Shown here: piece after piece, positions 1 through 64,000 of the stretch
How the letters are laid out: the number at the start of each line of letters is the position of its first letter
How positions within the stretch are numbered: position 1 is the stretch's first letter
Source of the DNA: Pseudomonadota bacterium
GTDB lineage: Bacteria > Desulfobacterota > Desulfobulbia > Desulfobulbales > CALZHT01
DNA: 64,000 bases
Reading direction: 5' to 3'
NCBI GenBank assembly: GCA_018823135.1
Contig: JAHJJF010000126.1
Location: forward strand, 14,302-78,301
The notes under the pieces: generated by a model
Seen by the model: only the letters and a program-made list of their open reading frames with translations
What the model was told of the DNA's origin: nothing
Databases searched by the model: none
Position numbers and translations under genes: made by a program

Positions 1-977
1 CAGAGGCCCCGCAATAGAGCCAGAGGCCGAGGCCGAACATGATGATGCCGACATTCTCGATAGTGGAATAAGCCAGTGACTTCTTGAAGTCGGTCTGCTG
101 GATGGCCATGGCAATTCCGTAAAGGCTGCCGGTTATGCCAATACCGGCAACCACCAGACCGCACCAGGGGGGCAGGACCGGAAGAAAGGTGAAAAACCGC
201 AGAAATCCATACAGCGCGCATTTGATCATCACTCCGGACATGAGCGCTGATATATGACTGGGTGCAGCGGTGTGGGCTTCAGGTAACCAGCAGTGGAGCG
301 GGAACATGCCGGCCTTGGTGCCGAAGCCGATGAGCAGACAGAAAAAAATGGTTATCGCGCCAGACGTGGACAGGACTCCCAGCACTGTGAAGGAAGCGAA
401 GTCAAAAGTTCCGGCAAGGTTGTACTCAACAAGAAAGAAGCCGAAAATAAAGGCTGTTCCGAGATGGGTGGCGCTCAGATAAATCCATCCGGCCCGGCGC
501 GCCTGTTCGCTGTCGAGGTCGAAGACTACCAAAAAGAAGGAGGACAGCGACATCAATTCCCAGGCCACAAGAAAAACAAAACTGTCGGCAGCGGTGACCA
601 CCAGGGCCATGCTGAGGGCCAACAGATTGAACAGGAACCAGTGGCGGACCGTGACGAAACGGCTTTTTTCAAAGTCCAGAGACTGGAAGGCATACAACGC
701 GCTACAGAAAACGAGCAAAAACACGGGCATCAGGAAAAATACGGCGAGACCGTCGAGGGCGATGGACGGATTGATGACGCAATCCGTCTGCAGCAATTGA
801 AAACGCTCTGCCGGGCCGCCGGAGAGAACAATAATCGCAGCGATCATGCCGGCCACTGCGCCTAGCATGGCGCAGCTTGTGCCTAGCAGGTGAGAGGCCT
901 TGCCGGCTAAACAGAAGGCAATGGGCAGCAACGCTCCCCCCAGAAAGACAATTAATGCTCCGAGAAACAGTTTCATA
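1..977 (-). CDS. Proton-conducting antiporter-like membrane subunit (NuoL/HyfB/MrpD family), N-terminal part; the gene runs off the left edge
   Basis: Manual reverse translation from the ATG at 977 gives MKLFLGALIVFLGG...WELMSLSSFFLV...GTKAGMFPLHCWLPEAHTAAPSHISALMSGVMIK...LAYSTIENVG, which are typical complex-I antiporter-like motifs. The frame stays open to position 1. It is absent from the ORF track because it is edge-truncated. Confidence 0.8.
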
Positions 978-1011
978 ACAGGGATGGCGATCATGCCGGG
1001 GAAAATCTCTG

Positions 1012-1749
1012 TCACTTCAGAGCGACCTCGTCATGATCAAAAGGCAGGGAGGTTTCCCGAAGCTCTGCCTTCAATTTTCCTGGGGGCAGGAGGGTTTCCT
1101 CCCGTTCCTGGAGATATTGCAGCAGTTCCTTGCGGGGAAGCTGTTTCCGTATTTCGACGCTTACTGCCGGTTCAAGCAGGAGGCGGCGTAAGCGGGTTTC
1201 GAGGATAGCCTGCTCGCTGGCATTGGCAGCAAGAACCAGAATAATGACCTCTGCCGGTAAACCGTCAAGGGCCTTGAAGTCAGTTGGATCTTCGAGAAAA
1301 CCAAAGATAATGAGCGATCGATCGAGAAACACGGGATGATCTGAGCTCGGCGCCATGCAAGCGATCCCGGCAAGGGATGAGGGCGCCAGGGCTTCCCGTG
1401 CGAGAATGGAATATTTGAAGTTTTTGGGATTGAACTCACCTGTCCGGGGAATGGTGAGCAGCAGCTCGTCCAGAGCTTCGTCCCGGTTGCAACCCTGAAT
1501 CCGGTACATTACCGAACCGTTTTGCAAGGCTTTGGCAATGGTGATAGTGTAGTCGATGCTGTCAATGGTTCCGCCGTCTACGGAACGTGGAGAAGTCCAC
1601 TTTTCCACGTTGTCGGCCCGGAACCGCCATTGGCCGCCGATCTTTACCGCAAAAGGGATCTGGTTGTCATTGAGCATGCGATAGACAGTTTTATCCGAAA
1701 CGCCTATTTTTAGGGCAAACTCCTTAACGCTGATGAATAGTCTGTTCAT
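1012..1749 (-). CDS. DNA-binding protein: N-terminal excisionase/MerR-type HTH fused to a PTS EIIA(type 2)-like regulatory domain
   Basis: The N-terminus ISVKEFALKIGVSDKTVYRMLNDNQIPFAVKIGGQWRF is the excisionase-type HTH pattern. The C-terminal half has the EIIA-2-like layout (GIACMAP...LIIFGFLEDPTDF...VIILVLAAN). Confidence 0.6.
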   Translation of the reverse strand: MNRLFISVKEFALKIGVSDKTVYRMLNDNQIPFAVKIGGQWRFRADNVEKWTSPRSVDGGTIDSIDYTITIAKALQNGSVMYRIQGCNRDEALDELLLTIPRTGEFNPKNFKYSILAREALAPSSLAGIACMAPSSDHPVFLDRSLIIFGFLEDPTDFKALDGLPAEVIILVLAANASEQAILETRLRRLLLEPAVSVEIRKQLPRKELLQYLQEREETLLPPGKLKAELRETSLPFDHDEVALK

Positions 1750-1931
1750 GTTTGTCTACTCATGTCTAATTTTGTCCACACACGGGAACTATTATTAGAA
1801 CCAGTTTGATTAATTGTCAAGTCTAAAGAAGTTGTGGAGGAAACAGGATCCCAAAGAACTGACGGAGAGAAGATGGTTTTGCGGATAAAAAAAAGCACCT
1901 AACTCAATATGAGCTAAGTGCTTGATATTAT

Positions 1932-2008
<77 letters not shown>

Positions 2009-2447
2009 ATATATTTAGAATACACATTAATAAGCAGTTGTAAACAACCGTAATCCGCCAGTGCCGGATTCTTCAATATGCCTGACCGGGAAAAAAAACC
2101 TTTACTGTTCCAATAATTTCAACAGGCTAAACGATTAAATCATAAAAACCGAGTTGTCACCCTCTCTGCACGAGAGGGTAGAGACTTCGATGTTTCGCAC
2201 AGAAGGCCTGAAATAGAAACGGTTCTTTATCATTTAACAGATGATTTTGCAACCCCAATCAATTCTTCTTATTACTATTCAAGTGCATGCAAAATCTTAA
2301 ATAAGCTTTCAAATAGAACTGTTCAGCAACGCCCAGGACTTGTTCGAAGAGAGCCTTCATCTATACATCGGTCCACTGGTTGCTCTGGTCGTGCAGGTAA
2401 ACGGCGAGTAGTGGAGAACCCGAAGCTTGAATGCTGCCCATAATTTA

Positions 2448-4775
2448 TTACTTCCTTTTAACCTCTTTCCACATCGTACCCTTTTCCGTGTCAATTACAT
2501 TGATGCCCTGTTTGTTGAGTTCCTCGCGAACACCGTCGGCCTTTTCCCAATCTTTTTCCTTTCTCGCCTCTTCCCTTTCCTTGATGAGTTTATCGATCTC
2601 AGGAGTAAGTGGACAGAAATCGAGCCTTAATATATTGACGATGCTGTTTATTTTTTTGAGAGATTCGAGGAAATACCCCTTTTGATCACGGTCCAGCTGC
2701 CCTTCACTCAAAATTGAATTAGCCTTTTTAATACAATCAAAAACCGCAGCCATCGCCTTTGATATATTAAGATCATCATCAAGGGCTTGAAAAAACTTCT
2801 CTTCCATCTCAGTGAGATACGTTGCCACATGGGGATGAGGCAATCCCTGGGGCAGACAAAGAAGCTTTTGGGTGAATTCATCAAGGCGTTTGAGAATTTT
2901 TCGCGCATTATCAAGCCGTTTATAGGAAAAAAGAATCGGCTTTCTGTAATGAGTTTGAAGCAATAGCAGTCGGACCTCACGCGCAGAATAACCCTTATTA
3001 ATAACATCGGCCAGGGTAACAAAATTGTCCTGAGTCTTGGACATCTTTTTGCCGTCAACCAGGACCAGCTCGCTGTGCATCCAGTAGTTGGCAAGCTTCT
3101 TGCCGGTGAGCGCTTCGGAAATTGCTATCTCGTTTTCATGGTGCGGAAAGATAAGATCACGGCAGCTGGTATGGATATCAATTGTTTCTCCAAGATAATG
3201 ATGCACCATTGCCGCGCATTCAATATGCCAACCCGGTCTGACATTGCCCCATTCAGTCTCGTAGAATATGCCTTTTTTGAGCTCGGTGAGTGTTGAACGT
3301 TTCAAAAGAGTAAAATCAACCGGGCTGTCCTTCTCATAATTATCAAGATCAACGGTCTTGCCGAATTGAATCTTGCTCAAATCTACTCCGGAAAGTTTAC
3401 CGTAATTATTGAATTTAGAAATATCAAAATAGATGGAGCCATGCTTTTCATATGCAAAGCCTTTACCTATGAGTTGTTTGGAAATGTCAATCATGCCGTC
3501 GACATGTTTCGAAGCCTGGGGATAATGGGTGGCCTTTTTAACACCCAACAAGTCAATATCATTCTTGAATTGCTGAATAAATGAGCCGGTGAAATCTTTA
3601 AGTGATTCCCCGCTATTATCCGCACCATGAATGGTGTTGTCATCGAGGTCGGTAAAATTCATGCAGTACTGAACATCATAGCCTTTATTCGTAAGAACCC
3701 GGTTGATCAGATCAGAGAGGATGAATCGACGGCAATGCCCGAGATTTGCATTTTCATGAGCAGTGGGACCGCAGGCATAGAAGGTAACTTTACCCTCAAA
3801 AATCGGTTTAAAAACTTCCTTTTTCTTTGATAACGTGTTGTAAAATCGTAACAGGGATTTTTTTTCCTTCGGGCTCTCTTCCTTGGAAAACAGTGAGGTG
3901 CTGAGATACTTTTCACCACCGTCTGGAAAAATCACCACGAGCAAGCCTTCCTTGATCTGCTCGGCCCGGGTCAAAGCGGCACAGAACGCCGCCCCGGAAC
4001 TCATTCCAACAAAGATCCCTTCCTTTCTGGCTAGGAGTCTTGCCTTATCAAAGGCCTCTTCATCCGGAATATTAATGATCTGATACGGTAATTTTTTATC
4101 AAAAATACCTGGCGTATAGGATTCCTTCATGTTCTTGAGCCCCTGGATCTTATGGGCATAAAAAGGCTCCATGGCGGTAATTCTTACTTCCGGGTGATGT
4201 TCCTGAAAATACTTACAAAGCCCCATTGCAGTGCCGGTGGTGCCAAGGGTCGTAACAATATCGGTTACCTCGCCGTTGGTCTGTTCCCAGATTTCAGGAC
4301 CGGTATTGGTGTAATGGGATTTCCAGTTTGCTTCATTATTGAACTGATCAGTAAGAAAATATCGGTCCGGATGTTCGCGGGCCATGGCATAGGCCTGTTC
4401 TATGGCACCGTCAGTACTTTTCTTTGCGGGGGTTAGCAGGATATCCGCGCCGAAGGCAACCATTATCTTCCGGCGTTCAATACTTGCTGATTCCGGCATA
4501 ACGAGCTGACAGCGATATCCTTTGACTGCACAGACCATGGCGAGGCCGATGCCGGTATTACCGCTGGTTGCTTCTAAGACGATTTTATCAGGGGTAAGTA
4601 AACCCTTCTGTTCAGCATCATTAATCATGAACAGGGCAATCCTGTCTTTGACCGATCCCCCGGGATTAAACGATTCAAGCTTGGCAAAAATCTTAACTTT
4701 TGGATATGGATTAAGCCTGTTTATGGGAACTATCGGAGTATTTCCGATCCGATCAAGAATACTTGTAAATGCCAT
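2448..4775 (-). CDS. Fusion protein: PLP-dependent cysteine synthase (CysK/CysM-like, aa 1-296) plus full-length class I cysteinyl-tRNA synthetase-like module (aa 308-775)
   Basis: The N-terminal half has NPGGSVKDR (PLP lysine), SGNTGIGLA and GTTGT. The C-terminal half aligns by eye to CysRS: FYNTLSKKKEVFKP, YACGPT, WHIECAAM, FPHHENEIA, KMSKT. The HIGH position reads NLGH (nt 3735-3746). Confidence 0.85.
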   Translation of the reverse strand: MAFTSILDRIGNTPIVPINRLNPYPKVKIFAKLESFNPGGSVKDRIALFMINDAEQKGLLTPDKIVLEATSGNTGIGLAMVCAVKGYRCQLVMPESASIERRKIMVAFGADILLTPAKKSTDGAIEQAYAMAREHPDRYFLTDQFNNEANWKSHYTNTGPEIWEQTNGEVTDIVTTLGTTGTAMGLCKYFQEHHPEVRITAMEPFYAHKIQGLKNMKESYTPGIFDKKLPYQIINIPDEEAFDKARLLARKEGIFVGMSSGAAFCAALTRAEQIKEGLLVVIFPDGGEKYLSTSLFSKEESPKEKKSLLRFYNTLSKKKEVFKPIFEGKVTFYACGPTAHENANLGHCRRFILSDLINRVLTNKGYDVQYCMNFTDLDDNTIHGADNSGESLKDFTGSFIQQFKNDIDLLGVKKATHYPQASKHVDGMIDISKQLIGKGFAYEKHGSIYFDISKFNNYGKLSGVDLSKIQFGKTVDLDNYEKDSPVDFTLLKRSTLTELKKGIFYETEWGNVRPGWHIECAAMVHHYLGETIDIHTSCRDLIFPHHENEIAISEALTGKKLANYWMHSELVLVDGKKMSKTQDNFVTLADVINKGYSAREVRLLLLQTHYRKPILFSYKRLDNARKILKRLDEFTQKLLCLPQGLPHPHVATYLTEMEEKFFQALDDDLNISKAMAAVFDCIKKANSILSEGQLDRDQKGYFLESLKKINSIVNILRLDFCPLTPEIDKLIKEREEARKEKDWEKADGVREELNKQGINVIDTEKGTMWKEVKRK

Positions 4776-5240
4776 TCTATAGCCTTTGATAAATGAAGTT
4801 CAGCAGTTATTGATGGCGTCGCAAAAAGTAGCTAATGCATCGCGTCATGTTCACGAAATGCTCAACAGACCATACATGATATGTGTATGCATCTGCTTTC
4901 GCGACGACTCGACTCCTCGGAGTCTGCGCTTTCATGCATATCAACTTTTCGAAGTCTACGCAATCTACTAAGCCATCCTAAAACGATACGATGGACTTTT
5001 CAGGAGTCCAGCTGTTACTGATATTTTGTTACGAGTCTATTAATCAACCACGTTCAAGGCAAGTAACCCAAGATGGGAGACGAATACGATTCGTCCGAAA
5101 AAATATATACCAAGACGCCGAGCAACAGGCAATGCAATCAATGTCATATCCAAAAATGACGGATTAAAGATTACTTATCCGCAAGAAGCCGATGGAAATT
5201 TTAAAATAGCCGCACTTCGTTGAAATTTAAACAAAAAAAA

Positions 5241-5276
5241 GCAAGTTCCCGCTACAACGAGAACTTGCTTTTTTAT
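5241..5276. terminator. Bidirectional rho-independent terminator downstream of dsrP
   Basis: The stem GCAAGTTC (5241-5248) pairs with GAACTTGC (5261-5268). It is flanked by an A-run upstream and a T-run downstream. Confidence 0.7.
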
Positions 5277-5301
5277 AACAAACTTTTTTAAAACCTGGTG
5301 T

Positions 5302-6471
5302 TTATGATTCCTTCGCAAGCTTGACGCTTATCGCAACCTTATAAAGTATGGTGAGAATAAGGAACCCTGATGCCCACACACCCATTGTGATTGCGATTTC
5401 ACCAAAGGATGGGTAATACTCGGTAACATAATCCAACGGACTGGGGACAAAACCGCCGAGCACAAAACCCAAACCTTTGTCGATCCACAGAGAGAAAAAC
5501 ATGAGAAGACAGGCGATCATAATGGTTTTTTCATTTTTTCTTGTCTGAGGTGTAAAGAACAGCGCAAGGGAGGCAAAACCCATGATTACCGAAATCCACA
5601 TGAATTTGACAAGGTTATTATACATATGACCGTCATGCTCAAGGCCAAAGAAAAGATATTGCAGGGTATGTTTATGTCCTGGGATATTGCTGTAATATCC
5701 GACAAAAAATTCCAGGCCGACAAAAAAGAAATTCAGTAGAGCAGCATAACTGATAATGGTAATCAATTTCTGTGTGGCGGTCTCTCCAACATCGAATTTG
5801 CTAACCCTCTTCAAAATCAGAGCAATCAACAGAAGTAAAGATGGTCCTGCAGCAAAAGCTGAGGCGAGAAATCGAGGTGCGATAATCGCTGAAAGCCAAA
5901 AATGACGGCCACCAAGACCACAATAGAGCATTGCTGTTACTGTATGGATACTGATCGCCCAGGGAATTGAAAGATAGATAAAAGGCTTGAGCCATTTAGG
6001 CGGCGGCACTTCTTTAGCCTCGGAATTCAAAACTACCCATCCCACCAGGACATTCAGGAACAAATAGCCGTTAAGCACTATCATATCCCAGAAAAGCATG
6101 GAGTTCGGTGTCGGGTGCAAGAGAACATTCAAAGCGCGAGTCGGTTGACCTAAGTCGGCCATAATAAACATCAGACACATGGCAATGGCAGCAATTGCCA
6201 TAAATTCACCGAGAATGGTAATCCTGCCGAACGCCTTATAATTATGGACATAATAGGGGAGCACCAGCATGACACCCCCGGCGGCAACGCCGACAAGAAA
6301 GGTAAACTGAGAAATATAGATTCCCCAGGACACATCCCTGCTCATCCCTGTATATCCAAGACCATAGTTAAACTGTTGGACATAACATAATGCGCCGACT
6401 CCTATGATAGAGAGGAGAAAGATCATCCATGTCCAGTATCCTTGATTTCCCTTGAGTGCCTTTTCAATCAT
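5302..6471 (-). CDS. dsrP: DsrP, NrfD/PsrC-family integral membrane quinone-interacting subunit
   Basis: A polytopic membrane protein of NrfD length and character. It is the last gene of the M-K-J-O-P order. Confidence 0.8.
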   Translation of the reverse strand: MIEKALKGNQGYWTWMIFLLSIIGVGALCYVQQFNYGLGYTGMSRDVSWGIYISQFTFLVGVAAGGVMLVLPYYVHNYKAFGRITILGEFMAIAAIAMCLMFIMADLGQPTRALNVLLHPTPNSMLFWDMIVLNGYLFLNVLVGWVVLNSEAKEVPPPKWLKPFIYLSIPWAISIHTVTAMLYCGLGGRHFWLSAIIAPRFLASAFAAGPSLLLLIALILKRVSKFDVGETATQKLITIISYAALLNFFFVGLEFFVGYYSNIPGHKHTLQYLFFGLEHDGHMYNNLVKFMWISVIMGFASLALFFTPQTRKNEKTIMIACLLMFFSLWIDKGLGFVLGGFVPSPLDYVTEYYPSFGEIAITMGVWASGFLILTILYKVAISVKLAKES

Positions 6472-6482
6472 GACTTTTCACC

Positions 6483-7331
6483 TTATATGATGTAAAAAAC
6501 TGAAGGTAGGGTTCCCAGAGCTGGTTTACGTTGAATTGTAAATTTTGTCTTTAGGACCTTAGATATTTCCGAATGAGGATCATTCATATCACCGAAGTAC
6601 ATGGCTTGTGCACTGGCGGCAATCTCCACACATTTGGGCGGGAGATTCTCCGCAAGTCTTTCGGCGCAGAAATTACATTTTTCAACAACACCGCGCATAC
6701 GAGTTGGAAATTTTTCATTAAGATCTTTTATAAATTTCAATTTGCCATTTGCATCTTTCTCGCGGGGACTCCGCCAGTTAAAACTTCTCGCCCCGTATGG
6801 GCAGGCAGCCATGCAGAATCGGCAACCGATGCATCGATGGAAATCCATGATTACAGCACCGTTGGCAGCCTTGAATGTCGCCTTGGTCGGGCAGGCCCGG
6901 ACACATGGGGGATCATCACAATGGTTGCAGACTGCAAGAAACGGCAGTTGATGGAGTTCTTCATTCTTTTTATAATGGCTGTGATCCGGAAAGAGGTTTT
7001 CAAATTTTTCAATCCAGAGCCACTTGATTTCATCTTTGGGGTTGCCAAAATCAGGGACGTTATGAATCTGATGGCAGGCTGCTACACATTTTTCAGCCAA
7101 ACCTTTGTTTTCAGCAAACTTCTTGACATCAATCGCCAGTCCCAGGCGGACGCCGGTTGGTTTTTCCGCAGGCATCTCGCCGTGTGCATCACTAGGTGAA
7201 TCACTGTGGCCGGCAGAAGAGGAAGCCTGAACATTGCCTTTCATTAATAAATTTAATGCCGATGGCGCTGCAACACCCGCAATCGCGGACATCCCGGCGA
7301 TCTTCAATAAATTTCTACGCTTCATATCCAT
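6483..7331 (-). CDS. dsrO: DsrO, periplasmic Tat-exported 4Fe-4S ferredoxin-like subunit
   Basis: Twin-arginine signal MDMKRRNLLKIAGMSAIAG. Ferredoxin Cys clusters are present (CIGCRFCMAACP, CNHCDDPPC, CNFC). The start at 7331 overlaps the dsrJ TAA as TAATG, so the longer ORF-track start at 7400 is rejected. Confidence 0.8.
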   Translation of the reverse strand: MDMKRRNLLKIAGMSAIAGVAAPSALNLLMKGNVQASSSAGHSDSPSDAHGEMPAEKPTGVRLGLAIDVKKFAENKGLAEKCVAACHQIHNVPDFGNPKDEIKWLWIEKFENLFPDHSHYKKNEELHQLPFLAVCNHCDDPPCVRACPTKATFKAANGAVIMDFHRCIGCRFCMAACPYGARSFNWRSPREKDANGKLKFIKDLNEKFPTRMRGVVEKCNFCAERLAENLPPKCVEIAASAQAMYFGDMNDPHSEISKVLKTKFTIQRKPALGTLPSVFYII

Positions 7332-7708
7332 TACAGTGTCTCCTTGGGTAGGAAGTGGCAATCCCAACAATAGGGTTTGACAGATGCATATAGATGGCAT
7401 TGATCACAAAACTTCTCTTTGCTGGTATGGCAGACCATACAACCGTTCATCAGGCTTCTATCGTATGTTTTATTGCCGACTTTTAACTTTTCTCGATTAC
7501 CCTCGCGAAGAACATTATCGCGCCATTCGTTAAGCAGAACCATATGCGTAGTACGCATATACTGGGTGTCTTTGACACATTCCTTAACATCTTTAGGCTT
7601 TTCAACATTCGGGATGGCACCTGCATCGCCATGGTTGTACCAGATAGGAAATGTCATAAGGCCAGCAAAAATAATCAATCCGACTATTATTTTTCCACCG
7701 TCATACAT
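7331..7708 (-). CDS. dsrJ: DsrJ, membrane-anchored triheme cytochrome c
   Basis: Three CXXCH motifs (CMVCH, CDQCH, CWDCH) and one N-terminal TM helix. The start MYDGGKII at 7708 is preceded by GGAAGGG and follows the dsrK stop. Confidence 0.8.
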   Translation of the reverse strand: MYDGGKIIVGLIIFAGLMTFPIWYNHGDAGAIPNVEKPKDVKECVKDTQYMRTTHMVLLNEWRDNVLREGNREKLKVGNKTYDRSLMNGCMVCHTSKEKFCDQCHLYASVKPYCWDCHFLPKETL

Positions 7709-7712
7709 AATA

Positions 7713-9365
7713 TCACCCTTCCATTCCTGCAAGCGGAGCAAATCGAAGATCCTGATCGCGCTCTTTTTCACCATCCATTATCAGAGAATTTCCGACCAGT
7801 TCGGAAACGCCGCACACGCCAACATTTGGATTCCAGTATTCCATCAAAGCAAGCAGGGTAGCGCGATCAATAGCGCAGACACAGGAAAGCATGTTGACAC
7901 CGTATTTCTCTTCAACATATTTCACAGCATTTGCCCTAGGCAACCCGCCGCGCATCCTAAGTTCCATAATCTCACCGGTATTCAAGCCCGTGCCGCTGCC
8001 GCAGCAGAACGTCTGCTCACGAATGGCATTTTCCGGCATATCATGAAAATTATTGCAGACATTATTCAAAATATAGCGAGGTTCATCCAGCATCCCCATT
8101 CCCCGGGAAGGATTACATGAATCATGGAAAGTAACAACTCTATGGTCATTCCTGCTCTTATCTATCTTCAGTTTATTATGATAGATAAGGTCAGCAGTGA
8201 ATTCGCTGATATGAACCATTTTCAGGGCCGCGGCGTTATCAAAACGAGTACCGGTAATCGGCGATACGGGAATTTCCATGAAATCCCCCGGTTCATTCAT
8301 TGTCGCCATATATTGATGGACAACCCGCCACATATGGCCGCATTCACCGCCGAGGATCCACTTGACCCCCAGTCGTTTGGCCTCGGCGTACATCTTTCCG
8401 TTAAGCTTCTTCATCAATTCATTATTGGTAAACGATCCGAAGTTTCCGCCCTCTGATGAATAGGTGCTTATCGTATAGTCAAGCCCGATATGATCAAAAA
8501 TCAGCAGATAGCCCATAAAGGTAAATATGCCAGGATCGGCAAAAACATCTGCTGAAGGAATGACAAAAAGCACTTCAGCGCCTTTGCGATTGAAGGTCAA
8601 ACTGTTCAAGTGGATACCGGTTACTTCTTCGATATCATCGAGCAGAAATTCAGCATTTTCCTTGAAGGTATGGGGCTGAAGCCCGAGATGATTGCCGGTG
8701 CGGTTGGAATTTGCCGCAGGCTCAAGTATCCAGTTGGTGCCGACTCCGACCAGGTGGAGAAGTTCACGGGCCATCATGGTTATTTCTGCAGTGTCAATAC
8801 CATATGGACAGAAGACCGAGCATCTCCGACATTCAGTACACTGGTAAAAATACATGAACCATTCCTTCAGAACTCCAAAGGTCATTGGTCGCGCCCCGGC
8901 GAGTTTGCCAAGTATTTTTCCAGCCTTGGTGAAATCGTTTCTATAAACGGAACGCAGAAGTTCGGCTCTTAGAACCGGCATATTCTTCGGATCGCCGGTA
9001 CCCAGGAAGAAATGGCATTTATCTGCACAGGCGCCGCAACGAACACAGCAATCCATGAAGATTTTAAAGGAACGGAATTTATCAAGACGTTCCCTGATGC
9101 CGTTGATGATTATTTCCTTCCAGTTTTCCGGCAGTTTCCAGTCATCGCTTTCAACGTCCCATTCTCTGGGCTCGCCGAAAAGACCCGGTAAGCTTTTATT
9201 GTGGTACGCGACCATGCTGGCTTTTGCTGGATAACAATAATTCCCGGGCTTGAAAATTGCCGGAACATCCATCCAGTCTCTGGTCGGGATGGCTCCCGTC
9301 ATCAGAGAAGGATCTCTAGCAACCATAACACCTAATTCATCTGCTTTCGGCTGTGCCATTTTCAT
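7713..9365 (-). CDS. dsrK: DsrK, HdrD-like catalytic iron-sulfur subunit
   Basis: Contains CVRCGACADKC and CTECRRCSVFCP ferredoxin motifs and the CCG-domain signature FCCGSGTG. Confidence 0.85.
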   Translation of the reverse strand: MKMAQPKADELGVMVARDPSLMTGAIPTRDWMDVPAIFKPGNYCYPAKASMVAYHNKSLPGLFGEPREWDVESDDWKLPENWKEIIINGIRERLDKFRSFKIFMDCCVRCGACADKCHFFLGTGDPKNMPVLRAELLRSVYRNDFTKAGKILGKLAGARPMTFGVLKEWFMYFYQCTECRRCSVFCPYGIDTAEITMMARELLHLVGVGTNWILEPAANSNRTGNHLGLQPHTFKENAEFLLDDIEEVTGIHLNSLTFNRKGAEVLFVIPSADVFADPGIFTFMGYLLIFDHIGLDYTISTYSSEGGNFGSFTNNELMKKLNGKMYAEAKRLGVKWILGGECGHMWRVVHQYMATMNEPGDFMEIPVSPITGTRFDNAAALKMVHISEFTADLIYHNKLKIDKSRNDHRVVTFHDSCNPSRGMGMLDEPRYILNNVCNNFHDMPENAIREQTFCCGSGTGLNTGEIMELRMRGGLPRANAVKYVEEKYGVNMLSCVCAIDRATLLALMEYWNPNVGVCGVSELVGNSLIMDGEKERDQDLRFAPLAGMEG

Positions 9366-9433
9366 TCTTCCTTATAAGCTGATGTTTCTTGCTTGTGACA
9401 GCTCTAAATTTCTCCGGAGCTGGTATTTCCCTA

Positions 9434-10471
9434 TTACTCTTTAGCGGTTTCATCTGCTGCAGCTGGAGGCGGTGGCAATTCCTTTTCCACCGGCAGTCCC
9501 GCGTCAACCATGAACTCACGGAAATCATCCTCATAACCGGCATAGGAATGCGGTTTGATATTCGGATCGTTCCAAGGATTTACATGGCGGACCGAGCGAC
9601 TATTGTTGGCAAGATTCCGCGTCGGACTCATGAACACCCCGCCCAGATGCATCAATTTACTGAATGGGAAATAAGCCATGAGCGTACAAACCAGTGCAAC
9701 ATGGATAAAAAAGATTGATCCTATTTCACCAGTAAACTGCGGTGAAAAGGTGACCAGACCCATAAGCAATTTCTTGATGCTATCGATATCGACACGCAAA
9801 AAATAACGCATCAGGATACCGGTGCTGGCGATACCAAAAATAAGCAGTAATGGGAAATAATCGTTTGCAAGTGAAATGTAACGAATCTGGGGCATAAGAA
9901 CCCGGCGCACAAAAAGAAAGGTGACGGCAAGAAGTAAAATAAGACCCGACTGGTACAGAACCGGAACGCCGAGCTGCATAATACCGTCACCGAATTCCAA
10001 GGCCTGTACAAAAGATGGGACAGGATTGGTAAAAAGGCGCAAATGCCTTATAACAATAACAAGAAATGAATAATGAAACATCAGGCCGAACAGCCAGAGA
10101 TATTTACTTGAGCCGTATACCAGTTTTGGGCCGTCATGTACTTCCGCCTTCGTGTTTCTGAACAACGATCTGAAAAGAAATACCTCCAGAGCCATTCGGA
10201 TAAGCACGCCACTCAGGGTAGACGGATCATCAATCTTATCCTGTTTAATCCATGGCAACGAAGCAGCCTGACCACAGGTAGTTGGAATGCGGAATGGCAC
10301 CGGTGATTTCCCCCAATTTGTCACCCGGTAGATAAAGCCGCCGAGGAAAATTGCGAAGGTCACATAAGGTAAAACCACCCCAAACAACCATTGCCCTCCG
10401 GACACTTGCGCTCCGATAAGTGCCAATAGGATAATTGCCAAGACCGCAATTAAGGGATACAGGATTTTCAT
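9434..10471 (-). CDS. dsrM: DsrM, NarI-like dihaem cytochrome b membrane subunit
   Basis: A polytopic membrane protein that is first in the dsrMKJOP order. Its size and topology fit the NarI/HdrE type. Confidence 0.75.
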   Translation of the reverse strand: MKILYPLIAVLAIILLALIGAQVSGGQWLFGVVLPYVTFAIFLGGFIYRVTNWGKSPVPFRIPTTCGQAASLPWIKQDKIDDPSTLSGVLIRMALEVFLFRSLFRNTKAEVHDGPKLVYGSSKYLWLFGLMFHYSFLVIVIRHLRLFTNPVPSFVQALEFGDGIMQLGVPVLYQSGLILLLAVTFLFVRRVLMPQIRYISLANDYFPLLLIFGIASTGILMRYFLRVDIDSIKKLLMGLVTFSPQFTGEIGSIFFIHVALVCTLMAYFPFSKLMHLGGVFMSPTRNLANNSRSVRHVNPWNDPNIKPHSYAGYEDDFREFMVDAGLPVEKELPPPPAAADETAKE

Positions 10472-10641
10472 TTACTGTTACCTCGCATCAAGTTGTACTG
10501 TGAATGTTGATGATCTCTTAAAACGCCAAAAAAATTATACGCTTCTACCCGCCTCAGGCGGATTAAAGATTAATAAGAGGGAAACGCGTCAGTTGAATCT
10601 TTTCGTTGTCATGTTGGTCTCGCTTTCCAACATGACGGACA

Positions 10642-11247
10642 TCAACCCTGAATATTCTTTCCCTGAGCTTTTTCTCTTCGCACCACCGAGGAGGGACAGG
10701 GCATACCGTCGGTCAAGATGTGATTTCCCCTGGCGAATTCGTTTAACCGCACCTTGAAAATCCTTTCACGACTTTCCATATAAAGATCAAGAATCATGGA
10801 GCCGATTTTGTCCACCCTGGAATCTAATTCCATCCATTCATCCATACTCGGTTCGGGAAATTTTTCTTTACGGCAACAATTAAGGACGATTTTTTTCAGA
10901 TCGTAAACAAAATAAACGGCCTGGGATGGGGTGAAATCCTGTACCGCTCTGATTCTGACAAGTTGCTCAATGATCGAAGTGGCATTAACTGTTTCATCAT
11001 CACCACAGAATATTTTATAAAGATCAGTAAGACCCTGCTTGATACTGTGGCCCAATGGATTTGCAATCTGATCTTTTTGTTTTTGAAGAAAACGGTGTGC
11101 ACCTTCAGGATACGTATTCATGACGCTGTCAATCCATTGACCGAGAATACTTTCCTTATTTTCTTTCAAAAAAACCTGCAATTCCATAATATAATTAAAT
11201 TTTCCCAGGAAGTTAAAATCAGCGGCCTTGAAAATATGAATGCCCAT
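10642..11247 (-). CDS. Hypothetical protein, probably an RsbRD N-terminal-like (non-haem globin-like sensor) domain protein; start uncertain (11247 or 11187)
   Basis: The all-helical sequence QWIDSVMNTYPEGAHRFL...ANPLGHSI...VRIRAVQDFTPSQAVYFVYDLKKIV recalls the RsbRD_N family from memory. No clear Shine-Dalgarno precedes either ATG. Confidence 0.4.
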   Translation of the reverse strand: MGIHIFKAADFNFLGKFNYIMELQVFLKENKESILGQWIDSVMNTYPEGAHRFLQKQKDQIANPLGHSIKQGLTDLYKIFCGDDETVNATSIIEQLVRIRAVQDFTPSQAVYFVYDLKKIVLNCCRKEKFPEPSMDEWMELDSRVDKIGSMILDLYMESRERIFKVRLNEFARGNHILTDGMPCPSSVVRREKAQGKNIQG

Positions 11248-11397
11248 TCAGTAAAGTAAGAGAATTCCTAGCATGTTTAAAATCATTTTTCAACAAGAAA
11301 AAACAAGGGGCTTAAAAAAGGAGACCCAACATGTAAACCAGGAAGTACAACTTGAAGAAATCTTTGAGAATCAGGAACAGGGGATCAACCATTACCA

Positions 11398-11823
11398 TCA
11401 GGAGAGTGTATCAACGATCAAGCCGGTTTCATGATGCAGATTTGCCAATAAATGAGGAAGCTCGTCAAGGTCAATTACCATGTCCCGGACAATCGTACAG
11501 ACATGTTCGTTTGTACAATCGTAAACATCGAGAAAAAAACCGTCGTTGTCCTTGATCAGAACTAGATGAATCATTATGCCATGTGATTCCAGATTCTGAT
11601 TTACCCGATCAATCATGTTACGCACGTCATTTTGTTCGGCCTCAGACAGTGCTATCCTTTTCCCGGGCTTGTCCTCCCTGCTTTTTCTCCTGTTCCAGGC
11701 ACCTGAAAATCTGTCGATCCGCTTGACATGCGCTGCCCTTTCGGCGGGATCCATATCCTTGCGAAGTTCCTCGGGACTGCTGGCTGGAAGCGGCGAGGGA
11801 TTTTTTATTTCCTGAATAACCAT
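11398..11823 (-). CDS. Hypothetical small protein with a FlaG-like C-terminal pattern
   Basis: The C-terminus VNQNLESHGIMIHLVLIKDNDGFFLDVYDCTNEHVCTIVRDMVIDLDELPHLLANLHHETGLIVD resembles the FlaG family consensus as recalled. It lies 8 nt downstream of recD2. Confidence 0.35.
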   Translation of the reverse strand: MVIQEIKNPSPLPASSPEELRKDMDPAERAAHVKRIDRFSGAWNRRKSREDKPGKRIALSEAEQNDVRNMIDRVNQNLESHGIMIHLVLIKDNDGFFLDVYDCTNEHVCTIVRDMVIDLDELPHLLANLHHETGLIVDTLS

Positions 11824-11831
11824 AATCAGCT

Positions 11832-14069
11832 TTACCCTGAAATTCCTGGTCCGGATAATTCACGAGCCATTTTCCGCAACAACACAGATAACCGGGTGTT
11901 GCGCTTCAGTTCTTTATTATTGTGTATTGCAATTCCCAGGGCCTTCAAAGTACCGATGACAATTACCAGCTTCCTGCCTCTGGTGATTCCGGTATACAGT
12001 AAATTACGCTGCAGCATGGGATAATGGGTGGTGTGCACCGGAAAAATAATGCAGGGGAATTCCGACCCCTGGGATTTATGGACGGTGATCGCATAGGCCA
12101 GATCCAACTCGTTCAACTCGGAAATCTCGTAGCTGGTCTTTTTCCCATCGAAATCCACCGACAACACCTGGTCATTATCATCAATATACCTTACGAAACC
12201 GAGGTCACCATTAAAAACATCCTTATCGTAATTGTTCCTGATCTGCATCACCCGGTCACCGACTCGAAAGCGCCCGAGTCCGGTAGAGAAATCGCCGGTT
12301 GTCTTTTCAGGCCGCTCCCCGTCTTTGTTCAGAGTCTCCTGAAGCCGCAGGTTAAGATTCTCGGCGCCGATTATGCCTTTCCGCATGGGGGTTACTATCT
12401 GGATATCCATAAAGGGATCAAAGCCGTATTTTCTGGCAAGCCTTGTGGTGCAGAGGCTGATGATTTCCTGCTCTATTGCTTCAGGCGTCTGCCTGGCAAT
12501 AAAATAAAAATCCTTTTCGCCCTGATAGTCCTTCAATAAATCAATGGATTCGCCCTGGTTGATGCGTGCCGCATTCAAGCTTATCAAACTCCCTTCATCC
12601 TGGCGGAAAATACGCTTCAAAACCGTCACCGGAACCATTCCTGAGTCGATGATATCCCGCAGCACATTCCCTGGTCCCACCGAGGGCAACTGGTTGGCGT
12701 CACCAACAACTAACAGTGAAGATCCTGGGGCAACAGCCTTGATGAGAGAATTGGCCAGCAGAATATCCATCATCGACACTTCATCAATGATCACCAGGTC
12801 GGCGTTCAGGGGATTTTCTTCATTACATCTGAATCCGTAAATTGACGGATCAAACTCCAGCAGGCGGTGGATAGTTTTTGCTTCCCGGCCGCAGGCCTCA
12901 CCCAGTCGTTTGGCGGCCCGACCCGTGGGGGCGGCCAGCTTGACATGAACCCCCTGAGATTCCAGGATAAGGATCAACGCCTTCAAGATAGTACTCTTAC
13001 CTGTTCCCGGACCTCCGGTAATCACCGAAAAAGAAGATTTGAGGGCCATGCGCAACGCCTGATCCTGCTCCGGTGCAAGGGTGATATGCAATTTCTTCAG
13101 GGCCTTGGCAAGGGCCCGGTCCACATCAAAATCAGCTGGTACCAGGGTGCCTCTGGACAGGTCGAGGATGCGCCTGCACACGCCGCGCTCAGCATAAAAA
13201 AGCGGCGCCAGATACACATTGTTCTCCTCAACCACAATTCTTTCGTCCTCAATGAGGGCTGGAATCTGGTTTTCAAGAACTTCAGGCGACAGCTCAAGGA
13301 GTTCTCTGCCAAGGGCCAGGAGATCATCCATTGGCATATGACAATGCCCCTGGTCTGAAGCTTCGTTAAGCGCAAAAAGCAGGCCGGCGCGAGCCCTTCT
13401 GGGGTCCTGGACCGGCACACCCAGAGATAAGGCTATGCGATCGGCGATCTTGAAGCCGATCCCCCAGATATCCTCTGCCAGGCGATAGGGGTTTTCCTGA
13501 ACAACCTTAAGAGACTGTGCACCATAGGTTTTATAAATCTTGATGGCAAAGGTGGCTGAAATGCCGTGGCCCTGAAGAAAAACCATAACCCCGTGGATCT
13601 GCTTCTGGTCGACCCAGGCATCCTTGATACTGGTGATGAGTTTTTTGCCAAGCCCCCGGACTTCCAAAAGCCTGTCGGGATCTTTTTCAAGGATATCAAG
13701 AGTTGCAAGCCCGAAATGTTTAACGATCCGCTTTGCATAGGCCGGGCCGACGCCTTTGATAAGGCCGGAGCCAAGATAACGCTCCATGCCGTTTAAGGTG
13801 TTGGGCTTAAGTATGGTATAGGATGTGATTTTGAACTGTATACCGTGGCGGGAATCATTTTCAAAGTAGCCGGAAAGCCGGAGGGTAGAACCTACAGGAA
13901 CCCCTAAAATAGGACCGACAATGGTGGTGAGATCTCTGCCTTTTCCGGGTTCCTTCAAACGGGCAACAGTGAAACCATTCTCTTCGTTCTGATAAGTGAC
14001 CCGCTCAAGAATACCGGATATTTCTTCGCTGGACGGGTTTGGCATATCTGGCTTCCGCTTATAACTCAA
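11832..14069 (-). CDS. recD2: RecD2-type SF1B ATP-dependent DNA helicase (RecD/TraA family)
   Basis: Walker A TGGPGTGKST, Walker B VIIDEVSMMD, and the C-terminal motif AITVHKSQGSEF. The TTG start at 14069 overlaps the upstream MBL gene; an alternative ATG lies at 14045. Confidence 0.85.
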   Translation of the reverse strand: MSYKRKPDMPNPSSEEISGILERVTYQNEENGFTVARLKEPGKGRDLTTIVGPILGVPVGSTLRLSGYFENDSRHGIQFKITSYTILKPNTLNGMERYLGSGLIKGVGPAYAKRIVKHFGLATLDILEKDPDRLLEVRGLGKKLITSIKDAWVDQKQIHGVMVFLQGHGISATFAIKIYKTYGAQSLKVVQENPYRLAEDIWGIGFKIADRIALSLGVPVQDPRRARAGLLFALNEASDQGHCHMPMDDLLALGRELLELSPEVLENQIPALIEDERIVVEENNVYLAPLFYAERGVCRRILDLSRGTLVPADFDVDRALAKALKKLHITLAPEQDQALRMALKSSFSVITGGPGTGKSTILKALILILESQGVHVKLAAPTGRAAKRLGEACGREAKTIHRLLEFDPSIYGFRCNEENPLNADLVIIDEVSMMDILLANSLIKAVAPGSSLLVVGDANQLPSVGPGNVLRDIIDSGMVPVTVLKRIFRQDEGSLISLNAARINQGESIDLLKDYQGEKDFYFIARQTPEAIEQEIISLCTTRLARKYGFDPFMDIQIVTPMRKGIIGAENLNLRLQETLNKDGERPEKTTGDFSTGLGRFRVGDRVMQIRNNYDKDVFNGDLGFVRYIDDNDQVLSVDFDGKKTSYEISELNELDLAYAITVHKSQGSEFPCIIFPVHTTHYPMLQRNLLYTGITRGRKLVIVIGTLKALGIAIHNNKELKRNTRLSVLLRKMARELSGPGISG

Positions 14070-14967
14070 TCACCATACCCTCACGGGCGAAAAAAACATC
14101 TGTGGGCCCGTACTTTCCCGGAACACAATATACCTTGGAAAGCTCCTCAATATTCTGGTCGGAACGCATCGGGTCATGATGAAACAGGGCCAGAGCTTTC
14201 ACTCCCATTCGATTTGCGGATTCAATGGCAAACTCCATGGGCGTATGCCCCCAGTCAACTTTAGAGGCATACTCCGCCTTGGTGTACTGAGCGTCATAAA
14301 CCAACAGGTCCGCGCCGGTTATAAGTTCTTCAATCATGCGGTTCTGTTCATCAACAATTGGTTGGGCCTCCAAGGCGGTTGCCTCGTCATAGGAAGGGTC
14401 GGAAGGGTCATCAAAGCCATTCCTGAAAGGTTCCGTATCATAACAGGTGCAAAACACCTTGCCGTTATATTCAAATCGATAGCCGATGCAGGTAATGGGG
14501 TGATTCAGATATTTGGTTATCAATTTAGCCCCGCCGCCGAGATCGAACACCTCTTCTTTCAATTCAACATAGCTGATATCCGCTGCAAGCCAGTTCTCGT
14601 TGATAGGGAAATATCGGTAAGTCAACTGGCCGCCCACAGCCTTTTCAAGGGAGACCTCATGATTGATCGGCCCGTGGACTTTTATCTTGGTTCCTGGGAT
14701 ATAACTTGGCGTAAAAAATGGAAACCCCATGATGTGGTCCCAATGGGTGTGGGTCAGATAAATATCAGCATTGATCGGCCCCTTGGGAAGATCATTTGCC
14801 ATTATGAAATTTCCCAGTTCGCGAATACCGGACCCTGCATCAATTATGATCACCCGATCAATGCCTGGAATCCGTACTTCAATGCAGGCCGTATTGCCGC
14901 CGTATTGAACCGTTGCCGGCCCCGGGCAGGGAATCGACCCCCGCACTCCCCAGAATTTTATCTTCAT
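14059..14967 (-). CDS. MBL-fold metallo-hydrolase
   Basis: THTHWDH metal-binding motif with later conserved His/Asp residues (ALFHHDP). Confidence 0.75.
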   Translation of the reverse strand: MKIKFWGVRGSIPCPGPATVQYGGNTACIEVRIPGIDRVIIIDAGSGIRELGNFIMANDLPKGPINADIYLTHTHWDHIMGFPFFTPSYIPGTKIKVHGPINHEVSLEKAVGGQLTYRYFPINENWLAADISYVELKEEVFDLGGGAKLITKYLNHPITCIGYRFEYNGKVFCTCYDTEPFRNGFDDPSDPSYDEATALEAQPIVDEQNRMIEELITGADLLVYDAQYTKAEYASKVDWGHTPMEFAIESANRMGVKALALFHHDPMRSDQNIEELSKVYCVPGKYGPTDVFFAREGMVIEL

Positions 14968-15157
14968 ATTCAGCAGGCACTCCTGAAAAATTGACAGACT
15001 CGTAGATAAGTCTCTGCAGCAAAAGGTCCACCAAACAATAACAGCATGTTACAAGTTAGTAACTCGATGAAATCAGTCTGTTACGATTTCATCAAAAATT
15101 TAATACCGCTTACATACAAATAATCATGAACTGCGCCAAAACACTATGCCGAATCTG

Positions 15158-16045
15158 CTACTTGGTAACTTGGAGAAAAATCTGCGCCTTCTCAATTTCC
15201 TGGTCCACGGTTCCCTGAAGCGCTGCCAAAGCCGGCCAGTCCATTTTGGTAATCTCCAACAGGCGATGAATGGTCGGGACCTCCTGAAAATGGTCCCCGG
15301 CGCTCCCTACTTCATAAACGTTGGCATATAAATTTGCAAGTGCAACAATGGAAACAAGCCGCCTGTTGCTTGCCGCAGCCTTCCCGGGGGCATGATGACA
15401 ACACATCGTATCAACGATGATCTCTGAAAGCTGCCATTTTTCGCCAATCATCTTGCCCACTGCCCCGTGATCAAAACCGAGTATCAGGGCTTCGGCACGA
15501 TGAAGATGTGCTTCTTCAAGCCCGGCCAGTTCAAGTGCCTGGCGGTATTCCTCGGCAAATCGGAAATTCAACGGGATCTTGCCAAGATCATGAAGGAGTC
15601 CTGCAACAAAATATTCCTCCAGCTCCTGCTTGGGTACTCCCTTGATCACCGCAATAGCCTTGGCAGTGACCCCGACGCAGATGGAATGGGTCCAGAAGGC
15701 ATCCATGGGCAATGACCGGAAAGATTCTTCATTGCCGATGTTTTCAAGAATCGCCGTACTCAAGGCAAGATTCTTTACGGTGTTCAGGCCGAGCATGATT
15801 ATCGCCCGGGTAAGCGAGGTGATCTGGTTGGGGAGCGAATAATAGGCGGAGTTAATAAGTTTCAGTACCTGGCCGGTGAGAACCGGATCAAGGGAAATAA
15901 CCCGGTTGAGATCATTGGGGGATGTATTGGGACGGTTGCAAATCTCAAGAACCTTGGTCACCGTAGTCGATAGACTCGGCATCCTGTCGATATAGTTCTG
16001 TATTTTCTTAAATCGCTGCTCAGTGGACAGCACAGGATCAAGCAT
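15158..16045 (-). CDS. HDOD domain signalling protein
   Basis: MPSLSTTVTKVLEICNRPNTSPNDLNRVISLDPVLTGQVLKLINSAYY plus LLHDLGK form the HDOD/HD-like pattern. Confidence 0.75.
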   Translation of the reverse strand: MLDPVLSTEQRFKKIQNYIDRMPSLSTTVTKVLEICNRPNTSPNDLNRVISLDPVLTGQVLKLINSAYYSLPNQITSLTRAIIMLGLNTVKNLALSTAILENIGNEESFRSLPMDAFWTHSICVGVTAKAIAVIKGVPKQELEEYFVAGLLHDLGKIPLNFRFAEEYRQALELAGLEEAHLHRAEALILGFDHGAVGKMIGEKWQLSEIIVDTMCCHHAPGKAAASNRRLVSIVALANLYANVYEVGSAGDHFQEVPTIHRLLEITKMDWPALAALQGTVDQEIEKAQIFLQVTK

Positions 16046-16229
16046 GATTATATTCTAAAGAAGCCTGCCGGCTTCATCTGGAGTTATGTGAATTATTCCG
16101 GTTCACAGGAAGATTTGAATCCGCCCGGCAGCCCACGTAAGCTGCAATCAAAACGGAACCGTTTCGTTCTAACGCATGAATTTATTGAATACGACTATAC
16201 CGCCAAAATCTTTCCGGTTCATCGATTAC

Positions 16230-16469
16230 TGTCGGACTCGCAGATACGCGAGAGTATCGAGACTCCGAAAGCCTTCGTCGGACGTGTACTTCACCTTTTA
16301 CCAACTTAAATTAGTGAAGGCGATAATTCAGTATCCCATTTCTATGAGACTATCAGTTATTGTCGGACTCGTAAAAAACACTCGTCGGACGTGTATTCCA
16401 CCTTTAACTTAACTGAAATTAATGGAGGCGATAATTCAGTGTCCCATTTTCATGAGACTATCAGTTGTT
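16230..16469 (+). repeat. Two tandem, diverged copies (about 131 bp and about 109 bp) of an intergenic element
   Basis: Copy 1 (16230-16360) and copy 2 (16361-16469) share three blocks: TGTCGGACTCG, TCGTCGGACGTGTAYTYCACCTTT, and GGCGATAATTCAGTRTCCCATTTYYATGAGACTATCAGTTRTTG. Copy 1 carries an extra hairpin-forming insert. Confidence 0.8.
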
Positions 16470-16751
16470 GAAGCATAGCAGAATCAATCGCAATAAATAA
16501 AGTGTAATTTTTCCGGCAATGTTTACCACTCAAACTGCATGTAGAACGACCGGAAAGGCAACTTCATCTGTTTTGATCAACAACCGTGCCTTACCAGAAA
16601 ACCCCTGATCATTTCATCAATTATCTGGAATCACGTCCTGCCGGTTTCATTGGTCAGCATCCGGACGCAACACAGAAACCGAAGAAAGGTCCTCCCCAAC
16701 CGGCCTGGTAAAAGTGCTGTTAGCGCTTCATTCAGAGTATTATCCTGCTCC

Positions 16752-17798
16752 TCATTTTTGATCTTCAGCAATGGTCATCCCATCATTTTTTTGATGAATA
16801 AGCCTGTAAACCTTGTCTACGGTGAGATCTTCCATGCAAATCCAATTGTCGCAGGGTTTCCACCGATAGCATGGGGCGCAGGAAACATCTTCACGGATGA
16901 TTGTGTGAATATCGCCATATGGTCCGGTGCGCAGCGGATTTGCCGGACCAAAAATTGCAAAAACCGGCACATTGAGCGCCGCGGCGATATGCATGGGGCC
17001 AGTGTCGTTTGATATAAGAAAACGGGCTTTGCTGATTACCGCAATCAGTTCTTTCAAGCCTGTTTCCCCGGCAACGGAAATAGCCTTGCCCTTTGAAGCC
17101 AGGACAACTTCCTCTGCCAGGGCCGCATCGGTTTTACTGCTGACCACCACGGACTGGACAGGAAGTCTTGAAGCCAGTTCACCAAATCGCGCAGCAGGCC
17201 ACCGGTTGGCCTCTTTCCCGGCCGAAGGGACCATGACCGCATATTGCCGGGGAAGTCGATTCATTACCGGCGGATTTTCGTCATAGGGCGCAAAAGGATA
17301 TTGTATGTCACTGATGTCGCAGCCCAGAAATTGGGCTATTTTCAAATATCTGTCAATGGCATGGATTTCGGTGCCGCCTTCAATTTTATGGGTATAGAAA
17401 AACGGACTGCCCTCATCAGACTCCTTGAAACCGAGTTTGACCCTGGCCCTTGACGCCCAGGTCATGAGCCCGCTCCGCAACAGACCGGACAAATCCACCG
17501 ATATATCAAAACGTTCTTTTTTCAGCCCGGACGAAAGAGCGCTGATCTCCTTTAAGGTCTGAGGCAGGCAAGAGAGTTTTTTCCAGTTATCCTTGTTGAT
17601 AACCCAGAGCTTGTCAATCAGCGGATGACCTTCAAGAAAGGTATGAAGCCCTTTGGCAACAATCCAGTGCACTGAAAGTTCAGGGAACTTTTTTTTCACG
17701 GCATACAGAAAGGGCAGCGAATGAACAATATCCCCGAGAGCGCTGGGCTTGATGATCAGCAGTTTGCGGGGAGATTCTGAAATAACGGACATCGGCAT
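16752..17798 (-). CDS. Glycosyltransferase family 9, heptosyltransferase I-like
   Basis: LLIIKPSALGDIVHSLPFLYAVKKKFPE is a typical GT9 N-terminus, and NDTGPMHIAAAL is also present. The start at 17798 is preceded by GAGGGGA just after the gmhB stop. Confidence 0.7.
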   Translation of the reverse strand: MPMSVISESPRKLLIIKPSALGDIVHSLPFLYAVKKKFPELSVHWIVAKGLHTFLEGHPLIDKLWVINKDNWKKLSCLPQTLKEISALSSGLKKERFDISVDLSGLLRSGLMTWASRARVKLGFKESDEGSPFFYTHKIEGGTEIHAIDRYLKIAQFLGCDISDIQYPFAPYDENPPVMNRLPRQYAVMVPSAGKEANRWPAARFGELASRLPVQSVVVSSKTDAALAEEVVLASKGKAISVAGETGLKELIAVISKARFLISNDTGPMHIAAALNVPVFAIFGPANPLRTGPYGDIHTIIREDVSCAPCYRWKPCDNWICMEDLTVDKVYRLIHQKNDGMTIAEDQK

Positions 17799-17805
17799 CG
17801 TCCCC

Positions 17806-18384
17806 TCAGTCATCCTGCATATCTTCAAGAATCCACTGAACGGCGTCCAGAAGATTCTCCGCTATGTAATGGGGTTGAATTGTCTGCTCCGGGCCGATAT
17901 AATCCCGGTCGCCGCGGCCGTAACCGGTGAGGACAAGCACCCCTTTAGCGCCGATCGCGGCCCCGGCCTTGAGATCAGACCACCGGTCGCCGACAACATA
18001 GGAGCGCTGCAGATCAATCCCTAGAACTTCGGCGGCCTTGGTAAACAGTCCGGTTTTGGGTTTCCGGCAATCACAGTCGAGGCGGAATTTCGCCTCTTTT
18101 GCCTCGGGATGGTGAGGACAGACATAGATGCCGTCAACATGGGCGCCCTTTTCAGCAAGCTCCCTTTCCATGAGCGCATGCATGGCGATTAACAGCGACT
18201 CGGGAAAATAGCCTCGCGCCAGTCCCGACTGATTGGTAACCACCACTGCCGGGATGTCGTGCTCATTTAATAAACGAATAGCCGCGGCAGCATGGGGCAA
18301 CATCCTGAAACGCGAAATATGGTTCAAATAGCCCATCTGCTCGTTGATCGTTCCATCCCTGTCAAGAAACACAGCGGGTCTCAT
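17806..18384 (-). CDS. gmhB: D-glycero-beta-D-manno-heptose-1,7-bisphosphate 7-phosphatase (HAD-IIIA)
   Basis: FLDRDGTIN, CPHHP...CDCRKPKTG and VVGDRWSD motifs. Confidence 0.8.
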   Translation of the reverse strand: MRPAVFLDRDGTINEQMGYLNHISRFRMLPHAAAAIRLLNEHDIPAVVVTNQSGLARGYFPESLLIAMHALMERELAEKGAHVDGIYVCPHHPEAKEAKFRLDCDCRKPKTGLFTKAAEVLGIDLQRSYVVGDRWSDLKAGAAIGAKGVLVLTGYGRGDRDYIGPEQTIQPHYIAENLLDAVQWILEDMQDD

Positions 18385-18408
18385 ATAATTTTCACCTTTT
18401 TGATGATC

Positions 18409-19464
18409 TTATGCTTTATGCAGAGAATTATCGGCTAGAAGTTTTTTGACCGCCTCCAGTACTTCCTCTACATGGATATCCATCATACACCGAAAATCGG
18501 TCTTGCATGTTTCTTTAAGGCACGGGCTGCAGGGCAAATCCTTTTGGATGACCACGGAATTATCTGAAAACGGCCCGGTTGCAACGGCATCTGTCGATCC
18601 GAAAATCGCTGCCAGCGGTGTTTTGAGCGCAGCGCCGACATGCATCAACCCCGAATCATTGGTCACAAAGGCATCACACACACTGATCAGGGCCATGGCC
18701 TCTTCCAGAGTGGTTTTCCCTGCAAGATCAATCACATTATCCGGCGCAAAACCGCTGATTACCGCGGTTGCCTCTTGATCAGCCGCAGTGCCGAAAACCA
18801 ACATGGTTGCGGAAAGCTCCGACGCCAGTCTTCCTGCAAGGCGGCCGTATTTTTCATCAGGCCAGCGTTTAGCCGGCCCATAGGCGGCGCCGGGATTAAG
18901 GCCGATAACCGGACCGGCCTTTTTATCTTTAACAAATTGCCGGGCCCATTGGACAACCTTCGGAGTCAGCTGGAGAAAAAGCTCATCAGGGCCGCATACC
19001 AGGCCAAGCTCCTTCATTATATTCTGATAATAATAAACCTGATGGAGCTGCTTTATGCTTTTTTTCAGTTTGACACCATGGGTAAGCAGCCCTCCCCTGC
19101 CGTCGGTGCTGTACCCGGCGATAGCAGGAATCCGGGCGATCCGGGCAATCACCGCCGCCTCAAAGGCATTCTGCAGGAGAATTGTCAGGTCGAAATCATG
19201 AGTCGCCAGTTGCCGCCCCAAGCGCCAGATGCCGGCGATGCCAATATGTTCGGTTTTCTTTTTGTATTCAATAACTTCATCAACATGGGGGCTTGCACGA
19301 AACACATCCGCAACCCACGGATGGGAGAGAATTGCGATATGCGCTTCCGGAAAATTTTCACGGATGGTACGCACCGCAGGGGTGGTCATTATCGCATCAC
19401 CAATCCAGTTGGTGGAACGGATGAGAATTTTTTCAGGTTGCAGTTTTTTTATTGAATGGGGCAT
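18409..19464 (-). CDS. waaF: Lipopolysaccharide heptosyltransferase II (GT9)
   Basis: KILIRSTNWIGDAIMTTPAVRTIRENFPEA and TNDSGLMHVGAAL, in context with gmhB. Confidence 0.7.
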   Translation of the reverse strand: MPHSIKKLQPEKILIRSTNWIGDAIMTTPAVRTIRENFPEAHIAILSHPWVADVFRASPHVDEVIEYKKKTEHIGIAGIWRLGRQLATHDFDLTILLQNAFEAAVIARIARIPAIAGYSTDGRGGLLTHGVKLKKSIKQLHQVYYYQNIMKELGLVCGPDELFLQLTPKVVQWARQFVKDKKAGPVIGLNPGAAYGPAKRWPDEKYGRLAGRLASELSATMLVFGTAADQEATAVISGFAPDNVIDLAGKTTLEEAMALISVCDAFVTNDSGLMHVGAALKTPLAAIFGSTDAVATGPFSDNSVVIQKDLPCSPCLKETCKTDFRCMMDIHVEEVLEAVKKLLADNSLHKA

Positions 19465-19889
19465 TTATTTAAAAACCCGAAATTATTTTTTATAATGCTC
19501 AATTTATCATTGCTAAACACTTAAACATTACCACCATTTAGGATTATATGCCCTCTTTTATAGATCTGCCATATCCTCTAGAGGGTGTTAAGTCTTCCTT
19601 GAATAAAAAAATGTGCAATGTATTGTATTGGCCCAAGGAGTCAAGTTTTTTTGTAATTGAACAAGGCTTCCACCTTGCAAAATAATTAATCAGATGGTAA
19701 AAGAATGCGTTTCTAATTTTGTATCTCCGGAATACAAGTCGTTTCGGAAGACCACTAACCAGTTTCTGCGCAGAAATAAAGACTTCTGACAGAAACTCAA
19801 TAATCACATCCCACGAAGAACGCCCACTGGTGCCCAAAACGGGTCGGGTCACAGGGATGGATGAACAACCAAAAACGAAGGAGTTAACA

Positions 19890-20684
19890 ATGTCGTACAT
19901 CAACATGAGAGAAATGCTGGACGCGGGATTTCATTTCGGTCATCAGACCCATCGCTGGAATCCAAAAATGAAACCCTATATTTTTGGGGCCCGTAATAAT
20001 ATTTATATTATCAACCTCGATAAAACCCTGCCGCTGTTTAACAAAGCATACAAATTCCTGGTAAAGGATATCTCCAAAGGCGGCACCCTTCTTTTCGTGG
20101 GCACCAAACGACAGGCACAGGAAATCATCAAAGAAGAAGCAGAACGCTGCGGCATGTATTTTGTCAATCACCGTTGGCTCGGCGGCATGCTGACAAACTT
20201 TCAGACCATCAAGAAAAGCGTTGACCGCCTGAAAAGCATCGAAGCCATGAAAGAAGACGGCTCGATTCAGAATTACAAGAAAAAAGAAATTCTGCGCATG
20301 GAAAAAGAACTGATAAAACTCGAACGGACCCTTGGCGGCATTAAAAACATGCGCGGCCTGCCCACTGCTTTGCTGGTCATCGACACCAAACGTGAAAACA
20401 TCGCCATTGAAGAAGCAACAAGACTCGGCATCCCGGTTATTGCCATTGCCGACACCAACGCCGACCCCGATAAAATTTCCTATCTTATTCCAGGCAACGA
20501 TGATGCAATCAAATCCATCAGGCTGATCTCCTCTAAATTCGCCGATGCTGTTCTTGCAGGAAAAGATCAGTATAAGGGAAGCGAGAAGGCAGTATCCGAC
20601 AAGGAACTGGCAGCGCAGATCGAAGGATCTCAAACTGTCAGCGCCAGTGAAGCGGCCCCGGAAGCACCAGCAGCTGAAGCCTGA
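19890..20684 (+). CDS. rpsB: 30S ribosomal protein S2
   Basis: [34 protein letters not shown] lies 7 nt upstream of the ATG at 19890, so the ORF-track 5' extension to 19719 is rejected. Confidence 0.95.
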
Positions 20685-20712
20685 TCCGAAACTATTGAAA
20701 CTGAACTGTATT

Positions 20713-20755
20713 GAGAATCACTCGGATAATGCCGGGTGATTCTCCTTTATTTTAT
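20713..20755 (+). terminator. Hairpin plus T-rich tract between rpsB and tsf (attenuator or terminator)
   Basis: GAGAATCAC (20713-20721) pairs with GTGATTCTC (20736-20744) and is followed by CTTTATTTTA. Confidence 0.5.
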
Positions 20756-20888
20756 ATATGCAAAACTGAAATTTTCCCGGCGTCATCGCTCGCAATGATA
20801 TCAGAGCATCGATTTCTTTTGATGAGCACCAACAGAGTTGGTAAACGCCGGAGTTACAATCAAGATAATTCTGCAGGGAGATATAATC

Positions 20889-21482
20889 GTGAATATCACA
20901 AGCCAGATGGTTAAAGAACTCCGCGACAAAACAAATGCGGGGATGATGGATTGCAAAAAGGCATTGACTGAAACCGCAGGCGACATGGAAAAGGCCATTG
21001 ACCATCTTCGCCAGAAAGGACTCGCGGTTGCGAGAAAGAGATCCGCACGCGCCACCAGCGAAGGCGTTATCGAGACCTATATCCATGCCGGCGGCAGACT
21101 CGGCGTTATGGTTGATGTTGGATGTGAAACTGACTTTGTTGCAAAAAATGATGACTTCAGAAATTTTGCCAAAGACGTTGCCATGCACATAGCTGCAAGC
21201 TGCCCGGTATCAATCAGCCGGGAAGATGTCCCCCAGGAACTGCAGGACAGGGAAAAAGAAATCTACAAGCAACAGGTACTGGACTCAGGCAAACCCGAAA
21301 ATATTGCCGAAAAAATCGTCAGTGGCAAAATGGACAAATTCTTTGCGGACGTTTGCCTGATGGAACAGAAATTCGTTAAAAACCCTGATATTTCCATCCA
21401 GGATCTTTTAAACGAACTTATTGCTAAAATCGGTGAAAATATCACCGTAAAGAGATTTGCACGTTTTCAGGTCGGCGAGTAA
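20889..21482 (+). CDS. tsf: Elongation factor Ts (short form)
   Basis: QMVKELRDKTNAGMMDCKKAL. The GTG at 20889 is preceded by GGGAG; the upstream part of the ORF-track call is non-homologous. Confidence 0.9.
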   Translation: MNITSQMVKELRDKTNAGMMDCKKALTETAGDMEKAIDHLRQKGLAVARKRSARATSEGVIETYIHAGGRLGVMVDVGCETDFVAKNDDFRNFAKDVAMHIAASCPVSISREDVPQELQDREKEIYKQQVLDSGKPENIAEKIVSGKMDKFFADVCLMEQKFVKNPDISIQDLLNELIAKIGENITVKRFARFQVGE

Positions 21483-21595
21483 CCAGAATTACTGAAGGCT
21501 ATAGACTGAAGTCTATCATGCTGAAGGTCTTTCGTGTAATTCATAAAACTAACAGCCTTCAGCCTCAAAGACTAACTACCTAAAAAGGAAGCGCC

Positions 21596-22318
21596 ATGGG
21601 CAACACAAAGTACAAGAGAATCCTGCTCAAAGTGAGTGGCGAAGCTCTTATGGGCAAAGCTTCTTTCGGTATCAGCTCCGATATGCTGTCCTATGTTGCA
21701 CAGGAGCTCAAAGAACTTAACAGCCTCCAGGTCCAGATAGGGATGGTGGTCGGCGCCGGCAATATATTCCGAGGCGTGGCCGGCGCCTCGGTGGGCATGA
21801 ACAGGGCTGCAGCTGATAATATGGGCATGCTTGCAACAGTGATCAATGCTCTGGCCATCAAGGATACCCTTGACCGGAACGGCATGCAGGCCGAAGTTCT
21901 TTCTGCATTCCCAATGGATAGTGTCTGCGAACTCTATGCACGCCGCCGGGCGATTGCCCTACTTGAAAAAGGCAAAATCGTCATATTTGCCGCCGGAACC
22001 GGCAATCCTTATTTCACGACTGACACGGCTGCTGTTTTAAGAGGCCTGGAAATTGATGCGGATGTCATCTTCAAGGCTACCCGAGTCGATGGGGTCTACG
22101 ATAAGGACCCACTGAAAGAACCCGATGCAGTCAAGTTCGATACCCTGACCTACAGTGAAGTACTTCAGCGCAGACTTAAGGTAATGGACGCGGCTGCCAT
22201 ATCACTTGCCATGGACAACGACAAGTCAATCATTGTTTTTGACATGAACATCCCCGGCAATATTTACAAAGCCGTTTCCGGAGGAACAATCGGCACTCTG
22301 ATCAAAGGGGTAGAATAA
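21596..22318 (+). CDS. pyrH: UMP kinase
   Basis: RILLKVSGEAL and GAGNIFRG motifs, plus conserved synteny. Confidence 0.95.
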   Translation: MGNTKYKRILLKVSGEALMGKASFGISSDMLSYVAQELKELNSLQVQIGMVVGAGNIFRGVAGASVGMNRAAADNMGMLATVINALAIKDTLDRNGMQAEVLSAFPMDSVCELYARRRAIALLEKGKIVIFAAGTGNPYFTTDTAAVLRGLEIDADVIFKATRVDGVYDKDPLKEPDAVKFDTLTYSEVLQRRLKVMDAAAISLAMDNDKSIIVFDMNIPGNIYKAVSGGTIGTLIKGVE

Positions 22319-22872
22319 TGAGCGAAATCATATTGGAAATGGCAGAAAAAATGGAAAACAGTATTCATGCGTACCGCAAGGAACTTTCCAGAGTCAGAAC
22401 CGGCCGCGCATCACTGTCACTCCTTGACGGCATCAGAGTCCAGGCATACGGTGCACCGATGCCGCTTAACCAGGTTGCCTCCCTCACCATCCCGGAAAGC
22501 CGGATGATTGTTATTCAACCCTGGGATATCCAGCTGACCAGCGCCATTGAAAAAGCCATACAGAAATCAGATCTGGGGCTCAATCCGGCAAGCGACGGAA
22601 AGCAGATCCGCATTTCAATTCCGCAATTGACTGAAGACCGCCGCAAGGACCTTGTAAAACAGGTTAAAAAAATCAGCGAAGAATACCGTGTGGCTATGCG
22701 CAGTTCCCGCCGCGAGGCAATTGACCTGCTGAAAAAACAAAAAAACAACAAGGAAATCTCCGAAGACGATCTGTTCAAACTGCAGGATGATGCCCAGAAG
22801 GAAACCGACTCCTTTGTCAAACAAATCGATACAATTCTAGCTGAAAAAGAAAAAGAGGTCATGGAGGTCTAG
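22318..22872 (+). CDS. frr: Ribosome recycling factor
   Basis: RTGRASLSLLDGIRV and LTEDRRKDLVK. It overlaps the pyrH stop as TAATG. Confidence 0.95.
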   Translation: MSEIILEMAEKMENSIHAYRKELSRVRTGRASLSLLDGIRVQAYGAPMPLNQVASLTIPESRMIVIQPWDIQLTSAIEKAIQKSDLGLNPASDGKQIRISIPQLTEDRRKDLVKQVKKISEEYRVAMRSSRREAIDLLKKQKNNKEISEDDLFKLQDDAQKETDSFVKQIDTILAEKEKEVMEV

Positions 22873-22974
22873 ACTTCCGAACACCTTAAACTGCAATTTG
22901 ACACTGCAATCGTTTTCCCAGTTCCCTCACACTAATTTAAATCCAAAGGCCGGTATCCCCGGCCTTCTCTACTT

Positions 22975-23724
22975 ATGACGGAATCAGTTACTCTCGACAC
23001 AAACAACATCCCGCAGCACATCGCGATTATAATGGACGGCAACGGCCGGTGGGCCAAGGAGCGCGGTCTGCCCAGGACACTGGGTCACAAGGAAGGCGTA
23101 AAAACCGTAAAAAATATCGTCACTGCGGCCCGGGAACTGGATGTCAGAGTCCTCACCCTCTATGCCTTTTCCACGGAAAACTGGAAACGTCCGCCCTTTG
23201 AAGTTCAGACCTTGATGGGACTGCTGAAATCCTACCTTCAGAGTGAACTGACCACAATGGTTGAAAACAACGTGCAACTCCGGTGCATCGGCGAGAAAGA
23301 ACGAATGCCGGCTGAGGTTATTAACGTCCTCGAAAGGGTTATTGCACAAACCGCAAACAATACCGGCCTTATTCTCAACCTGGCGCTGAGTTACGGATCC
23401 CGCAGCGAAATCATCGCCGCGGTTCAAACCGTGGCCCGGCAATGCATGGATGGCAAGCTCACCCCGGAGGATATAACCGAGACTATTTTCGAAAACCGGC
23501 TGTATACCGCAGGACTCCCCGATCCTGACCTGCTGATCAGGACCGGTGGCGAATCGCGCTTAAGCAATTTTCTGCTCTGGCAGGCATCATACGCCGAACT
23601 GTATATTACCGAAACAAAATGGCCGGATTTTGATAAGGAAAAACTCATTGGGGCGATAATCGATTTCCAGCAACGCCAGAGACGTTTTGGAAAAACCGGC
23701 GAACAGGTGACAGAACAGTACTGA
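22975..23724 (+). CDS. uppS: Undecaprenyl diphosphate synthase (isoprenyl transferase)
   Basis: HIAIIMDGNGRWA, FSTENWKRP and RLSNFLLWQ. Confidence 0.95.
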   Translation: MTESVTLDTNNIPQHIAIIMDGNGRWAKERGLPRTLGHKEGVKTVKNIVTAARELDVRVLTLYAFSTENWKRPPFEVQTLMGLLKSYLQSELTTMVENNVQLRCIGEKERMPAEVINVLERVIAQTANNTGLILNLALSYGSRSEIIAAVQTVARQCMDGKLTPEDITETIFENRLYTAGLPDPDLLIRTGGESRLSNFLLWQASYAELYITETKWPDFDKEKLIGAIIDFQQRQRRFGKTGEQVTEQY

Positions 23725-23876
23725 GTACTGAGTAATGAGTGAATAGTAAGTAAACATTTAATGGTGGGCTTCTGTGTTTTCACATAACTCAGCACTCAGC
23801 ACTATTTATTCTTTACCTGTCGTTTTCAGATAAAAGTCGTGCGAATAATGCTGTAAAAGGTAATTATAGTTCCTCT

Positions 23877-24683
23877 ATGAAACGAATTATTACCGCGTTA
23901 ATCATCGGTGCAATCTGGCTGTTCATTCTCTTTGCCGGATCTTTTGCCCTGTTCTGGTCTGTTATCACCTTGGTGAGCGGTGTGGCCCTGTATGAATATT
24001 TTACCATGGTGACCGCCGTTGACGGTAAAAAACATATCGGCATAGGGATTGTGCTCGGTCTTTTCCCGCTGGCCGCCTCACTTTCAAACCGCCAGGACCT
24101 TGTTACCGTGGCACTTATCGCTGCAATGCTGTTTCTGTTTATTCTTATAATCACCCGTTACCCCGCCCTGAATGATCCTTTCAGTGTCGTGAGCAAGTTC
24201 GGTTTCGGCATCCTGTATATCGGTTTTTTCTCCTCCTATATCATTTTACTGATGGGGCAACCCCTCGGCGCCCATTGGCTGGTAATGCTCACCGCCATAA
24301 CCATCGCCTCGGACTCCTCCGCCTATTATACCGGCTCCTTCTTAGGAAAAACCAAACTCTGTCCTGCAACCAGTCCCAATAAAACCATTGAAGGCTTTAT
24401 CGGCGGTCTTGTTGGCGGAATTGCTGCGGCAGTGCTGGTTTCAAAACTGTTCTTCCCATGGATATCCCTGGTAAATATCGTACTGACCGCGGTGCTCCTT
24501 TCCGGTATCGGCGTCATCGGCGATCTGACTGAATCAACCATCAAACGCGCCATGAAATTCAAAGATTCCGGGACGATCCTTCCCGGCCACGGCGGCATTC
24601 TCGATCGGGTTGATTCACTCCTGCTCACCGCGCCGGTTTTTTATTATATGATTTACTTTAACCTGCTGACTTTGCCGCAATGA
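23877..24683 (+). CDS. cdsA: Phosphatidate cytidylyltransferase
   Basis: STIKRAMKFKDSGTILPGHGGILDRVDS signature in a polytopic membrane protein. Confidence 0.9.
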   Translation: MKRIITALIIGAIWLFILFAGSFALFWSVITLVSGVALYEYFTMVTAVDGKKHIGIGIVLGLFPLAASLSNRQDLVTVALIAAMLFLFILIITRYPALNDPFSVVSKFGFGILYIGFFSSYIILLMGQPLGAHWLVMLTAITIASDSSAYYTGSFLGKTKLCPATSPNKTIEGFIGGLVGGIAAAVLVSKLFFPWISLVNIVLTAVLLSGIGVIGDLTESTIKRAMKFKDSGTILPGHGGILDRVDSLLLTAPVFYYMIYFNLLTLPQ

Positions 24684-24717
24684 AGCGATCCCTGAATCTT
24701 CATACTTCCTGACTGCC

Positions 24718-25959
24718 ATGAAAAGCCTCTCCCTTCTCGGTTCAACCGGATCCATTGGAAAAAACGTCCTTGAAGTCGTCCGCCAATACCCCGGCCGGTT
24801 CAGAATTCTGGGATTGGCTGCCGGCACCAACATTTCTCTTCTCCGTCAACAGATCGAGGCTTTCGCACCGCGAGTTATCTCGGTTGCCGACGGCAAGCTT
24901 GCCGGAGATCTTGCCATGAGTCTTCCTGCCGGCTGGACTGATAAAATTTTTACAGGGGACACTGGAAACATCAAGGTGGCAACCATCGGCGATGTCGATA
25001 CGGTTGTCTCGGCAATTGTCGGCGCCGCCGGGTTATCACCTACTTATGCCGCTATCCAGTCAGGCAAGAATATCGCCCTGGCCAACAAAGAAGTGCTTGT
25101 TATGGCCGGTGATCTGGTCATGAAGGAAATCAAGAAAAACAACGTCCAGCTGCTTCCCATCGACAGTGAGCACAGCGCTGTGGCCCAGGCCCTGGAGGCC
25201 GGTCAAAAAAATGAGGTTGAGAAAATCATCCTCACCGCGTCCGGAGGACCTTTCTGGAATTTTTCGCAAAAACAACTCTGGGACGTCACTCCAGAGCAGG
25301 CCCTTGCCCATCCCAACTGGAATATGGGCAATAAAATATCCATAGATTCAGCAACCATGATGAATAAAGGCCTTGAGGTCATCGAGGCCCGCTGGTTGTT
25401 TAATGTTGCCGTTGAAAAAATCGAGGTATTGATCCACCCGCAAAGCATTGTCCATTCCCTGGTGGAATTTATCGACGGCTCAGTTGTTGCGCAACTTGGC
25501 ATACCGGACATGCGCATCCCTATTTCCTATGCCCTGTCATACCCCAATCGCCTGACAACCGGGCTTCCGCGACTGAATCTGGCTCAATGCGGCAATCTGA
25601 CCTTCCAGCTTCCGGATTTCAATAAATTCCCGGCCCTTAAACTTGCGTATCAGGTATGCAAGCGGGGTGGAATCCTGCCTGTGGCTTTAAACGCCGCAAA
25701 TGAAGTTGCGGTTGCAAGTTTTCTTGATAAACGGATTCGCTTCCCGGAAATCGCCCTGGTGGTTTCCGAAACCGTAAGCAGGACACCGAGCAAGACCGCC
25801 ACAAATCTTTCAGAAATAATGGATGCCGACCTGGCAGCAAGGCTTCAGGCGGAATCCATTATTGAATCGCTCCAATTAATGATGGATCAGAAAAAAAGCT
25901 CCACAGCTTCAACTCATGAATCCTCCTCAATAAACCATTCATTTACCGGAAACACTTAA
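24718..25959 (+). CDS. dxr: 1-deoxy-D-xylulose 5-phosphate reductoisomerase
   Basis: LGSTGSIG, LANKE, IDSEHSA and HPNWNMG. A Ser/Thr-rich C-terminal tail of about 25 aa is present. Confidence 0.95.
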   Translation: MKSLSLLGSTGSIGKNVLEVVRQYPGRFRILGLAAGTNISLLRQQIEAFAPRVISVADGKLAGDLAMSLPAGWTDKIFTGDTGNIKVATIGDVDTVVSAIVGAAGLSPTYAAIQSGKNIALANKEVLVMAGDLVMKEIKKNNVQLLPIDSEHSAVAQALEAGQKNEVEKIILTASGGPFWNFSQKQLWDVTPEQALAHPNWNMGNKISIDSATMMNKGLEVIEARWLFNVAVEKIEVLIHPQSIVHSLVEFIDGSVVAQLGIPDMRIPISYALSYPNRLTTGLPRLNLAQCGNLTFQLPDFNKFPALKLAYQVCKRGGILPVALNAANEVAVASFLDKRIRFPEIALVVSETVSRTPSKTATNLSEIMDADLAARLQAESIIESLQLMMDQKKSSTASTHESSSINHSFTGNT

Positions 25960-25964
25960 TCAAC

Positions 25965-27044
25965 ATGAATTCCCTTATCTCATTTATTCTTGTCCTTGGA
26001 TTATTAATTTTTGTCCATGAATTCGGTCATTTCCTTTTTGCCAAACTCTTCGGGGTAAAGGTGCTGAAATTCTCTCTGGGTTTCGGCCCCAAACTTCTTG
26101 GCACAAAATACGGTGAAACGGAATATGTCATCAGTGCCTTTCCCCTTGGCGGCTACGTCAAAATGCTTGGCGAAAACCCCAATGAACAAATGCCGGAAGA
26201 AGAAATCGACAGTGATCGCTCTTTCTCCCTGAAACCGGTCTGGAAAAAGTTTCTCATCGTCGCAGGCGGCCCGGCATTCAACCTCTTTTTTGCGGTATTT
26301 CTCTTCTTCATGATCTTTCTGTTTACCGGAATCCCGACTCCCGTTGACAACACAGTGGTCGGCGCGGTTTCTGAAAACTCACCCGCCCAGGAAGCAGGTC
26401 TCCAGCCAGGCGATATCATCCAGTCAATCAACGGCAATGAAACTGTGCATTGGGAAGATATCTCCGTTCTCATTCAACAAAGCGACGGCGCGCCGATTAA
26501 ACTCATAATCCAGCGCGGCAAGGAAACCCTTGAGCTTGAGGGCAAGCCAACTATTCAGGAAGTCAAAAATCTTTTCGGCGAAACAGTGGGGGAACGCCTG
26601 CTTCTGGGGATTTCCAGAACCGACGAGGTGGAGTACGAAAAAGTTTCCATTTTCAAAGCATTTTCAGCGGGGCTGACACAAACCTGGGGATTTATTTATC
26701 TGACCTTCATGACCATTGTCAAAATCATCCAGAACGTCGTGCCGGCATCCGACATCGGCGGGCCGATCTTTATTGCCCAGGTGGCGGGTCAGCAACTGGA
26801 AGCAGGCTGGCTCAATCTCTTCTATTTTATGGGACTTTTAAGCGTCAATCTCGGGATACTCAATCTTCTGCCCATTCCGATTCTAGACGGCGGCCACCTT
26901 CTGTTCTTTTCCATGGAAGCCGTCAGACGCAAACCATTAAGCCAGCGCGCCCAGGAAATGTGCCAGCAGGTGGGACTCGTCCTCCTCGGCACCCTTATGG
27001 TTTTTGTTTTTTATAACGATATATTGCGCTTGTTCAAGGGCTGA
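25965..27044 (+). CDS. rseP: RIP site-2 metalloprotease RseP
   Basis: HEFGHFLFA and NLLPIPILDGGH, with a single PDZ-like segment. Confidence 0.9.
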   Translation: MNSLISFILVLGLLIFVHEFGHFLFAKLFGVKVLKFSLGFGPKLLGTKYGETEYVISAFPLGGYVKMLGENPNEQMPEEEIDSDRSFSLKPVWKKFLIVAGGPAFNLFFAVFLFFMIFLFTGIPTPVDNTVVGAVSENSPAQEAGLQPGDIIQSINGNETVHWEDISVLIQQSDGAPIKLIIQRGKETLELEGKPTIQEVKNLFGETVGERLLLGISRTDEVEYEKVSIFKAFSAGLTQTWGFIYLTFMTIVKIIQNVVPASDIGGPIFIAQVAGQQLEAGWLNLFYFMGLLSVNLGILNLLPIPILDGGHLLFFSMEAVRRKPLSQRAQEMCQQVGLVLLGTLMVFVFYNDILRLFKG

Positions 27045-27046
27045 TT

Positions 27047-27179
27047 AGCCTATATACAGATGAGCAGATCTGACGATTCTCCTTCGTCATCCGGGATTCC
27101 GCATAGTGTATACTATAGCGAAATCCCCCTCTTCCTCGGATTTATCGCCAGCTTTACTCGTCTTTATATAGGCTTTTTT
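27047..27179 (+). terminator. Long imperfect hairpin (about 127 nt) followed by a T-run, directly after rseP
   Basis: The outer arms AGCCTATATACAGATGAG and CTCGTCTTTATATAGGCT pair, as do the inner arms GGGATTCCGCATAG and CTATAGCGAAATCCC. TTTTTT follows at 27174-27179. Pairing was judged by eye. Confidence 0.55.
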
Positions 27180-27238
27180 GCTGGCTGAATTTTTTTAATT
27201 TCTGGAAGTTCAAGTACTAAAAAATTAAAGATCAATTT

Positions 27239-27964
27239 ATGAAACAACCATCACAAAACTCCCCGATAATTCTTGCCATTGAGACCTCCGGCCTATGCGG
27301 CAGTGTTGCTCTGGTTACGGAGCATACAACACTTGCTGAATATTCTCTGAATACGAGCACAACCCATTCAAAGAAAATTCTTGTGGTTATCGACCAGATG
27401 ATGACAACTACCGGTCTCGACATGGAAGCAATTGATGGAATTGCTGTGAGCCTCGGTCCCGGAAGCTTTACCGGCTTGCGTATCGGCCTGAGCACTGCCA
27501 AGGGTTTTGCCATGGCCACGGGCAAACCTCTTCTGGGAATTCCGACCCTGGATGCCATGGCAGCTCAGTTCTCTTTTACTCCACAGCTGATCTGCCCGGT
27601 CCTTGATGCCAGGAAAAAAGAAGTCTACGCGGCACTCTATCGATCAGATAAAACCGGCAAGATCGAAAAAATAAGCGATGACATGGTGCTATCGCCTGAA
27701 GCATTAGCAGAAAAAATCAATGAACCAGTCCTGCTTGTTGGTGATGGCGCCAAACAGTATAAAGAACTTTTTCTTGAAAAACTTGAGGGAAATGCCCTGT
27801 TTCCAGCAGGGGAACTCTTTTTCCCGAGAGGTTCGAGTATTGGGATGCTGGCACTGCAATCATTCCAGCAAAACAAAGTCGATCCGGCAAGGGCCGAGCC
27901 CATCTACGTCCGCAAATCCGATGCGGAACTCTCTTTAGGCAAACGGTCGACAGACTTTTTATAA
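27239..27964 (+). CDS. tsaB: tRNA t6A37 modification protein TsaB
   Basis: ILAIETSGLCGSVAL and SLGPGSFTGLRIG. Confidence 0.9.
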   Translation: MKQPSQNSPIILAIETSGLCGSVALVTEHTTLAEYSLNTSTTHSKKILVVIDQMMTTTGLDMEAIDGIAVSLGPGSFTGLRIGLSTAKGFAMATGKPLLGIPTLDAMAAQFSFTPQLICPVLDARKKEVYAALYRSDKTGKIEKISDDMVLSPEALAEKINEPVLLVGDGAKQYKELFLEKLEGNALFPAGELFFPRGSSIGMLALQSFQQNKVDPARAEPIYVRKSDAELSLGKRSTDFL

Positions 27965-27980
27965 GTCTTTCAGGTGCGCC

Positions 27981-28991
27981 CTACTCTCTTTCCTTCGCTC
28001 TTGCCCGTAATTCTCTTAACATTTCCGCAGTAGGAAAACCTCCGACCGTTCCTGCCTTTACCCTGCCCCGCAACGGCTTCCATCTCTCCTGGAGCCAAAA
28101 CCACTGCTCGGGGTAAACTTTGATATAATCACTGATAGCCGTTGTAAAACTCTGGGTATCCTGCCGTGCGGCCTCTTCATCGTCGGGTAGTCTGGACAGA
28201 GCCATCTCTGGACCGATGATTATTCTGTGTTGACCGCCTTGCTGGTGGATAAAGACCGGCAAGGATGCGGTTTTTGTTTCCCTGGCCAGAATGGCCGGCA
28301 TCTTGGTGGTGCAGGCGTCACGCCCGACAAACATTGTTTTATACCCCTCATCCGTAAAAACATCCTGATCCATCAGGATGACTAAACGACCACGACCATC
28401 CAGTTCCTCCCTGATCTTTACCAGGGCGCCGCCTTTATAAATGATCGTATTGCCGCTTTTTACGCGAAGCTTTTCAAGGAGGTCTGTCAAATATGGATTG
28501 CTCTGTCGCTTGGCGACAAAAGAAACAGGGCCGAGCTTCCGGCCAAGAACCAGATTCATCAGTTCCCAATTACCGCAATGTCCGGAGATAAAAAAAACAC
28601 TTTTTCCTGTCGCCACCGCCTTCTGGTAATGCTCCACTCCTTCTATTGCTACATTGGCAATAATATCCTCACCAAGGCCGACATAGATCTTCAGCAGCTC
28701 CACCAGGGATTGCCCCTGAAGCATAAAACATTTTCTGGCTATCCGGCGTGGATTTGTTCCTTGTGAAATCCCTCCTGCGCTGATCGCCTTCCGGATGTTT
28801 TCAATCACCTTTCTCCGAAGGCGAGCAATGAGGAAGTAAAGCAGGAGGCCCATGTTTTTTCCAACAAATAAAGCTATCCTACAGGGAAGCATTACCAGAA
28901 AAAAGGCAAAGAAATAAATCAAGGCTATTTCAATAAGGTGTCTAATTTTCTTCATGGTCTTCCAAAAAGAATAGAGGTGATGGGATACCAC
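27981..28991 (-). CDS. Lysophospholipid/lipid A late acyltransferase (LpxL/HtrB family); start uncertain (GTG 28991 or ATG 28955)
   Basis: An N-terminal TM segment, then an FISGHCGNWE (HX4E-type) acyltransferase motif. Length is typical of the family. Confidence 0.7.
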   Translation of the reverse strand: MVSHHLYSFWKTMKKIRHLIEIALIYFFAFFLVMLPCRIALFVGKNMGLLLYFLIARLRRKVIENIRKAISAGGISQGTNPRRIARKCFMLQGQSLVELLKIYVGLGEDIIANVAIEGVEHYQKAVATGKSVFFISGHCGNWELMNLVLGRKLGPVSFVAKRQSNPYLTDLLEKLRVKSGNTIIYKGGALVKIREELDGRGRLVILMDQDVFTDEGYKTMFVGRDACTTKMPAILARETKTASLPVFIHQQGGQHRIIIGPEMALSRLPDDEEAARQDTQSFTTAISDYIKVYPEQWFWLQERWKPLRGRVKAGTVGGFPTAEMLRELRARAKERE

Positions 28992-29183
28992 TGTTTTGAG
29001 CTATGAGCATAGTACTGCAAGTTGAAAATTCTCCCAATTAATAAGCGGCAGCACATGCTGAATATTCAGTACGTGTGTACTACATTGTGATATATTTTAT
29101 TGACTTATTTTCTATTGTAGTTTCATGGTATTTAAGAGATTGGATACTGTAACCTTTATAAACTCTCACCTGAAAACGATTCA

Positions 29184-29426
29184 ATGCTGAAGGCGCACAA
29201 TAAAAAGATTACAGAGATAATTGGTCAGATACACTGCCCAAAAGATTTCCGATGCGTCACGCCGGATCTCGATAAACTCTGTCTGGCAAGGGATATCGGC
29301 ATGGAAACCTATCTCCAGTGTTTTGCCAGGAATAAAGCAGATTGTCCGTTTTCAGCCCCATTTGCCAACGAAGTTTATTGTAAATGCCCTTTGCGCATAT
29401 ATCTGAAAAAGAATTTACATAAATAA
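29184..29426 (+). CDS. Small cysteine-rich hypothetical protein (80 aa, 7 Cys)
   Basis: An ORF containing HCPKDFRC...LC...LQC...DCPF...YCKCP. There is no obvious Shine-Dalgarno, and coding status is supported only by its length and Cys pattern. Confidence 0.4.
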   Translation: MLKAHNKKITEIIGQIHCPKDFRCVTPDLDKLCLARDIGMETYLQCFARNKADCPFSAPFANEVYCKCPLRIYLKKNLHK

Positions 29427-29807
29427 GCCCTTCGTAAAGCAACCGGCATCAACGTCTTTTAGACGGCACAGTTACCAATACCCCCAAAAAAAGAACTCGT
29501 CGAAGAATTATGTCACAGCAAAAAAACAAACCATGTAATTGCTCCATCCCTGTAAATGGAACGACGGTTGCCATGGAGAGAAAAAGGCTGTTTAAAGTCA
29601 ACCGCCTAACCCAGATAAACTGGAAATAAATCAAGGCCCTGGATAAGTACCTTAACAGTAGGTGTAAGTTATTAGAATTAAATTGGTTATTAAAAGTCTT
29701 GCCACTCAGTTCAGTACTCGCTTGACGGGTAAAAAACACGATAATCACTAATAAGGTACTAAAATACCCAATTGTCAGAGATGATATCGTCACTATAGAT
29801 CACCAGG

Positions 29808-29849
29808 AATCTGGAAGGAATGTTCCCCGCATCTCTTCCAGATTTTTTT
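29808..29849 (+). terminator. Rho-independent terminator (plus strand)
   Basis: AATCTGGAAG (29808-29817) pairs with CTTCCAGATT (29835-29844) and runs into TTTTTTT. Confidence 0.7.
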
Positions 29850-30274
29850 ATTTGGACTTCACCCCTCTCCCATGTCTAACTTGGTTGTCCAGGTAAAAAT
29901 TAAATCCGTTGATATTCCAATCTCTTTAAGATCAACATGCGAGTCAGGGTGTTTTGGAAATACGCAGCCCGGGGCTGACCTTTGTAGTACAAGGTTTTTA
30001 GAACCAAAGGAATGTTGCTAGAAATATATTCGGTTGATAGTTGGCATTAGTTGGAAGCATAATGAATTCTTCATAACTAGATTTTGAATGTATATTCGTT
30101 AGCATTTTTCATTGCTATAAAGCTACACTCCGCCATAATTATTTGTTCAATTTTCTGGAATATTTCTATTTTCCGGAAAGAACAACAGCCCCGTTTAGTA
30201 TATTATTAAATTATAAGATACTGCAACTTGTTGGAATGTTAGGTAATCTTCTAAAGTAATTAAATTGCTTGTTT

Positions 30275-30289
30275 TGGCATAATTCTTGC
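30275..30289 (+). promoter_or_regulatory. Sigma-54 (RpoN) -24/-12 type promoter
   Basis: TGGCAT-AATTC-TTGC matches TGGCAC-N5-TTGC with exact GG/GC spacing. It lies about 310 nt upstream of the ATG at 30597. Confidence 0.6.
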
Positions 30290-30596
30290 CACATTACAGT
30301 AGGATTTATGTGCGCTTTTAAAGTTTTATGTGAGTAGAAAGCATCTGCGTCTCTGTTTCAATTAATAGTGCAACAGATATGCTTATTACTGCAACGAATA
30401 TTGCATTTGATGCAAATAGCATCACTGTTCGGCGGCAACGAAATGATCGCTGGGCGTAACGAAAAGGAGGGTCTGTTTATCGGAAATGACCAGAAAAATT
30501 AATTTTACAAGTAGATGCAAGATGTTCATTCAACATCTTAAAATTTTGAAAAATGAAGATTTACAGTAGTAATCATAAAATGAAAAAGGAGAAAAA

Positions 30597-31208
30597 ATGA
30601 AGAAGAAATTTTTAGCAGGATTGGCAACGGGAGTGGTTATGTTTGGAATGGTAAGTGTTTGTGCCGCAGGAGATGTTATTTGTAGTATCAACCCCGCTAC
30701 TGGTGAATGTTTTGGGGAACGACTTCCACTTAGAGAAAATCTTAACCTTGGTGCCTGCTTGAACTGCGGAGACGGCATCTTTAAAGGCAATAAAATGAAT
30801 GTTGTTTTTGACAATGGTAGTATACGTGGAATCTGGGGAACGGGTGGGACCACGATTCTCTCAATTGAAACCAATACTGGGAAAAGAATTCAGTTTGATA
30901 CCAATCCGAATGGAGCATCTTTTAAATTAAATAACCCTCATACCGTGGCTATCTGGGGGACAGGTGGAACCACGAGGGAGATTACAGAATATATAACTCA
31001 AGAAGACATGGCCGCTATCTGGGGAACTGGCGGTACGACTTTTGACGGTATCTGGGGAACTGGCGGCACTACCATTACCTCATGGGATATAGATGGCGAT
31101 TCAATATTTATTATGTATGACGATGGCCAAGGAAACTTAGGTATAGCCATTGATATTGATGAACGTGCAACCGTGTTAGTTTCCCCAGAACCACCACCTT
31201 TTCAATAA
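30597..31208 (+). CDS. Secreted hypothetical protein with four exact IWGTGGTT repeats
   Basis: AAGGAG Shine-Dalgarno and signal peptide MKKKFLAGLATGVVMFGMVSVCAAG. The repeats are at nt 30831-30854, 30951-30974, 31017-31040 and 31050-31073. A 4-Cys segment follows the signal peptide. The C-terminus is VSPEPPPFQ. Confidence 0.75.
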   Translation: MKKKFLAGLATGVVMFGMVSVCAAGDVICSINPATGECFGERLPLRENLNLGACLNCGDGIFKGNKMNVVFDNGSIRGIWGTGGTTILSIETNTGKRIQFDTNPNGASFKLNNPHTVAIWGTGGTTREITEYITQEDMAAIWGTGGTTFDGIWGTGGTTITSWDIDGDSIFIMYDDGQGNLGIAIDIDERATVLVSPEPPPFQ

Positions 31209-31526
31209 CAATACAGTTTTCTGTAATTGAAGATTCGGTGTATTTGGGAAAACAGTGTAATAGGACAGGATTCCCAATTGTCACCTGAATATTTTGAATT
31301 TTCTAATTAATAATTACAACAACTTGTCTTCAATTTTCGAACAGGTGGAAATTGATGATACCTCTAATGAAGGTCGAAAACTGACAAGACTTAAAATTTA
31401 GGAAAGCCAAAAGACATATTCAAAATGGCATACTCAGCAACATACAGTACATGAAGCTTCATGATGTGCTGGCAGACATCTTAAAAATAGACGAATTGAA
31501 CAAAACGGAAGTAATCTTTACTTTCA

Positions 31527-32012
31527 ATGAAAAAGAAACTTTTAGCAGGATTGGCAACAGGATTGTTTATAGTTGGCAGGGATGGCAAATGCTACCTTAA
31601 TTGGTGATTAAATTACTGCAAGTGGGAGTTTAATTACTCCAAGTGAAGCAACTATTTCTGATGAAGTAGAGTTTCTTTTTGCCGAAATTTATTAGGGCGA
31701 CACTGTTGGTTTTGATTTTGATGCGGACTCTCTTACAATAACAGTCGATGGGTCCAGGCGGTTATAGCTGGGTTTGATACAGCCATAACTGGACTAGACA
31801 TTATGTCTAACTAGGGTTTTCCTGGAAATGTTCTCAGCGATTACAGTTTCACTTCCGATAGTATTACCTTACACTGGGGGGATTCGGATGCTAGTAGCCC
31901 TGCGCAATTGGTTTTTGGTATAGATACTGCGCCAGTCCCAGAACCTGCCACCATGCTCCTCTTCGGCACTGGATTAGTCGGCCTTGCTGGTTTAAGAAGA
32001 AAGAAAAAATAA
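31527..32012 (+). pseudogene. Decayed PEP-CTERM protein gene (frameshifts and in-frame stops)
   Basis: The 5' end encodes MKKKLLAGLATGLFIVG, and 19 nt (TTTTAGCAGGATTGGCAAC) are identical to the 30597 gene. The 3' end encodes an intact sorting signal, VPEPATMLLFGTGLVGLAGLRRKKK*. Between them every frame is interrupted, and no piece reaches 60 aa. Confidence 0.75.
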
Positions 32013-32038
32013 CCCCTTCTCCATATGGAGATTTCAGG

Positions 32039-32070
32039 AAGGCAGGGTCAGTGACGGCTCTGCCTTTTTT
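32039..32070 (+). terminator. Rho-independent terminator after the PEP-CTERM pseudogene
   Basis: AAGGCAG pairs with CTGCCTT and is followed by a T-run. A second hairpin GCCCT..AGGGC plus TTTTTT lies about 40 nt further on. Confidence 0.65.
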
Positions 32071-32355
32071 GCGTTTTCGTATAGCTGCTATGAACCGACG
32101 GCCCTGGTTTTCACTAGGGCTTTTTTATGTCCATAATCAATGAAAGCTTGCGTGAAGTGTATTCTGCCAGTATTTTTTTTGGGGGATAATTTTAACTCTT
32201 ACAAAAATTCATCCGGTGTTATAGATACCACGAAAATTATAATTCTCTCCGATTTGAAAGTGACCCAACAGATCACAACTGATTATCAAAAAAAATGCCG
32301 GTAACAGGATTATCCAACAACCGGACAATAACTTTTCAGGATGCAGTGAAATATT

Positions 32356-33084
32356 ATGAAATCAAGATTTTTATGGCGGGCATTCAGAAATCGTTTCCGC
32401 GACAACAGAACTGAACTGAACGTCCTCAGAAAACATATACAGCCAAATGATATTGTCTGTGATATTGGTGCAAATAAGGGCAGCTATACGTTTTGGCTTT
32501 CAAAGTGGGCTTCCAATGGAAAAGTCATTGCATTTGAGCCCCAGAAAACTTTAGCAGATTATCTGAAACAAGCGACTAACGCATTAAAACTCAATAATGT
32601 TGTCGTTGAGGAAAAAGCGGTTTCAGCCATATCAGGTAAAGCTTGCTTATTTATCCCGGGCGGGTCGGTTTCACCGGGGGCATCATTGAGCAATGCCGTC
32701 TCAGATCGAGAAAACTGCTGCAAAGAAACAGTTGATGTTGTTACCCTTGATGAATATTTTCCAAGCAACCAGAGAGTGAGTGCCTTAAAGATTGATGTTG
32801 AGGGTTCAGAACTGGATGTTTTCAAAGGGGCAATGCGAATATTAAAAGAAAGTAACCCCCTTCTGGTTTTTGAGTGTGAAAATCGTCACCTGACACAGGG
32901 GAGTGTTAACGATGTTTTCGAGTTTTTAATTCCTTTAGGATATCGCGGCTATTTTGTTTTTCAAAATTCATTAGTCAATATTAAACAATTCAATTCACAG
33001 TTACATCAGCGGCAGACAGGGAGCCGTTATTGGGATGAAAAAGATTATGTAAATAACTTTGTATTTTTAAAGGGGCAGTCCTGA
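32356..33084 (+). CDS. FkbM-family SAM-dependent methyltransferase
   Basis: DIGANKGSYT...VIAFEP...LKIDVEGSEL...FEC is the pattern typical of the FkbM family. Confidence 0.75.
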   Translation: MKSRFLWRAFRNRFRDNRTELNVLRKHIQPNDIVCDIGANKGSYTFWLSKWASNGKVIAFEPQKTLADYLKQATNALKLNNVVVEEKAVSAISGKACLFIPGGSVSPGASLSNAVSDRENCCKETVDVVTLDEYFPSNQRVSALKIDVEGSELDVFKGAMRILKESNPLLVFECENRHLTQGSVNDVFEFLIPLGYRGYFVFQNSLVNIKQFNSQLHQRQTGSRYWDEKDYVNNFVFLKGQS

Positions 33085-33197
33085 TTATTCAGCGCAGCGG
33101 ACACTGAAACCATGCCATTGAATTATAAACTTATAGTTTCATTTCCTGCTTGTCATTTACCATTCTGGCAAGGGTCAGGGAATTTTCCGACAGGCTC

Positions 33198-36100
33198 CTA
33201 GACCAGGGCTTTTTCCACTTCCATTGACAATTTCTCCAGGCGTTTTTCCGAAACCGGAAAAGCGGTCTTCATCTGCTGGGCAAAGAGTGAAATTCTGAAC
33301 TCCTCAATCATTTTGCGATATTGGCCAACCAGGTCTTTCTTTTTTTCATAAGAGGCAAAGAAATCATCGGCGCAAGCCTTGAGCTGTTTTTCAAATCGCT
33401 CAAGCCGCGCCAGATACGGTTGCACCTGGGCTGCCTTGGCAATATCCTTTGCCGGGTCGGAATGGGCGCGCTCGATACGGAGGCAGAGGGCCTTGAAATA
33501 CCTTGCCACGGCCAGCACGTCCTCCACCGTGAATGTTTCAAAAAAATCAAAGGGCAGGATGTTTTTGGCAACCTCACGGAACTCCAGAAATTTGCTCTGG
33601 TTAAGAGGTGTTGCCTTCATGGATTCATATTGGGAAATACAATCAAATACCTTGCGTCTTTCGTGCAAGGCGGTGAACACCACTTCCTTTATCTGGTTCC
33701 CGAGGCTGTAAAGACCTTTCTCCCGGACCGCGGTCAATGTCTGCTCATAAGTTGCTTTATCCGGAATCAAGCCTTTCCCTAGATCGAATATTGAATTAAA
33801 AATCAACGCGACAAGCCCTTGATTAAACTCATCATGGGTGCCGAATCCTTCATAGAGCGCCCAGTAATTCCTGGAAAAATGCATGTCCTTGATGAACGCG
33901 CCCTTCTTCTGGAAATTGGTGAGATAAAGGGCGAGCAACCCCTTGCGCGTTTCTTCCCGGCATTGCTGCTGATCCGGAAAAAGTCTGATCGACACATTGT
34001 TATCAACCGCCAGCAAGCCTGGGAAAAAATAACCCGTAAGCGCCCCGCCTTTGCCAATAACCGGAATTCGCTCCGGAAGATCTTGAAAATCCCACTGCTT
34101 TATGTCCTCGCGCTCCCATTGCTTCTTAACCGCCTGAGTCACATCACCGGCAGCCTGGCGGTTGTCGCCCCGCAATTCGATGAAATTCCGGGTTGCCTTG
34201 ATCTGCCTGCCAGCCCCGTCAAGGAGGATGAAACGCATTCGAAAATGATCCGGCAGATTGCCAATGGGCCAATGCCTTCTGTCAACAAGGACATTGAATT
34301 TCCGGGCTATAGCATCCTCCAGAGCGCTTAAAAGCGAACCCTGATAGAGGGTAAGGTTGCCGACAAGTTGTTCGGCAGTCTGGGGAATGGGCACCAGTTG
34401 ACGGCGCAGATTCTTCGGAAGCCCTTTAAGCAGAGCAATGTTTTTTTCAAGCAGCATGCCCGGGACCAGCCATTCAAAAAATTCCGGATCAACATAGGGC
34501 ACAAGACTTAGAGGAATTTCGACACTGACGCCGTCCTCTTCAGATCCGGGGGCAAATCTGTACGATAAGGTAAATTCGAATTCCCCGGTCTTCAGGGTTT
34601 TGGGAAATTGCTCAATCAGTTGCCGTGAAGGTTCACGATTGACAATCTCCTCTTCCTTCATGACCAGAAAATCATCCGCCCCCTTGTTATTGAGAAACCG
34701 TTGCAATCCGGCCCGGTCCCATACATCCTGGGGCAGACGTTGATCGTAAAACGCATACAACGCCTGATCGTCAACCAGGATGTCCCGCTGCCGGACGCGG
34801 TCTTCCATGCCCTGCACCCTGGCAATCAGACTGATGTTCTGCCGGTGGAAGGAAAAATCTCCGGCCAGTTCCCCTTCAATCAACGCTGTCCAGATGAAAA
34901 TATCCCTGGCCTCATCAGGCTTGATCTTGCCGTAATTGATCGTGCGCTTGGCAATGATCACCAGGCCGAAAAGTGTCACCTTTTCAAAGGCCACAACCTG
35001 ACCGCGCTTCTTTTCCCAGTGGGGTGACGAATAGGATGACCTTGTCAGGCCCTGGGCCAGAGGCTCTATCCATTCCGGTTTGATCGCCGCAACCGTCCGG
35101 GCAAAAAGCCTGGAAGTCTCAACAAATTCCGCAGCCATGATCCATTGCCCGGCTTTGCCGAACTGGCCTGATCCCGGGAAAATCATCACCTCTTTGCCCT
35201 GGGCCCCCTGATAGATGTTTTTCTCTTTTTTGAGAGCGATATTACGAAGATTGCCGCTTAACAGGGCCCGGTGCACCGCTTCCGGATCTGCCGGCCGGGT
35301 GTTTCGTATAAAGCCGCCCTCATCATCAAGGATTGAGACAATCTGATCATGGACATCGCGCAACTCCCGCATCCGCTGAAAGGAAAGAAAATTCTGCTTG
35401 CAGAATTTGCGCCGCTGAGTCCTTGTGTAGTCCTTATCCACCATGTTCATGTACCGCTTCCAGATATTGAGCAGGGTCAGAAAATCAGATCCAGGATCAG
35501 CAAAGGCGGCATGGACCTGGTCAGCTTCCTTTTCACTTTCAACGGGCCTGATTCTCGGGTCCTGGATACTCAATGCTGCGGCAATTATCGTTACTTCCGC
35601 CAGGGCATTAAGATCCCGTGCCTCAAGAATCATCCTGGAAATTCTCGGATCAAGGGGAAGTATCGCCATCAGCTTGCCGTGCTCAGTGAGCCTACGGTGA
35701 CTGTCGATTGCGCCCAGTTCTTTTAATAGATTATAACCGTCTTTGAGGGCCCGCGATGATGGCGGATCGACAAAAGGAAACGAAACCGGATCGCCGAGCT
35801 GCAGATAGATCATCCGCAGAATTACTTCGGAAAGATTGGAGCGCAGAATCTCCGGGACGGTGAATTCCTGCCGGTTATTATATGATTCTTCACTGTACAG
35901 CCGATAACAGATCCCGGGGCTGATGCGACCACAGCGGCCTTTGCGTTGATCGGCGCTGGCGCGGGATATGGGGCTGATCGGCAGTTTGGTGGTCCGCGCC
36001 CGGGGATTATACCCCGATATCCTGGCAAGCCCCGTATCAATCACATAGCGGATGCCGGGCACGGTCACCGAGGTTTCCGCGACATTGGTGGCAACAACAA

Positions 36101-36980
36101 TTTTAGCGCCCGTTACCGGCTGGAATATGCGCCGCTGATCCTTTGGCGACAGCCTGCCGAAAAGCGGCATGATCAGCATATTCTTCGGCCAGTTCTGCCT
36201 TGCAGAGCCAGGCTCTCTTGCCTGCAAGTCCCCTTCAAGTGCCTCGACGGTCTCCCGTATATCACGCTCGGTGGGCATGAACACCAGTATATCTCCGGGC
36301 GCTTCTTTCCGGCGGATTTCGCCAACTGCTTTTACTGCCAGTTCAACATAGGCCGCATCATCCTGATCATCCCCATTTTCCTGATAGCGCACCTCAACAG
36401 GATAGGTGCGGCCCGACACCTGAATAACCGGTGCATTGTTGAAATTCTTCGAAAATTTTTCCGTATCAATTGTTGCTGAAGTGATGATGACTTTGAGATT
36501 CTTGCGCCTGGCAAGAAGGCGCTTTAACATGCCCAGGAGGAAATCAATATTAAGACTGCGCTCATGGGCCTCATCGACGATGATCGTATCGTAAGCCTGC
36601 ATATAACGATCCTGCTGAGCTTCGGCGAGCAGGATGCCGTCGGTCATGAACTTTATCTTGTGATATTTTCTGGTTTTATCCTGAAACCTGATCTTGTAGC
36701 CGACAAGTTGTGGCCCTTGTGGGCCCAATTCCTCGGAAACCCTCGCCGCAATGGTGACTGCGGCAATCCGCCTTGGCTGGGTGCAGCCGATCATGCCCTT
36801 TATGCCGCGGCCAGCTTCAAGGCACATCTTGGGAAGCTGCGTGGTCTTACCGGATCCGGTGTCGCCGGCAATGATCAATACCTGATGAGCCCTGATCGCA
36901 TCAACAATCTCCTGCCGATGTCCGGTTATGGGAAGTTCTGGAGGATATTTGATTTTTTCCAAAGAGTCTGGTAGAGACAT
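33198..36980 (-). CDS. hrpA: ATP-dependent RNA helicase HrpA (DEAH box)
   Basis: GDTGSGKTTQLP and VDEAHERS motifs; the 1260 aa length is typical of HrpA. Confidence 0.9.
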   Translation of the reverse strand: MSLPDSLEKIKYPPELPITGHRQEIVDAIRAHQVLIIAGDTGSGKTTQLPKMCLEAGRGIKGMIGCTQPRRIAAVTIAARVSEELGPQGPQLVGYKIRFQDKTRKYHKIKFMTDGILLAEAQQDRYMQAYDTIIVDEAHERSLNIDFLLGMLKRLLARRKNLKVIITSATIDTEKFSKNFNNAPVIQVSGRTYPVEVRYQENGDDQDDAAYVELAVKAVGEIRRKEAPGDILVFMPTERDIRETVEALEGDLQAREPGSARQNWPKNMLIMPLFGRLSPKDQRRIFQPVTGAKIVVATNVAETSVTVPGIRYVIDTGLARISGYNPRARTTKLPISPISRASADQRKGRCGRISPGICYRLYSEESYNNRQEFTVPEILRSNLSEVILRMIYLQLGDPVSFPFVDPPSSRALKDGYNLLKELGAIDSHRRLTEHGKLMAILPLDPRISRMILEARDLNALAEVTIIAAALSIQDPRIRPVESEKEADQVHAAFADPGSDFLTLLNIWKRYMNMVDKDYTRTQRRKFCKQNFLSFQRMRELRDVHDQIVSILDDEGGFIRNTRPADPEAVHRALLSGNLRNIALKKEKNIYQGAQGKEVMIFPGSGQFGKAGQWIMAAEFVETSRLFARTVAAIKPEWIEPLAQGLTRSSYSSPHWEKKRGQVVAFEKVTLFGLVIIAKRTINYGKIKPDEARDIFIWTALIEGELAGDFSFHRQNISLIARVQGMEDRVRQRDILVDDQALYAFYDQRLPQDVWDRAGLQRFLNNKGADDFLVMKEEEIVNREPSRQLIEQFPKTLKTGEFEFTLSYRFAPGSEEDGVSVEIPLSLVPYVDPEFFEWLVPGMLLEKNIALLKGLPKNLRRQLVPIPQTAEQLVGNLTLYQGSLLSALEDAIARKFNVLVDRRHWPIGNLPDHFRMRFILLDGAGRQIKATRNFIELRGDNRQAAGDVTQAVKKQWEREDIKQWDFQDLPERIPVIGKGGALTGYFFPGLLAVDNNVSIRLFPDQQQCREETRKGLLALYLTNFQKKGAFIKDMHFSRNYWALYEGFGTHDEFNQGLVALIFNSIFDLGKGLIPDKATYEQTLTAVREKGLYSLGNQIKEVVFTALHERRKVFDCISQYESMKATPLNQSKFLEFREVAKNILPFDFFETFTVEDVLAVARYFKALCLRIERAHSDPAKDIAKAAQVQPYLARLERFEKQLKACADDFFASYEKKKDLVGQYRKMIEEFRISLFAQQMKTAFPVSEKRLEKLSMEVEKALV

Positions 36981-37034
36981 CTGTCACCGCGCAACTGACA
37001 CATTTACTTTATGGTTCGTATAAGGATTCAGGGC

Positions 37035-37412
37035 ATGACCCAAAATAAATTTTTCCACTTCATTCCATTAATCAGCACAATGGCCGGCATCTTTTATTTT
37101 TCCGGCCTGCCCGGTGATGATATATCCCTTCCCGGCTTTTTCGCATCGGACAAAATCCTGCACGCTTCTGCCTATGCATTTCTAGCCGGCACCGCAATCT
37201 TTGCCGGACATCCGTGGATCAACAGAATATCACCGAATCGGCATACAATTGCACTAATGATTTTCTGCACGCTTTACGGCGCAAGCGACGAGATCCATCA
37301 ATCCTTTGTCCCCGGGCGCATGGCAAGTATTGGCGACCTGGCGGCAGACACCTTTGGGGCGGTTCTGGCAATTTTGCTGTGGAGATGCATTTTGAGTAAA
37401 AAATACACCTAA
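37035..37412 (+). CDS. VanZ-family membrane protein
   Basis: A four-TM small protein with DKILHASAY and SDEIHQSFVPGR motifs. Confidence 0.65.
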   Translation: MTQNKFFHFIPLISTMAGIFYFSGLPGDDISLPGFFASDKILHASAYAFLAGTAIFAGHPWINRISPNRHTIALMIFCTLYGASDEIHQSFVPGRMASIGDLAADTFGAVLAILLWRCILSKKYT

Positions 37413-37415
37413 GGA

Positions 37416-38099
37416 TCAATCCTCGGGAAATTTTCGGACCTGCTCCTCAAACCGGTCATCCTCGGGGGGCGGCTTTATGGAACATTCAGGAGAAGAACAA
37501 TCGCTGTCACCGGTGACTGCTTTATCCCGGGGCGGAATGCCTTCGAACTGCTCCAGATAAAGGCTGGCAATGGCGCCGCACTGCAAAGGCAGCAATAATA
37601 TCTGCAACACTGCAAGCACCGGGATCGCAGTTGAGAGGAGTTTGACCAGAAAAGACGGCACAATGGTGATCACGAAAACAAAGGAAAAATGCATGAAAAA
37701 CCCTTTGTCACTGACCTTGGCCCGGCTCTCTCGCATGGCAAGCCCAAGGGAAAGCTTCCTGTCGACCATCAGTACCAGCACGTAGAGCCACATGGTCATA
37801 AAGATCAGGCCGGGAATAACCATAAGGATGAATCCGGCAATGATCATCCATGACAGAAAGAAAAACGGGAAAAGCTCCCCGAACCGCTTGAACCCCGAAA
37901 ACAACTCGCCGAACTCCGGACGTTTATTGTCGCGAAGAAAGGCGACCATCATCAGGATATAGGCACCCATCACCGGGCCGGACAGAAATCCAAGGCTGAA
38001 AGTAATCATCACCTGGACCAGAAATCCACCGATAATAAAAACAAAGGGTTCCTTTTTAAACAGCTTCAGTACGTTTTCCAGATGTCCTTGAAAATCCAT
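37416..38099 (-). CDS. Hypothetical polytopic membrane protein with an acidic, Cys-containing C-terminal tail
   Basis: Several hydrophobic helices and no catalytic motif that I can recognise. Confidence 0.5.
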   Translation of the reverse strand: MDFQGHLENVLKLFKKEPFVFIIGGFLVQVMITFSLGFLSGPVMGAYILMMVAFLRDNKRPEFGELFSGFKRFGELFPFFFLSWMIIAGFILMVIPGLIFMTMWLYVLVLMVDRKLSLGLAMRESRAKVSDKGFFMHFSFVFVITIVPSFLVKLLSTAIPVLAVLQILLLPLQCGAIASLYLEQFEGIPPRDKAVTGDSDCSSPECSIKPPPEDDRFEEQVRKFPED

Positions 38100-38301
38100 G
38101 TATGCCTCATTCTATGATTGTTGCTTTTGAAGTTTCAATTCTCATACCAGTTTTTCCCCCTGCGCACCACAAATTATCATATAAATCCCGGTATCGTTGC
38201 CACCGAACAAACTATTATCAGGATGACTCTGGACTTTTGATCAACCCATAATTATTTTCTCATTATCTTTTTCAAAGCAAACGTTTTTAAAGGAGTCAGT
38301 T

Positions 38302-38520
38302 ATGCCGATATACGAATACAAATGCCAGGACTGCAACAACATGTTCGAGGCCTTGATTATTTCTGCAAATGATCTCGATCAGATTGAATGCCCGAAATGC
38401 GAGAGCAGGAAGGTAAAGAAAACCATTTCCGCGTCGAGTTTCAGACTTGCGTCCTCAAGCTCAAACTCCATTCCCGCAGGCGCTCTATCCGGCTGCAGCA
38501 CTAAATCCGGCTTTTCCTGA
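38302..38520 (+). CDS. FmdB-family zinc-ribbon protein
   Basis: MPIYEYKCQDCNNMFE...CPKCES (CxxC...CxxC) with an AAGGAG Shine-Dalgarno. Confidence 0.8.
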   Translation: MPIYEYKCQDCNNMFEALIISANDLDQIECPKCESRKVKKTISASSFRLASSSSNSIPAGALSGCSTKSGFS

Positions 38521-38760
38521 GCATAAGTTTTTTCCACCCGGCGGGTGGAATATCAGATTGTCAGACAACCAGCATCGGGTGGCGGGGTTTCGGATACGGA
38601 TATCCTGCCACTCCTTTATTTATCGCCATTCATCCTCCATCGGAACGCTCCTTTCCGCATCAAACAGTTATCCAAAAAAAATATAGATTCTTTCTTTCCT
38701 TTACTGATAGGGTTATGACAGAAGAATTAACCCTGTCAACCGTTTCAAGGTAAAACCGGA

Positions 38761-39291
38761 ATGCAAGAAGACAATCTCCCCCTTCATGTTCGCAGATCCC
38801 CCCGCCTGGGCAGAGGGGCGGCTTTTCGCTGCCTGTTTTTTTTATTTCTCTGGTACGTGCTCACCCCTGAGGGAGCAAGCTGGGTCCTCGGAATACCCGC
38901 AGTATTGCTTGCCGTATACATCAGCCTGCTGCTGGCCCCGGCAACCGCTCACACCCTGAGTTTCATCGGCGCCTGTCATTTTCTGCCATACTTCCTGTCC
39001 CAGTCGCTCTCCAGTGGAATCGACGTAAGCCGTCGCGTCCTTTCGCCCAGCTTGCCGATCAATCCCGGCCTGGTAATCTATTCGACTTTTCTGCCGGAGG
39101 GCTCCCCACGGATTTTTTTTATTAATACCATCAGTTTGCTCCCCGGCACTTTAAGCGCCGACCTCCATGACAACAAGGCGACCATTCATACTATTGATAA
39201 AGATCTTCATGTCTGGGAAAATATTCAAAACCTGGAATGTCGGGTAGCAGCCCTGTTCAGCTTAAAAACAACACCGGAGGGAGAAATTTGA
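38761..39291 (+). CDS. mrpE: Mrp/Mnh antiporter subunit E-like
   Basis: LLPGTLSADL...IHTID...ECRVAALF resembles the MnhE family, and it sits in context with F and G. Confidence 0.6.
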   Translation: MQEDNLPLHVRRSPRLGRGAAFRCLFFLFLWYVLTPEGASWVLGIPAVLLAVYISLLLAPATAHTLSFIGACHFLPYFLSQSLSSGIDVSRRVLSPSLPINPGLVIYSTFLPEGSPRIFFINTISLLPGTLSADLHDNKATIHTIDKDLHVWENIQNLECRVAALFSLKTTPEGEI

Positions 39292-39572
39292 ATTTCTACA
39301 TACTCTGCTCCTTTATCCTTTTGCTTGCCATTGTCCTGGGACTTGTCAGAATCCTCAAAGGCCCCAGTGCAGCTGACCGGATGATGGCGGCACAACTTTT
39401 CGGTACCTGCGGTGTCGCAATTCTTCTGCTGCTGGAGAAAGGACTGGCAGGAGAAACATACCTGTCAGATATTGCATTGGTCTTTGCCCTGCTGGCATCT
39501 CTGGCCACCACGACTTTCGTCCACCGCGCTTGGTCAGCTGCAGACAAGGAGCACTCCAGTGGGAATTCTTGA
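39288..39572 (+). CDS. mrpF: Mrp/Mnh antiporter subunit F
   Basis: VRILKGPSAADRMMAAQLFG motif. The TTG start at 39288 follows GGAGGGA and overlaps the E stop. Confidence 0.65.
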   Translation: MNFYILCSFILLLAIVLGLVRILKGPSAADRMMAAQLFGTCGVAILLLLEKGLAGETYLSDIALVFALLASLATTTFVHRAWSAADKEHSSGNS

Positions 39573-39576
39573 TACC

Positions 39577-39861
39577 ATGGGCATTATATTGATCATTCTG
39601 GGCCTGCCCTTTTTCCTTTCAGGCTCCATCGGACTCATACGCCTGCCGGATATCTACAACCGCCTGCATGCATTGACCAAAGCCGATAATGTCGGGCTCG
39701 GCTTTATACTTCTCGGTCTGACCCTGCAGGCAGATAACCTTACAAGCCTTTTCAAACTATTCTTTATCTGGATACTGGTACTCATCGCCAGTTCAGCCTC
39801 CTGCCACCTCATCGCCCGCAGCGCAATCCGCAAAGGAATCAAACCATGGTCCCGCCAATGA
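39577..39861 (+). CDS. mrpG: Mrp/Mnh antiporter subunit G
   Basis: GSIGLIRLPDIYNRLHALTKADNVG motif. An alternative GTG start lies at 39559. Confidence 0.7.
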   Translation: MGIILIILGLPFFLSGSIGLIRLPDIYNRLHALTKADNVGLGFILLGLTLQADNLTSLFKLFFIWILVLIASSASCHLIARSAIRKGIKPWSRQ

Positions 39862-40844
39862 ACATCATGCTCGCCGGATTTGATATCATCCTGATCGCCT
39901 CGCTGCTCTGGCTTGCCTGGAACATTCTTGCAACAGATGATATTTTCAAGGCAGTTGTACTCTTTATATCTTTCAGCCTGCTCATGGCCCTTTGCTGGGT
40001 GAGGTTACATGCTCCTGATGTTGCAATGGCCGAAGCAGCAATCGGCGCAGGTCTCACCGGCCCGTTATTTCTTGCAGCCCTCAGGCGCATGAAACGTATC
40101 CATAAATCCGAACGCAGAATGGACCTGGAAGAAAAACGCCCGGATCAACAACAAACCGCCGGTCCGGCTTCCGGAAGATTCAATCCTGTATTATTGATGC
40201 TTATCCTGCTGCTTGCCTGCCTCACCGGTTTACTGGCCGTTGTCAGCGGCATCCTGCCCGTGCAGACCGAAGGGCTGGGAAACCTTGTTGCCGACCACCT
40301 GCCGCGCAGCGGCGTAACCAGTCCGGTAACCGCAGTTCTCCTTAACTTTCGCGGGTATGACACCTTGCTGGAGATAATGGTACTCCTGGTGGCGGTAATC
40401 GGCGTCTGGTCCCTGAACCCGGCACCCATGCCCAGACAGACCATGGATACCAGCCCTGTACAGGTATCCCTGGTCCGGTTACTTGCACCGGTTATGACGC
40501 TGGTGGCTTTCTATCTGGTCTGGCAGGGAGCCGCCAGAGTCGGCGGCGCCTTTCAGGGCGGAGCGGTTCTCGGCGGTGCAGGAGTCCTGTTGCTGGTTAC
40601 CAATTTCACCTGGCTGCATGCCATACCTTCCCGACCGCTTCGCCTCGGCCTGACCCTGGGCCCGACAGTCTTTCTCGGCATCGCCGTCTGGTGCATGATC
40701 AGCAATGGAACCCTTCTGGCTTACCCGGAATCCTCGGCCGGTTCATTGATCCTGGTAATCGAAACAGCCTGCGCTCTTTCAATCGGCATTTCGCTCACCG
40801 CCCTTTTTGCAGGAGGAAGACCGAATGATTCTCTCTCCGAGTAA
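39858..40844 (+). CDS. Fusion of a DUF4040-like (MrpA C-terminal-type) segment and an MnhB domain
   Basis: The N-terminus DIFKAVVLFISFSLLMALCWVRLHAPDVAMAEAAIGAG is DUF4040-like. The later segment SPVTAVLLNFRGYDTLLEIMVLLVA is MnhB-like. The start forms an ATGA overlap with the G stop. Confidence 0.6.
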   Translation: MNIMLAGFDIILIASLLWLAWNILATDDIFKAVVLFISFSLLMALCWVRLHAPDVAMAEAAIGAGLTGPLFLAALRRMKRIHKSERRMDLEEKRPDQQQTAGPASGRFNPVLLMLILLLACLTGLLAVVSGILPVQTEGLGNLVADHLPRSGVTSPVTAVLLNFRGYDTLLEIMVLLVAVIGVWSLNPAPMPRQTMDTSPVQVSLVRLLAPVMTLVAFYLVWQGAARVGGAFQGGAVLGGAGVLLLVTNFTWLHAIPSRPLRLGLTLGPTVFLGIAVWCMISNGTLLAYPESSAGSLILVIETACALSIGISLTALFAGGRPNDSLSE

Positions 40845-40920
40845 TGCCCGGAAATATCATCTGCTGAAGACGACTCCCAAGACCGAATATGTTCAAAGTG
40901 AGACACTGAGAGAATAAGTC

Positions 40921-41250
40921 ATGAACACCAACCTCCTTTATGACCTTGCCGGAATACTTTTAGTCGCCTTCGGACTGTTCGCTTTGATAGTCTGCGCACA
41001 CCCTTTACGGAAAATTCTGGCGGTGAACATCATGTCAACAGGGGTTTTTCTTGTTTTCATTGCAACCGCATATGGAACCGGCATGGAAGCAGTCGATCCG
41101 GTTCCGCAGGCAATGGTCCTCACCGGCATCATCGTCTCATTGAGCATCACCGCCCTGGCGCTTATTCTGGCCTGTCGAATCCAGGAAACAACCAATCTTT
41201 TCCGGCTCCGGTCAGAGAAATCCGAGGATCAGAGGGCAATTGAATCATGA
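40921..41250 (+). CDS. mrpC: Mrp subunit C (NuoK-like)
   Basis: A 109 aa three-TM protein containing PVPQAMVLTGIIVSLSITALAL. Confidence 0.7.
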   Translation: MNTNLLYDLAGILLVAFGLFALIVCAHPLRKILAVNIMSTGVFLVFIATAYGTGMEAVDPVPQAMVLTGIIVSLSITALALILACRIQETTNLFRLRSEKSEDQRAIES

Positions 41251-42761
41251 TGCACCTTGATGCACCTTTCTGGATAGTCTGCCCGGTCATCCTGCCGATA
41301 TCAGCAGCCCTGCTCTGCTTCATCAGCCAACGCAGATCTCCAATTATCGCCTTGACAGCCGCCTCTGGAAATATCCTGGCTGCAGGCATTCTTTTCAGAC
41401 ACTTATCACTATTCGGTGCCCGCCAGTATATGCTCGGCAACTGGCCCTCTCCCCTGGGCATTTCCCTGAACCTCGACGCCCCGGCACTGCTGATGCTGGC
41501 GATGACCGCGGTTACCGGACTGGGCATTACACTCTATGCACGAGGATATTTTCTGTTCCGTCTCGCTGCGAAGCATTCGGACACCCACAAGGCCCAGGAA
41601 CAATATTTCTGGCCATTATGGATGATGCTCCTGGCGGCGCTGAATGCCCTTTTTCTGTCCAATGACATTTTCAATCTCTATGTAACCCTTGAGCTTTTAA
41701 GCATTTCAGCAGTCGCCCTCGCCGCACTTTCACGAAAACCCGCATCACAGATAGCCGCTTTCCGCTACCTCCTGGTCAGCCTCCTGGGATCAACCGGTTA
41801 TCTGCTGGGAGTGGCCCTGCTCTATAAGTTCTACGGAGTCCTTGATCTGAGTATGCTTCGGGAGTTGATTACCTCCGAACCCGGGGCACAGACAGCCCTG
41901 GTGCTGATCAGTGTCGGCCTTTTGCTTAAAACTGCGGTCTTTCCCCTGCATTTCTGGCTTCCTCCCACTCATGCAAACGCCCTGGCGCCGGTGAGCGCAA
42001 TCCTTTCAGGGCTTGTGGTGAAAGCATCGTTCTACCTGATGTTCCGCCTCTGGTTCGATGTTTTTACCCCGGTAATTTCCCCACAGGCACTTAATCTCAT
42101 GGGTATTATGGGGGCAGGGGCGATTCTCTGGGGAGCGGTGCAGGCCATGCGCCAAACACGTCTGAAACTGCTTATTGCCTATTCCACCGTTTCGCAGCTG
42201 GGTTATCTTTTCATCGCTTTCCCCCTTGTCCGCCTGGACAGCGGCCCGCATGCCTGGAACGCCGTCATCCTGATGGCCATGGCCCATGCCTGTGCAAAGT
42301 CCGCAATGTTCATGGCAGCGGGCACGATCTCCCTGCATTTCAACCATGACCGGATCAATGATCTAACCCGCGTCAGAGAATTTCTGCCCATGACTGTTTT
42401 CGCCTATGGTATTGCCGGGGCCAATCTCATGGGGATTCCTCCTTCCGGGGGATTCATCGCCAAATGGCTCCTGCTCACCTCGTCATTTAACACATCACAA
42501 TGGTGGTGGGGACTGATTGTCATAGCCGGCAGTCTCCTGGCGGCTGCATATGTCTTCAAAGTCATCAGCAGGCTTTTTGTTGTCATCCCTTCGGAACAGA
42601 CCCTTTTAATCCGCCGGCAGCACAGCGCATCCCTTGAATTCCCGGCTCTGGCCATGGCGATCATTTCAATGCTGATGGGAATACTATACCCCTACATCGA
42701 CCAGATCCTTTCCCTTGAAGGAACTTTCAAGTCGGCTTTTATTGCAGGAGGGATTCCATGA
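41247..42761 (+). CDS. mrpD: Antiporter-like subunit 1 (MrpD/NuoN family)
   Basis: TLELLSISA...LLKTAVFPLHFWLPPTHANALAPVSAILSGLVVK...AYSTVSQLGY. The start forms an ATGA overlap with C. Confidence 0.8.
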   Translation: MMHLDAPFWIVCPVILPISAALLCFISQRRSPIIALTAASGNILAAGILFRHLSLFGARQYMLGNWPSPLGISLNLDAPALLMLAMTAVTGLGITLYARGYFLFRLAAKHSDTHKAQEQYFWPLWMMLLAALNALFLSNDIFNLYVTLELLSISAVALAALSRKPASQIAAFRYLLVSLLGSTGYLLGVALLYKFYGVLDLSMLRELITSEPGAQTALVLISVGLLLKTAVFPLHFWLPPTHANALAPVSAILSGLVVKASFYLMFRLWFDVFTPVISPQALNLMGIMGAGAILWGAVQAMRQTRLKLLIAYSTVSQLGYLFIAFPLVRLDSGPHAWNAVILMAMAHACAKSAMFMAAGTISLHFNHDRINDLTRVREFLPMTVFAYGIAGANLMGIPPSGGFIAKWLLLTSSFNTSQWWWGLIVIAGSLLAAAYVFKVISRLFVVIPSEQTLLIRRQHSASLEFPALAMAIISMLMGILYPYIDQILSLEGTFKSAFIAGGIP

Positions 42762-44257
42762 ACGCACAGGGATGGCTTCTCCTCTCCATACTTTTCTGTT
42801 CATTCGTCCCTGGAATCATCATCTTCACCCTGCGCGAGGAAAGCACCTATCTGCGGACCAGCCTGAACCTTCTGGGCGCAACCCTGCTGATCACCCTTAT
42901 CCTGATCATGGACGTCGGCATCTACCTCGGCCAAACCTACGAAATCCGCCTGCCGGTTCTTGAAGGCCTGGAATTAATCCTCAACGCCGATCCCCTTGCC
43001 GCTCTCTTTACCACATTATCCGGCGTGCTCTGGTTTCTCACCACCATCTACGCCGTGGGTTACCTGGAAGACTCGCCCAACCGCAGCCATTTCTTCGGCT
43101 ATTTCAGCCTGTGCATCACGGTCACCACCGGCATCGCCCTGGCAGGCAACCTGGTGACATTTTTCCTGTTTTATGAAATGCTTACCCTGACCACCTATCC
43201 GCTGATCATCCACCGCGGCACTCCCGCCGCACTCCGGGCCGGCCGCAATTATCTGATTTATACCCTGAGCGGCGGGGCGGTCTTTCTGTTTGCCGTGGCA
43301 TGGTTGCAGACATTAGCAGGATCAACGGAATTCACTGCCGGAGGATTTTCGCCCCTCCTCCTAGAAGGCCACAGCACCGAACTTACCGTTATTTTCACCT
43401 TGATGATCCTTGGTGTCGGCGTCAAGGCAGCCATGTTCCCCCTGCACGGCTGGCTGCCCCAGGCCATGGTGGCCCCGGCGCCGGTAAGTGCCTTATTGCA
43501 TGCCGTTGCCGTGGTCAAAGCCGGCGCCTTCGGCATAATCCGCATTGTCCTTGACGTCTACGGCATCGAAAACACCCAAAGCCTCGGACTGTTAACGCCC
43601 CTCACTACCGCTGCCGCCATAACCATTATTTACGGATCGATCCGGGCAATCCAGCAGGACGATCTTAAGCGACGACTGGCCTTTTCTACGGTGAGCCAGA
43701 TATCCTACATCATCCTCGGGGTCAGTATGGCCTACCAACCCCTGACGGCAATCGGCGGACTGGTGCATCTCGTTCACCAGGGACTGATGAAGATCACCCT
43801 GTTCTTCTGCGCCGGCAACCTGGCAGAAACCCTAGGGATACACAATATAAGCGAAATGCAGGGGGTCGGCCGCCGCATGCCGCTGACCATGGCGGCATTC
43901 ACTGTCGGCGCCCTGGGGATGATCGGCATTCCGCCCACTGCCGGATTTGTCAGCAAATGGTATCTCGGGATGGGCGGTCTTGAAGCCGGGAATTGGTGGA
44001 TCATCGCCGTGCTGGTGATCAGCAGCCTGATGAACGCCTTTTATTTTCTACCCATTATACTTGGGGCATGGTTTAAAGAACCAACCGGCCCCTGGCCGGA
44101 GGCTCGTGACTTCGGCCGCCTGGAAACGGGCTGGATGCTGCTGTTGCCGCCCTTGATTACCGCCCTTGCGGTGATAATCGTCGGACTCCTTGCCAATGCC
44201 CAGATGAGTCCTCTGGCCTGGGCAGAGTTCATCGCTGCCAGGGAGTACGGACGATGA
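42758..44257 (+). CDS. Antiporter-like subunit 2 (MrpD/NuoM family)
   Basis: FYEMLTLTTYPL...VKAAMFPLHGWLPQAMVAPAPVSALLHAVAVVKAG...FSTVSQISY. Confidence 0.8.
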   Translation: MNAQGWLLLSILFCSFVPGIIIFTLREESTYLRTSLNLLGATLLITLILIMDVGIYLGQTYEIRLPVLEGLELILNADPLAALFTTLSGVLWFLTTIYAVGYLEDSPNRSHFFGYFSLCITVTTGIALAGNLVTFFLFYEMLTLTTYPLIIHRGTPAALRAGRNYLIYTLSGGAVFLFAVAWLQTLAGSTEFTAGGFSPLLLEGHSTELTVIFTLMILGVGVKAAMFPLHGWLPQAMVAPAPVSALLHAVAVVKAGAFGIIRIVLDVYGIENTQSLGLLTPLTTAAAITIIYGSIRAIQQDDLKRRLAFSTVSQISYIILGVSMAYQPLTAIGGLVHLVHQGLMKITLFFCAGNLAETLGIHNISEMQGVGRRMPLTMAAFTVGALGMIGIPPTAGFVSKWYLGMGGLEAGNWWIIAVLVISSLMNAFYFLPIILGAWFKEPTGPWPEARDFGRLETGWMLLLPPLITALAVIIVGLLANAQMSPLAWAEFIAAREYGR

Positions 44258-45999
44258 CCGATTATTTTTCCACCAATGCCATTCAGGCCTTTCTTTTATC
44301 GCTGGCTCCCGGGCTTCCCCTGGTGACTGCCTGTGCCTTTCTGGTCCCATCAATACGGTCACTGGCATACAGATTATTTCCCTGGGCGGCCTTACCCGCT
44401 TTACTGGTAGCTCTTTTTGGTTCGACTACTGTGGCCATCGAAATCCCCTGGTTTTTCATGGGAGGCCGCATCGGTCTCGATGACTTAGGTAAAACCTTTT
44501 TGCTGTTCACCTCTTTTCTCTGGCTGGTATCAGGATTATTCGGCCGGGAATACCTGGCGGACGACACCAAACGTTTCCGTTTCCAGATCTTTTATCTCCT
44601 GGCGATGAGTGGTAATTTCGGGCTCATCCTTGCCCAGGACATGCTGAGCTTTTATCTGTTTTTCACCCTGATGAGCTTTGCCGCCTACGTGCTGATTATC
44701 CATGATGGCAGCGACAAAGCCCGCCGTGCAGGCCGGATCTATCTCTGGCTGGTGGTGGTGGGCGAGGTCATCCTCTTTACCGGCATGATCATTCTTGCAC
44801 AAACTTCCTCAAGCATGGCTTTCAGCAAAATAGATAAAGACCTCTCCGGGATTATTCTGCTTGCACTCCTTTTCCTGGGATTCGGAATCAAAGCCGGCGC
44901 CTTGCCGCTTCATTTCTGGCTGCCGGTGGCCCATCCTGCCGCACCTTCCCCGGCCAGTGCAGTCTTAAGCGGCACAATGATCAAAGCCGGCCTCCTGGGC
45001 TGGCTCCGCTTCCTCCCGGTGGGCAGCACAAACCTCACAGAAGGGGGAATATTCTTTCTGATCGCCGGACTTCTTGCGGCATTCTATGGTATTACCGCAG
45101 GTTTCTTCCGAAACAATCCGAAAACCGTGCTGGCCTATTCCAGCATCAGCCAGATGGGACTGATGACAGTCATCGTCGGCAGCGGCATGATCCTCCCCCA
45201 GATCTGGCCGAAGGCAGTAACCGCTGCATCACTGTATGCCTTCCATCATTGCCTGGCCAAAGGCAGTCTTTTTCTTGCAACAGGTGTGGCAAAGAATGGC
45301 TGGAATAGAGGAATTCCGGCATGGTTGTTTCGCGCCGGCCTCATCCTGCCGTCCCTGGCCCTTGCCGGTATGCCGTTCACCAGCGGCGCAATAGCCAAGT
45401 CGGCATTGAAAAGTATAACCACCAATCTTCCCGAACCATGGCATGAAGTATGCTCTATTCTGTTACCGCTGGCCGCCGTCGGTACCATGGCGCTGCTCGT
45501 ACATTTCCTCAGACTCACCTGGCAGCCATCCAGGCAAGACAATAGGCATGGCCAGGGACTTCGCAGGGCGTGGATGTTCAATCTGGCCGGCGTCGCTGTC
45601 ACCCTGTGGCTATGGCCCGGCTCAGAAACAGCGGCACGCCATTCCCTTACTCCGGGCACGGTGATTCACGGCCTCTGGACTGTGGCGGCAGGCTGTCTGC
45701 TGGCTTTCGCCTTAACAAGACTGATCAGACAGCGCCCAACTGCTCAAGAAAGCCATCCCGGGGTTGATTCCTTCCCGCAGAAAATTTTCAAAAAACTCTT
45801 CCTGCATTGCTTTCCGGACAGATCAGCGCGGGGGCAACATGGGGATTTATCGAAGTACAAAGTAGATGGGAGAAACACCAGGTTTCAAGTAATTGAAGTG
45901 CAGTTGGGGAAAATTGAGAAAATTTTCGGAAGATGGACAATCAGCGGTTTATTTTTTCTGATGATCAGCATCCTGATCATCTTATCGCTGAGGTCCTGA
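44254..45999 (+). CDS. Antiporter-like subunit 3 (MrpA-N/NuoL-like) with a unique tail of about 100 aa
   Basis: IKAGALPLHFWLPVAHPAAPSPASAVLSGTMIKAG...AYSSISQMG. The C-terminal region has no recognisable match and ends in one TM helix. Confidence 0.75.
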   Translation: MTDYFSTNAIQAFLLSLAPGLPLVTACAFLVPSIRSLAYRLFPWAALPALLVALFGSTTVAIEIPWFFMGGRIGLDDLGKTFLLFTSFLWLVSGLFGREYLADDTKRFRFQIFYLLAMSGNFGLILAQDMLSFYLFFTLMSFAAYVLIIHDGSDKARRAGRIYLWLVVVGEVILFTGMIILAQTSSSMAFSKIDKDLSGIILLALLFLGFGIKAGALPLHFWLPVAHPAAPSPASAVLSGTMIKAGLLGWLRFLPVGSTNLTEGGIFFLIAGLLAAFYGITAGFFRNNPKTVLAYSSISQMGLMTVIVGSGMILPQIWPKAVTAASLYAFHHCLAKGSLFLATGVAKNGWNRGIPAWLFRAGLILPSLALAGMPFTSGAIAKSALKSITTNLPEPWHEVCSILLPLAAVGTMALLVHFLRLTWQPSRQDNRHGQGLRRAWMFNLAGVAVTLWLWPGSETAARHSLTPGTVIHGLWTVAAGCLLAFALTRLIRQRPTAQESHPGVDSFPQKIFKKLFLHCFPDRSARGQHGDLSKYKVDGRNTRFQVIEVQLGKIEKIFGRWTISGLFFLMISILIILSLRS

Positions 46000-46048
46000 A
46001 AGGATCAAATTTCCCGGCTCTATGCTGCAGACGGGAAGAAAAACCATA

Positions 46049-46906
46049 TCAGGCCAGAAGTGAAATCCACATTCTCACCGCTGCAAGTCCGATCAAGACG
46101 GCAAGAATCAACCGCAATCCCTTCACCGGAAGCCCCCGGCTTACGTAAGCACCGATGGTTGAAGCCGGGATAACGGTCAAGGCAATGGGAAGAGCGAGAA
46201 ACCACTCAATCTGTCCGGTTGCCGCCTTGCCGATAAAACCCGCAAGTGACGAAAGAAAAACAATTGCCAGATTGCTGCCGATTGCAATTCTTGTTGGGAT
46301 CCGCACGTAAGAAGTCATCAGCGGAATTAATATAAACGAGCCGCCCTGCCCCACCAGACCGCCAAGCAAACCTACTCCCGAGGAAGCAAGAACCGCCCTG
46401 ATCCTGGAAAACGAGAGATCATCCACATCAGGTCGTTCGGTGTCTAGTTTGACCGGAATTATCATCAAAAATGCTGCAATGCCGGCAAGGCATGAAAAAA
46501 TAAAAAGCAGAATGTCGTTTGACACGAAGCGGGACCCGGCACCGCCCAGCACCGCCATAACAAATATACTCACTCCCATATAGAGAGTGAGCTGGCCTGA
46601 AACAAAATGAAATTTCTTGTGAATCAACGACCCGAAGAGGCAGCTAAGCAGACCCTGCACAATGGTCAGACCGGCAACAACCTGCATGGCAAGCGGCTCA
46701 AAACCAAAAATTGGCGGAACAAACAGCAGCAGCGGGGCCATGACGATTCCCCCGCCAATACCAAGAAGTCCGGACAAAAATCCGGCGATCATCCCTAATG
46801 CAGAAAGCAAAAAAAATAAATTCACGGCGGTCCATTCATCAATTCTATTAATTACAGTAAATCCATAGGCAATAACTATATTGTACAAAATAAATGTTAT
46901 CAACAA
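46049..46906 (-). CDS. TauE/SafE (TSUP) family anion permease; start uncertain (TTG at 46906, or an internal GTG)
   Basis: Contains GLLGIGGGIVMAPLLLF and a second GLVGQGGSFILIPLM repeat. Confidence 0.75.
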   Translation of the reverse strand: MLITFILYNIVIAYGFTVINRIDEWTAVNLFFLLSALGMIAGFLSGLLGIGGGIVMAPLLLFVPPIFGFEPLAMQVVAGLTIVQGLLSCLFGSLIHKKFHFVSGQLTLYMGVSIFVMAVLGGAGSRFVSNDILLFIFSCLAGIAAFLMIIPVKLDTERPDVDDLSFSRIRAVLASSGVGLLGGLVGQGGSFILIPLMTSYVRIPTRIAIGSNLAIVFLSSLAGFIGKAATGQIEWFLALPIALTVIPASTIGAYVSRGLPVKGLRLILAVLIGLAAVRMWISLLA

Positions 46907-47080
46907 CTAAAATATATTTTCCTCACTAAAAGTGAACTACTCCGGTGCAAGCCGCAGGGAATTAGAGAAAAATCGCTAACTACATTGGATATTTTCAAAA
47001 TTTTACAGTATGTATACTTGGTATTTCATGTATGCTCAAAAGTCCCTTGCCAGCTATCTGTGTCTTTCAGGAGAATCCAC

Positions 47081-47941
47081 ATGCCGCGGAGTAAACGCTT
47101 TGATAGATATAACCCGTTTTTTTTGACCCTGCTTTCCTTCTTTTTCCTCTCTTGGTGCTTAACCTCTCCGGCTTATTCAAATGAGCTTGATCGATTTGCC
47201 GGCAAACAGGGAAACATTACGATAAGCGGCGGCACGGCCCATATACCGGTAATGACCGAACTTGCCAGAAAAGTGCGCGACTTCAACCCTAAGATCTATA
47301 TCACCGTTCATGGAGGAGGTTCGGCCAATGGCATTAAGCAGGTGGGACAGGGCATGGCTGATATCGGCAATAGCGGCCGCCCCCTCAATGACCATGAAAG
47401 GCAACAATACAATCTCAGAGAAATTCCTTTTGCCATTGATGGAATTGCGCCGATTGTGCATCCCTCAAACCCGGTGTCAAATATTTCAAGTGCCTCGATA
47501 CGGAAGATTTTTTCCGGAGAAATCACGAACTGGCGTGAAATAGGCGGCGAAGACCAGCCAATCATCCTTTACGGACGTGAAGCTGCAAGCGGTACGCGAG
47601 ATATTTTCTGGAAGAAAATGCTCCTTAATGGCTCCTTTTCTCCTGAAACACGCATCGTCGATTCAAACAACGCCATGAAAATCGTTGTGTCCTGGGAAAA
47701 ATATGCTATTGGATACTTAAGCATAGGCCATATCGACATGGATAAAGTTAAACCGCTGATCACCGATGATATCCAACCAAATCAGACCAATGCAATGCTT
47801 GGCAAATATACGATCGTAAGAAAACTTTATATGAATATCTCGGAAAATCCTACGGAACTCACCCGTCTGTTTGTTGAATATGTGTTAGGACCGGCAGGTC
47901 ATGATGCGATAAAAGCTTCCGGGTATATCCCGCTTCACTGA
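47081..47941 (+). CDS. PstS-like periplasmic substrate-binding protein (PBP type 2)
   Basis: Signal peptide, then ITISGGTAHIPVM...ITVHGGGSANGIKQV..ADIGNSGRPL. AGGAG precedes the ATG at 47081. Confidence 0.7.
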   Translation: MPRSKRFDRYNPFFLTLLSFFFLSWCLTSPAYSNELDRFAGKQGNITISGGTAHIPVMTELARKVRDFNPKIYITVHGGGSANGIKQVGQGMADIGNSGRPLNDHERQQYNLREIPFAIDGIAPIVHPSNPVSNISSASIRKIFSGEITNWREIGGEDQPIILYGREAASGTRDIFWKKMLLNGSFSPETRIVDSNNAMKIVVSWEKYAIGYLSIGHIDMDKVKPLITDDIQPNQTNAMLGKYTIVRKLYMNISENPTELTRLFVEYVLGPAGHDAIKASGYIPLH

Positions 47942-47967
47942 CTTATGAAATATCCCTGGAAAAGATT

Positions 47968-50283
47968 ATGGATAACAAGCCTACCTCAAAATTAACCATT
48001 ATAATAATCATGCCGATTATCGTCCTGCTCGAAATCATGGGCGGCTGCATGTATTATTATCTGCAGCAAAACACCAATTCATTTATCAAATACCGGATAA
48101 CCAGAGAAGCGGAAAGACACCACAATGATATTTACTCACTGATCACCGATCACTATAACCAGCTCTTAATCCACGAACCGACTTTGGATGCTGCCAAAAT
48201 ACATCAGGCTGAAACGATCAGCGAACTTGAGATCTACTTCAGCCTCAATGGATTAACCGGGCAGATTTTTGAAAATAGCTCCCTGCTGTATTCCATTAAC
48301 GGGCCTGTTTCAAAGCCGGGTTATCCAGAAAATTATGCACAAACCTATTCGGAATATTATTCAGAGACACTATTTGCTCCGTGGAACTGGGAAATCAGCG
48401 TAATAGAGAATCCCGCCAATTATCAACGCCTCAGAGAGAGGATTACCCAGGGTCTGTACCTGCTTTTTGCCTCTTACACCATTCTGGCAATAGCCATTAT
48501 TGTTCTGCTCTGGCGCCTTGTGCTCATCCCCCTGAAACAGATCATTACTCCTTTACGCAACAACCAGCTTCCACAATATAAAGGCATAGATGAATTTGAA
48601 TTTTTAAGTAATACCATTGCCAGTGATATTCAAAAAAGACAGGAGGTCGAAGAACGGCTCATCCATCATCAAGTGAATCTCGAAAAAACCGTTTCCCAGC
48701 GAACCCAGGAGCTTGAAGAGGAAATCCTTTGCCGGGAAGAACTTCTCAAAACGCTCAAGAGCCGCGACGCACAACTTGCAGTCTCCCAGACCGTTGCCCG
48801 CCTTGGAAGCTGGGAATGGGACATTCTTTCCAACAAAGTGACATTCTCTGAAGAACTTTTCCGCCTCCTGGGTTTAAATTCCGATGACGACGTACCCACT
48901 TATGATGGCCTGCTTCAGAGGGTCCATGCCGATGACCGCGATGGTTTTGCTCAGGAAATAAAACGAGCTCTGCATGAAAAACAATCGTACCGGATGGATG
49001 TAAAGATGGTCCGAGCCGATGGCACCCAGTGGATAATGGAAGGCAGGGGTTCGGTGACCACCGACGACCAAGGGTCGCCGCTGATGCTCACCAGCACCGC
49101 TCAGGATATTACCGAGAGAAAACTCATGCGCGATGCCTTGCATAAAAAACAAAAATCCGAGGCAATCGGCACCCTGTCCGCAGGTATCGCCCATGACTTC
49201 AATAATGTCTTGAACATGATCTACGGATATCTTGAGGTCATTAATAATAATATCTCGAAAACCGATGCCAACTACGAAAACTTTCAAGGCATCACTTTGT
49301 CCTGCAATCGTGCCTCAGAACTGGTCAAACAAATCCTCATCTATTCAAGACATGATGAGCAGGACAAACGCCCGGTTCTCCTGCAGCCGATAATTGCCGA
49401 AACCCTGCAACTTCATGAAATATCAGTCCCCGACAATATTGAATTCCAGATTCACGTTGATTCGAGCTGCAGAGCGATTGACGCCAACGTCACCCAGATT
49501 CAACAAGTATGCCTGAACCTGCTGCAGAATGCCTGCCAGGCCATGGCAACAAACGGCGGGATCCTCCGAATCGAATTATCGGAAGTTGAAATCACCAATT
49601 CCTTGACCATTACAAATCCCAGATTAATACAGGGAGAAACATACGCAAGACTCACGGTGAGCGATACCGGCCAGGGGATGGACAATGACACCCTTGAAAA
49701 AATATTCAACCCCTACTTCACTACTAAAACTTTCAGCCTGGGAACAGGCCTGGGACTGGCCATAACCCATGGCATTATCGAAAATAATCATGGCGCAATC
49801 ATCGTTGAAAGCGCCCCGGGAAAAGGTTCGACTTTTCATGTTTTCCTGCCTCTTTCCAAGCAGCCGCTGGAACTGGAAAAACTCACTTCAGCAGCCAGGC
49901 CAATGGAAGCGTCGGACTCAAAGCACATCTTGTTCATAGACGATGAAAAGCTCAACACCCAGGTGTGGAGTATTGCCTTGACTCAGGCAGGGTTTCAGGT
50001 CACAACCGAAACTGATGCCAGAAATGCCTTGCGCCTGTTTAAGGCTGCACCGGACCATTTCGACATAGTAATAACCGATCAGAGAATGCCAGAACTTACC
50101 GGGATTGAACTTGCCGGAGAACTCATAAAAATCCGCGCAGATTTACCGATCATCCTTACTTCAGGATGGGACGATTCCATGGATTTCGAAAAAGTTAAAA
50201 ATGTGAAAGGGATTCGCAAGGTAATTTCCAAGCCGCATACCATGGATGTTCTTCTGCAGGCAATATCTTCCTGCCTGGAATAA
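47968..50283 (+). CDS. Hybrid sensor histidine kinase (TM-periplasmic-TM, PAS, HisKA, HATPase, receiver)
   Basis: H-box GIAHDFNNVL, G-boxes DTGQGM and GTGLGL, and a C-terminal receiver (ILFIDDE...ITDQRMP...TSGW). Confidence 0.85.
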   Translation: MDNKPTSKLTIIIIMPIIVLLEIMGGCMYYYLQQNTNSFIKYRITREAERHHNDIYSLITDHYNQLLIHEPTLDAAKIHQAETISELEIYFSLNGLTGQIFENSSLLYSINGPVSKPGYPENYAQTYSEYYSETLFAPWNWEISVIENPANYQRLRERITQGLYLLFASYTILAIAIIVLLWRLVLIPLKQIITPLRNNQLPQYKGIDEFEFLSNTIASDIQKRQEVEERLIHHQVNLEKTVSQRTQELEEEILCREELLKTLKSRDAQLAVSQTVARLGSWEWDILSNKVTFSEELFRLLGLNSDDDVPTYDGLLQRVHADDRDGFAQEIKRALHEKQSYRMDVKMVRADGTQWIMEGRGSVTTDDQGSPLMLTSTAQDITERKLMRDALHKKQKSEAIGTLSAGIAHDFNNVLNMIYGYLEVINNNISKTDANYENFQGITLSCNRASELVKQILIYSRHDEQDKRPVLLQPIIAETLQLHEISVPDNIEFQIHVDSSCRAIDANVTQIQQVCLNLLQNACQAMATNGGILRIELSEVEITNSLTITNPRLIQGETYARLTVSDTGQGMDNDTLEKIFNPYFTTKTFSLGTGLGLAITHGIIENNHGAIIVESAPGKGSTFHVFLPLSKQPLELEKLTSAARPMEASDSKHILFIDDEKLNTQVWSIALTQAGFQVTTETDARNALRLFKAAPDHFDIVITDQRMPELTGIELAGELIKIRADLPIILTSGWDDSMDFEKVKNVKGIRKVISKPHTMDVLLQAISSCLE

Positions 50284-50420
50284 TCGATTCAACATAGAAT
50301 TAATTGGTATAAGGTGATTGAGGGGCGATGCTGTTTTACTGCAGTTACACCTGCAACCATGTCAAGGGCAGGAGTGAAGGGAAGAAAACATATGAGTTCA
50401 CCTCCGACATATGAACTTGA

Positions 50421-51572
50421 TCATATCCTGTTCATCACAAAGCCGGCAAGTTCGTTTCCGGTTCGGTAATCAATATCCAGGAATGACATGCCTATATTGA
50501 ATTTATCTTCAGAAGAGGGTTCAACCCGCACAACCGTGCTGGCAAAAAGCTGCTGTTTTTCATCCTGAAGGGTGAACTGAGTCAGTAATCTCGTACCAGG
50601 GGAAATATTGTCGCTGCTTTCAACCATCATCCCCCCCCTGCTGATATCTCTGCATTGAGCAGCATGCATGATATCATCGTTGAATCGCTGCTCTTTAAGT
50701 TTGATATCTCCATGGCAGTCAACACGAACATAGCGTCGTTTGTCTCCGGAAAAAAGAACTATCCTGTTCTTTCCGGCGGCTTTGGCGCTGTACAGAGCGG
50801 AATCGGCAGCCTCGACCAGCCTTTGTGGTGCCGTTGTATCATAGGGATATGAAGCAAGCCCCCCGCTTATGGTAACCTTAAGAACCCGACCCTCATAGAC
50901 GAATCGCGCCTCATCAATCTCCTGCCTGATCCGCTCTCCGATCTCATGGGCATGCACTTTGGGGGTATCAGGGAGCAGAAGGAGTATTTCCTCGCCGCCA
51001 TAACGGACCGCAACATCCTCAATTCTCTTGCGCTTGCGGATGATTTCCGCAACACTTTTTAAGATCAGATCACCGCCCAGGTGTCCGTATGTGTCATTAA
51101 TCAGCTTGAAATTATCCAGGTCAAAGAACAACAGCGATAAATCACTGTGATGCCTTTCGGCGCGAGAAACTTCGCGGGTAAAAACCTCGTTAAATACCCG
51201 ACGATTCAATAAGCCGGTCAATTCATCCAGTTTTGAAAACTGGGCGGTTTTTTCATAGAGATGGATTTCTATTACCTTAGGATTCTTCAAGTACTTGTGA
51301 ACCGTACAGAAATAGTCGCAGATGGCGGTCCTTAAGCTTACCGAGCGGCCCAAATCCGATTTCATCTCAGCATAGTGAAGAATAATTTTCTGCCAGTAAT
51401 TTTCAGCCTCGGCGTTAGAGAGGTCAATGCTTGCCAGAATATTCAGTATAACTGAATAAACAGATTTTCCATGTTCGGCGACAAGTTGCCGCATCTCAAC
51501 CAGCAAACCGTCTTCATCATTTGAAAAGTCTTCAAGGGTCGCAAGTATGGTATCTCGTAAGGTCTGATTCAT
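50421..51572 (-). CDS. Diguanylate cyclase (GGDEF) with a C-terminal PilZ domain
   Basis: RYGGEEI active site with an RIED I-site 5 residues upstream. PilZ motifs RRYVRV and DISRGGM are present. The ATG at 51572 is preferred over the adjacent TTG. Confidence 0.8.
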   Translation of the reverse strand: MNQTLRDTILATLEDFSNDEDGLLVEMRQLVAEHGKSVYSVILNILASIDLSNAEAENYWQKIILHYAEMKSDLGRSVSLRTAICDYFCTVHKYLKNPKVIEIHLYEKTAQFSKLDELTGLLNRRVFNEVFTREVSRAERHHSDLSLLFFDLDNFKLINDTYGHLGGDLILKSVAEIIRKRKRIEDVAVRYGGEEILLLLPDTPKVHAHEIGERIRQEIDEARFVYEGRVLKVTISGGLASYPYDTTAPQRLVEAADSALYSAKAAGKNRIVLFSGDKRRYVRVDCHGDIKLKEQRFNDDIMHAAQCRDISRGGMMVESSDNISPGTRLLTQFTLQDEKQQLFASTVVRVEPSSEDKFNIGMSFLDIDYRTGNELAGFVMNRI

Positions 51573-51960
51573 CAAATTGGTTCTGAAAACTCTTTTTACT
51601 GAGTAAAGGAGGCTATATCGATTAGAAAAAAAACTAACCAGTAAATTCTCTTGCTTGGGGAACTGCTTGAAAACGCCGCCCGTTTAATCATTTTGCGAGC
51701 CAGTTAAGACCCGAAACGATATAGTATTTTTGCTTTATTTTATGCAAAAATCATTCCGCGCCGCATGATATAAATCTTTGAGAAACATATCAAACAGTTA
51801 GAGGCAGTCATGAAAATTGACACAGAAAAGATTATGGGAAGCCGTTCGGAACAACGGAAACTATTACATGATTCCGGAAAAACAAAACTACGAAACTCTA
51901 CAGGTTTATCAGGAATTATACATCACAGAAATTTGAACAGCACCAGCCAGTGCATCCTGT

Positions 51961-52368
51961 TCAAAAATAAAGACGATAATCAAGGATTACAGAGACTGGG
52001 CTCGAGCCGAATTCTGATTTGATTTGCATTCCTTCCGGTTCATGGCCATGGGGCAGACTAATAGCAAGAGAAAGCTCTGATTCATCGGAAAGGGAGAACA
52101 TCAGGTTCATGGCCAGAAGTCTGGAATGGTCCGTCCAGTTGGAAATAGCCAGAAAGCTGCCGTTAAGCAAAGGGGTGAAATCATATCCCATGCCCAGGGC
52201 CGGATAATTCTTCCCAAGATATCTGGTTGTAATATTGCCCGCAATAAGTGCAGTATTCGCCTGGTCGATGTTCCGGTAACCACGGCCATGGACAAGGGGG
52301 AAACAAAATGAATACATTTGCGATGTGCGATTTTTCATGATTTGATAATACATCAACGAAAAGTTCAT
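51961..52368 (-). pseudogene. Possible C-terminal fragment of an outer-membrane beta-barrel protein
   Basis: Alternating amphipathic strands ending in ...VILDYRLYF (terminal Phe). No signal peptide is present. The ORF begins immediately downstream of a strong terminator. Confidence 0.3.
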
Positions 52369-52387
52369 GACAATAAAGTGCAGACAT

Positions 52388-52417
52388 AAAAAAAACCCGG
52401 CATGCCGGGTTTTTTTA
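52388..52417. terminator. Bidirectional rho-independent terminator
   Basis: AAAAAAAA-CCCGGCATGCCGGG-TTTTTTT. Confidence 0.8.
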
Positions 52418-52440
52418 TTAGTATGTTAATTATGCCCAAT

Positions 52441-53046
52441 TCATCTTTTTCGTCGTCGGAAAGCCCCGATTCCGATAAGCCCGGTCCCCAAGAGCAGCAT
52501 TGTCGCCGGTTCAGGTATTGAAGCCATGCCGTGATTGGTAATCGATGCTTGGACCATCACCGTGTTACCACTGATAATTCCAAAAACATCAAGAAAATCG
52601 ACACTGATATCATTACCGAAAAGACTGAAATTATGAGGTAATGGCGGCCTGTCCCAGAGTATAGCCCCCGCGGTAAATGACCCGCTAAAGGCGACTGCCG
52701 CAGCGGAAGCTTCCGCTGTTGTATCAGCAGTTACGAGCGGCGAATCAAAAGCAAGTGTTGCCTCCACATCTGCAGATACAAATCCTGTTCCACCTAAAGT
52801 GATCCAGAAAAAATCAATAACTCTGGATTCTCCGTCATTCAGAGTAAAAATTTCCGCGTCCAAAGTGGATGCGAGAGCTGCGTTAAGTGTCAGTGGGTCT
52901 TTTGGATCAGATACGACAAATAGATTACTGAAAGAAAATGATGAATCCGGATCGTCCGCCACATCAAATGTTACTGGTGTTGCCGACGCGAGACTTGAGA
53001 ATAATAAGGCACAGGTGCCTATTGCAAATATGAGCAGTTTTTTCAT
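52441..53046 (-). CDS. PEP-CTERM sorting-domain secreted protein
   Basis: Signal peptide MKKLLIFAIGTCALLFSSLASA. The C-terminus is IPEPATMLLLGTGLIGIGAFRRRKR. AGGAGGG precedes the ATG at 53046. Confidence 0.85.
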   Translation of the reverse strand: MKKLLIFAIGTCALLFSSLASATPVTFDVADDPDSSFSFSNLFVVSDPKDPLTLNAALASTLDAEIFTLNDGESRVIDFFWITLGGTGFVSADVEATLAFDSPLVTADTTAEASAAAVAFSGSFTAGAILWDRPPLPHNFSLFGNDISVDFLDVFGIISGNTVMVQASITNHGMASIPEPATMLLLGTGLIGIGAFRRRKR

Positions 53047-53120
53047 GGCTCCCTCCTTTCCTTCAATAAAATTCAACGCTCCACTGCACTGAGACGGAAT
53101 AAATCTAACAAGCTGATAAT

Positions 53121-53137
53121 ATGCAAAAATCGAGCCT
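53121..53137 (-). promoter_or_regulatory. Sigma-54-type -24/-12 promoter upstream of the PEP-CTERM gene
   Basis: The minus strand reads AGGCTCGATTTTTGCAT, with GG and GC at consensus spacing and a TTGCA -12 element. It lies about 75-90 nt upstream of the start. Confidence 0.5.
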
Positions 53138-53279
53138 TTTTAGGCGAAAAACATTTTGCTTTTTATTACAGGTAGTTATCAGATTATAGGATATAAGCCG
53201 AAGAGTTCGGATTCCAGAAAACCGAACAAATTCGTTCGCGATCACGGAAACCTGACAACCAAAAGGCGTCCAACGCAAC

Positions 53280-53310
53280 AAAAAAAGGCCCCCCAAAAAT
53301 CGGGAGGCCT
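53280..53310 (-). terminator. Rho-independent terminator after the cytochrome operon
   Basis: The minus strand reads AGGCCTCCCGATTTTTGGGGGGCCT followed by TTTTTTT. Confidence 0.75.
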
Positions 53311-53343
53311 AGAGTAGCAATATTGCTCGTTATCGAAATAAAC

Positions 53344-53907
53344 CTACTGCTTGGGATGACACCGCTTGCAATGCTGTATAGAGGTAACACTGAAGGCCTT
53401 ATGACCGTTATGGCAGTTGCCGCAGTATTTGCCCTTTTTCATTTCATCCATGGTGAGATGGCCTTTTTTTACGACATTTTTCCCCACCTTCATAAGGAAC
53501 ACCTTGGGATGGCACTCCACACAGCGCAATTGCTCACGCTCGGTGTGTTTTTTATGGCTGAAAACCGCAGACACCTTGCCATCAGGGGCATCCATGGAAA
53601 AATCATCGGGGAAATAGCCGTGCTGGACCATTTGCTCCATGGCCTTGGCTTTATCCTTTTTGGCGTCCTGCTTATTTTTCTCAGCATCGGCCATGGCTTT
53701 TTCCGCATCCTCAATGGCACGCTCTGCAGCAAGAACCGCTTTTTCCGCCTCGCTTCTCGCCTTTTCAGCCTCCTTCAATGCCTGAGCCGCATACTCGGCT
53801 GAGTCCGACCAGGATATGCGGGGTTGGATCAATACCGCTGTCGAGACAATTGCACAGATTATTGCGGCAGTTGTAATCAATTTCAATATATTATTGCCTG
53901 TTAGCAT
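53344..53907 (-). CDS. Membrane-anchored triheme c-type cytochrome (c7/c3-like) with a long Ala/Glu/Lys-rich helical spacer
   Basis: One N-terminal TM helix, a charged helical region at about aa 37-95, then CVECH, CGNCH and CKRCH. Confidence 0.8.
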   Translation of the reverse strand: MLTGNNILKLITTAAIICAIVSTAVLIQPRISWSDSAEYAAQALKEAEKARSEAEKAVLAAERAIEDAEKAMADAEKNKQDAKKDKAKAMEQMVQHGYFPDDFSMDAPDGKVSAVFSHKKHTEREQLRCVECHPKVFLMKVGKNVVKKGHLTMDEMKKGKYCGNCHNGHKAFSVTSIQHCKRCHPKQ

Positions 53908-53946
53908 AAATTTTCTCCCTTGGTATATAATACCATCAACTCCCGG

Positions 53947-54378
53947 TTATTTATGTTCAACCGTCACATTCGTATCTTCTTTCTCCGGCACGATTTTTCC
54001 TTGCTCGACAAGTTCATTGTAGCCCTTGACGCCGATATGACAGCGGGCGCATTGGGTGGTCGTTGAAAAAGAAATATCGCCATTATGGCATGTTCCGCAG
54101 TATCTTTCGTTACAAAGACTCTGCATATCGAAATCAGCGGTCTCCTGCATGGCCAGCGCTTCCATTTCAAAAGTCTCTTCATGGCACCAGTCGCAATGCA
54201 GACCAAGGTCTTCGGTATGGGCTTTATGGCTGAAAATAACCGCCTTGAGCGGTTTGGTATAAATTATATCACCGCCATGCTCAGGAGCTTCTTCTTCATC
54301 TTCAGCAAACACTGCTGCAGAATTAAGAAAAAACGCTGCTGCAACTGCCAGCAATAAAAGAAATAAAAGTTTTTTCAT
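53947..54378 (-). CDS. Periplasmic triheme c-type cytochrome (c7/c3-like)
   Basis: Signal peptide, then CDWCH, CGTCH and CARCH. The ATG at 54378 follows AAGGTGA. Confidence 0.8.
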   Translation of the reverse strand: MKKLLFLLLLAVAAAFFLNSAAVFAEDEEEAPEHGGDIIYTKPLKAVIFSHKAHTEDLGLHCDWCHEETFEMEALAMQETADFDMQSLCNERYCGTCHNGDISFSTTTQCARCHIGVKGYNELVEQGKIVPEKEDTNVTVEHK

Positions 54379-54478
54379 TTTCTTCACCTTTTATAAGAAT
54401 TCCTGTCCCGGATATTTTTAAATGCCCGTTGAAGCGCATGATCCCGGATCTTTTGCCTATTGATTATCAAATGTATTA

Positions 54479-55279
54479 TTATCTTTCTTCCGCCTGCCTT
54501 CTGAGTTCCCATGGCGAAGATCTGGTTGCCTTCATGTAAAAGACATTGGGCTTGGTACCAGCCTCCGGCCGCAGCACCCATACCTGTTTTTCTATCTGAT
54601 GGACCATTTTATAGATAACATTTTCCGGGTCGGAGACATCACCGAACATCCGGGTTCCGGTTGGACAGGCATTAGCACATGCGGTGAGCTTCTTGCCTTT
54701 TGAAAGACGTGTATCCCAACAGAAATTGCACTTATCAATGGCGTGTACTTCCTCATTGAAGTATCTGGCCTCGTACGGGCAGGCAAGAATACACATCTTG
54801 CAACCGATGCACTTCTTCCTATCCATCATTACAATACCGGTGGTTGGATCCTTGTAAGTAGCTTTGGTCGGACATCCACGGGTGCATGGCGCCTCATTAC
54901 AGTGATTGCAAAGGATCGGGATAAATTCCCGCTGCCTGCCGATGGCATCCGTAACCCTTTTCCGCAGAATTCTGGTCCGGTATCCATAGTCCGGAACATC
55001 ATTGGTTTCTTTGCAGGCGGTTACACATTGTTCACAGTCGATGCAAAGACCCTGTCGAATCACCATACTGTAATGCGGCCGGTAAGGGTATTGCTCTAAA
55101 AAGTCACTCGAGCTTGCAAACGCTTCATTGACATTGGAGACCAGCGACAGCAGTTTGCCGCCGGCAAAAACGCCGGTGACGGCAAAGCCGATTTTTAAAA
55201 ATGCCCTCCGTTCCAGACCGGTGACGGAGCGCAGGCCTTCATCCTTAATTGTATCAAGGTTTATTTTCGAAAACTTCAT
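54479..55279 (-). CDS. Tat-exported 4Fe-4S ferredoxin-type subunit (NrfC/PsrB/DsrO-like)
   Basis: ERRAFLKIGFAVTGVFAGG twin-arginine signal. Cys clusters are CIDCEQCVTAC, CNHCNEAPC, CIGCKMCILACP and CNFC. Confidence 0.85.
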   Translation of the reverse strand: MKFSKINLDTIKDEGLRSVTGLERRAFLKIGFAVTGVFAGGKLLSLVSNVNEAFASSSDFLEQYPYRPHYSMVIRQGLCIDCEQCVTACKETNDVPDYGYRTRILRKRVTDAIGRQREFIPILCNHCNEAPCTRGCPTKATYKDPTTGIVMMDRKKCIGCKMCILACPYEARYFNEEVHAIDKCNFCWDTRLSKGKKLTACANACPTGTRMFGDVSDPENVIYKMVHQIEKQVWVLRPEAGTKPNVFYMKATRSSPWELRRQAEER

Positions 55280-55317
55280 TATATCTATTCCTCCTTAATT
55301 GCTCAGTTCAGAAATCA

Positions 55318-56643
55318 TTAATCGTCACGATCTACCTTGCGAACCCGGTGATGACGCTTGAGGGATTCTTCTTCGGATTCACCTTCCTTCTTGTAGTGAA
55401 TTCCACCACAACCAGGGCAGACATACGCGCCTGGAGGGACGATTTCATGTTTCTGGAACTGATGGCCGTTCAGCATCCTCTCACCTAATAAATAAAAAAC
55501 ACCGGCGAATGAAAGGCCCGCTACCACTACCGAAATTTCATGAAAAGAAGGGGTGTATTCAAGAAGGGAGCTGTACTCATCAACACCAAGTGAATGAAAG
55601 ACCGGAACGATCTGACCGGCAAGCACCAGGTCATAACGCATGAAAAATATGCCGATCATCATAAATGACGATGCAATAAACATCTTCCTGAGGTCCCTGC
55701 CCTCGGACTGAATCAACAGAATAAAAGGAATCACCATGCCCAGCAGTACTTCAGCACCCCAGAAATTAAGGGCATACCTGCCGAGAACAAATGCTTTAAT
55801 GGCTACATATTTTTCAGGGGCGACAACACCGCTGATAATTTTCCATATGGTAAAAAACATGATAATCGCAATCAGCATCGTAGTGAGCTGACACACCGCC
55901 TTGATGCTTCTCTCCATGCGACGGCTCATGATATGCCGGTCGATTCTCCAGGAAATGCAGGTAAACAGAATGATTGCGGCACCGCCTGACATCATTGCCG
56001 AAACAATGAAATAAATCGGCATATAAGGACCGTACCAGAACTCACGACCGTGCAGCATGCCGAACACCGCTCCGAGATTGCTATGGGCCGCAACCCCGAA
56101 GATGACGCCGAACAAACCGAAAATTCTAGACCAGGCGTGATTCTGATCAAGGAGGAAGAAATATTCAATCCCCAGGGCGATCAGATACAGGGTATAGAGA
56201 GTTCCCATCCACCACATATTCGATGTGAGGTTTGGCGAAAACGCATTATAAATCGGCATGCGGAAAGGATTTTCCACATCAAAAAAGATAATAATAAAGC
56301 CGCCGAGCATGAAGGTAATGGAAAGAAATACCGCTCTTTTTGCTATGGGCATATAAGGTTCATAGCCAAAGACATGGCCGATGGATGAAACAAGACAGAG
56401 TCCGGTGGATGTTACAACGCAGAAAATATAGGCAGAAATCAACAGACCCCAGGGGATCTGGCGGGTGACGCCGTAAACATGGCGATACCCGGTAAAAGTA
56501 CCATGCAGGCCAACGGCCAGGCCGTAGAAAACCAGGAGTCCCAACAGGCCAAGAATACCCAGTAAAACCTTATTGGATCGAAAAAGGGCCCCCACCCCGG
56601 TGTACCCCCATCTCTCCGCTGTATCTTTGTGTATTTGAATCAT
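55318..56643 (-). CDS. NrfD/PsrC-family membrane quinone-interacting subunit with a charged C-terminal tail carrying one CPGC motif
   Basis: A polytopic membrane protein. The tail is ...YVCPGCGGIHYKKEGESEEESLKRHHRVRKVDRDD. The ATG at 56643 follows AGAAGGAGAG. Confidence 0.8.
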   Translation of the reverse strand: MIQIHKDTAERWGYTGVGALFRSNKVLLGILGLLGLLVFYGLAVGLHGTFTGYRHVYGVTRQIPWGLLISAYIFCVVTSTGLCLVSSIGHVFGYEPYMPIAKRAVFLSITFMLGGFIIIFFDVENPFRMPIYNAFSPNLTSNMWWMGTLYTLYLIALGIEYFFLLDQNHAWSRIFGLFGVIFGVAAHSNLGAVFGMLHGREFWYGPYMPIYFIVSAMMSGGAAIILFTCISWRIDRHIMSRRMERSIKAVCQLTTMLIAIIMFFTIWKIISGVVAPEKYVAIKAFVLGRYALNFWGAEVLLGMVIPFILLIQSEGRDLRKMFIASSFMMIGIFFMRYDLVLAGQIVPVFHSLGVDEYSSLLEYTPSFHEISVVVAGLSFAGVFYLLGERMLNGHQFQKHEIVPPGAYVCPGCGGIHYKKEGESEEESLKRHHRVRKVDRDD

Positions 56644-56873
56644 TCGTGTTCTCTCCTTCTCTAGTTCTTTTCTGTGATCGGCAAAACCAAAGCCTCGCAC
56701 CCTGCCGGAAAAGAAAATCTCTTTTCTTGTTCCGCCCGGGAAAAAATTTAGTCCCGTCAGAAAATCCGTTCCTTGCGCTCATGCGAGACCGACAAAGATT
56801 AAATAAAAGTGACGCTAATGTTACTTGTTAAGATATACCCCTCCTTTCTTTATTTATTCTTAAGACCAAATAA

Positions 56874-57620
56874 TCAACTATTAAATATTTTTTTAAAGAT
56901 ATCCAAAGGAACCGGAATAAGCGTGGACGTCTTATCCGACGTACCTATTTCACGGATGGTCTGCAGATAACGAAGCTGCAGGGCGGCTGGATGCTGGTCA
57001 ATGAGACTTGCTGCCTCGCAGAGCTTGGCAGCTGCCTGATATTCCCCGTCGGCATTGATGATGGCGGCACGCCGTTCCCTTTCGGCCTCGGCCTGTTTTG
57101 CCATGGCACGCTGCATGTTTTCAGGCAGATCAATTTCCTTGACTTCGACCTTATGGATTTTGACTCCCCAGGGTTCGGTTTCCTGATCAAGGATTACCTG
57201 CATTTTTTTATTGATTGCGTCACGTTCGGATAAAAGATGATCAAGGTCATCCTGACCGCAGATACTTCTGAGTGTCGTCTGGGCCAGTTGCGATGTGGCC
57301 ATCTGATAGTCCTCAACATCGATAAGCGACCTGACAGCATCCACCACCTTGAAATAGACGACAGCACTGACCTTTATCGAGACATTGTCCTTGGTAATGA
57401 CATCCTGACCAGGAACCTCCATGGTTATAGTTCGCAAATCGACCTTGGGCATTCTCTCAACAAGGGGAATAAGAAATACCAGGCCCGGTCCTTTGGTGCC
57501 GATAACCTTACCGAGGCGGAATAAAATGCCTTCCTGGAATTGACTGACCATCCTCACCGAAAGAAAAAAAAGAATTACGCATAACGGAAATAGAAAAATC
57601 ACCCAATACAGCGTCGTCAT
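56874..57620 (-). CDS. SPFH/band-7 (stomatin-like) protein
   Basis: FQEGILFRLGK...DLRTITMEVPGQDVITKDNV...REAAIINAEGE-like region. The ATG at 57620 follows GGGGGAG. Confidence 0.85.
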   Translation of the reverse strand: MTTLYWVIFLFPLCVILFFLSVRMVSQFQEGILFRLGKVIGTKGPGLVFLIPLVERMPKVDLRTITMEVPGQDVITKDNVSIKVSAVVYFKVVDAVRSLIDVEDYQMATSQLAQTTLRSICGQDDLDHLLSERDAINKKMQVILDQETEPWGVKIHKVEVKEIDLPENMQRAMAKQAEAERERRAAIINADGEYQAAAKLCEAASLIDQHPAALQLRYLQTIREIGTSDKTSTLIPVPLDIFKKIFNS

Positions 57621-57719
57621 ATGCTCCCCCAAAAAATGCCCATGCAAGAGTTTCTTTACAATTACTGAATACAACATCCCAAAACACTGAAATATCCCGA
57701 AAATCTTTTTACTGATTTA

Positions 57720-57757
57720 TACCACAGTGTGGTAGTGAATATGCCACATTGTGGTAT
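57720..57757. promoter_or_regulatory. Two palindromic operator-like sites 22 bp apart centre to centre
   Basis: TACCACAgTGTGGTA (57720-57734, perfect 7-1-7) and CCACAtTGTGG (57744-57754). They lie in the divergent SPFH/GNAT intergenic region. Confidence 0.5.
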
Positions 57758-57931
57758 AAATCTGCAAGGTTTTTCTTTATAAGAATGATCTATTTTGATA
57801 CACTTTTCTTATTACTATTTTCGGCATGAACGCTTACGGGTTGCAAACAATATGGCGGGATCAGTTGCCCGCATATTTTCCGATCCATGCGGATTGAAGC
57901 CCAGTGATTATCTTACTCGCAGGAGGTGCGC

Positions 57932-58528
57932 GTGGACTACCTTAAAGCTATTGAATACTCATCAAATCAAAAGGATAAAATTTCAAATATTGAGACAGTG
58001 ATCAGTGCCTTGTGGGAAAACCATAATACTGTCATCCGGACCGGATACGGGGAAGAATTCGATGTCAGGTTTTCTCAAAGAGAAAATTATTTTGATGTGG
58101 TGCTCAGCATAAAAAACAATGACATTGGCTTTATCACCTTGAAACAGAAAAACAGCGGCAGATATTCAATTGTCAACGACTCGTCAATCAATCCGCATCC
58201 GGCAATAACCCAGACCGCGGGCCATGGGCTTGCAGTAAAAGCAGAGCATCGAAAAAGAGGCATAGGCGCAGCCCTCCTGAGTCTCGGGGTCGGAATTGCC
58301 CAGAAAGATTATAAGGCCCGGAGCACTGATGAGCCTTTCGAAGTAATTGCAACCGATGTCACCGGCCTGGGATACGGCTGCTACCTGCATTTCGGGTTTA
58401 AAATTCTCCCTGGGATGAAAGAAACCACCGCACATTACCGAGATGCAAACCGTTTGCCGGAATTGAAAATTCTGCGGAGAAAGGCAGGCCTTCTCCAGCG
58501 CTTGAAAAAAAGAATGCATCGGGATTGA
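57932..58528 (+). CDS. GNAT-family N-acetyltransferase
   Basis: HRKRGIGAALL acetyl-CoA motif. The GTG at 57932 lies 5 nt after AGGAGG. Confidence 0.65.
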   Translation: MDYLKAIEYSSNQKDKISNIETVISALWENHNTVIRTGYGEEFDVRFSQRENYFDVVLSIKNNDIGFITLKQKNSGRYSIVNDSSINPHPAITQTAGHGLAVKAEHRKRGIGAALLSLGVGIAQKDYKARSTDEPFEVIATDVTGLGYGCYLHFGFKILPGMKETTAHYRDANRLPELKILRRKAGLLQRLKKRMHRD

Positions 58529-58643
58529 TTATACGTGTCCCTGGATCCCTTGTCGTCGCGGTGAAAGCCCAGATTCAAAGAAGAGCCTTACCGGGGGTGA
58601 TGACAGAGCAGGCTGGTTTGCCACCGCCACTGACGGATTCAAC

Positions 58644-58678
58644 AAAAAAAAGCCCCTCGATAATCGAGAGGCTTTTTT
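58644..58678. terminator. Bidirectional rho-independent terminator
   Basis: AAAAAAAA-AGCCCCTCGATAATCGAGAGGCT-TTTTTT. Confidence 0.75.
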
Positions 58679-58703
58679 GTTTCATATGAAATAATCCGGT
58701 TTA

Positions 58704-60149
58704 TTACGGCTCGTCATGACAAACACTGCAATCCTGGGAGATTGAATTTCCTTCAGGATTCAGGTGCTCTTCATCATGGCAACGGAAACAACCATAGCCC
58801 TCTTCGGCACGCTGGTGGCCGAGATGTTTCCCGTAAGTTCCCCATAAAACGTTCATCGCCGGCCAGACATTGCCTAAATATCCAGCAAGGAGATATTCCC
58901 CGGCCCGCTTGATATCAGCAGCATATTGCTTGGCCTTGGCAGGATCTCTTTTCTTCTGCAATTCCACCAGGTTTCTGACCATTATTTCCTGGGCCGCTTC
59001 ACGGCTTTCATATTCCTTGGTCAGAACCGCCAAACCATCTTCACGAATACCCGGAACATCAGGATTTATTTTTCTGCTGAGCAGTCCGGCATCAATTACC
59101 TCTTCAGGCATCTGATAGATGTGCGTCGGTCGATTATGGCAGTCAATACAATCCATGATCCGCCATTCATGGGTCTCATCCTCCGCAACATCGATGTCTT
59201 CCTTGACAAATTCATCATGGCTGCCGTCCGGGCGAGTAACCTTGACTCTGGCAATCTGAGTCCGTTTTGCATCGGCTGCAAGGTAACTCACCTGGACATC
59301 TTTACTGACATGCCAGTGAATACCTTCAAATGCATCAGTCTGAGGATTACGTCCACCGATATGCAAGGCGATTTCCGTGACTTCAGGTTGAGCCTGCTCT
59401 TCATTGGAAAAATGCTGGAATATTTTAATCTTTTTCCCATGAAACTTGTCCGGCCAATGGCATTCCTCACAGGTATCCCGAGCCGGGCGAAGATGTTCCA
59501 CCGGTGCCGGGATCGGGCGACTGTAACTACCCGCCATAACCGCCGCGACCTGGCGAAGACCTGAAATTTTCGCGCGAACGAACCAGTCGGCGCCCGGACC
59601 GATATGACACTCAACGCACTTTACTTTGACGTGCGGAGAGCGCTGATAAACTGCATATTCCGGCTCCATGACCGTGTGGCAGACCCTGCCGCAGAAAAAT
59701 GACGAATCGGTAAAATGATATCCCTCATAAGCGATTACCACCAGGATAGAAAGATTGATTACCGTAAGCGCGATAAATCCAACAAGCCATCTTCTATGCT
59801 TGTGATCACTGAGGTTAATATGAAGATGATCCCGTGCAATCCCGTATTTGCGCCAACGGCGGCGTCTTACAAATGCCGCGATGGGGATCAACAAGAGACC
59901 GGTTACCATCCCGCCCGGCAGCAACAGATACGTTGCCATGGCGGCATAGGGATTATGGATAAGCCCAAGGACATCCAGAGCCAGCCCGACGAGCATCAGG
60001 GTGATACTGACTGTAGTGATGGCAACTCCCATCAGGCCCAACGGGGAACGCCACATGCCGCGGATTATATAATGCCAGCCGCTTTTATAATTTTCCCTGT
60101 TTTCCGTATCCTGATCAGATAAATTTTGTTTGTTTTCGTCAACACTCAT
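58704..60149 (-). CDS. Integral-membrane hexaheme cytochrome c, NapC/NirT-related (three predicted N-terminal TM helices)
   Basis: Haem motifs are CGRVCH (CX3CH), CVECH, CEECH, CIDCH, CFRCH and CSVCH. FCGRVCHTVMEPEY matches the NapC/NirT first-haem context. Confidence 0.8.
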   Translation of the reverse strand: MSVDENKQNLSDQDTENRENYKSGWHYIIRGMWRSPLGLMGVAITTVSITLMLVGLALDVLGLIHNPYAAMATYLLLPGGMVTGLLLIPIAAFVRRRRWRKYGIARDHLHINLSDHKHRRWLVGFIALTVINLSILVVIAYEGYHFTDSSFFCGRVCHTVMEPEYAVYQRSPHVKVKCVECHIGPGADWFVRAKISGLRQVAAVMAGSYSRPIPAPVEHLRPARDTCEECHWPDKFHGKKIKIFQHFSNEEQAQPEVTEIALHIGGRNPQTDAFEGIHWHVSKDVQVSYLAADAKRTQIARVKVTRPDGSHDEFVKEDIDVAEDETHEWRIMDCIDCHNRPTHIYQMPEEVIDAGLLSRKINPDVPGIREDGLAVLTKEYESREAAQEIMVRNLVELQKKRDPAKAKQYAADIKRAGEYLLAGYLGNVWPAMNVLWGTYGKHLGHQRAEEGYGCFRCHDEEHLNPEGNSISQDCSVCHDEP

Positions 60150-60537
60150 ACTTCTATTACACTCCTTTCTTGGCGTTAAAAATTACACAACTTAACTCAA
60201 CACAAATATCCGCCCTCTTCAGCAGGAAAAGGAACGAAATCACAAAAACCGCATACAGGCAAATATCGCCAGGAGAGAAAAACGAAAGAATATCCGTGCA
60301 TATAAAATATCCACGGAAACCCGTCCAAACCTTTCAACTGTTTATAAATCCTGTCTGTCGTGAAAAAATTCTCCGAAACAAGGAGATATTGATCAAACTG
60401 CCTTAAATGAAAATTGTCGGCATCGTATTTATGCCCTGTGGTAAAAAAACACGATGAGGTCGCGTATTTCTCTTATTACTACATGAAATTACTGAAGGCG
60501 ATATTTCAGCATCCGACTTTTTGCGATGCCATCAAAA

Positions 60538-60963
60538 TTAATCGATTGATGAGGCGGCGACTTCTTTGGCTTCTATCATTGCCTTAATATAAACTCCGCA
60601 ACTTTCACAAAGTTTCAGTTCCTTGGCACATGCGGTGTTAGCTCTTTCCCAGCAGGGAATTGATCTATCCATAAAAGCCGAACATTTATCGCGTATTTCA
60701 GGATGACAATTCTTTATTTCCCAACAGGGTGTAAGTTCCAGCAGCATTTTAATCCCGGGAATACTGATTCCCTTCTCATGAATCAAGGCCCGGATACAAC
60801 GTACCCACTCAATGTCATCATTGGAAAAATAACGCTTATTGCCCCTTCTTGATGGTTTAATAAGCCCTTCCTGCTCATAAATCCGCAGAGTTCTCGGATG
60901 AACCGAGAGAAGTTTCGATGCAACGCTTATGGGATATATCGGATCACTGTTTTCAACAGCCAT
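60538..60963 (-). CDS. MerR-family transcriptional regulator with a Cys/Trp-rich C-terminal domain
   Basis: The N-terminus ISVASKLLSVHPRTLRIYEQEGLIKPSRRGNKRYF is a MerR HTH. The C-terminus is CWEIKNC...C...CWERANTAC...CESC, with 7 Cys and 2 CW pairs in about 48 aa. Confidence 0.75.
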   Translation of the reverse strand: MAVENSDPIYPISVASKLLSVHPRTLRIYEQEGLIKPSRRGNKRYFSNDDIEWVRCIRALIHEKGISIPGIKMLLELTPCWEIKNCHPEIRDKCSAFMDRSIPCWERANTACAKELKLCESCGVYIKAMIEAKEVAASSID

Positions 60964-61362
60964 TCTCTTCTCCTCGTTTCAGAAATGAAGACCGATGTCT
61001 CTTTCCGAAGGAACTGAGCTTTAATCAACAATAAAAAGGGATACGAATAAACCAAAAAAAAAAGAGACTTGTCAACAACAAAGGAAAGAAAACAATAGAA
61101 AAACATGATCCAGGTTTGGCATTTCCTTATCAGCCATCCATGTTTTCCCCAATCATATCAGCCATTGAGCCGGGATTCTCCAGCATATTCCTTCCTGCGA
61201 ATTCTCCAATGCAATCTACCATAAATATCAGGAGCCGGGGAGATTACAACCTTTTTTTAATTATCGATCAAAAATACAGGTTAAGACAGCTACCTGCAAC
61301 GGATTTGACAAAATTAACGGGTCAACTGCACAATAAATTATTTATAACATCGTCCGTCATTT

Positions 61363-62829
61363 TCATTCGGAACAGATCTGCAAAGCTTTACCCGCCGGCT
61401 TATTCTCTGCAAGAATAATATGGCATGACTCGCAATCAATGGTTATCACCTGACCGGATGCTGATTGCAATGATCCGTCGTGACATCGGAAACAACCGGC
61501 ATTAGCACCCTTGTGGCCGATGAAATTCTTATAGCTTCCCCAGGAAATCTTCATTTCAGGGAAAACATTTTCAGCATAGGCCTTTTGAACCCCCCTTACA
61601 GACTTGGCAAGTATTGTTGCATCGCTTTCGACTATTTCAGGATAGTTGTTTTTATACCAGCTCATTAACTGGATGGCGATCATGTTACTTGCTTTCTCCG
61701 AAGTTTCATACTCCTGGGTGATTATCCTAAGCCCCTCCCGCTTGATAAACGGCAAATCCGTTGATATTTCCCCGCTTAAAAGCTTTTTATCCAGAGCCTC
61801 GTCCGGTGCAAGGAAAATATGGGTCGGCCGATTATGACAGTCCATGCAATCCATGATCCGGGTGCTGCCAGAGGCGTAAGAATACTCATCCGGAGAATTT
61901 TCCTCTGCACACACGGGATCTCTGGAGTAAATCGTTTCCATCCCCTTTTTATCCACAAGGGTTACTTTATAAATATCTTCACGCGCCTGATCGGCATGAC
62001 TGTACTTGATGGTATTTTCCTGGGACACGTGCCAGTGAATGCCATGGGCCTTCTGGCCGCTGTACCCGCCGGAACCGACCTTCATGAGCAGAGCGGTCTG
62101 AACATGGGTATTTTTCTCATCGGGCAAAAATTTATCTTTAACATAAAGCTTATCGCCGTGAATCATTTCAGGCCGATGACACTCTTCACAGGTCTCCCTA
62201 AAGGGACGGAGACCGCCGATGGGGGTCTCTATGGGGCGGCTGTAAGTTTTCATGGCAACCGCGGCAAGCTGTTTCACCCCGGATATCTTAGAACGGGCAA
62301 ACCATTGCGCCGCTTCTCCCAGATGACATTCAACACAGGGCACGCGGGAATGGGGTGAATTCTGATAAGTAATGAATTCAGGCCTCATGACTTCGTGACA
62401 GAATTGGGCGCAGAAACTTACTGACTCTGTGTAATGAAAGGCTGAATAGGAAAACATCACAACAACTAAAAAGGTCAGATTGATAATGACCGTGGTCAAT
62501 AAAATGAGCCGCCGAACTCTGGTGAAACGTCCGGGTTTGGTAAATTGTTCTTTAAGATACTCAAAGGCATAAACACCGATTTCCTCGTCATTCTTACAAA
62601 ATAACACTCCAAAAAGAACCAGTACCAGACCGAGCACAAACACCGGTCCCATGACCATATAGGTGAGAAAGCCGAAATAGGGATTTTTGATAAGCCCTTG
62701 CATATCGAGAGCTGCGGAGATCAACAGAAAAGGAAACATCATCACCGACATGATGGCGCCGATTACCGCAACTTTACTGCGGGCAATTCCATCGAATAAA
62801 ATTCTCAGTATATCTCCGATTTTTGACAC
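61363..62829 (-). CDS. Integral-membrane hexaheme cytochrome c, paralog of 58704-60149
   Basis: Haem motifs are CAQFCH (CX3CH), CVECH, CEECH, CMDCH, CFRCH and CESCH. Blocks shared with the paralog include RIMDCxDCHNRPTHI and GIHWHVS. The GTG start follows AGGGA. Confidence 0.8.
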   Translation of the reverse strand: MSKIGDILRILFDGIARSKVAVIGAIMSVMMFPFLLISAALDMQGLIKNPYFGFLTYMVMGPVFVLGLVLVLFGVLFCKNDEEIGVYAFEYLKEQFTKPGRFTRVRRLILLTTVIINLTFLVVVMFSYSAFHYTESVSFCAQFCHEVMRPEFITYQNSPHSRVPCVECHLGEAAQWFARSKISGVKQLAAVAMKTYSRPIETPIGGLRPFRETCEECHRPEMIHGDKLYVKDKFLPDEKNTHVQTALLMKVGSGGYSGQKAHGIHWHVSQENTIKYSHADQAREDIYKVTLVDKKGMETIYSRDPVCAEENSPDEYSYASGSTRIMDCMDCHNRPTHIFLAPDEALDKKLLSGEISTDLPFIKREGLRIITQEYETSEKASNMIAIQLMSWYKNNYPEIVESDATILAKSVRGVQKAYAENVFPEMKISWGSYKNFIGHKGANAGCFRCHDGSLQSASGQVITIDCESCHIILAENKPAGKALQICSE

Positions 62830-62866
62830 GTCATTCCCTGTTTATTAAGTTAGTCGGGCCGGTATA

Positions 62867-64000
62867 TCAGACTTCAAAATTTTCCGTGACGATAGCCGGA
62901 CAGGCATTGCCTTCTTCCCCTGTCGCCTTTTTTTCACGCATCCTTTTCTGCGTGCATTCAAAGATTATTTCCATTTCCTCCCTATCGAGCACTTCCTCTT
63001 TTAAGAGAATCTCCGCCAGATGCTCGAGAAAATCCTTTTCTCTTGAAAGAATGCTTTTGGCCTTCTCATAGCATGAATCAATCATACTTTTGATCTTGCC
63101 ATCAATTCTCCTGGCGGTTTCCTCACTCATGGCGGCCATCATGCTGCCGCCGGAAAGGAATCCCTGGTCTCCCCTGGCCAGGGAAAGCGGGCCGATCACA
63201 TCATCCATGCCCCACTTACAGATCATATTGGTCGCAATCTCCATGGCCTGCTGAAAATCATCTTCAGCGCCGGTGGTTTTCTGGTTAAGCGCCACTTCTT
63301 CTGCCGCGCGCCCTCCCATAAAAATAGTTATGCGATTCAAGAGATATTCCTTGGAATACACCTGACGGTCATGGAGCGGCATCTGCTGGGTATGACCCAT
63401 GGCTCTGCCTCTGGGAATAATGGTGATTTTATGCAACGGGTCAGTCTCGGGGAGAAACCGTGCAAGAATCGCGTGCCCTGCTTCATGAATGGCAAGAGTC
63501 CTGCGGTCCTTTTCACCGATGACGAAATTCTTCCTTTCAACACCCATGAGCATGCGGTCCTTGGCTGCCTCAAAGTCGCTCATATCAATTGCGTCCTTTT
63601 CAGCACGACCCGCAATCAGCGCGGCTTCGTTCACCAGGCTTGCCAGTTCAGCTCCGGTAAAGCCGGGAGTGCTTCTTGCCAGATGCTCCAGGTCAAGGTT
63701 TTCCACCATCCGGATGCGCCGGGCATGTACTTCAATAATCTGCAGACGCCCCTTTACATCCGGAGGCAACACTGTGATCTGCCGGTCAAAACGCCTCGGT
63801 CTCAAGAGCGCCGTATCAAGAATATCCGGCCTGTTGGTCGCCGCAAGAACAATGACCGTTTCATCGGTGCCGAAGCCGTCCATTTCAACCAGCAATGCAT
63901 TCAGGGTCTGACCGCGCTCATCCTGGCCTCCTCCTGCTGCGCCGCCGCCGCCACGATGGCCGCCCACCGCATCAATCTCGTCAATAAATATGATACAGGG
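62867..64000 (-). CDS. ftsH: ATP-dependent zinc metalloprotease FtsH, C-terminal part; the gene continues beyond the right edge
   Basis: LLRPRRFDRQI (second region of homology) and the HEAGHAI zinc site. The frame stays open upstream of the ORF-track Met through IDEIDAVGG to position 64000. Confidence 0.9.
   Translation of the reverse strand, partial: PCIIFIDEIDAVGGHRGGGGAAGGGQDERGQTLNALLVEMDGFGTDETVIVLAATNRPDILDTALLRPRRFDRQITVLPPDVKGRLQIIEVHARRIRMVENLDLEHLARSTPGFTGAELASLVNEAALIAGRAEKDAIDMSDFEAAKDRMLMGVERKNFVIGEKDRRTLAIHEAGHAILARFLPETDPLHKITIIPRGRAMGHTQQMPLHDRQVYSKEYLLNRITIFMGGRAAEEVALNQKTTGAEDDFQQAMEIATNMICKWGMDDVIGPLSLARGDQGFLSGGSMMAAMSEETARRIDGKIKSMIDSCYEKAKSILSREKDFLEHLAEILLKEEVLDREEMEIIFECTQKRMREKKATGEEGNACPAIVTENFEV

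Follow-up and report, generated by a model that had tools for sequence, protein, structure and literature searches.

We identified in a Desulfobulbales genome a single polypeptide in which a CysM-type cysteine synthase is followed by a module resembling cysteinyl-tRNA synthetase (CysRS). Databases name it a cysteine--tRNA ligase, but it is probably not an ordinary enzyme of that kind: the CysRS-like module shares the cysteine pocket and the anticodon-domain residues of canonical CysRS, whereas the motifs of its ATP site are degenerate or replaced. We hypothesize, with a probability of roughly 45%, that an intact CysM-type synthase is joined here to a pseudo-synthetase that binds tRNACys and cysteine, lacks standard cysteine activation and acts as a sensor or scaffold.

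An uninterrupted and widespread gene fusion

The window, the whole stretch of 64,000 nucleotides that was analyzed, carries the fusion gene on its minus strand. The features of the gene and its product are as follows.

2448..4775, minus strand: whole fusion ORF, 775 aa plus stop codon; GenBank MBU0729897.1 / MBU1710913.1, labelled 'cysteine--tRNA ligase'
3888..4775, minus strand: CysM-type PLP module, aa 1-296 (Pfam PALP and TIGR01136, above cut-offs)
4641..4655, minus strand: PLP lysine motif SVKDR, aa 41-45
4551..4568, minus strand: carboxylate loop TSGNTG
4230..4244, minus strand: phosphate loop GTTGT
3852..3887, minus strand: Lys/Glu/Ser linker of 12 aa, aa 297-308, variable in sequence within the family
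2901..3851, minus strand: CysRS-like Rossmann/CP catalytic module, aa 309-625 (Pfam tRNA-synt_1e, 1LI5 alignment)
3762..3779, minus strand: YACGPT, aa 333-338, Zn/cysteine pocket
3723..3746, minus strand: degenerate HIGH element NLGH (aa 344-347, nt 3735-3746) followed by clade-specific CRRF, together aa 344-351
3216..3230, minus strand: WHIEC, aa 516-520, Zn/cysteine pocket
3153..3173, minus strand: HTSCRDL, aa 535-541, corresponding to canonical H-G-G-G-x-D-L, with Gly226 replaced by Ser and Gly227 by Cys
3129..3143, minus strand: HHENE, aa 545-549, Zn/cysteine pocket
3033..3047, minus strand: KMSKT, aa 577-581, second Lys retained in the window protein
2616..2900, minus strand: stem-contact/DALR helical domain, aa 626-720 (Pfam DALR_2, alignment to 1LI5 and 8QHP)
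2451..2615, minus strand: C-terminal anticodon-binding domain, aa 721-775 (Pfam CysS_C)
2478..2576, minus strand: R734, D747, R750, G757, D762 and G766, equivalent to E. coli R423, D436, R439, G446, D451 and G455

The frame opens with ATG, closes with a stop codon at 2448-2450 and has no interruption; the plus-strand translation of the same interval contains many stops. This agrees with the first-pass annotation, which had described one uninterrupted 775-aa frame without giving its strand. That annotation had also placed SVKDR, YACGPT, NLGH, WHIEC, HHENE and KMSKT correctly, NLGH to the exact nucleotide, and the Lys/Glu/Ser linker that it reported between the modules was found. Pfam assigned PALP to residues 7-285 (E 2.6e-72), tRNA-synt_1e to 322-625 (E 3.7e-96), DALR_2 to 660-713 and CysS_C to 723-769. 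Both halves also exceed the NCBIfam cut-offs, with 434.5 bits against 340 for TIGR00435 (cysS) and 361.6 against 344 for TIGR01136 (cysKM).

A protein search with the fusion as query returned 7,996 proteins at E <= 1e-20, and the best 120 protein clusters all comprise 771-815 aa and align over 99-100% of the length. Genome stretches from at least 350 GTDB species encode the fusion; the best 80 are all from Desulfobulbales, an order across which identity is 65-78%, and carriers include Desulfopila, which is in culture, and relatives of Desulfocapsa. With the same architecture in so many species, and in more than 100 clusters, an assembly or frameshift artefact at the junction, a concern raised at first pass, is ruled out. 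Such a survey across genomes had been proposed at first pass, where an architecture both common and already characterized as ordinary CysRS was named as grounds for refutation; the architecture is common, but uncharacterized. The linker itself is poorly conserved (mean top-residue frequency of 0.38, with no invariant columns in the 120 homologues), and pLDDT falls below 50 over residues 289-305 in an AlphaFold2 model of the fusion. Confident inter-domain packing was not found in this model (pTM 0.59), nor were the CysM and CysRS-like active sites predicted side by side, so that it lends no structural support to allosteric coupling.

The CysM-type half

The N-terminal half has every hallmark of CysK/CysM enzymes, namely the PLP lysine, the carboxylate loop, the phosphate loop and, in an SSGAA motif, the serine that contacts the pyridine nitrogen. 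The lysine, TSGNTG, GT[TS]GT and SSGAA are 100% conserved in the 120 homologues, which, with the PALP and TIGR01136 matches, bears out the earlier description of a complete CysK/CysM-type PLP enzyme and suggests a catalytically intact cysteine synthase. Among solved structures, E. coli CysM (2BHT) matches it best, at E 3.3e-76. Alignment to CysM is gapless through a short, CysM-type loop, with an invariant K214 at the R210 position, while the CysM equivalog models stay below their cut-offs (TIGR01138, 349.6 bits vs 394.2; NF008735, 327.5 vs 413). The loop may resemble that of the O-phosphoserine-specific CysM of M. tuberculosis, a likeness on which we base no claim.

A complete CysRS fold with a conserved cysteine pocket and anticodon domain

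Over its full length the C-terminal half can be aligned with that of E. coli CysRS (1LI5), which puts NLGH opposite HIGH, and Foldseek superposes it on 1U0B and 8QHP with TM scores of 0.79-0.92. It has the complete canonical domain set (Rossmann and CP domains, stem-contact fold and anticodon-binding domain), and this four-domain layout is common to canonical CysRS (TIGR00435; 1LI5/1U0B, 8QHP) at 35-39% identity in a structure-based alignment. Conservation was counted in E. coli CysRS numbering over 78 species-level genes and 120 protein clusters; the canonical comparison set held 131 diverse representatives and 119 archaeal-type CysRS, about 250 in all.

The equivalents of C28, T68, W205, C209, H234 and E238 are invariant in both samples of the fusion family, and among the species-level genes C28, G29, T31, T68, W205, H206, C209, H234 and E238 are each present in 78/78. 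The same holds (78/78) for the CysS_C residues R423, D436, R439, G446, D451 and G455. Columns that are at least 98% invariant across the 120 homologues make up 37% of the catalytic module and 35% of the anticodon domain. The claim of a complete class I CysRS-like enzyme with conserved Zn/cysteine positions is borne out by the Pfam set, TIGR00435 and the pocket residues.

Drift of the ATP-site elements

The pattern at the ATP site is the reverse. The signature H-x-G-[H/N] occurs in 0/78 species of the fusion family; position 37 is N, S, D or T, position 39 is S, G, A, L or P, and position 40 is L, H or M. Cultured Desulfopila aestuarii has NLLLCRRF at this element, and variants such as NLLL and NLSL leave some species without any histidine in 'HIGH'. 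H37 and G39 are 100% conserved in the 131 and 119 canonical CysRS, which rules out NLGH as a normal variant of the active enzyme, an option that had been left standing at first pass. Canonical CysRS are likewise 100% G, G and D at positions 226, 227 and 229, whereas G226 is replaced in the family by S (73/78 species) or A (5/78), and G227 and D229 vary. This G-G-x-D element, in the second Rossmann half, presumably binds ribose, as in class I synthetases generally. Further residues invariant in canonical CysRS, R168, W184 and Q241, are replaced by T, L and I.

The second lysine of KMSKS, K269, is retained in 4/78 species and 13/120 clusters, a distribution from which the position appears to be under no selection in the family. 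Loss of K269 alone is weak evidence, however, because the E. coli enzyme remained able to support cell-free translation when it carried K269A (PMC5660078). The K73 equivalent is N in 119/120 clusters and 74/78 species (DDKIIK has become DDNTIH), and that of K76 differs across the family (Q, R, K, N or L), with His in the window protein. The window protein, with H40 and K269 kept, is among the least degenerate members. With HIGH, G-G-x-D and KMSKS all replaced or drifting, the suspicion of a non-canonical role behind NLGH is sustained, and we infer that the module has lost adenylation.

An old clade paired with CysK/M

A phylogeny of the CysRS half, which the first-pass annotation had recommended, places the module in a clade that is monophyletic and has long branches (NJ tree, 96/100 bootstrap support). 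The closest canonical relatives are archaeal-type enzymes of DPANN and Bathyarchaeia; P0134, the nearest canonical representative without a fusion, is archaeal, and two further canonical representatives lie in unrelated gene contexts. Every member of the clade has a degenerate ATP site, each in a different manner, and in several deep members Zn ligands are gone as well (C209S/A, E238V/T, T68N/G). Given these degenerate sites and lost ligands, aminoacylation cannot be the shared function of the clade. The anticodon-domain residues are kept by all members that cover CysS_C, even by those without Zn ligands.

Pairing with CysK/M is obligate in this clade. Its members are fused to a CysK/M-like protein or are N-truncated pieces of such fusions, and the two that stand alone each follow, 2-5 bp downstream and in the same orientation, a PALP gene of its own. 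The clade is old and extends to members of about 41% identity; it has fixed residues of its own, R43, T168, L/F184, R186 and I/M/V241, and the first of these (E. coli numbering, an arginine) is a synapomorphy of the clade. In the fusion family, K/R at position 265 is a further fixed new basic residue. Clade-wide fixation of new residues indicates a new function and not decay.

Gene neighborhood

The fusion gene lies in housekeeping neighborhoods. In about 17/80 loci, all of the window's subclade, dsrMKJOP lies upstream, with a terminator-like hairpin between the fusion gene and dsrP; other fusion loci have glnB-glnD-glnA upstream together with a 199-aa ORF that looks DUF721-like by eye. No conserved neighboring partner (sulfur carrier, cysE or SepRS) was found across the 80 loci, and the 526-nt leader gave no Rfam match to a T-box or riboswitch. 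The only tRNA gene nearby encodes tRNA-Arg(UCU), an ordinary tRNA-Arg; we set it aside as a ligand of the module, which keeps the anticodon-domain residues of canonical CysRS, an enzyme that charges tRNACys. No second cysS turned up in the window or, at distances up to about 10 kb from the fusion, in the 80 loci (~20 kb each), where tblastn with E. coli CysRS and P0140 matched the fusion alone, nor was SepRS or another mischarging enzyme found in the window or the 80 neighborhoods.

A proposed role and its precedents

In the role that we favor, the zinc pocket of the CysRS-like module would hold either L-cysteine or Cys-tRNACys by its cysteinyl end, and the anticodon-binding domain would hold tRNACys, while standard ATP-dependent cysteine activation would no longer be performed. 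Ordinary Cys-tRNACys would come from another synthetase, whose gene we infer to lie elsewhere in these genomes. As a sensor or scaffold, the module could tie cysteine synthesis to cellular cysteine and to the charging status of tRNACys; the direction and nature of such regulation are speculative. The fusion might then be, for cysteine, the equivalent of HisZ-HisG or of GCN2 with its HisRS-like domain.

The GCN2 domain is a pseudo-synthetase that keeps tRNA binding and controls the attached enzyme; GCN2 differs in being a eukaryotic kinase, in not being specific for one tRNA and in having no amino-acid pocket. HisZ has no anticodon-binding domain and is a separate subunit that pairs with the first enzyme of its pathway. 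In the fusion, by contrast, conservation peaks in the anticodon domain, the partner catalyzes the last step of its pathway, and a single polypeptide usually holds both. The analogy is imperfect because HisZ lacks the anticodon-binding domain. HisZ is a HisRS-like regulatory subunit of the ATP phosphoribosyltransferase HisG and, as the fusion does, keeps an amino-acid pocket usable for feedback (PMC9734150). It is an aminoacyl-tRNA synthetase paralog that lacks synthetase catalysis and is the obligate partner of a biosynthetic enzyme for its cognate amino acid, and the present clade likewise consists of synthetase paralogs with degenerate catalytic motifs, tied obligately to an enzyme that makes the cognate amino acid. 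HisZ regulates its partner; for the fusion, regulation is a proposal.

The CysRS paralogs listed in a 2022 review are MshC and the CysRS* of Desulfobacterales, the latter charging a SelC-like tRNA, lacking the anticodon-binding domain and being genetically linked to SelC*/SelB* (PMC9437257). Both MshC (cysteine:GlcN-Ins ligase) and CysRS* are derived from CysRS and keep the cysteine pocket, as the fusion does; unlike the fusion, they are active ATP-dependent ligases without an anticodon-binding domain and uncoupled from cysteine synthase. The fusion departs from CysRS* in its anticodon domain and in having only tRNA-Arg(UCU) as a nearby tRNA gene. The MshC model TIGR03447 gives 210.2 bits on the fusion protein against a cut-off of 485.1, and the MshC alignment ends before the anticodon-binding domain. 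The SepRS-SepCysS(-SepCysE) system also couples a cysteine-making PLP enzyme to tRNACys recognition, but with different folds (class II SepRS, fold-type-I SepCysS) and a known mischarging step (PMC5424206, PMC8762117).

Alternative explanations

The first-pass annotation had offered two readings, and the first, that newly made cysteine is channelled into ordinary tRNA charging, is disfavored by the drift of HIGH, G-G-x-D and KMSKS among close relatives. A true bifunctional enzyme, perhaps the sole CysRS, in which a rewired ATP site (R43 and K/R265 in place of H37 and K269) charges tRNACys, is improbable in our estimate. The kept cysteine pocket and tRNA residues are also the pattern of a working synthetase and count against a pseudo-synthetase. 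The full domain set, the TIGR00435 score, the high conservation, the housekeeping context and the lack of a second cysS in the window and 80 loci also speak for such an enzyme, K269A is tolerated by the E. coli enzyme in cell-free translation (PMC5660078), and a CysK-CysRS fusion with HIGN and KMSKS (P0127) indicates that the architecture can be a working synthetase. The new basic residues, fixed close to the old motifs, could in principle compensate for those lost. However, three ATP-site elements that vary among 65-78%-identical relatives are not under selection, some species have no histidine in 'HIGH', sister lineages without Zn ligands cannot bind cysteine as CysRS does, and about 250 canonical enzymes never differ at these positions. 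The second reading, a non-canonical function, stands in its direction but not in its analogies to MshC and to the CysRS persulfide synthase. A tRNA-independent cysteine ligase or sulfur-transfer enzyme of either type would accord with the kept cysteine pocket, the attached PLP enzyme and the sulfur-metabolizing hosts, in some of which dsrMKJOP adjoins the gene, and yet is very improbable. MshC-type ligases make Cys-AMP with the motifs that are degenerate here, the anticodon-binding domain and the TIGR03447 score set the fusion apart from them, and the dsr linkage is confined to one subclade and interrupted by the hairpin. Persulfide synthase activity (CPERS, Akaike 2017) depends on K73 and K76 (KIIK) and K266 and K269 (KMSK) (PMC5660078), whereas in the family K73 is Asn and K76 and K269 vary. 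The fusion is thus probably not a housekeeping CysRS, and probably resembles neither MshC nor the persulfide synthase in function.

Equally hard to credit is an inert CysRS-like relic attached to a CysM half that alone matters; the degenerate motifs, the flexible linker and the lack of predicted packing would suit it, but invariant columns as frequent in the catalytic module and the anticodon domain as reported above, fixed clade-specific residues, the age of the clade and a pairing that outlasts gene fission as a tightly spaced operon do not. A less far-fetched, though still unlikely, alternative is tRNA-dependent chemistry, in which the module docks tRNACys and an aminoacyl-tRNA is the substrate. 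The fold-type-II PLP domain might convert O-phosphoseryl- or O-acetylseryl-tRNACys to Cys-tRNACys in the manner of SepCysS, or Cys-tRNACys might serve as an activated cysteinyl donor, as aminoacyl-tRNAs do for cyclodipeptide synthases, which are class I synthetase-like, lack HIGH/KMSKS and use aminoacyl-tRNAs. An already activated substrate would make the ATP motifs dispensable, no feature other than the anticodon-domain residues is invariant throughout the clade, a PLP beta-replacement enzyme is its obligate partner, and CysM-type enzymes, with the short loop seen here, have an open active site. Against this, the fully conserved TSGNTG binds a free alpha-carboxylate, as if the substrate were a free amino acid rather than an ester; AlphaFold2 does not bring the two active sites together; the window and 80 neighborhoods hold no SepRS or mischarging enzyme; and the SepRS surveys PMC5424206 and PMC8762117 make no mention of Desulfobulbales or of a CysM-CysRS fusion. 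Somewhat less probable than this chemistry, and less improbable than the bifunctional enzyme, is a tRNACys reader that makes cysteine synthesis itself tRNA-dependent, either through a precursor carried on tRNACys or through gating of the synthase by the charging state of tRNACys.

Implications and related fusions

Thousands of database proteins named "cysteine--tRNA ligase" pass the TIGR00435 equivalog threshold without the class I catalytic signature, and pathway reconstruction and marker-gene sets that use this model can be misled. If the pseudo-synthetase reading is true, the fusion would be a third kind of CysRS paralog beside MshC and CysRS*, the first with a link to cysteine biosynthesis and the first in which tRNA recognition outlasts the ATP site. 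Culturable sulfur-cycling bacteria would then allow a test of whether tRNACys is linked directly to cysteine synthesis. Should these genomes have no other cysS, the protein would be a class I synthetase that functions in the absence of HIGH/KMSKS; should the PLP domain act on a precursor borne by tRNACys, it would open a third way of forming Cys-tRNACys that does not involve SepCysS; and should the charging state of tRNACys gate the synthase, it would be a protein analog of the T-box.

Cysteine-biosynthesis enzymes are also found N-terminal to CysRS in a CysK-CysRS fusion of a Nanoarchaeota MAG (P0127) and in CysE-CysRS fusions of Thermodesulfovibrionales/Dissulfurispira, Nitrospirota (the P0170 family). 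Unlike the clade of the window protein, these keep canonical HIG[HN], GGxD and KMSKS, and they are plausibly true bifunctional synthetases.

Architecture and distribution of the fusion

The single uninterrupted frame that the first-pass annotation placed at 2448-4775 was confirmed as a 775-aa protein on the minus strand (record MBU0729897.1), and translation of the plus strand over the same interval gives many stops. All of the motifs described in that annotation were found where it had placed them, including NLGH at nt 3735-3746.

Pfam domains of the fusion protein
aa 7-285: PALP
aa 322-625: tRNA-synt_1e
aa 660-713: DALR_2
aa 723-769: CysS_C

The fusion exceeds the NCBIfam cut-offs for both TIGR00435 (cysS equivalog; 434.5 bits, cut-off 340) and TIGR01136 (cysKM; 361.6 bits, cut-off 344), and scores under the cut-off of each of the CysM, CysK, and MshC equivalog models. 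Both halves were modelled confidently by AlphaFold2 (mean pLDDT 82); the linker has a pLDDT <50 and the pTM is 0.59, and therefore no fixed inter-domain packing is predicted. Foldseek matched the halves separately, to CysRS (8QHP, 1U0B, and 1LI5, with MshC lower) and to CysM/CysK, and no solved structure containing both was found by Foldseek or by sequence searches of the PDB. The nearest PDB sequences to the PLP half are E. coli and Salmonella CysM, whose short CysM-type loop it possesses, and its catalytic motifs are all 100% conserved in 120 homologues. At the level of sequence, the CysM half is shown to be intact. The HKIQGLKNMKESY.PGIF loop (aa 206-224, about nt 4104-4160), which sits at the position of the CysM substrate-specificity loop (E. 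coli R210/R211), is invariant across the family, yet modelled with a pLDDT <50; it may be similar to the loop for O-phosphoserine in M. tuberculosis CysM.

The best 120 protein clusters (771-815 aa, 71-78% identity, 99-100% query coverage) derive from Desulfobulbaceae, Desulfurivibrionaceae, and Desulfobulbia MAGs and, like every public record of the family, are named "cysteine--tRNA ligase"; a RefSeq member is WP_423124448.1 of Hydrosulfovibrio ferrireducens. A survey of this architecture across genomes, for which the first-pass annotation had called, was run on one genome per GTDB species and found it to be real and widespread, with 350 stretches encoding relatives. The best 80 of these belong only to Desulfobulbales, among them Desulfocapsa, Desulfofustis, Desulfopila aestuarii DSM 18488, isolate M19, and Ca. 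Desulfatifera.

Residue conservation in the CysRS half

Alignment of the CysRS half to E. coli CysRS 1LI5 and to 8QHP runs over its full length, with NLGH opposite HIGH and DDNTIH as the counterpart of E. coli DDKIIK. Conservation (E. coli CysRS numbering) was assessed in the 120 homologues and, separately, in 78 species-level genes. The Zn/cysteine pocket (C28, T68, W205, C209, H234, and E238) shows no variation in the 120 homologues, and pocket and anticodon-domain residues alike are kept in 78/78 species-level genes. In the same 120 homologues, the counterpart of HIGH reads NLSH, NLGH, NLAH, HLAH, TLAH, SLGH, TLDH, or others, Asn stands at the K73 position and Ser at G226, G227 and D229 are variable, position 269 holds A, R, K, S, P, or Q, and E or D takes the place of S270. 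H-x-G-[H/N] occurs in none of the 78 species-level genes, Leu occupies position 40 in 37 of them, and K269 is retained in four; cultured D. aestuarii carries NLLLCRRF in the HIGH region and KMSHE for KMSKS. The new residues fixed in the family are C41, R43, T168, L184, R186, S226, and I241.

Canonical CysRS was represented by 131 diverse representatives and 119 archaeal-type enzymes, in both of which H37, G39, G226, and K269 are 100% conserved and G227, D229, R168, W184, and Q241 nearly or fully so. Residue conservation shows a CysRS-derived module under strong selection at its cysteine pocket and tRNA-binding domain and not at its ATP-site signatures. The window protein is among the least degenerate members, retaining H40 and K269. 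The possibility that NLGH is an isolated variant was ruled out: it belongs to a pattern that runs through the whole family, at an ATP site where canonical enzymes are invariant.

A degenerate clade tied to CysK/M

When 1.84 billion representatives were searched exhaustively with the CysRS half as query, its nearest relatives proved to be a group of 12 representatives. These share a degenerate HIGH, an additional Arg behind it, and KMSR or worse, and form one long-branched clade in a neighbour-joining tree (bootstrap 96/100). Nearly every member is a CysK/M fusion or an N-truncated piece of one, and the two that appear to stand alone have a separate PALP gene 2-5 bp upstream on the same strand, these pairs being split forms of the same two-gene unit.

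Split gene pairs (L089 and L091 are genome stretches)
L089: 9108-9998, PALP; 10001-11455, CysRS-like gene; same strand
L091: 4209-5126, PALP; 5131-6537, CysRS-like gene; same strand

The partnership of the module with CysK/M is shown to be ancient and obligate. In a clade-wide table of sites, the ATP site is decayed in every member, differing by sublineage, and Zn ligands have been lost in several representative proteins.

Pocket changes and Zn-ligand losses in the clade
P0126: C209S (Zn ligand)
P0130/P0286: T68N (pocket), C209S (Zn ligand)
P0176: C209A, E238V (Zn ligands)
P0129/P0150: E238V (Zn ligand)
P0148: E238T (Zn ligand)

D349, R423, D436, R439, and D451 are invariant in every member that covers the anticodon domain. 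With the ATP site decayed, some Zn ligands lost, and these residues untouched, what the clade shares is, as judged from sequence, an intact tRNA-anticodon domain and a CysK/M partner rather than aminoacylation. The family is a predicted aaRS-derived pseudo-synthetase or paralogue.

P0135, a stand-alone CysRS-like protein (460 aa, NCBI, 2.4-kb contig), has intermediate features, combining HIGS, absence of the KMSK lysine, and L184/R186/I241 with F43 and R168. Bootstrap support for grouping it with the degenerate clade is only 40/100, and it may represent a further degenerate lineage. In L091, a 246-aa ThiF-family (E1-like) gene (6553-7293) directly follows the PALP and CysRS-like pair. Its presence may point to sulfur donation by a thiocarboxylate, as in the M. 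tuberculosis CysM/CysO pair; alternatively, its product may be TcdA-like and unrelated. None of the nearby ORFs was recognised as ThiS-like.

Possible function

We infer that the CysRS-like module lacks standard cysteine activation and that the Cys-tRNACys of the cell is made by another enzyme, with the caveat, as regards loss of K269, that E. coli CysRS K269A still sustains cell-free translation (PMC5660078). The most likely role of the module, with a probability of roughly 45%, is that of a sensor or scaffold through which free cysteine and/or the state of tRNACys would be linked to cysteine synthesis. The Zn pocket and anticodon domain, both kept, would provide what recognition of Cys-tRNACys needs or, alternatively, may distinguish it from uncharged tRNACys. 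The nearest precedents for such a role are HisZ-HisG and the HisRS-like domain of GCN2.

TRNA-dependent chemistry on aminoacyl-tRNACys seems unlikely, given that the free-carboxylate loop of CysM is fully conserved, and we regard a still active CysRS with a rewired ATP site as decidedly improbable. The interpretation offered by the first-pass annotation was borne out in part; its analogies with MshC and with persulfide synthases fell away, as the family lacks the defining features of either, and an enzyme of one of these kinds is very hard to credit. An inert relic, contradicted by the conservation, is just as implausible. Either a partner of cysteine synthase that reads tRNACys or a class I synthetase operating without HIGH/KMSKS would be notable.

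CysRS paralogues were frequent in a survey of 2588 genomes (PMC5388404). Those named in a 2022 review are just two, MshC and the CysRS* of Desulfobacterales, the latter differing from the present family in that its anticodon domain is absent (PMC9437257). Nothing relevant on cysteine synthase/CysRS fusions or paralogues was found in the full-text literature, outside whose scope most subscription journals lie, and within that literature the family appears to be undescribed.

Origin and related fusions

The canonical sequences closest to the degenerate clade are archaeal, including P0134, a representative with relatives in Woesearchaeota, Bathyarchaeia, Aenigmarchaeota, and Nanoarchaeia. The single closest protein with canonical motifs (HIGN, GGxD, and KMSKS) is P0127 (768 aa, MFW6014224.1) from a Nanoarchaeota MAG. 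Because P0127 is itself a CysK-CysRS fusion, a once-bifunctional fusion that later lost its synthetase chemistry is suggested, and P0127 is a candidate for a true bifunctional enzyme or an ancestor-like state. A fusion of serine acetyltransferase (CysE) with CysRS, about 710 aa long and fully canonical at HIGH/KMSKS (P0170 family; e.g. 6001-8136 of stretch L087), is standard among Nitrospirota (Thermodesulfovibrionales, Dissulfurispira thermophila). It is a second case, independent of the first, in which sulfur-cycling anaerobes have joined a cysteine-pathway enzyme to CysRS.

Genomic neighbourhood

Features of the window
1012-1749, minus: HTH_17 + PTS_EIIA_2 protein, downstream of fusion and tRNA
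1923-1893: terminator-like hairpin after the tRNA
1932-2008, minus: tRNA-Arg(UCU), downstream of fusion (gap 439 bp)
5274-5235: strong terminator-like hairpin (18-bp stem) between dsrP and fusion
5302-10471, minus: dsrMKJOP-like cluster, directly upstream of fusion
39846-45999: separate Mrp-type cluster
46049-46906: TauE/SafE family protein (Pfam: sulfite exporter)
54479-62829, minus: second NrfD + 4Fe-4S (Fer4_11) pair

The dsrMKJOP-like cluster (NrfD, Fer4_11, a small cytochrome-like ORF, Fer4_8/17, and Nitrate_red_gam) adjoins the fusion in only about 17/80 loci; in Desulfocapsaceae the upstream genes, read by eye from translations, are presumably glnB, glnD, and glnA with a 199-aa ORF. No cysE, second cysK/M, cysS, SepRS, or sulfur-carrier gene was found in the window or in conserved neighbourhoods, and the 526-nt leader of the fusion contains no Rfam elements. 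Although the upstream context varies by subclade, tRNA-Arg(UCU), of the ordinary type (A20, A/G73), lies downstream on the same strand in 57/78 Desulfobulbales loci (median gap 130 bp) and may be co-transcribed with the fusion.

Beyond the window start, the HTH_17 + PTS_EIIA_2 gene is followed by an Ech/Mbh/Hyf-like multi-subunit membrane complex (Proton_antipo_M x3, NADHdh, Complex1_49kDa, and Oxidored_q6; 13761-22328 of stretch L088). The second NrfD/Fer4_11 pair adjoins two ORFs of ~480 aa with NapC/NirT-type cytochrome c N-terminal regions.

Follow-up and report, generated by a model that had tools for sequence, protein, structure and literature searches.

Four identical IWGTGGTT octapeptides in a predicted exported protein of an orphan bacterial family

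Why would a small bacterial protein carry the same octapeptide, IWGTGGTT, four times without a single amino-acid difference and at irregular distances along the chain, and what could such a unit be for? This question is raised by a gene in the window studied here, i.e. the whole stretch of 64,000 nucleotides that was analysed. An initial interpretation of the DNA that used no database searches (the sequence-only reading) had drawn attention to the octapeptides, to the apparent export of the product and to a possible Sigma-54 promoter upstream. We address the question by considering the gene and its surroundings, the family and the wider distribution of the motif, the probable fold and the competing explanations for the conservation of the octapeptide, and the upstream region.

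The gene, its product and its surroundings

The gene is real and intact. Its coding sequence (30597..31208, + strand) is annotated in GenBank as 'hypothetical protein' (MBU0729921.1 / MBU1710937.1, locus tag KKE17_13120), starts with an ATG that is preceded at 5 nt by AAGGAG (30586..30591, +), which reads as a Shine-Dalgarno sequence, and has homologues P0002-5, P0010, P0012 and P0016. The product of 203 amino acids is small and, by its predicted signal peptide, Sec-exported. This signal peptide (MKKKFLAGLATGVVMFGMVSVCAA, aa 1-24; 30597..30668, +) combines a KKK n-region and a hydrophobic core with small residues at -1/-3, and its cleavage site, placed by eye, is followed by GD. Threonine makes up 11.8 %, asparagine 7.3 % and basic residues 6 % of the mature chain (178 aa; residue tally). 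The four cysteines occupy positions 29, 38, 54 and 57; according to the alignments, the CxxC pair C54-L-N-C57 (30756..30767, +) is kept in the five closest family members and C29 and C38 are found in the window's protein alone. A lipoprotein was considered and rejected, as the sequence VSVC, inspected by eye, carries Val at -1 and therefore provides no lipobox. The C-terminus reads SPEPPPFQ followed by a stop, and a transmembrane/Arg tail is absent from all three downstream frames, for which reason we also rejected the idea of a truncated PEP-CTERM gene. The sequence-only reading had described an exported 203-aa product with a signal peptide and a four-cysteine segment, a strong Shine-Dalgarno and a C-terminus that lacks the TM/Arg part of a PEP-CTERM signal, and all of these are borne out by the open reading frame, the AAGGAG and the three-frame translation, respectively.

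The four exact octapeptides are located at aa 79-86 (30831..30854), 119-126 (30951..30974), 141-148 (31017..31040) and 152-159 (31050..31073), all on the + strand and at the residues where they had been reported, with start-to-start spacings of 40, 22 and 11 residues; their positions follow from the sequence and, for the first, third and fourth, from the alignment as well. A search with the back-translated motif recovered no further copy in the window. At the nucleotide level the copies are pairwise identical at 18-21 of 24 positions and all differences fall in third codon positions, so that 11 or more changes are synonymous and none is non-synonymous. As only 20 of the 72 single-base changes in the repeat codons are synonymous, the neutral expectation for such an outcome is, by our own calculation, 0.278^11, or about 8e-7. 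Homologue P0003 carries four IWGTGGTA copies that likewise differ by synonymous changes only. The pattern implies selection on the peptide and not recent duplication of the DNA, as had been claimed from the sequence, and the octapeptide has thus been subject to long-term purifying selection at the peptide level.

A 97.5 %-identical relative (locus L019) has flanks that are unrelated to the window on both sides. Its coding sequence is 98.7 % identical in nucleotides (8 differences in 612 nt, 5 of the 8 non-synonymous), all octapeptides are intact and the single change within a repeat is synonymous. The leader (30426-30596) shows 18 substitutions and 7 indels in 171 nt, so that the divergence between the two strains is 1.3 % in the coding sequence versus more than 10 % in the 5' leader.

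The gene lies within some 4 kb of DNA that has a GC content of 0.32-0.44, the flanks being at about 0.50; the same stretch contains an 80-aa Cys-rich ORF without a match. Downstream lies a degraded PEP-CTERM gene (31528..32013, +), a pseudogene whose reading is broken by several stops and shifts of frame and whose VPEP...RRKKK tail is intact, and which ends in VPEPATMLLFGTGLVGLAGLRRKKK and a stop. There is no terminator between the two genes; the first terminator-like hairpins are found at 32036-32069 and 32100-32121, and a sub-threshold MicX match in Rfam overlies the terminators at 31995-32128. The signal-peptide DNA of the repeat gene is 88 % identical over 49 nt to 31526-31574 of the pseudogene, as measured with the L019 gene copy, which is near-identical to that of the window, and the proposed paralogy of the two signal peptides therefore holds. 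The remaining neighbours are housekeeping genes, an FkbM-type methyltransferase (Methyltransf_21) 1.1 kb downstream and HrpA; within 10 kb on each side there are no radical-SAM, YcaO, lanthipeptide, peptidase or export genes. A comparison of the loci L001, L004, L005 and L010-L018 yielded nothing in common. Because the gene neighbourhoods differ at every locus, the context supports no function.

A rare family and the wider distribution of its motif

The repeat protein is a member of an orphan family. Eight family members were found among the 5.8 billion protein clusters and 1.84 billion representatives that were searched, in hosts that differ widely in GC content, and the IWGTGGTT family is extremely rare and unnamed. 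Searches of Pfam and NCBIfam with the protein and nine motif-bearing relatives gave sub-threshold noise only (KH_1, thiazolyl_B, LAGLIDADG_3), a PDB profile search with the repeat protein gave nothing under E 0.19, and a full-text literature search for IWGTGG, WGTGGT, IWGTDG or IWGTNG returned only degenerate DNA primers. The earlier remark that the motif fits no known repeat family is hence upheld for Pfam, NCBIfam, the PDB sequences and the full-text literature. Two of the noise-level hits were considered individually. A KH domain (PF00013) scored 19.4 bits against a cut-off of 21.5, with KH domains of the FUSE-binding protein appearing in the PDB profile search at E 0.19-0.5, and was rejected: the KH domain is a cytoplasmic RNA-binding fold with a GxxG loop, the protein is exported and the 'IxGxGG' similarity was taken as chance. 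The thiazolylpeptide family of NCBIfam, at 12.1 bits against a cut-off of 30, was discarded as noise.

The octapeptide is kept in the closest homologues: these orthologues are only 34-39 % identical overall, yet they retain four identical 8-mers, and within P0001-P0003 the motif is conserved far better than the scaffold. Across the eight-member alignment, octapeptide 1 is the sole repeat position that is invariant in 8/8 members (G78 I79 W80 G81 G84). Units 2-4 have diverged in P0004, P0005, P0010, P0012 and P0016, where they take forms such as VWLTRGT, FWEWRGT, YLRFAPD, LYLDPNTT and LLFDPEIT; the position of octapeptide 2 is degraded in P0004/P0005 (VWLTRGTS / FWEWRGTS) and that of octapeptide 4 is found only in the window's protein and P0003. 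The flanking strands and a C-terminal 'hhIxhD' strand persist in the members with diverged units, and this retention of the scaffold where units 2-4 decay suggests that the chain folds into a domain and is not a mere series of peptides.

The motif, in the form [GA]IWGT[GDN]G[TVA][AST], is present also in three other scaffolds, including propeller-like proteins. In the 53 instances from 14 proteins, position 5 is filled by G (30), D (16), N (6) or A (1), and the residue after it is G without exception. According to established turn statistics, a G preceded by N, D or G marks a two-residue type I' hairpin turn. Two of these scaffolds are represented by P0006-P0008, with 7-9 units at a period of 8-16, a C-terminal CxxFxC and an N-terminus that by eye resembles a signal peptide, and by the L007/L008 protein, with GIWGTGGVA at a period of 11. 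They resemble the repeat protein in the octapeptide consensus and in having variable spacing and variable copy number, whereas they have nothing in common with it outside the repeats or in their neighbouring genes, which encode an ABC transporter, a peroxiredoxin and BlaI/BlaR1; they are uncharacterised and have no Pfam match. A metagenome scan yielded the period-11 family only. A first scan of genome contigs gave 79 pattern matches, none of which was confirmed (we estimate that chance alone would give about 30 in six-frame space), and a second one with the IWGT[DNG]GT families added one propeller-like protein. Some candidates were set aside, namely the WD40 matches of P0009 and P0011, which arise spuriously through 'VRLWKxDGT', and P0013 and P0014, which are unrelated low-complexity repeats.

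Fold of the domain and explanations for the octapeptide

The two AlphaFold runs reached a mean pLDDT of 35 and then 43, and the models, whose confidence is low, show neither a solenoid nor a propeller. With eight sequences, block-mean pLDDT values of 54-77 are confined to aa 46-105, where a semi-confident meander is predicted: VVFD-(NG)-SIRGIW-(GTGG)-TILSIET-(NTG)-RIQFDT. In this model the strand ends at the IW of octapeptide 1, GTGG makes the turn and TILSIET is the following strand. Foldseek matched the second model to nothing in the PDB at E <= 0.001. Profile comparison with hhalign relates unit 1 to the C-terminal unit (probability 77 %, E 2e-5) and the family as a whole to P0015 (probability 95.5 %, E 1.4e-8), a propeller-like protein with four 'LNAIWGTGGVAIAVGD' units, the successive units being aligned. 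A further protein, from locus L009, has 'DLYGIWGTDGAVLVAGD' blades and was matched (E 9e-5) to the designed beta-propellers called 'Cake'; the alignment pairs its VWGTDG/IWGTDG units with 'ASPVIGEDG', a segment that recurs in the Cake repeat. A synthetic query of concatenated motifs retrieved only collagens from the PDB and was dismissed as an artefact of its Gly periodicity.

The likeness to blades of the type 'L-x-[GA]-[IV]-W-G-...-V-x-A-V-G-D-x-G' (P0015, L009; Cake 6tjg/6tjh) thus consists in the [IV]WGT[GD]G that starts each repeat unit there and, for P0015, in the profile match and in the irregular spacing. A beta-propeller consists of four or more four-stranded blades of about 40 aa that close into a ring; the repeat protein, by contrast, has a mature chain of just 178 aa with two blade-length units at most, and the models contain no closed propeller. 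Most of the similarity, moreover, resides in the octapeptide, which largely drives the hhalign scores, so that homology to propeller blades is unproven and convergence is possible. The comparison does bear on the spacing: the sequence-only reading was right that it is irregular, but irregularity does not exclude a beta-repeat fold, since the identical IWGTGGVA units of the propeller-like P0015 are themselves spaced 40, 26 and 20 residues apart.

The octapeptides are most likely beta-strand/tight-turn building blocks within a folded domain, as judged from sequence conservation and the model. We give an even chance to the more specific proposal of a small exported all-beta domain in which the octapeptide is the repeated strand-turn unit and the turns, as a guess, serve in ligand binding or self-association. 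The product, acidic and rich in Gly, Thr, Asn and Ile, would leave the cytoplasm via Sec and fold into an all-beta structure; in each IWGTGGT[TA] unit a strand would end at I-W, G-T-G-G would form a tight turn and the next strand would run from T-T/A. Octapeptides 1 and 4 would open two four-strand, blade-like units of roughly 40 and 45 aa (aa 79-118 and the C-terminal aa 152-197), with two short hairpin units in between (aa 119-140 and 141-151), a layout that would explain the spacing of 40, 22 and 11. Given that the octapeptide opens the blades of some beta-propeller-like proteins, the family may be a cut-down relative of these or a convergent structure. Designed tryptophan-zipper hairpins, i.e. 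synthetic 12-16-mers, have short Trp/Thr strands that flank a two-residue N/D/G-G turn, and the repeat motif is alike in both respects at the level of sequence. The exact conservation of four copies would mean that each Trp-bearing turn does more than hold the fold, and our best guess for this additional role is the binding of a ligand of the surface or matrix (e.g. a polysaccharide) or self-association outside the cytoplasm. The geometry of strand and turn, the architecture of two units and any function at the surface, in a matrix or in ligand binding are inferences on our part. What speaks against a structural model is that purely structural repeats normally diverge, and four identical 8-mers point to a constraint that the model does not name.

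One alternative is a modification. Were the octapeptides sites of post-translational modification (Thr O-glycosylation, or a modification of Trp) on an exported carrier, selection would keep the modification and not the fold, which agrees with four exact copies that differ only synonymously, with a motif conserved far above the scaffold in P0001-P0003 and with the methyltransferase gene downstream. The Thr/Asn-richness is shared with PEP-CTERM proteins that are suspected of being glycosylated (PMC1569441). The structural explanation leaves room for such a modification. We nevertheless hold it to be rather unlikely: across the loci, neither a glycosyltransferase nor another modifying enzyme is a regular neighbour, and units 2-4 are dispensable in 5/8 family members. 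Moreover, we know of no bacterial sequon like IWGTGGTT. Equally unlikely in our judgement is a hitherto undescribed portable extracellular module, i.e. a ligand-binding or modified Trp hairpin that moves between unrelated secreted scaffolds (the repeat family, the CxxFxC family, the period-11 family and the propeller-like proteins) and whose sequence is held by a function beyond folding. Self-assembly, in which stacked Trp/Gly/Thr hairpins would build fibres or a matrix in the manner of functional amyloid or ice-nucleation proteins, would suit a short, identical motif rich in Gly, Thr and aromatics, the near-contiguous arrays of P0006-P0008 and of the L008 protein, and the adjoining remnant of a matrix-associated PEP-CTERM gene. 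The repeat protein itself, however, has just four units, which are embedded in a conserved, globular-looking domain and form no contiguous periodic array; there is no partner secretion or nucleator gene and no solenoid in the AF2 models, and we regard self-assembly as quite improbable.

The multi-core precursor suggested in the sequence-only reading, to be cut into four IWGTGGTT peptides in the way of RiPPs or signalling peptides, finds some appeal in the four identical cores, in the amatoxin core IWGIGCNP, which resembles the motif, and in a transglutaminase-like protein that follows the L013 homologue. It is disfavoured by the comparison and highly improbable: unlike multi-core RiPP precursors, the protein has a Sec signal peptide in place of a leader, the flanks of the cores (RG/IL, VA/RE, AA/FD, DG/IT) are unconserved and share no cleavage motif, maturation enzymes are absent from the 10 kb on each side, and in distant members it is the cores that decay and the non-core scaffold that stays; the thiazolylpeptide score, as said, is noise. 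Finally, the gene could be a decaying or functionless passenger of a degenerate, AT-rich variable island. The low-GC stretch with its pseudogene and unmatched Cys-rich ORF, the unrelated flanks of L019, the tiny and patchy family and the five non-synonymous changes out of eight in L019 would all fit. Against this stand the intact ORF with its strong Shine-Dalgarno, the synonymous-only divergence of the repeats, which signifies long-term purifying selection, and the low divergence of the coding sequence relative to the leader between strains, and a passenger seems to us a poor prospect.

If the reading as an all-beta domain with strand-turn octapeptides is true, the protein represents a new family of exported beta-repeat proteins that is very rare, numbering about eight among some 15 billion predicted proteins, and exemplifies a sharply conserved Trp-Gly-Thr hairpin unit, which a few unrelated secreted scaffolds also contain. 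It would be a small addition to the catalogue of bacterial surface/matrix repeat modules and a compact natural case of a strand-turn unit that selection holds identical. It has no bearing on any long-standing open question, and its reach is limited because the family is rare and has no conserved gene context.

The upstream region and a candidate Sigma-54 site

Transcription of the gene may start at a Sigma-54 promoter, as has been described for PEP-CTERM genes. The candidate -24/-12 element, TGGCAT-N5-TTGC (TGGCATAATTCTTGC; 30275..30289, +), was found by pattern matching 307 nt upstream of the ATG and, if it is the promoter, would leave a long AT-rich leader (30290..30596, +). It is the one match to TGGCAY-N5-TTGC in the window and has the correct spacing; 0.44 matches are expected per window, and 35 % of shuffled sequences contain at least one, whereas the chance expectation for the AT-rich upstream region alone is about 0.001 (our own estimate). 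None of the six homologues checked has a comparable site upstream. The L019 sequence departs from that of the window at about 150-170 nt before the ATG, i.e. between the site and the gene; its contig stops short of the position equivalent to the site, and L003 is an identical copy from the same strain. The distance of 307 nt, the absence of the site from the homologues and the divergence of L019 between site and gene leave the promoter unproven and a plausible guess: the correctly spaced site of the sequence-only reading stands, but as a promoter it has weak statistics and no support from homologues. No structured RNA or riboswitch was detected in the leader with Rfam, the z-score of its RNA fold being -1.53, and scans for Sigma-70 promoters and terminators gave results at or under chance level.

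The obvious standard of comparison is the PEP-CTERM/PrsK-PrsR regulon. PEP-CTERM and LPXTG proteins have been described as having an extracellular-type composition (PMC1569441), and the repeat protein is similarly small, exported, Thr/Asn-rich, poor in basic residues and without a Pfam match; it appears to form a single-gene unit, with a -24/-12 element in a non-coding upstream region of more than 200 nt, the adjacent pseudogene encodes a paralogous signal peptide, and S-P-E-P occurs in its C-terminus. It is unlike PEP-CTERM proteins in that no TM helix or basic cluster follows the PEP in any frame, in that NCBIfam gives no match (TIGR02595), in that its homologues are without any PEP motif and in a Cys content that is higher than is typical of them. 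In PEP-CTERM genes, furthermore, 23-221 nt separate the Sigma-54 site and the start codon (Haft et al. 2006, PMC1569441), so that 307 nt exceeds the published maximum. The same source places a 17-nt motif 1 ending in TTTACA 32-92 nt upstream of the Sigma-54 motif; this ending is absent from 30150-30275. If real, the Sigma-54 aspect would do no more than add a case to an architecture that is known from PEP-CTERM genes.

A direct repeat (TTCAATTTTCTGGAA / TTCTATTTTCCGGAA; 30146..30178, +), 18 nt from start to start, precedes the -24 element by about 100-130 nt. When the region was shuffled with its dinucleotides preserved, 8 of 300 sequences contained a repeat as good as this (13/15 within 10-30 nt); the repeat is, speculatively, a putative activator-binding site.

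The repeat gene and its surroundings

The repeat gene (30597-31208, + strand) encodes a protein of 203 aa and carries a Shine-Dalgarno-type AAGGAG 5 nt ahead of its ATG. The N-terminus (MKKKFLAGLATGVVMFGMVSVCAA|GD) is, as judged by eye, organised into n, h and c regions like a Sec signal peptide, and translation of the ORF places four exact copies of the octapeptide IWGTGGTT (units 1-4) at aa 79, 119, 141 and 152, in agreement with the sequence-only reading, whose observation of gene, signal peptide and repeats proved accurate overall when the sequence was re-examined. The octapeptide has no other occurrence within the 64-kb window. Four identical octapeptides are beyond chance, and the question is whether recent DNA duplication or selection accounts for them. 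The four 24-nt units are identical at 18-21 of 24 positions and differ at third codon positions only, i.e. by at least 11 synonymous and 0 non-synonymous changes; with 20 of 72 single-base changes in the octapeptide codons being synonymous, we calculate a neutral probability of ~8e-7. The homologue P0003, from an organism with 57 % GC, contains four IWGTGGTA copies with the same synonymous-only pattern. Both observations support the earlier argument for selection at the peptide level rather than recent DNA duplication, and the repeat gene is real and under selection.

The gene lies in an AT-rich stretch of ~4 kb (~28900-33100; GC 0.32-0.44 versus ~0.50 in the flanks) that is bordered by a lipid-A acyltransferase gene and hrpA and also holds an FkbM-type methyltransferase gene. 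Within the same stretch, an ORF of 80 aa with 8 Cys (29184-29426, +; MLKAHNKK...CPKDFRC...CKCPLRIY) has no Pfam match and one further identical record, on a 6.5-kb contig of a Logan assembly. A PEP-CTERM pseudogene (31528-32013, +) contains several stops and frame changes but has kept its tail VPEP...RRKKK (VPEPATMLLFGTGLVGLAGLRRKKK) intact; over its first 49 coding nt it shares 88 % identity with the DNA encoding the signal peptide of the repeat gene, which bears out the paralogy of the two signal peptides. A terminator scan found no terminator between the two genes. A sub-threshold Rfam match to the MicX sRNA (31995-32128, +; 31.9 bits versus a gathering score of 75, E 2e-4) overlaps two terminator-like hairpins 3' of the pseudogene and probably merely reflects these. 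The pseudogene is missing from the corresponding position in a close relative, the metagenomic contig L019, where the repeat-gene cassette (~30426-31368) is 97-99 % identical and both flanks are unrelated to the window; such a conserved cassette with unrelated flanks suggests a variable or recombining locus.

A small family and a rare, probable strand-turn unit

Eight family members (the repeat protein, P0002-P0005, P0010, P0012 and P0016) emerged from word-indexed searches of 5.8 billion protein clusters (three runs, two with profiles) combined with exhaustive HMMER searching of 1.84 billion representatives. In addition there is P0017, a strain variant of the repeat protein (97.5 % identical). 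The proposed motif and profile searches thus recovered a family, and the motif in three other contexts, but no described family: Pfam and NCBIfam returned only sub-threshold noise for the repeat protein and a literature search for the motif found nothing, in line with the initial failure to assign it to a known repeat family. The repeat protein belongs to a tiny, uncharacterised family, the distribution of which is patchy, given that the measured homologue loci have a GC content of 0.57-0.70 and the repeat-gene region one of ~0.42-0.44.

Every member has a signal peptide, a short 'FGPFDLGxCxxC'-like segment (its Cys pair is found in the five closest members only), the block 'FExGxxxGIWGTGGxAxLxFETxDGxRxHxNWxPxGGA' and a C-terminal 'hhIxhDxxxA' strand. 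The expected conservation of the octapeptide among relatives holds for unit 1, of which the IWG is, as in no other unit, invariant (8/8 members), but not for units 2-4, which drift in the distant members. The position of unit 2 is elsewhere occupied by VWLTRGTS, FWEWRGTS or YLRFAPD, unit 3 has decayed in P0010, P0012 and P0016, and unit 4 is present in the repeat protein and P0003 only, being otherwise LYLDPNTT or LLFDPEIT. As the units decay while the scaffold is kept, the repeats mark homologous sites of a folded domain that is itself conserved; some lineages have retained or homogenised IWGTGGT at these sites, and in others the sites have drifted.

A first AlphaFold run (five sequences) reached pLDDT 35 and a second one (mature chain, eight sequences) pLDDT 43 and pTM 0.42, and Foldseek found no match with this weak model, but the stretch aa ~46-105, alone, is semi-confident (block means 54-77) and was modelled as a four-strand meander, VVFD-(NG)-SIRGIW-(GTGG)-TILSIET-(NTG)-RIQFDT. 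In this model IW thus lies at the end of one strand, TT at the start of the following one, and GTGG in the turn between them. Two-residue type I' hairpin turns prefer G, D or N followed by G, which matches position 5 of the motif, ahead of an invariant G: among 53 instances in 14 proteins (consensus [GA]-I-W-G-T-[GDN]-G-[TVA]-[AST]) this position is G 30, D 16, N 6 and A 1 times.

The unit recurs in other scaffolds, none of which has a Pfam match. P0006-P0008 contain 6-9 units at spacings of 8-46 aa and all end in a CxxFxC motif; a metagenomic protein (L007/L008), encoded downstream of BlaI/BlaR1-like genes, repeats GIWGTGGVA at period 11; and in the propeller-like P0015 and L009 proteins the unit stands at the start of blades that read 'DLNAIWGTGGVAIAVGDNG...'. 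Against the designed 'Cake' beta-propellers the L009 protein has a match at E 9e-5, in which its VWGTDG/IWGTDG units align with a segment, 'ASPVIGEDG', that recurs in the Cake repeat. By hhalign, the family profile matched P0015 with 95.5 % probability (E 1.4e-8, successive units matched) and the L009 protein with 62 %, and the segment of the repeat protein after unit 1 matched its C-terminal segment (77 %, E 2e-5), by which an internal duplication of a ~45-aa unit is suggested. All of these scores owe much to the octapeptide itself and point to a likeness, with shared ancestry being unproven; the repeat protein is not recognisable as a propeller. The irregular spacing, earlier held not to fit a regular propeller or solenoid, is no argument against a beta-repeat fold, because the four identical IWGTGGVA units of P0015 are irregularly spaced too (40, 26 and 20 aa). 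Raw pattern counts are low (79 in 185,579 genomes, 83 in JGI metagenomes) and by our estimate partly chance six-frame matches, and the IWGTGG module is therefore rare: a sharply conserved, probable strand-turn unit found in a few other secreted scaffolds. Short acidic Trp repeats adjoin the IWG unit in the middle region of P0010 (PDVD[DE]W[FV] x4, aa ~115-141) and in the L009 protein (L009:5587-6525; VPDPVEW x3, aa ~118-136), and could represent another small module accompanying it in two otherwise different proteins.

The candidate sigma-54 promoter

The near-consensus -24/-12 element noted previously, TGGCAT-N5-TTGC (30275-30289, +), is present, has canonical spacing and is the sole such site in the window. 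On the basis of composition we estimate the chance of a match in the AT-rich upstream region alone at ~0.001; per window 0.44 matches are expected (at least one in 35 % of shuffles), and given ~55 genes the window-wide probability of such a promoter match is ~0.05. A 15-nt direct repeat (30146-30178), equalled in only 8 of 300 shuffles, lies ~100 nt upstream of the site, where activator sites are expected. PEP-CTERM genes are described as single genes whose upstream region exceeds 200 nt and carries a -24/-12 motif, and a few such sites precede non-PEP-CTERM genes (Haft et al. 2006, PMC1569441). The repeat gene resembles this unit in all three respects but differs in that its site lies 307 nt from the ATG, the published maximum being 221 nt (Haft et al. 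2006, PMC1569441), and in that the upstream motif ending in TTTACA is missing. No comparable site was found upstream of six homologues. The CDS and the following 160 nt of L019 match the window at 98.7-99.4 % identity, its leader is >10 % divergent, and homology ends ~150-170 nt upstream of the ATG, beyond which unrelated sequence with TTGACA and TATAAT hexamers is found. Rfam and an RNA fold score gave no indication of a structured RNA in the leader.

Thus, of a secreted protein with four exact IWGTGGTT repeats under Sigma-54 control, the former part stands and the latter is unproven; that the element drives the repeat gene is a tentative reading, slightly more doubtful than not. If true, it would follow an architecture that is on record for PEP-CTERM genes, the class of the neighbouring gene.

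Possible function and further features of the window

The homologue loci share no gene neighbourhood: P0003 (L001) has an FG-GAP protein and, upstream and divergent (3-1243, -), an ECF sigma factor (PF07638) followed by a Ser/Thr-kinase-domain protein; the P0012 gene (L010) is followed by the gene for an FHA-domain protein and has a WD40 protein nearby; L013 has a transglutaminase-like protein and L004 tsf. As each context differs, the neighbourhood provides no functional lead. Phospho-Thr signalling genes lie near two members, P0003 and P0012, perhaps by coincidence.

The repeat protein is acidic, rich in Thr, Asn and Gly, and has an export signal. In composition it resembles the PEP-CTERM and LPXTG surface proteins (PMC1569441), and its gene adjoins a PEP-CTERM remnant; a PEP-CTERM protein it is not. 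Our best guess, held with low confidence, is a surface or matrix protein in which Trp-bearing turns contact a ligand or one another. The octapeptides could also be a repeated modification site, which is compatible with the fold model. The suggested multi-core peptide precursor would account for repeated units, but a Sec signal heads the protein, the residues around the units show no conservation, the 10 kb to either side of the gene hold no maturation genes and the units themselves decay in distant members; this reading is disfavoured, and a RiPP precursor is not plausible. The protein is an orphan that merits structural and mass-spectrometric study but is no major surprise.

Elsewhere, the window holds a dsrMKJOP-like cluster (5302-10471), NrfD/4Fe-4S/NapC-type cytochrome genes and the run rpsB-tsf-pyrH-frr-uppS-cdsA-dxr-rseP, a gene content that fits Desulfobacterota. 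Two paralogous NapC/NirT-type multihaem cytochromes of ~480 aa (58704-60149 and 61363-62829, -) lie in a region (54479-62829, -) that includes 4Fe-4S (54479-55279) and NrfD-like (55318-56700) genes and makes up a membrane redox module additional to the dsrMKJOP-like cluster. A 383-aa protein (50421-51575, -) combines a GGDEF diguanylate cyclase with a C-terminal PilZ c-di-GMP receptor domain. Finally, in a single 774-aa ORF (2448-4775, -) a complete cysteinyl-tRNA synthetase (tRNA-synt_1e, DALR_2, CysS_C) is fused to a cysteine-synthase-like PLP-dependent domain (PALP, aa 6-284), an unusual combination of Cys charging and Cys synthesis.

Follow-up and report, generated by a model that had tools for sequence, protein, structure and literature searches.

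Four open reading frames stand in tight spacing on the minus strand of the window, the whole stretch of 64,000 nucleotides that was analysed, and an ORF check of the window confirmed each of them. Read in the order of transcription they encode an NrfD-like membrane subunit (55318-56643; 441 aa from ATG), a Tat-exported ferredoxin of the NrfC/PsrB type with four [4Fe-4S] binding motifs (54479..55279), the exported triheme c7-type cytochrome c7a (53947..54387) with a signal peptide, three CXXCH motifs and a C-terminal CH-IGVKGY, and a second triheme cytochrome, c7b (53344-53907), in which an N-terminal hydrophobic segment and a helix precede the three CXXCH motifs. This gene content and order had been named by the first-pass annotation and is borne out by the ORFs and by Pfam and NCBIfam matches; gene content and topology likewise agree with its picture of a periplasm-facing module that has no HdrD/DsrK-like cytoplasmic partner in the operon. 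Located 34 nt past the c7b stop codon on the minus strand, a strong intrinsic-terminator-like hairpin with an 11-bp stem and a T run (53286..53310) marks the end of the operon. A promoter scan was not above chance (9 sites versus 10.3 expected), and therefore no promoter is claimed.

In a synteny survey the module was intact in all 12 related genomes with sufficient flanking DNA, and its cultured hosts include Desulfocapsa sulfexigens and a further strain, M19. More than 2,300 relatives of the NrfD subunit were found at E<=0.001; the more distant loci L015-L046 represent ordinary c7 arrays without the operon. The four-gene module of these Desulfobulbia is real and conserved, but unstudied. Two conserved additions to it, a helix in c7b and a tail in NrfD, are, as judged from their sequences, new and strongly constrained.

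Outside the operon an ImcH-like inner-membrane multiheme cytochrome with three TM helices, one CX3CH and five CXXCH motifs is encoded on the same strand (58704..60149). Co-occurrence of the module with such genes was found in eight related loci (L005-L009, L011-L013), where the ImcH-like ortholog lies directly downstream of c7b. Near the operon there are no genes for a hydrogenase, a formate dehydrogenase or a type I c3, and neither the neighbourhood in the window nor the related loci examined contain a syntenic reductase or catalytic subunit. The window also harbours a complete dsrMKJOP cluster (5302-10471), at the distance of about 45 kb noted before.

The membrane subunit, its tail and the ferredoxin

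The membrane part of NrfD (residues 1-391; 55471..56643, minus strand) has 10 TM helices, both by hydropathy and in the AlphaFold2 model (pTM 0.84); its quinone site is presumed to lie toward the periplasm. [quoted passage not shown] Only the fold search gave matches in the PDB, while searches by sequence and by profile gave none; the best Foldseek matches are to ActC of alternative complex III, with a TM-score of 0.71. Many protonatable residues of the subunit are invariant, and its invariant residues are concentrated in the loops on the periplasmic side. By the charge distribution, the N- and the C-terminus are both cytoplasmic.

The C-terminal tail (residues 392-441; 55321..55470, minus strand) follows the pattern HEIVPxGxY[IV]CPGCGxIH[YF]..EGE..E....RHH. 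It is kept in all relatives of 431-455 aa and missing from a 415-aa clade. The first-pass annotation had described a cytoplasmic tail with a lone CPGC; the location stands, but the cysteines are part of a conserved C-x2-C...H...HH motif with C409, C412, H416 and H431/H432 as candidate ligands. AlphaFold2 places strands at 406-408 and 415-417 and a helix at 424-432, so that the tail is predicted to fold as a zinc-finger-like beta-beta-alpha unit, a beta-hairpin followed by a helix (pLDDT 58-74). Pfam offers only sub-threshold zinc-ribbon matches. With a profile of the tail no independent family carrying it was found among 1.84 billion representatives; the 15 weak matches are repeated zinc knuckles and one NrfD fragment. 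The Cys2-His tail probably binds zinc and would serve as a structural or docking element.

The ferredoxin has an ERRAFLK twin-arginine motif, 16 Cys residues in four cluster motifs and a Fer4_11 match (E=1e-24), which together assign it to the NrfC/PsrB four-cluster ferredoxins. Its closest solved structure is PsrB (2vpw_B, E=5e-43).

The two triheme cytochromes

Both cytochromes contain three CXXCH motifs and belong to the c7-type triheme domains, with 65 (c7a) and 68 bits (c7b) for TIGR04257 (cut-off 40) and 47 and 60 bits, respectively, for PF14522 (cut-off 24.8). Every clade of the module has a c7a-like domain that ends in the IGVKGY tail, and the hexaheme and nonaheme partners of the sister clades share the c7a domain and the tail motif. 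The extra c7 domains differ in number and position between the clades.

The N-terminus of c7b (residues 1-35; 53803..53907, minus strand) was described at first as a TM anchor. This is doubtful because its hydrophobic core of 14-18 residues (median 16 across orthologs) is no longer than that of the presumably soluble c7a (15-23 residues), and because the core is followed by a Pro/Gly region (56 of 59 orthologs) and a small residue ahead of acidic residues. In 31 of the 59 orthologs the first charged residue is directly preceded by Ala, and the N-terminus contains no lipobox. The segment is probably a cleavable Sec signal peptide rather than a signal anchor.

Residues 36-95 of c7b (53623..53802, minus strand) consist of 60 residues with the heptad A-E-K-A-[R/M/I]-A-[D/E], modelled by AlphaFold2 as one continuous helix (pLDDT 94-97 over 41-80). 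Ala fills the a positions from 47 to 89 and the d positions from 43 to 64 with no or hardly any exceptions, and is less strongly conserved at d positions 71 and 78. Among the 59 orthologs the helix shows no insertion or deletion, and its column identity (0.71) is near to that of the heme domain (0.80) and far above that of the signal (0.34). A chance origin from low complexity was rejected, as the 3.5-residue Ala periodicity was reached in one of 5000 shuffles. The helix had been called a spacer; the functional constraint in orthologs holds, but the word is too weak, because Ala at most a and d positions and the absence of indels speak for tight helix packing and not for a passive stalk. The pattern thus points to a putative alanine zipper. 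Ala at both core positions is atypical of a canonical coiled coil, and the E/K/A-rich segment could instead form a stable single helix.

A homolog search with the helix alone gave no matches. Its best Pfam/NCBIfam matches are the Lpp/OprI alanine-zipper families, with scores below the cut-off (Alanine_zipper PF11839, 14.3 bits versus 23.1, E=0.049; NF040598, 19.5 bits versus 43). The likeness to these lipoproteins, whose helix of about 55-60 residues also carries Ala at the core heptad positions, is a resemblance only: c7b has neither the lipobox nor the C-terminal Lys, and its cytochrome domain is C-terminal.

This triheme domain (residues 96-187; 53347..53622, minus strand) is of the GSU1996 kind according to a profile search against the PDB (3ov0, E=5.8e-52; 1rwj, 2e-15). 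Besides the three CXXCH motifs it has just two additional invariant His residues, along with invariant Met139, Met153 and Met156. GSU1996 itself, a multi-c7 'nanowire' cytochrome, is a soluble 12-heme chain that is not known to be encoded beside NrfCD genes, whereas in the operon described here the c7 chain is cut into single domains. An apparent match to c7b from residue 27 in a Nitrospirota locus (L037) turned out to be a multi-domain c7 beside a b-type cytochrome and was rejected as a helix-bearing c7b.

In a neighbour-joining tree the helix-bearing clade with separate c7a and c7b forms a monophyletic group, and its sister is a fused c7a-c7b lineage. Sister clades carry fused chains of two or three c7 domains; where the two cytochromes are fused most of the helix is missing, so that the split form is likely to be the derived one. 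It would have arisen when an ancestral gene for a fused c7a-c7b was split, with c7b acquiring an export signal and the 60-residue alanine-zipper helix.

The first-pass annotation saw a TM-anchored cytochrome on a long helical stalk, possibly a spacer across the periplasm. Spelled out, the N-terminus of c7b would be an uncleaved signal anchor and the 9-nm helix a rigid stalk or molecular ruler that stands up from the membrane at the side of the ferredoxin and holds the triheme domain beside c7a or farther out. The strictly constant helix length would suit a ruler, and by our own estimate 60 residues span about 9 nm, close to the height that a stack of NrfC and a c7 domain should have. Furthermore, c7b needs a tether, as the fused sister forms show, and the signal peptide of DsrJ presumably remains uncleaved and serves as a membrane anchor. 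However, hydrophobic cores go down to 10-13 residues in some orthologs, the c7b segment is shorter than the c7a signal peptide, and an anchor does not require the conserved Pro/Gly region and small residue. We therefore regard an anchored stalk as possible but rather doubtful; if the signal does stay uncleaved, the helix may be a stalk that packs along the ferredoxin and c7a and not a self-associating zipper.

In our preferred reading the alanine-zipper helix would hold c7b in the assembly through tight helix-helix packing. Self-association of c7b, with two or three copies in a dimer or trimer, is the most probable form of this packing, as the operon encodes no other long helix. A more far-reaching proposal, which we put forward only tentatively and consider unlikely, is that c7b in its mature form is a 'cytochrome on a stick', either soluble or bound in the complex: an Lpp-like zipper would join two or three copies to a rigid rod of fixed length (about 9 nm) with the triheme cluster at one end, and the Cys2-His tail of NrfD would provide a metal site in the cytoplasm through which the module is coupled to an unlinked partner or signal. 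If true, the rod would represent an undescribed structural way to pass electrons over a defined periplasmic distance, unlike both the diffusing PpcA-type shuttles and the continuous multi-c7 'nanowire' chains.

Proposed function and comparison with known systems

Among the Desulfobulbia are sulfur disproportionators, sulfide oxidisers and the relatives of cable bacteria, and how their quinone pool is connected to periplasmic carriers is poorly known. A widespread module beside ImcH-like genes is therefore a concrete candidate for this connection. We interpret the operon as an uncharacterised NrfCD-type quinone:cytochrome c oxidoreductase, to which we assign a probability of roughly 60%. NrfCD dimers, in which the quinone site lies on the P side, occur widely as a redox module (PMC13059093), and precedents for quinol:cytochrome c modules of this type are SirCD and Cbc4 (PMC11434368; 10.1101/2025.04.14.648717). 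Based on their synteny, the four proteins may assemble as one complex. The 10-helix NrfD would bind menaquinol/menaquinone close to the periplasmic face, the Tat-exported ferredoxin would sit on top of it and pass electrons via its four [4Fe-4S] clusters, c7a would dock on the ferredoxin, and c7b, with three further hemes, would serve as an accessory exit or entry point toward periplasmic partners. The alanine-zipper helix with its constant length and the zinc-finger-like tail offer simple mutable handles on how modular NrfCD complexes recruit and position cytochromes.

Electron flow from menaquinol to periplasmic acceptors seems more likely, because ImcH-like quinol oxidases are co-located. 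In the opposite, Qrc-like direction the cytochromes would be fed from the periplasm, with a hydrogenase, a formate dehydrogenase, sulfide oxidation or electron uptake as the donor, and NrfCD would reduce menaquinone with cytoplasmic protons in an electrogenic reaction. The 10-TM NrfD with its many invariant protonatable residues resembles QrcD and ActC, c7a and c7b are weakly similar to QrcA (E about 1e-3), and Qrc, the only NrfCD complex with demonstrated electrogenicity, runs this way (PMC13059093). However, genes for two of these donors and for a type I c3 are absent near the operon, there is no QrcB, the Qrc cut-offs are missed, and the neighbours are ImcH-like, with the Geobacter ImcH being a quinol oxidase (10.1101/2023.05.03.539133). 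Reverse flow is thus a possibility which we hold to be somewhat unlikely.

E. coli NrfBCD works as a donor to a terminal reductase. By analogy the cytochromes could, like NrfB, be dedicated donors, with NrfCD as the quinol dehydrogenase for a nitrite, sulfite, polysulfide or thiosulfate reductase encoded elsewhere. The top models for the ferredoxin are TtrB and NrfC (about 173 bits), and D. alkaliphilus has NrfA without NrfH and NrfB (PMC5516251). In the same organism, though, the 'putative nrfC and nrfD', possibly not homologs of this module, showed no nitrate induction (PMC5516251); moreover no locus examined has a syntenic reductase gene and every equivalog cut-off is missed, which makes such a role improbable. 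The D. alkaliphilus result was also counted against our preferred oxidoreductase, though no positive condition is known.

The module was introduced as a second DsrJOP, and as an analogy this stands: both have a periplasm-facing set of an NrfD-type subunit, a Tat ferredoxin and a triheme cytochrome. Paralogy is not supported, as the sequences are distant or unrelated. NrfD shares only 19% identity with the DsrP of the window and the ferredoxin 32% with its DsrO, c7b has no similarity to DsrJ, a cytochrome of another fold, and the scores stay below the cut-offs (DsrP 40 bits versus 350, DsrO 165 versus 200). A paralogous DsrJOP serving DsrMK in sulfite reduction could be proposed from the dsrMKJOP in the same organism and the ferredoxin's DsrO score, but that cluster is already complete and no dsrMK is adjacent to the operon, so that we consider this extremely unlikely. 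The DsrOhPh-tetrahaem locus of cable bacteria, a candidate alternative complex III proposed to transfer electrons from quinone to periplasmic cytochromes in Desulfobulbales (PMC13047784), is likewise a separate locus with an NrfD-type protein, a ferredoxin and a small multiheme cytochrome. According to its published description a single tetraheme follows ferredoxin and NrfD in the order ferredoxin-NrfD-cytochrome, and the NrfD groups close to canonical DsrP (PMC13047784); by this description it would differ from the module found here, with its two trihemes, the order NrfD-ferredoxin-cytochromes and an NrfD only 19% identical to DsrP.

As all curated cut-offs are missed, the module does not match Dsr, Hmc, Qrc, Nrf or Ttr. 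For Hmc, HmcC reaches 58 bits (cut-off 550) and HmcB 74 (420), and neighbours of the 16-heme HmcA or HmcDEF type are missing. For NrfABCD, TtrABC and PsrABC the values are 173 bits for NrfC (378) and 174 for TtrB (416), without a catalytic subunit nearby. For QrcABCD they are 89 bits for QrcC (400) and 19 for QrcA (180), with no QrcD match listed. Nevertheless Qrc shares the 10-TM NrfD, the four-cluster ferredoxin, a hexaheme complement, the lack of a cytoplasmic subunit, and the location of both quinone site and redox partners at the periplasm (PMC13059093), but the six hemes of our module are divided between two proteins and a QrcB is missing.

Alternative complex III, also a quinol:cytochrome c oxidoreductase, has in ActC the nearest fold to NrfD. 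The identity is 15-17%, and beyond this ActC-like fold the four genes contain no counterpart of the molybdopterin-like domain of ActB, the second NrfD (ActF), ActD, ActE or the pentaheme ActA. The comparison with Geobacter Cbc-type complexes is justified as far as architecture goes. Cbc4 (CbcSTU) combines an NrfD-like subunit, a periplasmic four-[4Fe-4S] protein and a multiheme cytochrome c with a linker between membrane anchor and heme domain, and is proposed to be a menaquinol:periplasmic cytochrome oxidoreductase (10.1101/2025.04.14.648717). The three-part logic is the same, but CbcS is a tetraheme of the NapC/NirT type that is anchored in the membrane and has an unstructured linker, while both cytochromes of our module are c7-type trihemes, one of them with a structured alanine-zipper helix. 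The module is best described as an analog of Geobacter Cbc4, Shewanella SirCD, Qrc and the ActBC core of alternative complex III.

A conserved four-gene module

The four genes of the minus-strand operon at 53344-56643 form a genuine module that is conserved and uncharacterised. It is a variant of the known kind which combines NrfCD with multiheme cytochromes, and not a second DsrJOP; the first-pass annotation had called it DsrJOP-like. According to the predicted structures it is distinguished by two novel and conserved elements, namely a triheme cytochrome with an alanine zipper and an NrfD subunit whose tail resembles a zinc finger, and the roles of both are directly testable in cultured hosts.

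All four closely spaced ORFs of the first description are confirmed. The NrfD gene (55318-56643, ATG at 56643, 441 aa; Pfam NrfD E=1.7e-25) encodes ten transmembrane segments by hydropathy, with K/R concentrated at both termini and in the loops predicted to face the cytoplasm, and an AlphaFold2 model (pTM 0.84) contains the same ten helices. It is followed by a ferredoxin (54479-55279, 266 aa) that carries the twin-arginine motif ERRAFLK and has its 16 cysteines arranged in four cluster motifs, and by two cytochromes with three CXXCH each, c7a (53947-54387, 146 aa) and c7b (53344-53907, 187 aa). These score 65 and 68 bits, respectively, against TIGR04257, the model of the c7-type triheme domain (curated cut-off 40 bits). 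A hairpin (11-bp stem plus T run) 34 nt past the c7b stop lies at the operon end. A 159-aa ORF antisense to c7b (53323-53802, plus strand) falls wholly within this conserved gene and is probably spurious.

Upstream, on the same strand, are found an SPFH/Band7 gene and two paralogous ImcH-like cytochromes (58704-60149 and 61363-62829, about 36% identical) with a MerR gene (60538-60963) between them; a GNAT acetyltransferase gene in this neighbourhood lies on the opposite (plus) strand. Both ImcH-like paralogs carry three TM helices at the N-terminus; their first motif is CX3CH, and five CXXCH come after it. The co-occurrence survey with ImcH-like genes was positive, as an ortholog of the first of them directly adjoins c7b downstream in eight related loci. 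Neither the window nor the related loci examined contain a syntenic terminal reductase, hydrogenase or outer-membrane cytochrome. In Desulfurivibrio and a marine metagenome contig (L050 2873-4967 and L054 5885-8023) the NrfD module is adjoined by a multiheme cytochrome c of 403-410 aa and a Ni_hydr_CYTB b-type cytochrome (CbcL/CbcBA-like).

After the operon follow a PEP-CTERM sorting-signal protein (52441-53076, minus strand) and a GGDEF-PilZ diguanylate cyclase (50421-51575, minus strand), an arrangement which recurs in L002, an independent assembly. A cluster of Mrp/Mbh-type antiporter-like subunits (MbhD/MnhB, Proton_antipo_M) is encoded at 38761-45999 (plus strand), between the dsr genes and the operon. 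A single 775-aa ORF at 2448-4775 (minus strand) shows an unusual fusion of a PALP (cysteine-synthase-like) domain with a complete cysteinyl-tRNA synthetase. The remainder of the window consists of housekeeping genes.

Distribution and origin of the split cytochromes

Scanning one genome per species for the pattern gave 46 loci. Using tblastn with the window proteins, the order NrfD-ferredoxin-c7a-c7b was found intact in 12 genomes of Desulfobulbia and Desulfobacterota (L003-L014), whose NrfD is 60-82% identical to that of the window; one of the 12 is the isolate 'Desulfobacterota bacterium M19'. In L014 and in three proteins (P0051, P0058, P0060) c7a and c7b form one polypeptide via an acidic linker, and these fused forms keep just the last 12-25 or so residues of the c7b helix (ALEKMVxxGYFP). 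A larger clade with a 435-aa NrfD possesses the tail and a fused hexaheme cytochrome upstream of NrfD; among its members are Desulfocapsa sulfexigens (AGF79559.1) and MAGs of Desulfurivibrio, Desulfopila and Desulfocapsaceae. The basal clade has a tail-less NrfD of 415 aa with a nonaheme cytochrome downstream, which consists of three c7 domains (L051 8092-8955), so that modules differ in having two or three c7 domains. A c7a-like domain ending in CH-[IT]GVKGY occurs in all clades, whether split, fused, hexaheme or nonaheme.

In a neighbor-joining tree rooted with the DsrP of the window, the lineages with split cytochromes and the helix form a single clade, to which the fused c7a-c7b lineage is sister. 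The simplest reading would be that the split form arose by gene fission, after which an export signal was gained and the helix was extended.

The c7b helix and the NrfD tail

AlphaFold2 predicts residues 36-95 of c7b as a single unbroken helix (pLDDT 94-97 at residues 41-80), followed by the heme domain. We aligned 59 non-fused orthologs (43-62% identity to the query). Within this helix-bearing clade the helix is neither absent nor variable: the alignment over it shows no insertion columns and gaps in only 5 cells, and its mean column identity is 0.71, compared to 0.80 for the heme domain and 0.34 for the N-terminal signal. Heptad position a is occupied by alanine, without exception at 54, 61, 68, 75 and 89 and nearly always at 47 and 82, as is position d at 43, 50, 57 and 64 (invariant or nearly so) and less strictly at 71 (44/59) and 78 (30/59). 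In the central heptads e is Met or Ile, and b, c and g are Glu, Lys and Asp/Glu. The 3.5-residue periodicity of alanine in the window's c7b was matched by one of 5000 shuffles, and the top family matches of the helix, both sub-threshold, are to the Lpp/OprI alanine zipper (NCBIfam E=0.0011, Pfam E=0.049).

The helix had originally been suggested as a possible spacer, and an inert spacer fits this pattern less well. A single-helix spacer would accept Ala-to-Glu or Ala-to-Lys exchanges, and none was seen at the conserved a/d positions in the 59 orthologs, which points to tight packing instead. Most likely the alanine stripe would pack against another copy of the same helix, because the operon encodes no other long helix. 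Alternatively, the helix could run along the ferredoxin and c7a, with its anchor uncleaved.

The N-terminus bears on this alternative. The hydrophobic segment of the supposedly TM-anchored c7b is indeed present, but its features fit a cleavable Sec signal peptide better than a signal anchor. The hydrophobic core is 10-25 residues long (median 16), and in 56/59 orthologs a stretch containing Pro or Gly comes after it; in same-genome pairs the core is not longer in c7b (14-18 residues) than in c7a (15-23). The last uncharged residue ahead of an acidic or basic one is Ala in 31/59 and small (Ala, Gly, Ser, Thr, Cys) in 47/59, typical ends being VQA|ED, VMA|EE, AWA|DE and RVWA|EE, and c7a shows the same A-x-A|acidic ends. 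Judging from these sequences we estimate the chance of cleavage at about two in three, and the signal anchor is not the favoured reading.

The CPGC on the charged cytoplasmic tail of NrfD was correctly noticed, though it is not a lone motif: all NrfD relatives of 431-455 aa share the Cys/His pattern HEIVPxGxY[IV]CPGCGxIH[YF]xxEGExEExxxxRHH. In the AlphaFold2 model the tail forms a beta-hairpin with CPGC at the turn and a helix ending in His-His, i.e. a predicted beta-beta-alpha unit that resembles a zinc finger and faces the cytoplasm. Its Pfam matches are to zinc ribbons, all sub-threshold, and when 1.84 billion representatives were searched with its profile, the tail turned up in no independent family. 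In a metagenomic NrfD C-terminal fragment (P0183) the His ligands after CPGCGG are replaced by a four-Cys topoisomerase-type zinc ribbon. This is consistent with a putative metal-binding role of the tail and suggests that it may be a swappable metal-binding unit.

Proposed electron transfer and relation to known complexes

In NrfCD modules the quinone site lies on the P-side, where NrfD meets NrfC, and an FeS relay is present; they operate in an electrogenic, electroneutral or energy-driven manner according to context (PMC13059093). On this established basis the operon would encode a menaquinone/menaquinol:cytochrome c oxidoreductase, in which four clusters and six hemes form the wire. The neighbouring ImcH-like quinol oxidases favour electron flow toward quinol oxidation; the reverse, Qrc-like direction is a serious rival. 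An nrfD gene, which may or may not be of this family, was among the ten most expressed genes of a Desulfobulbaceae genome bin in an electrogenic biofilm under fuel-cell conditions (PMC4595844).

Compared with the window's own dsrMKJOP (5302-10471), NrfD is 19% identical to DsrP over 206 residues and the ferredoxin 32% to DsrO, and c7b is unrelated to DsrJ by sequence comparison, which speaks against a second DsrJOP. The curated equivalog cut-offs were all missed (bits/cut-off): DsrP 40/350, DsrO 165/200, HmcC 58/550, HmcB 74/420, TtrB 174/416, NrfC 173/378, QrcC 89/400 and QrcA 19/180. The structures nearest to the NrfD model are ActC of alternative complex III (TM-score 0.71, 15-17% identity), then ActF and PsrC, and the nearest relative of the ferredoxin is PsrB. 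For the heme domain, the best match is GSU1996 with its c7-type domains (3ov0, E=5.8e-52). Each of our triheme proteins has three proximal His, only two other invariant His and invariant Met residues, so one heme probably has a non-His distal ligand; GSU1996 domains have such a heme, with His-Met ligation.

Functional analogs are Geobacter Cbc4, in which the NapC-type tetraheme CbcS is the partner of CbcT and CbcU (10.1101/2025.04.14.648717), Shewanella SirCD (PMC11434368), Qrc (PMC13059093) and the 'DsrOhPh-tetrahaem' locus of cable bacteria (PMC13047784). By its published description the latter has another number of hemes, another order of genes and another reported place in the phylogeny (PMC13047784), and none of the four matches the operon subunit for subunit.
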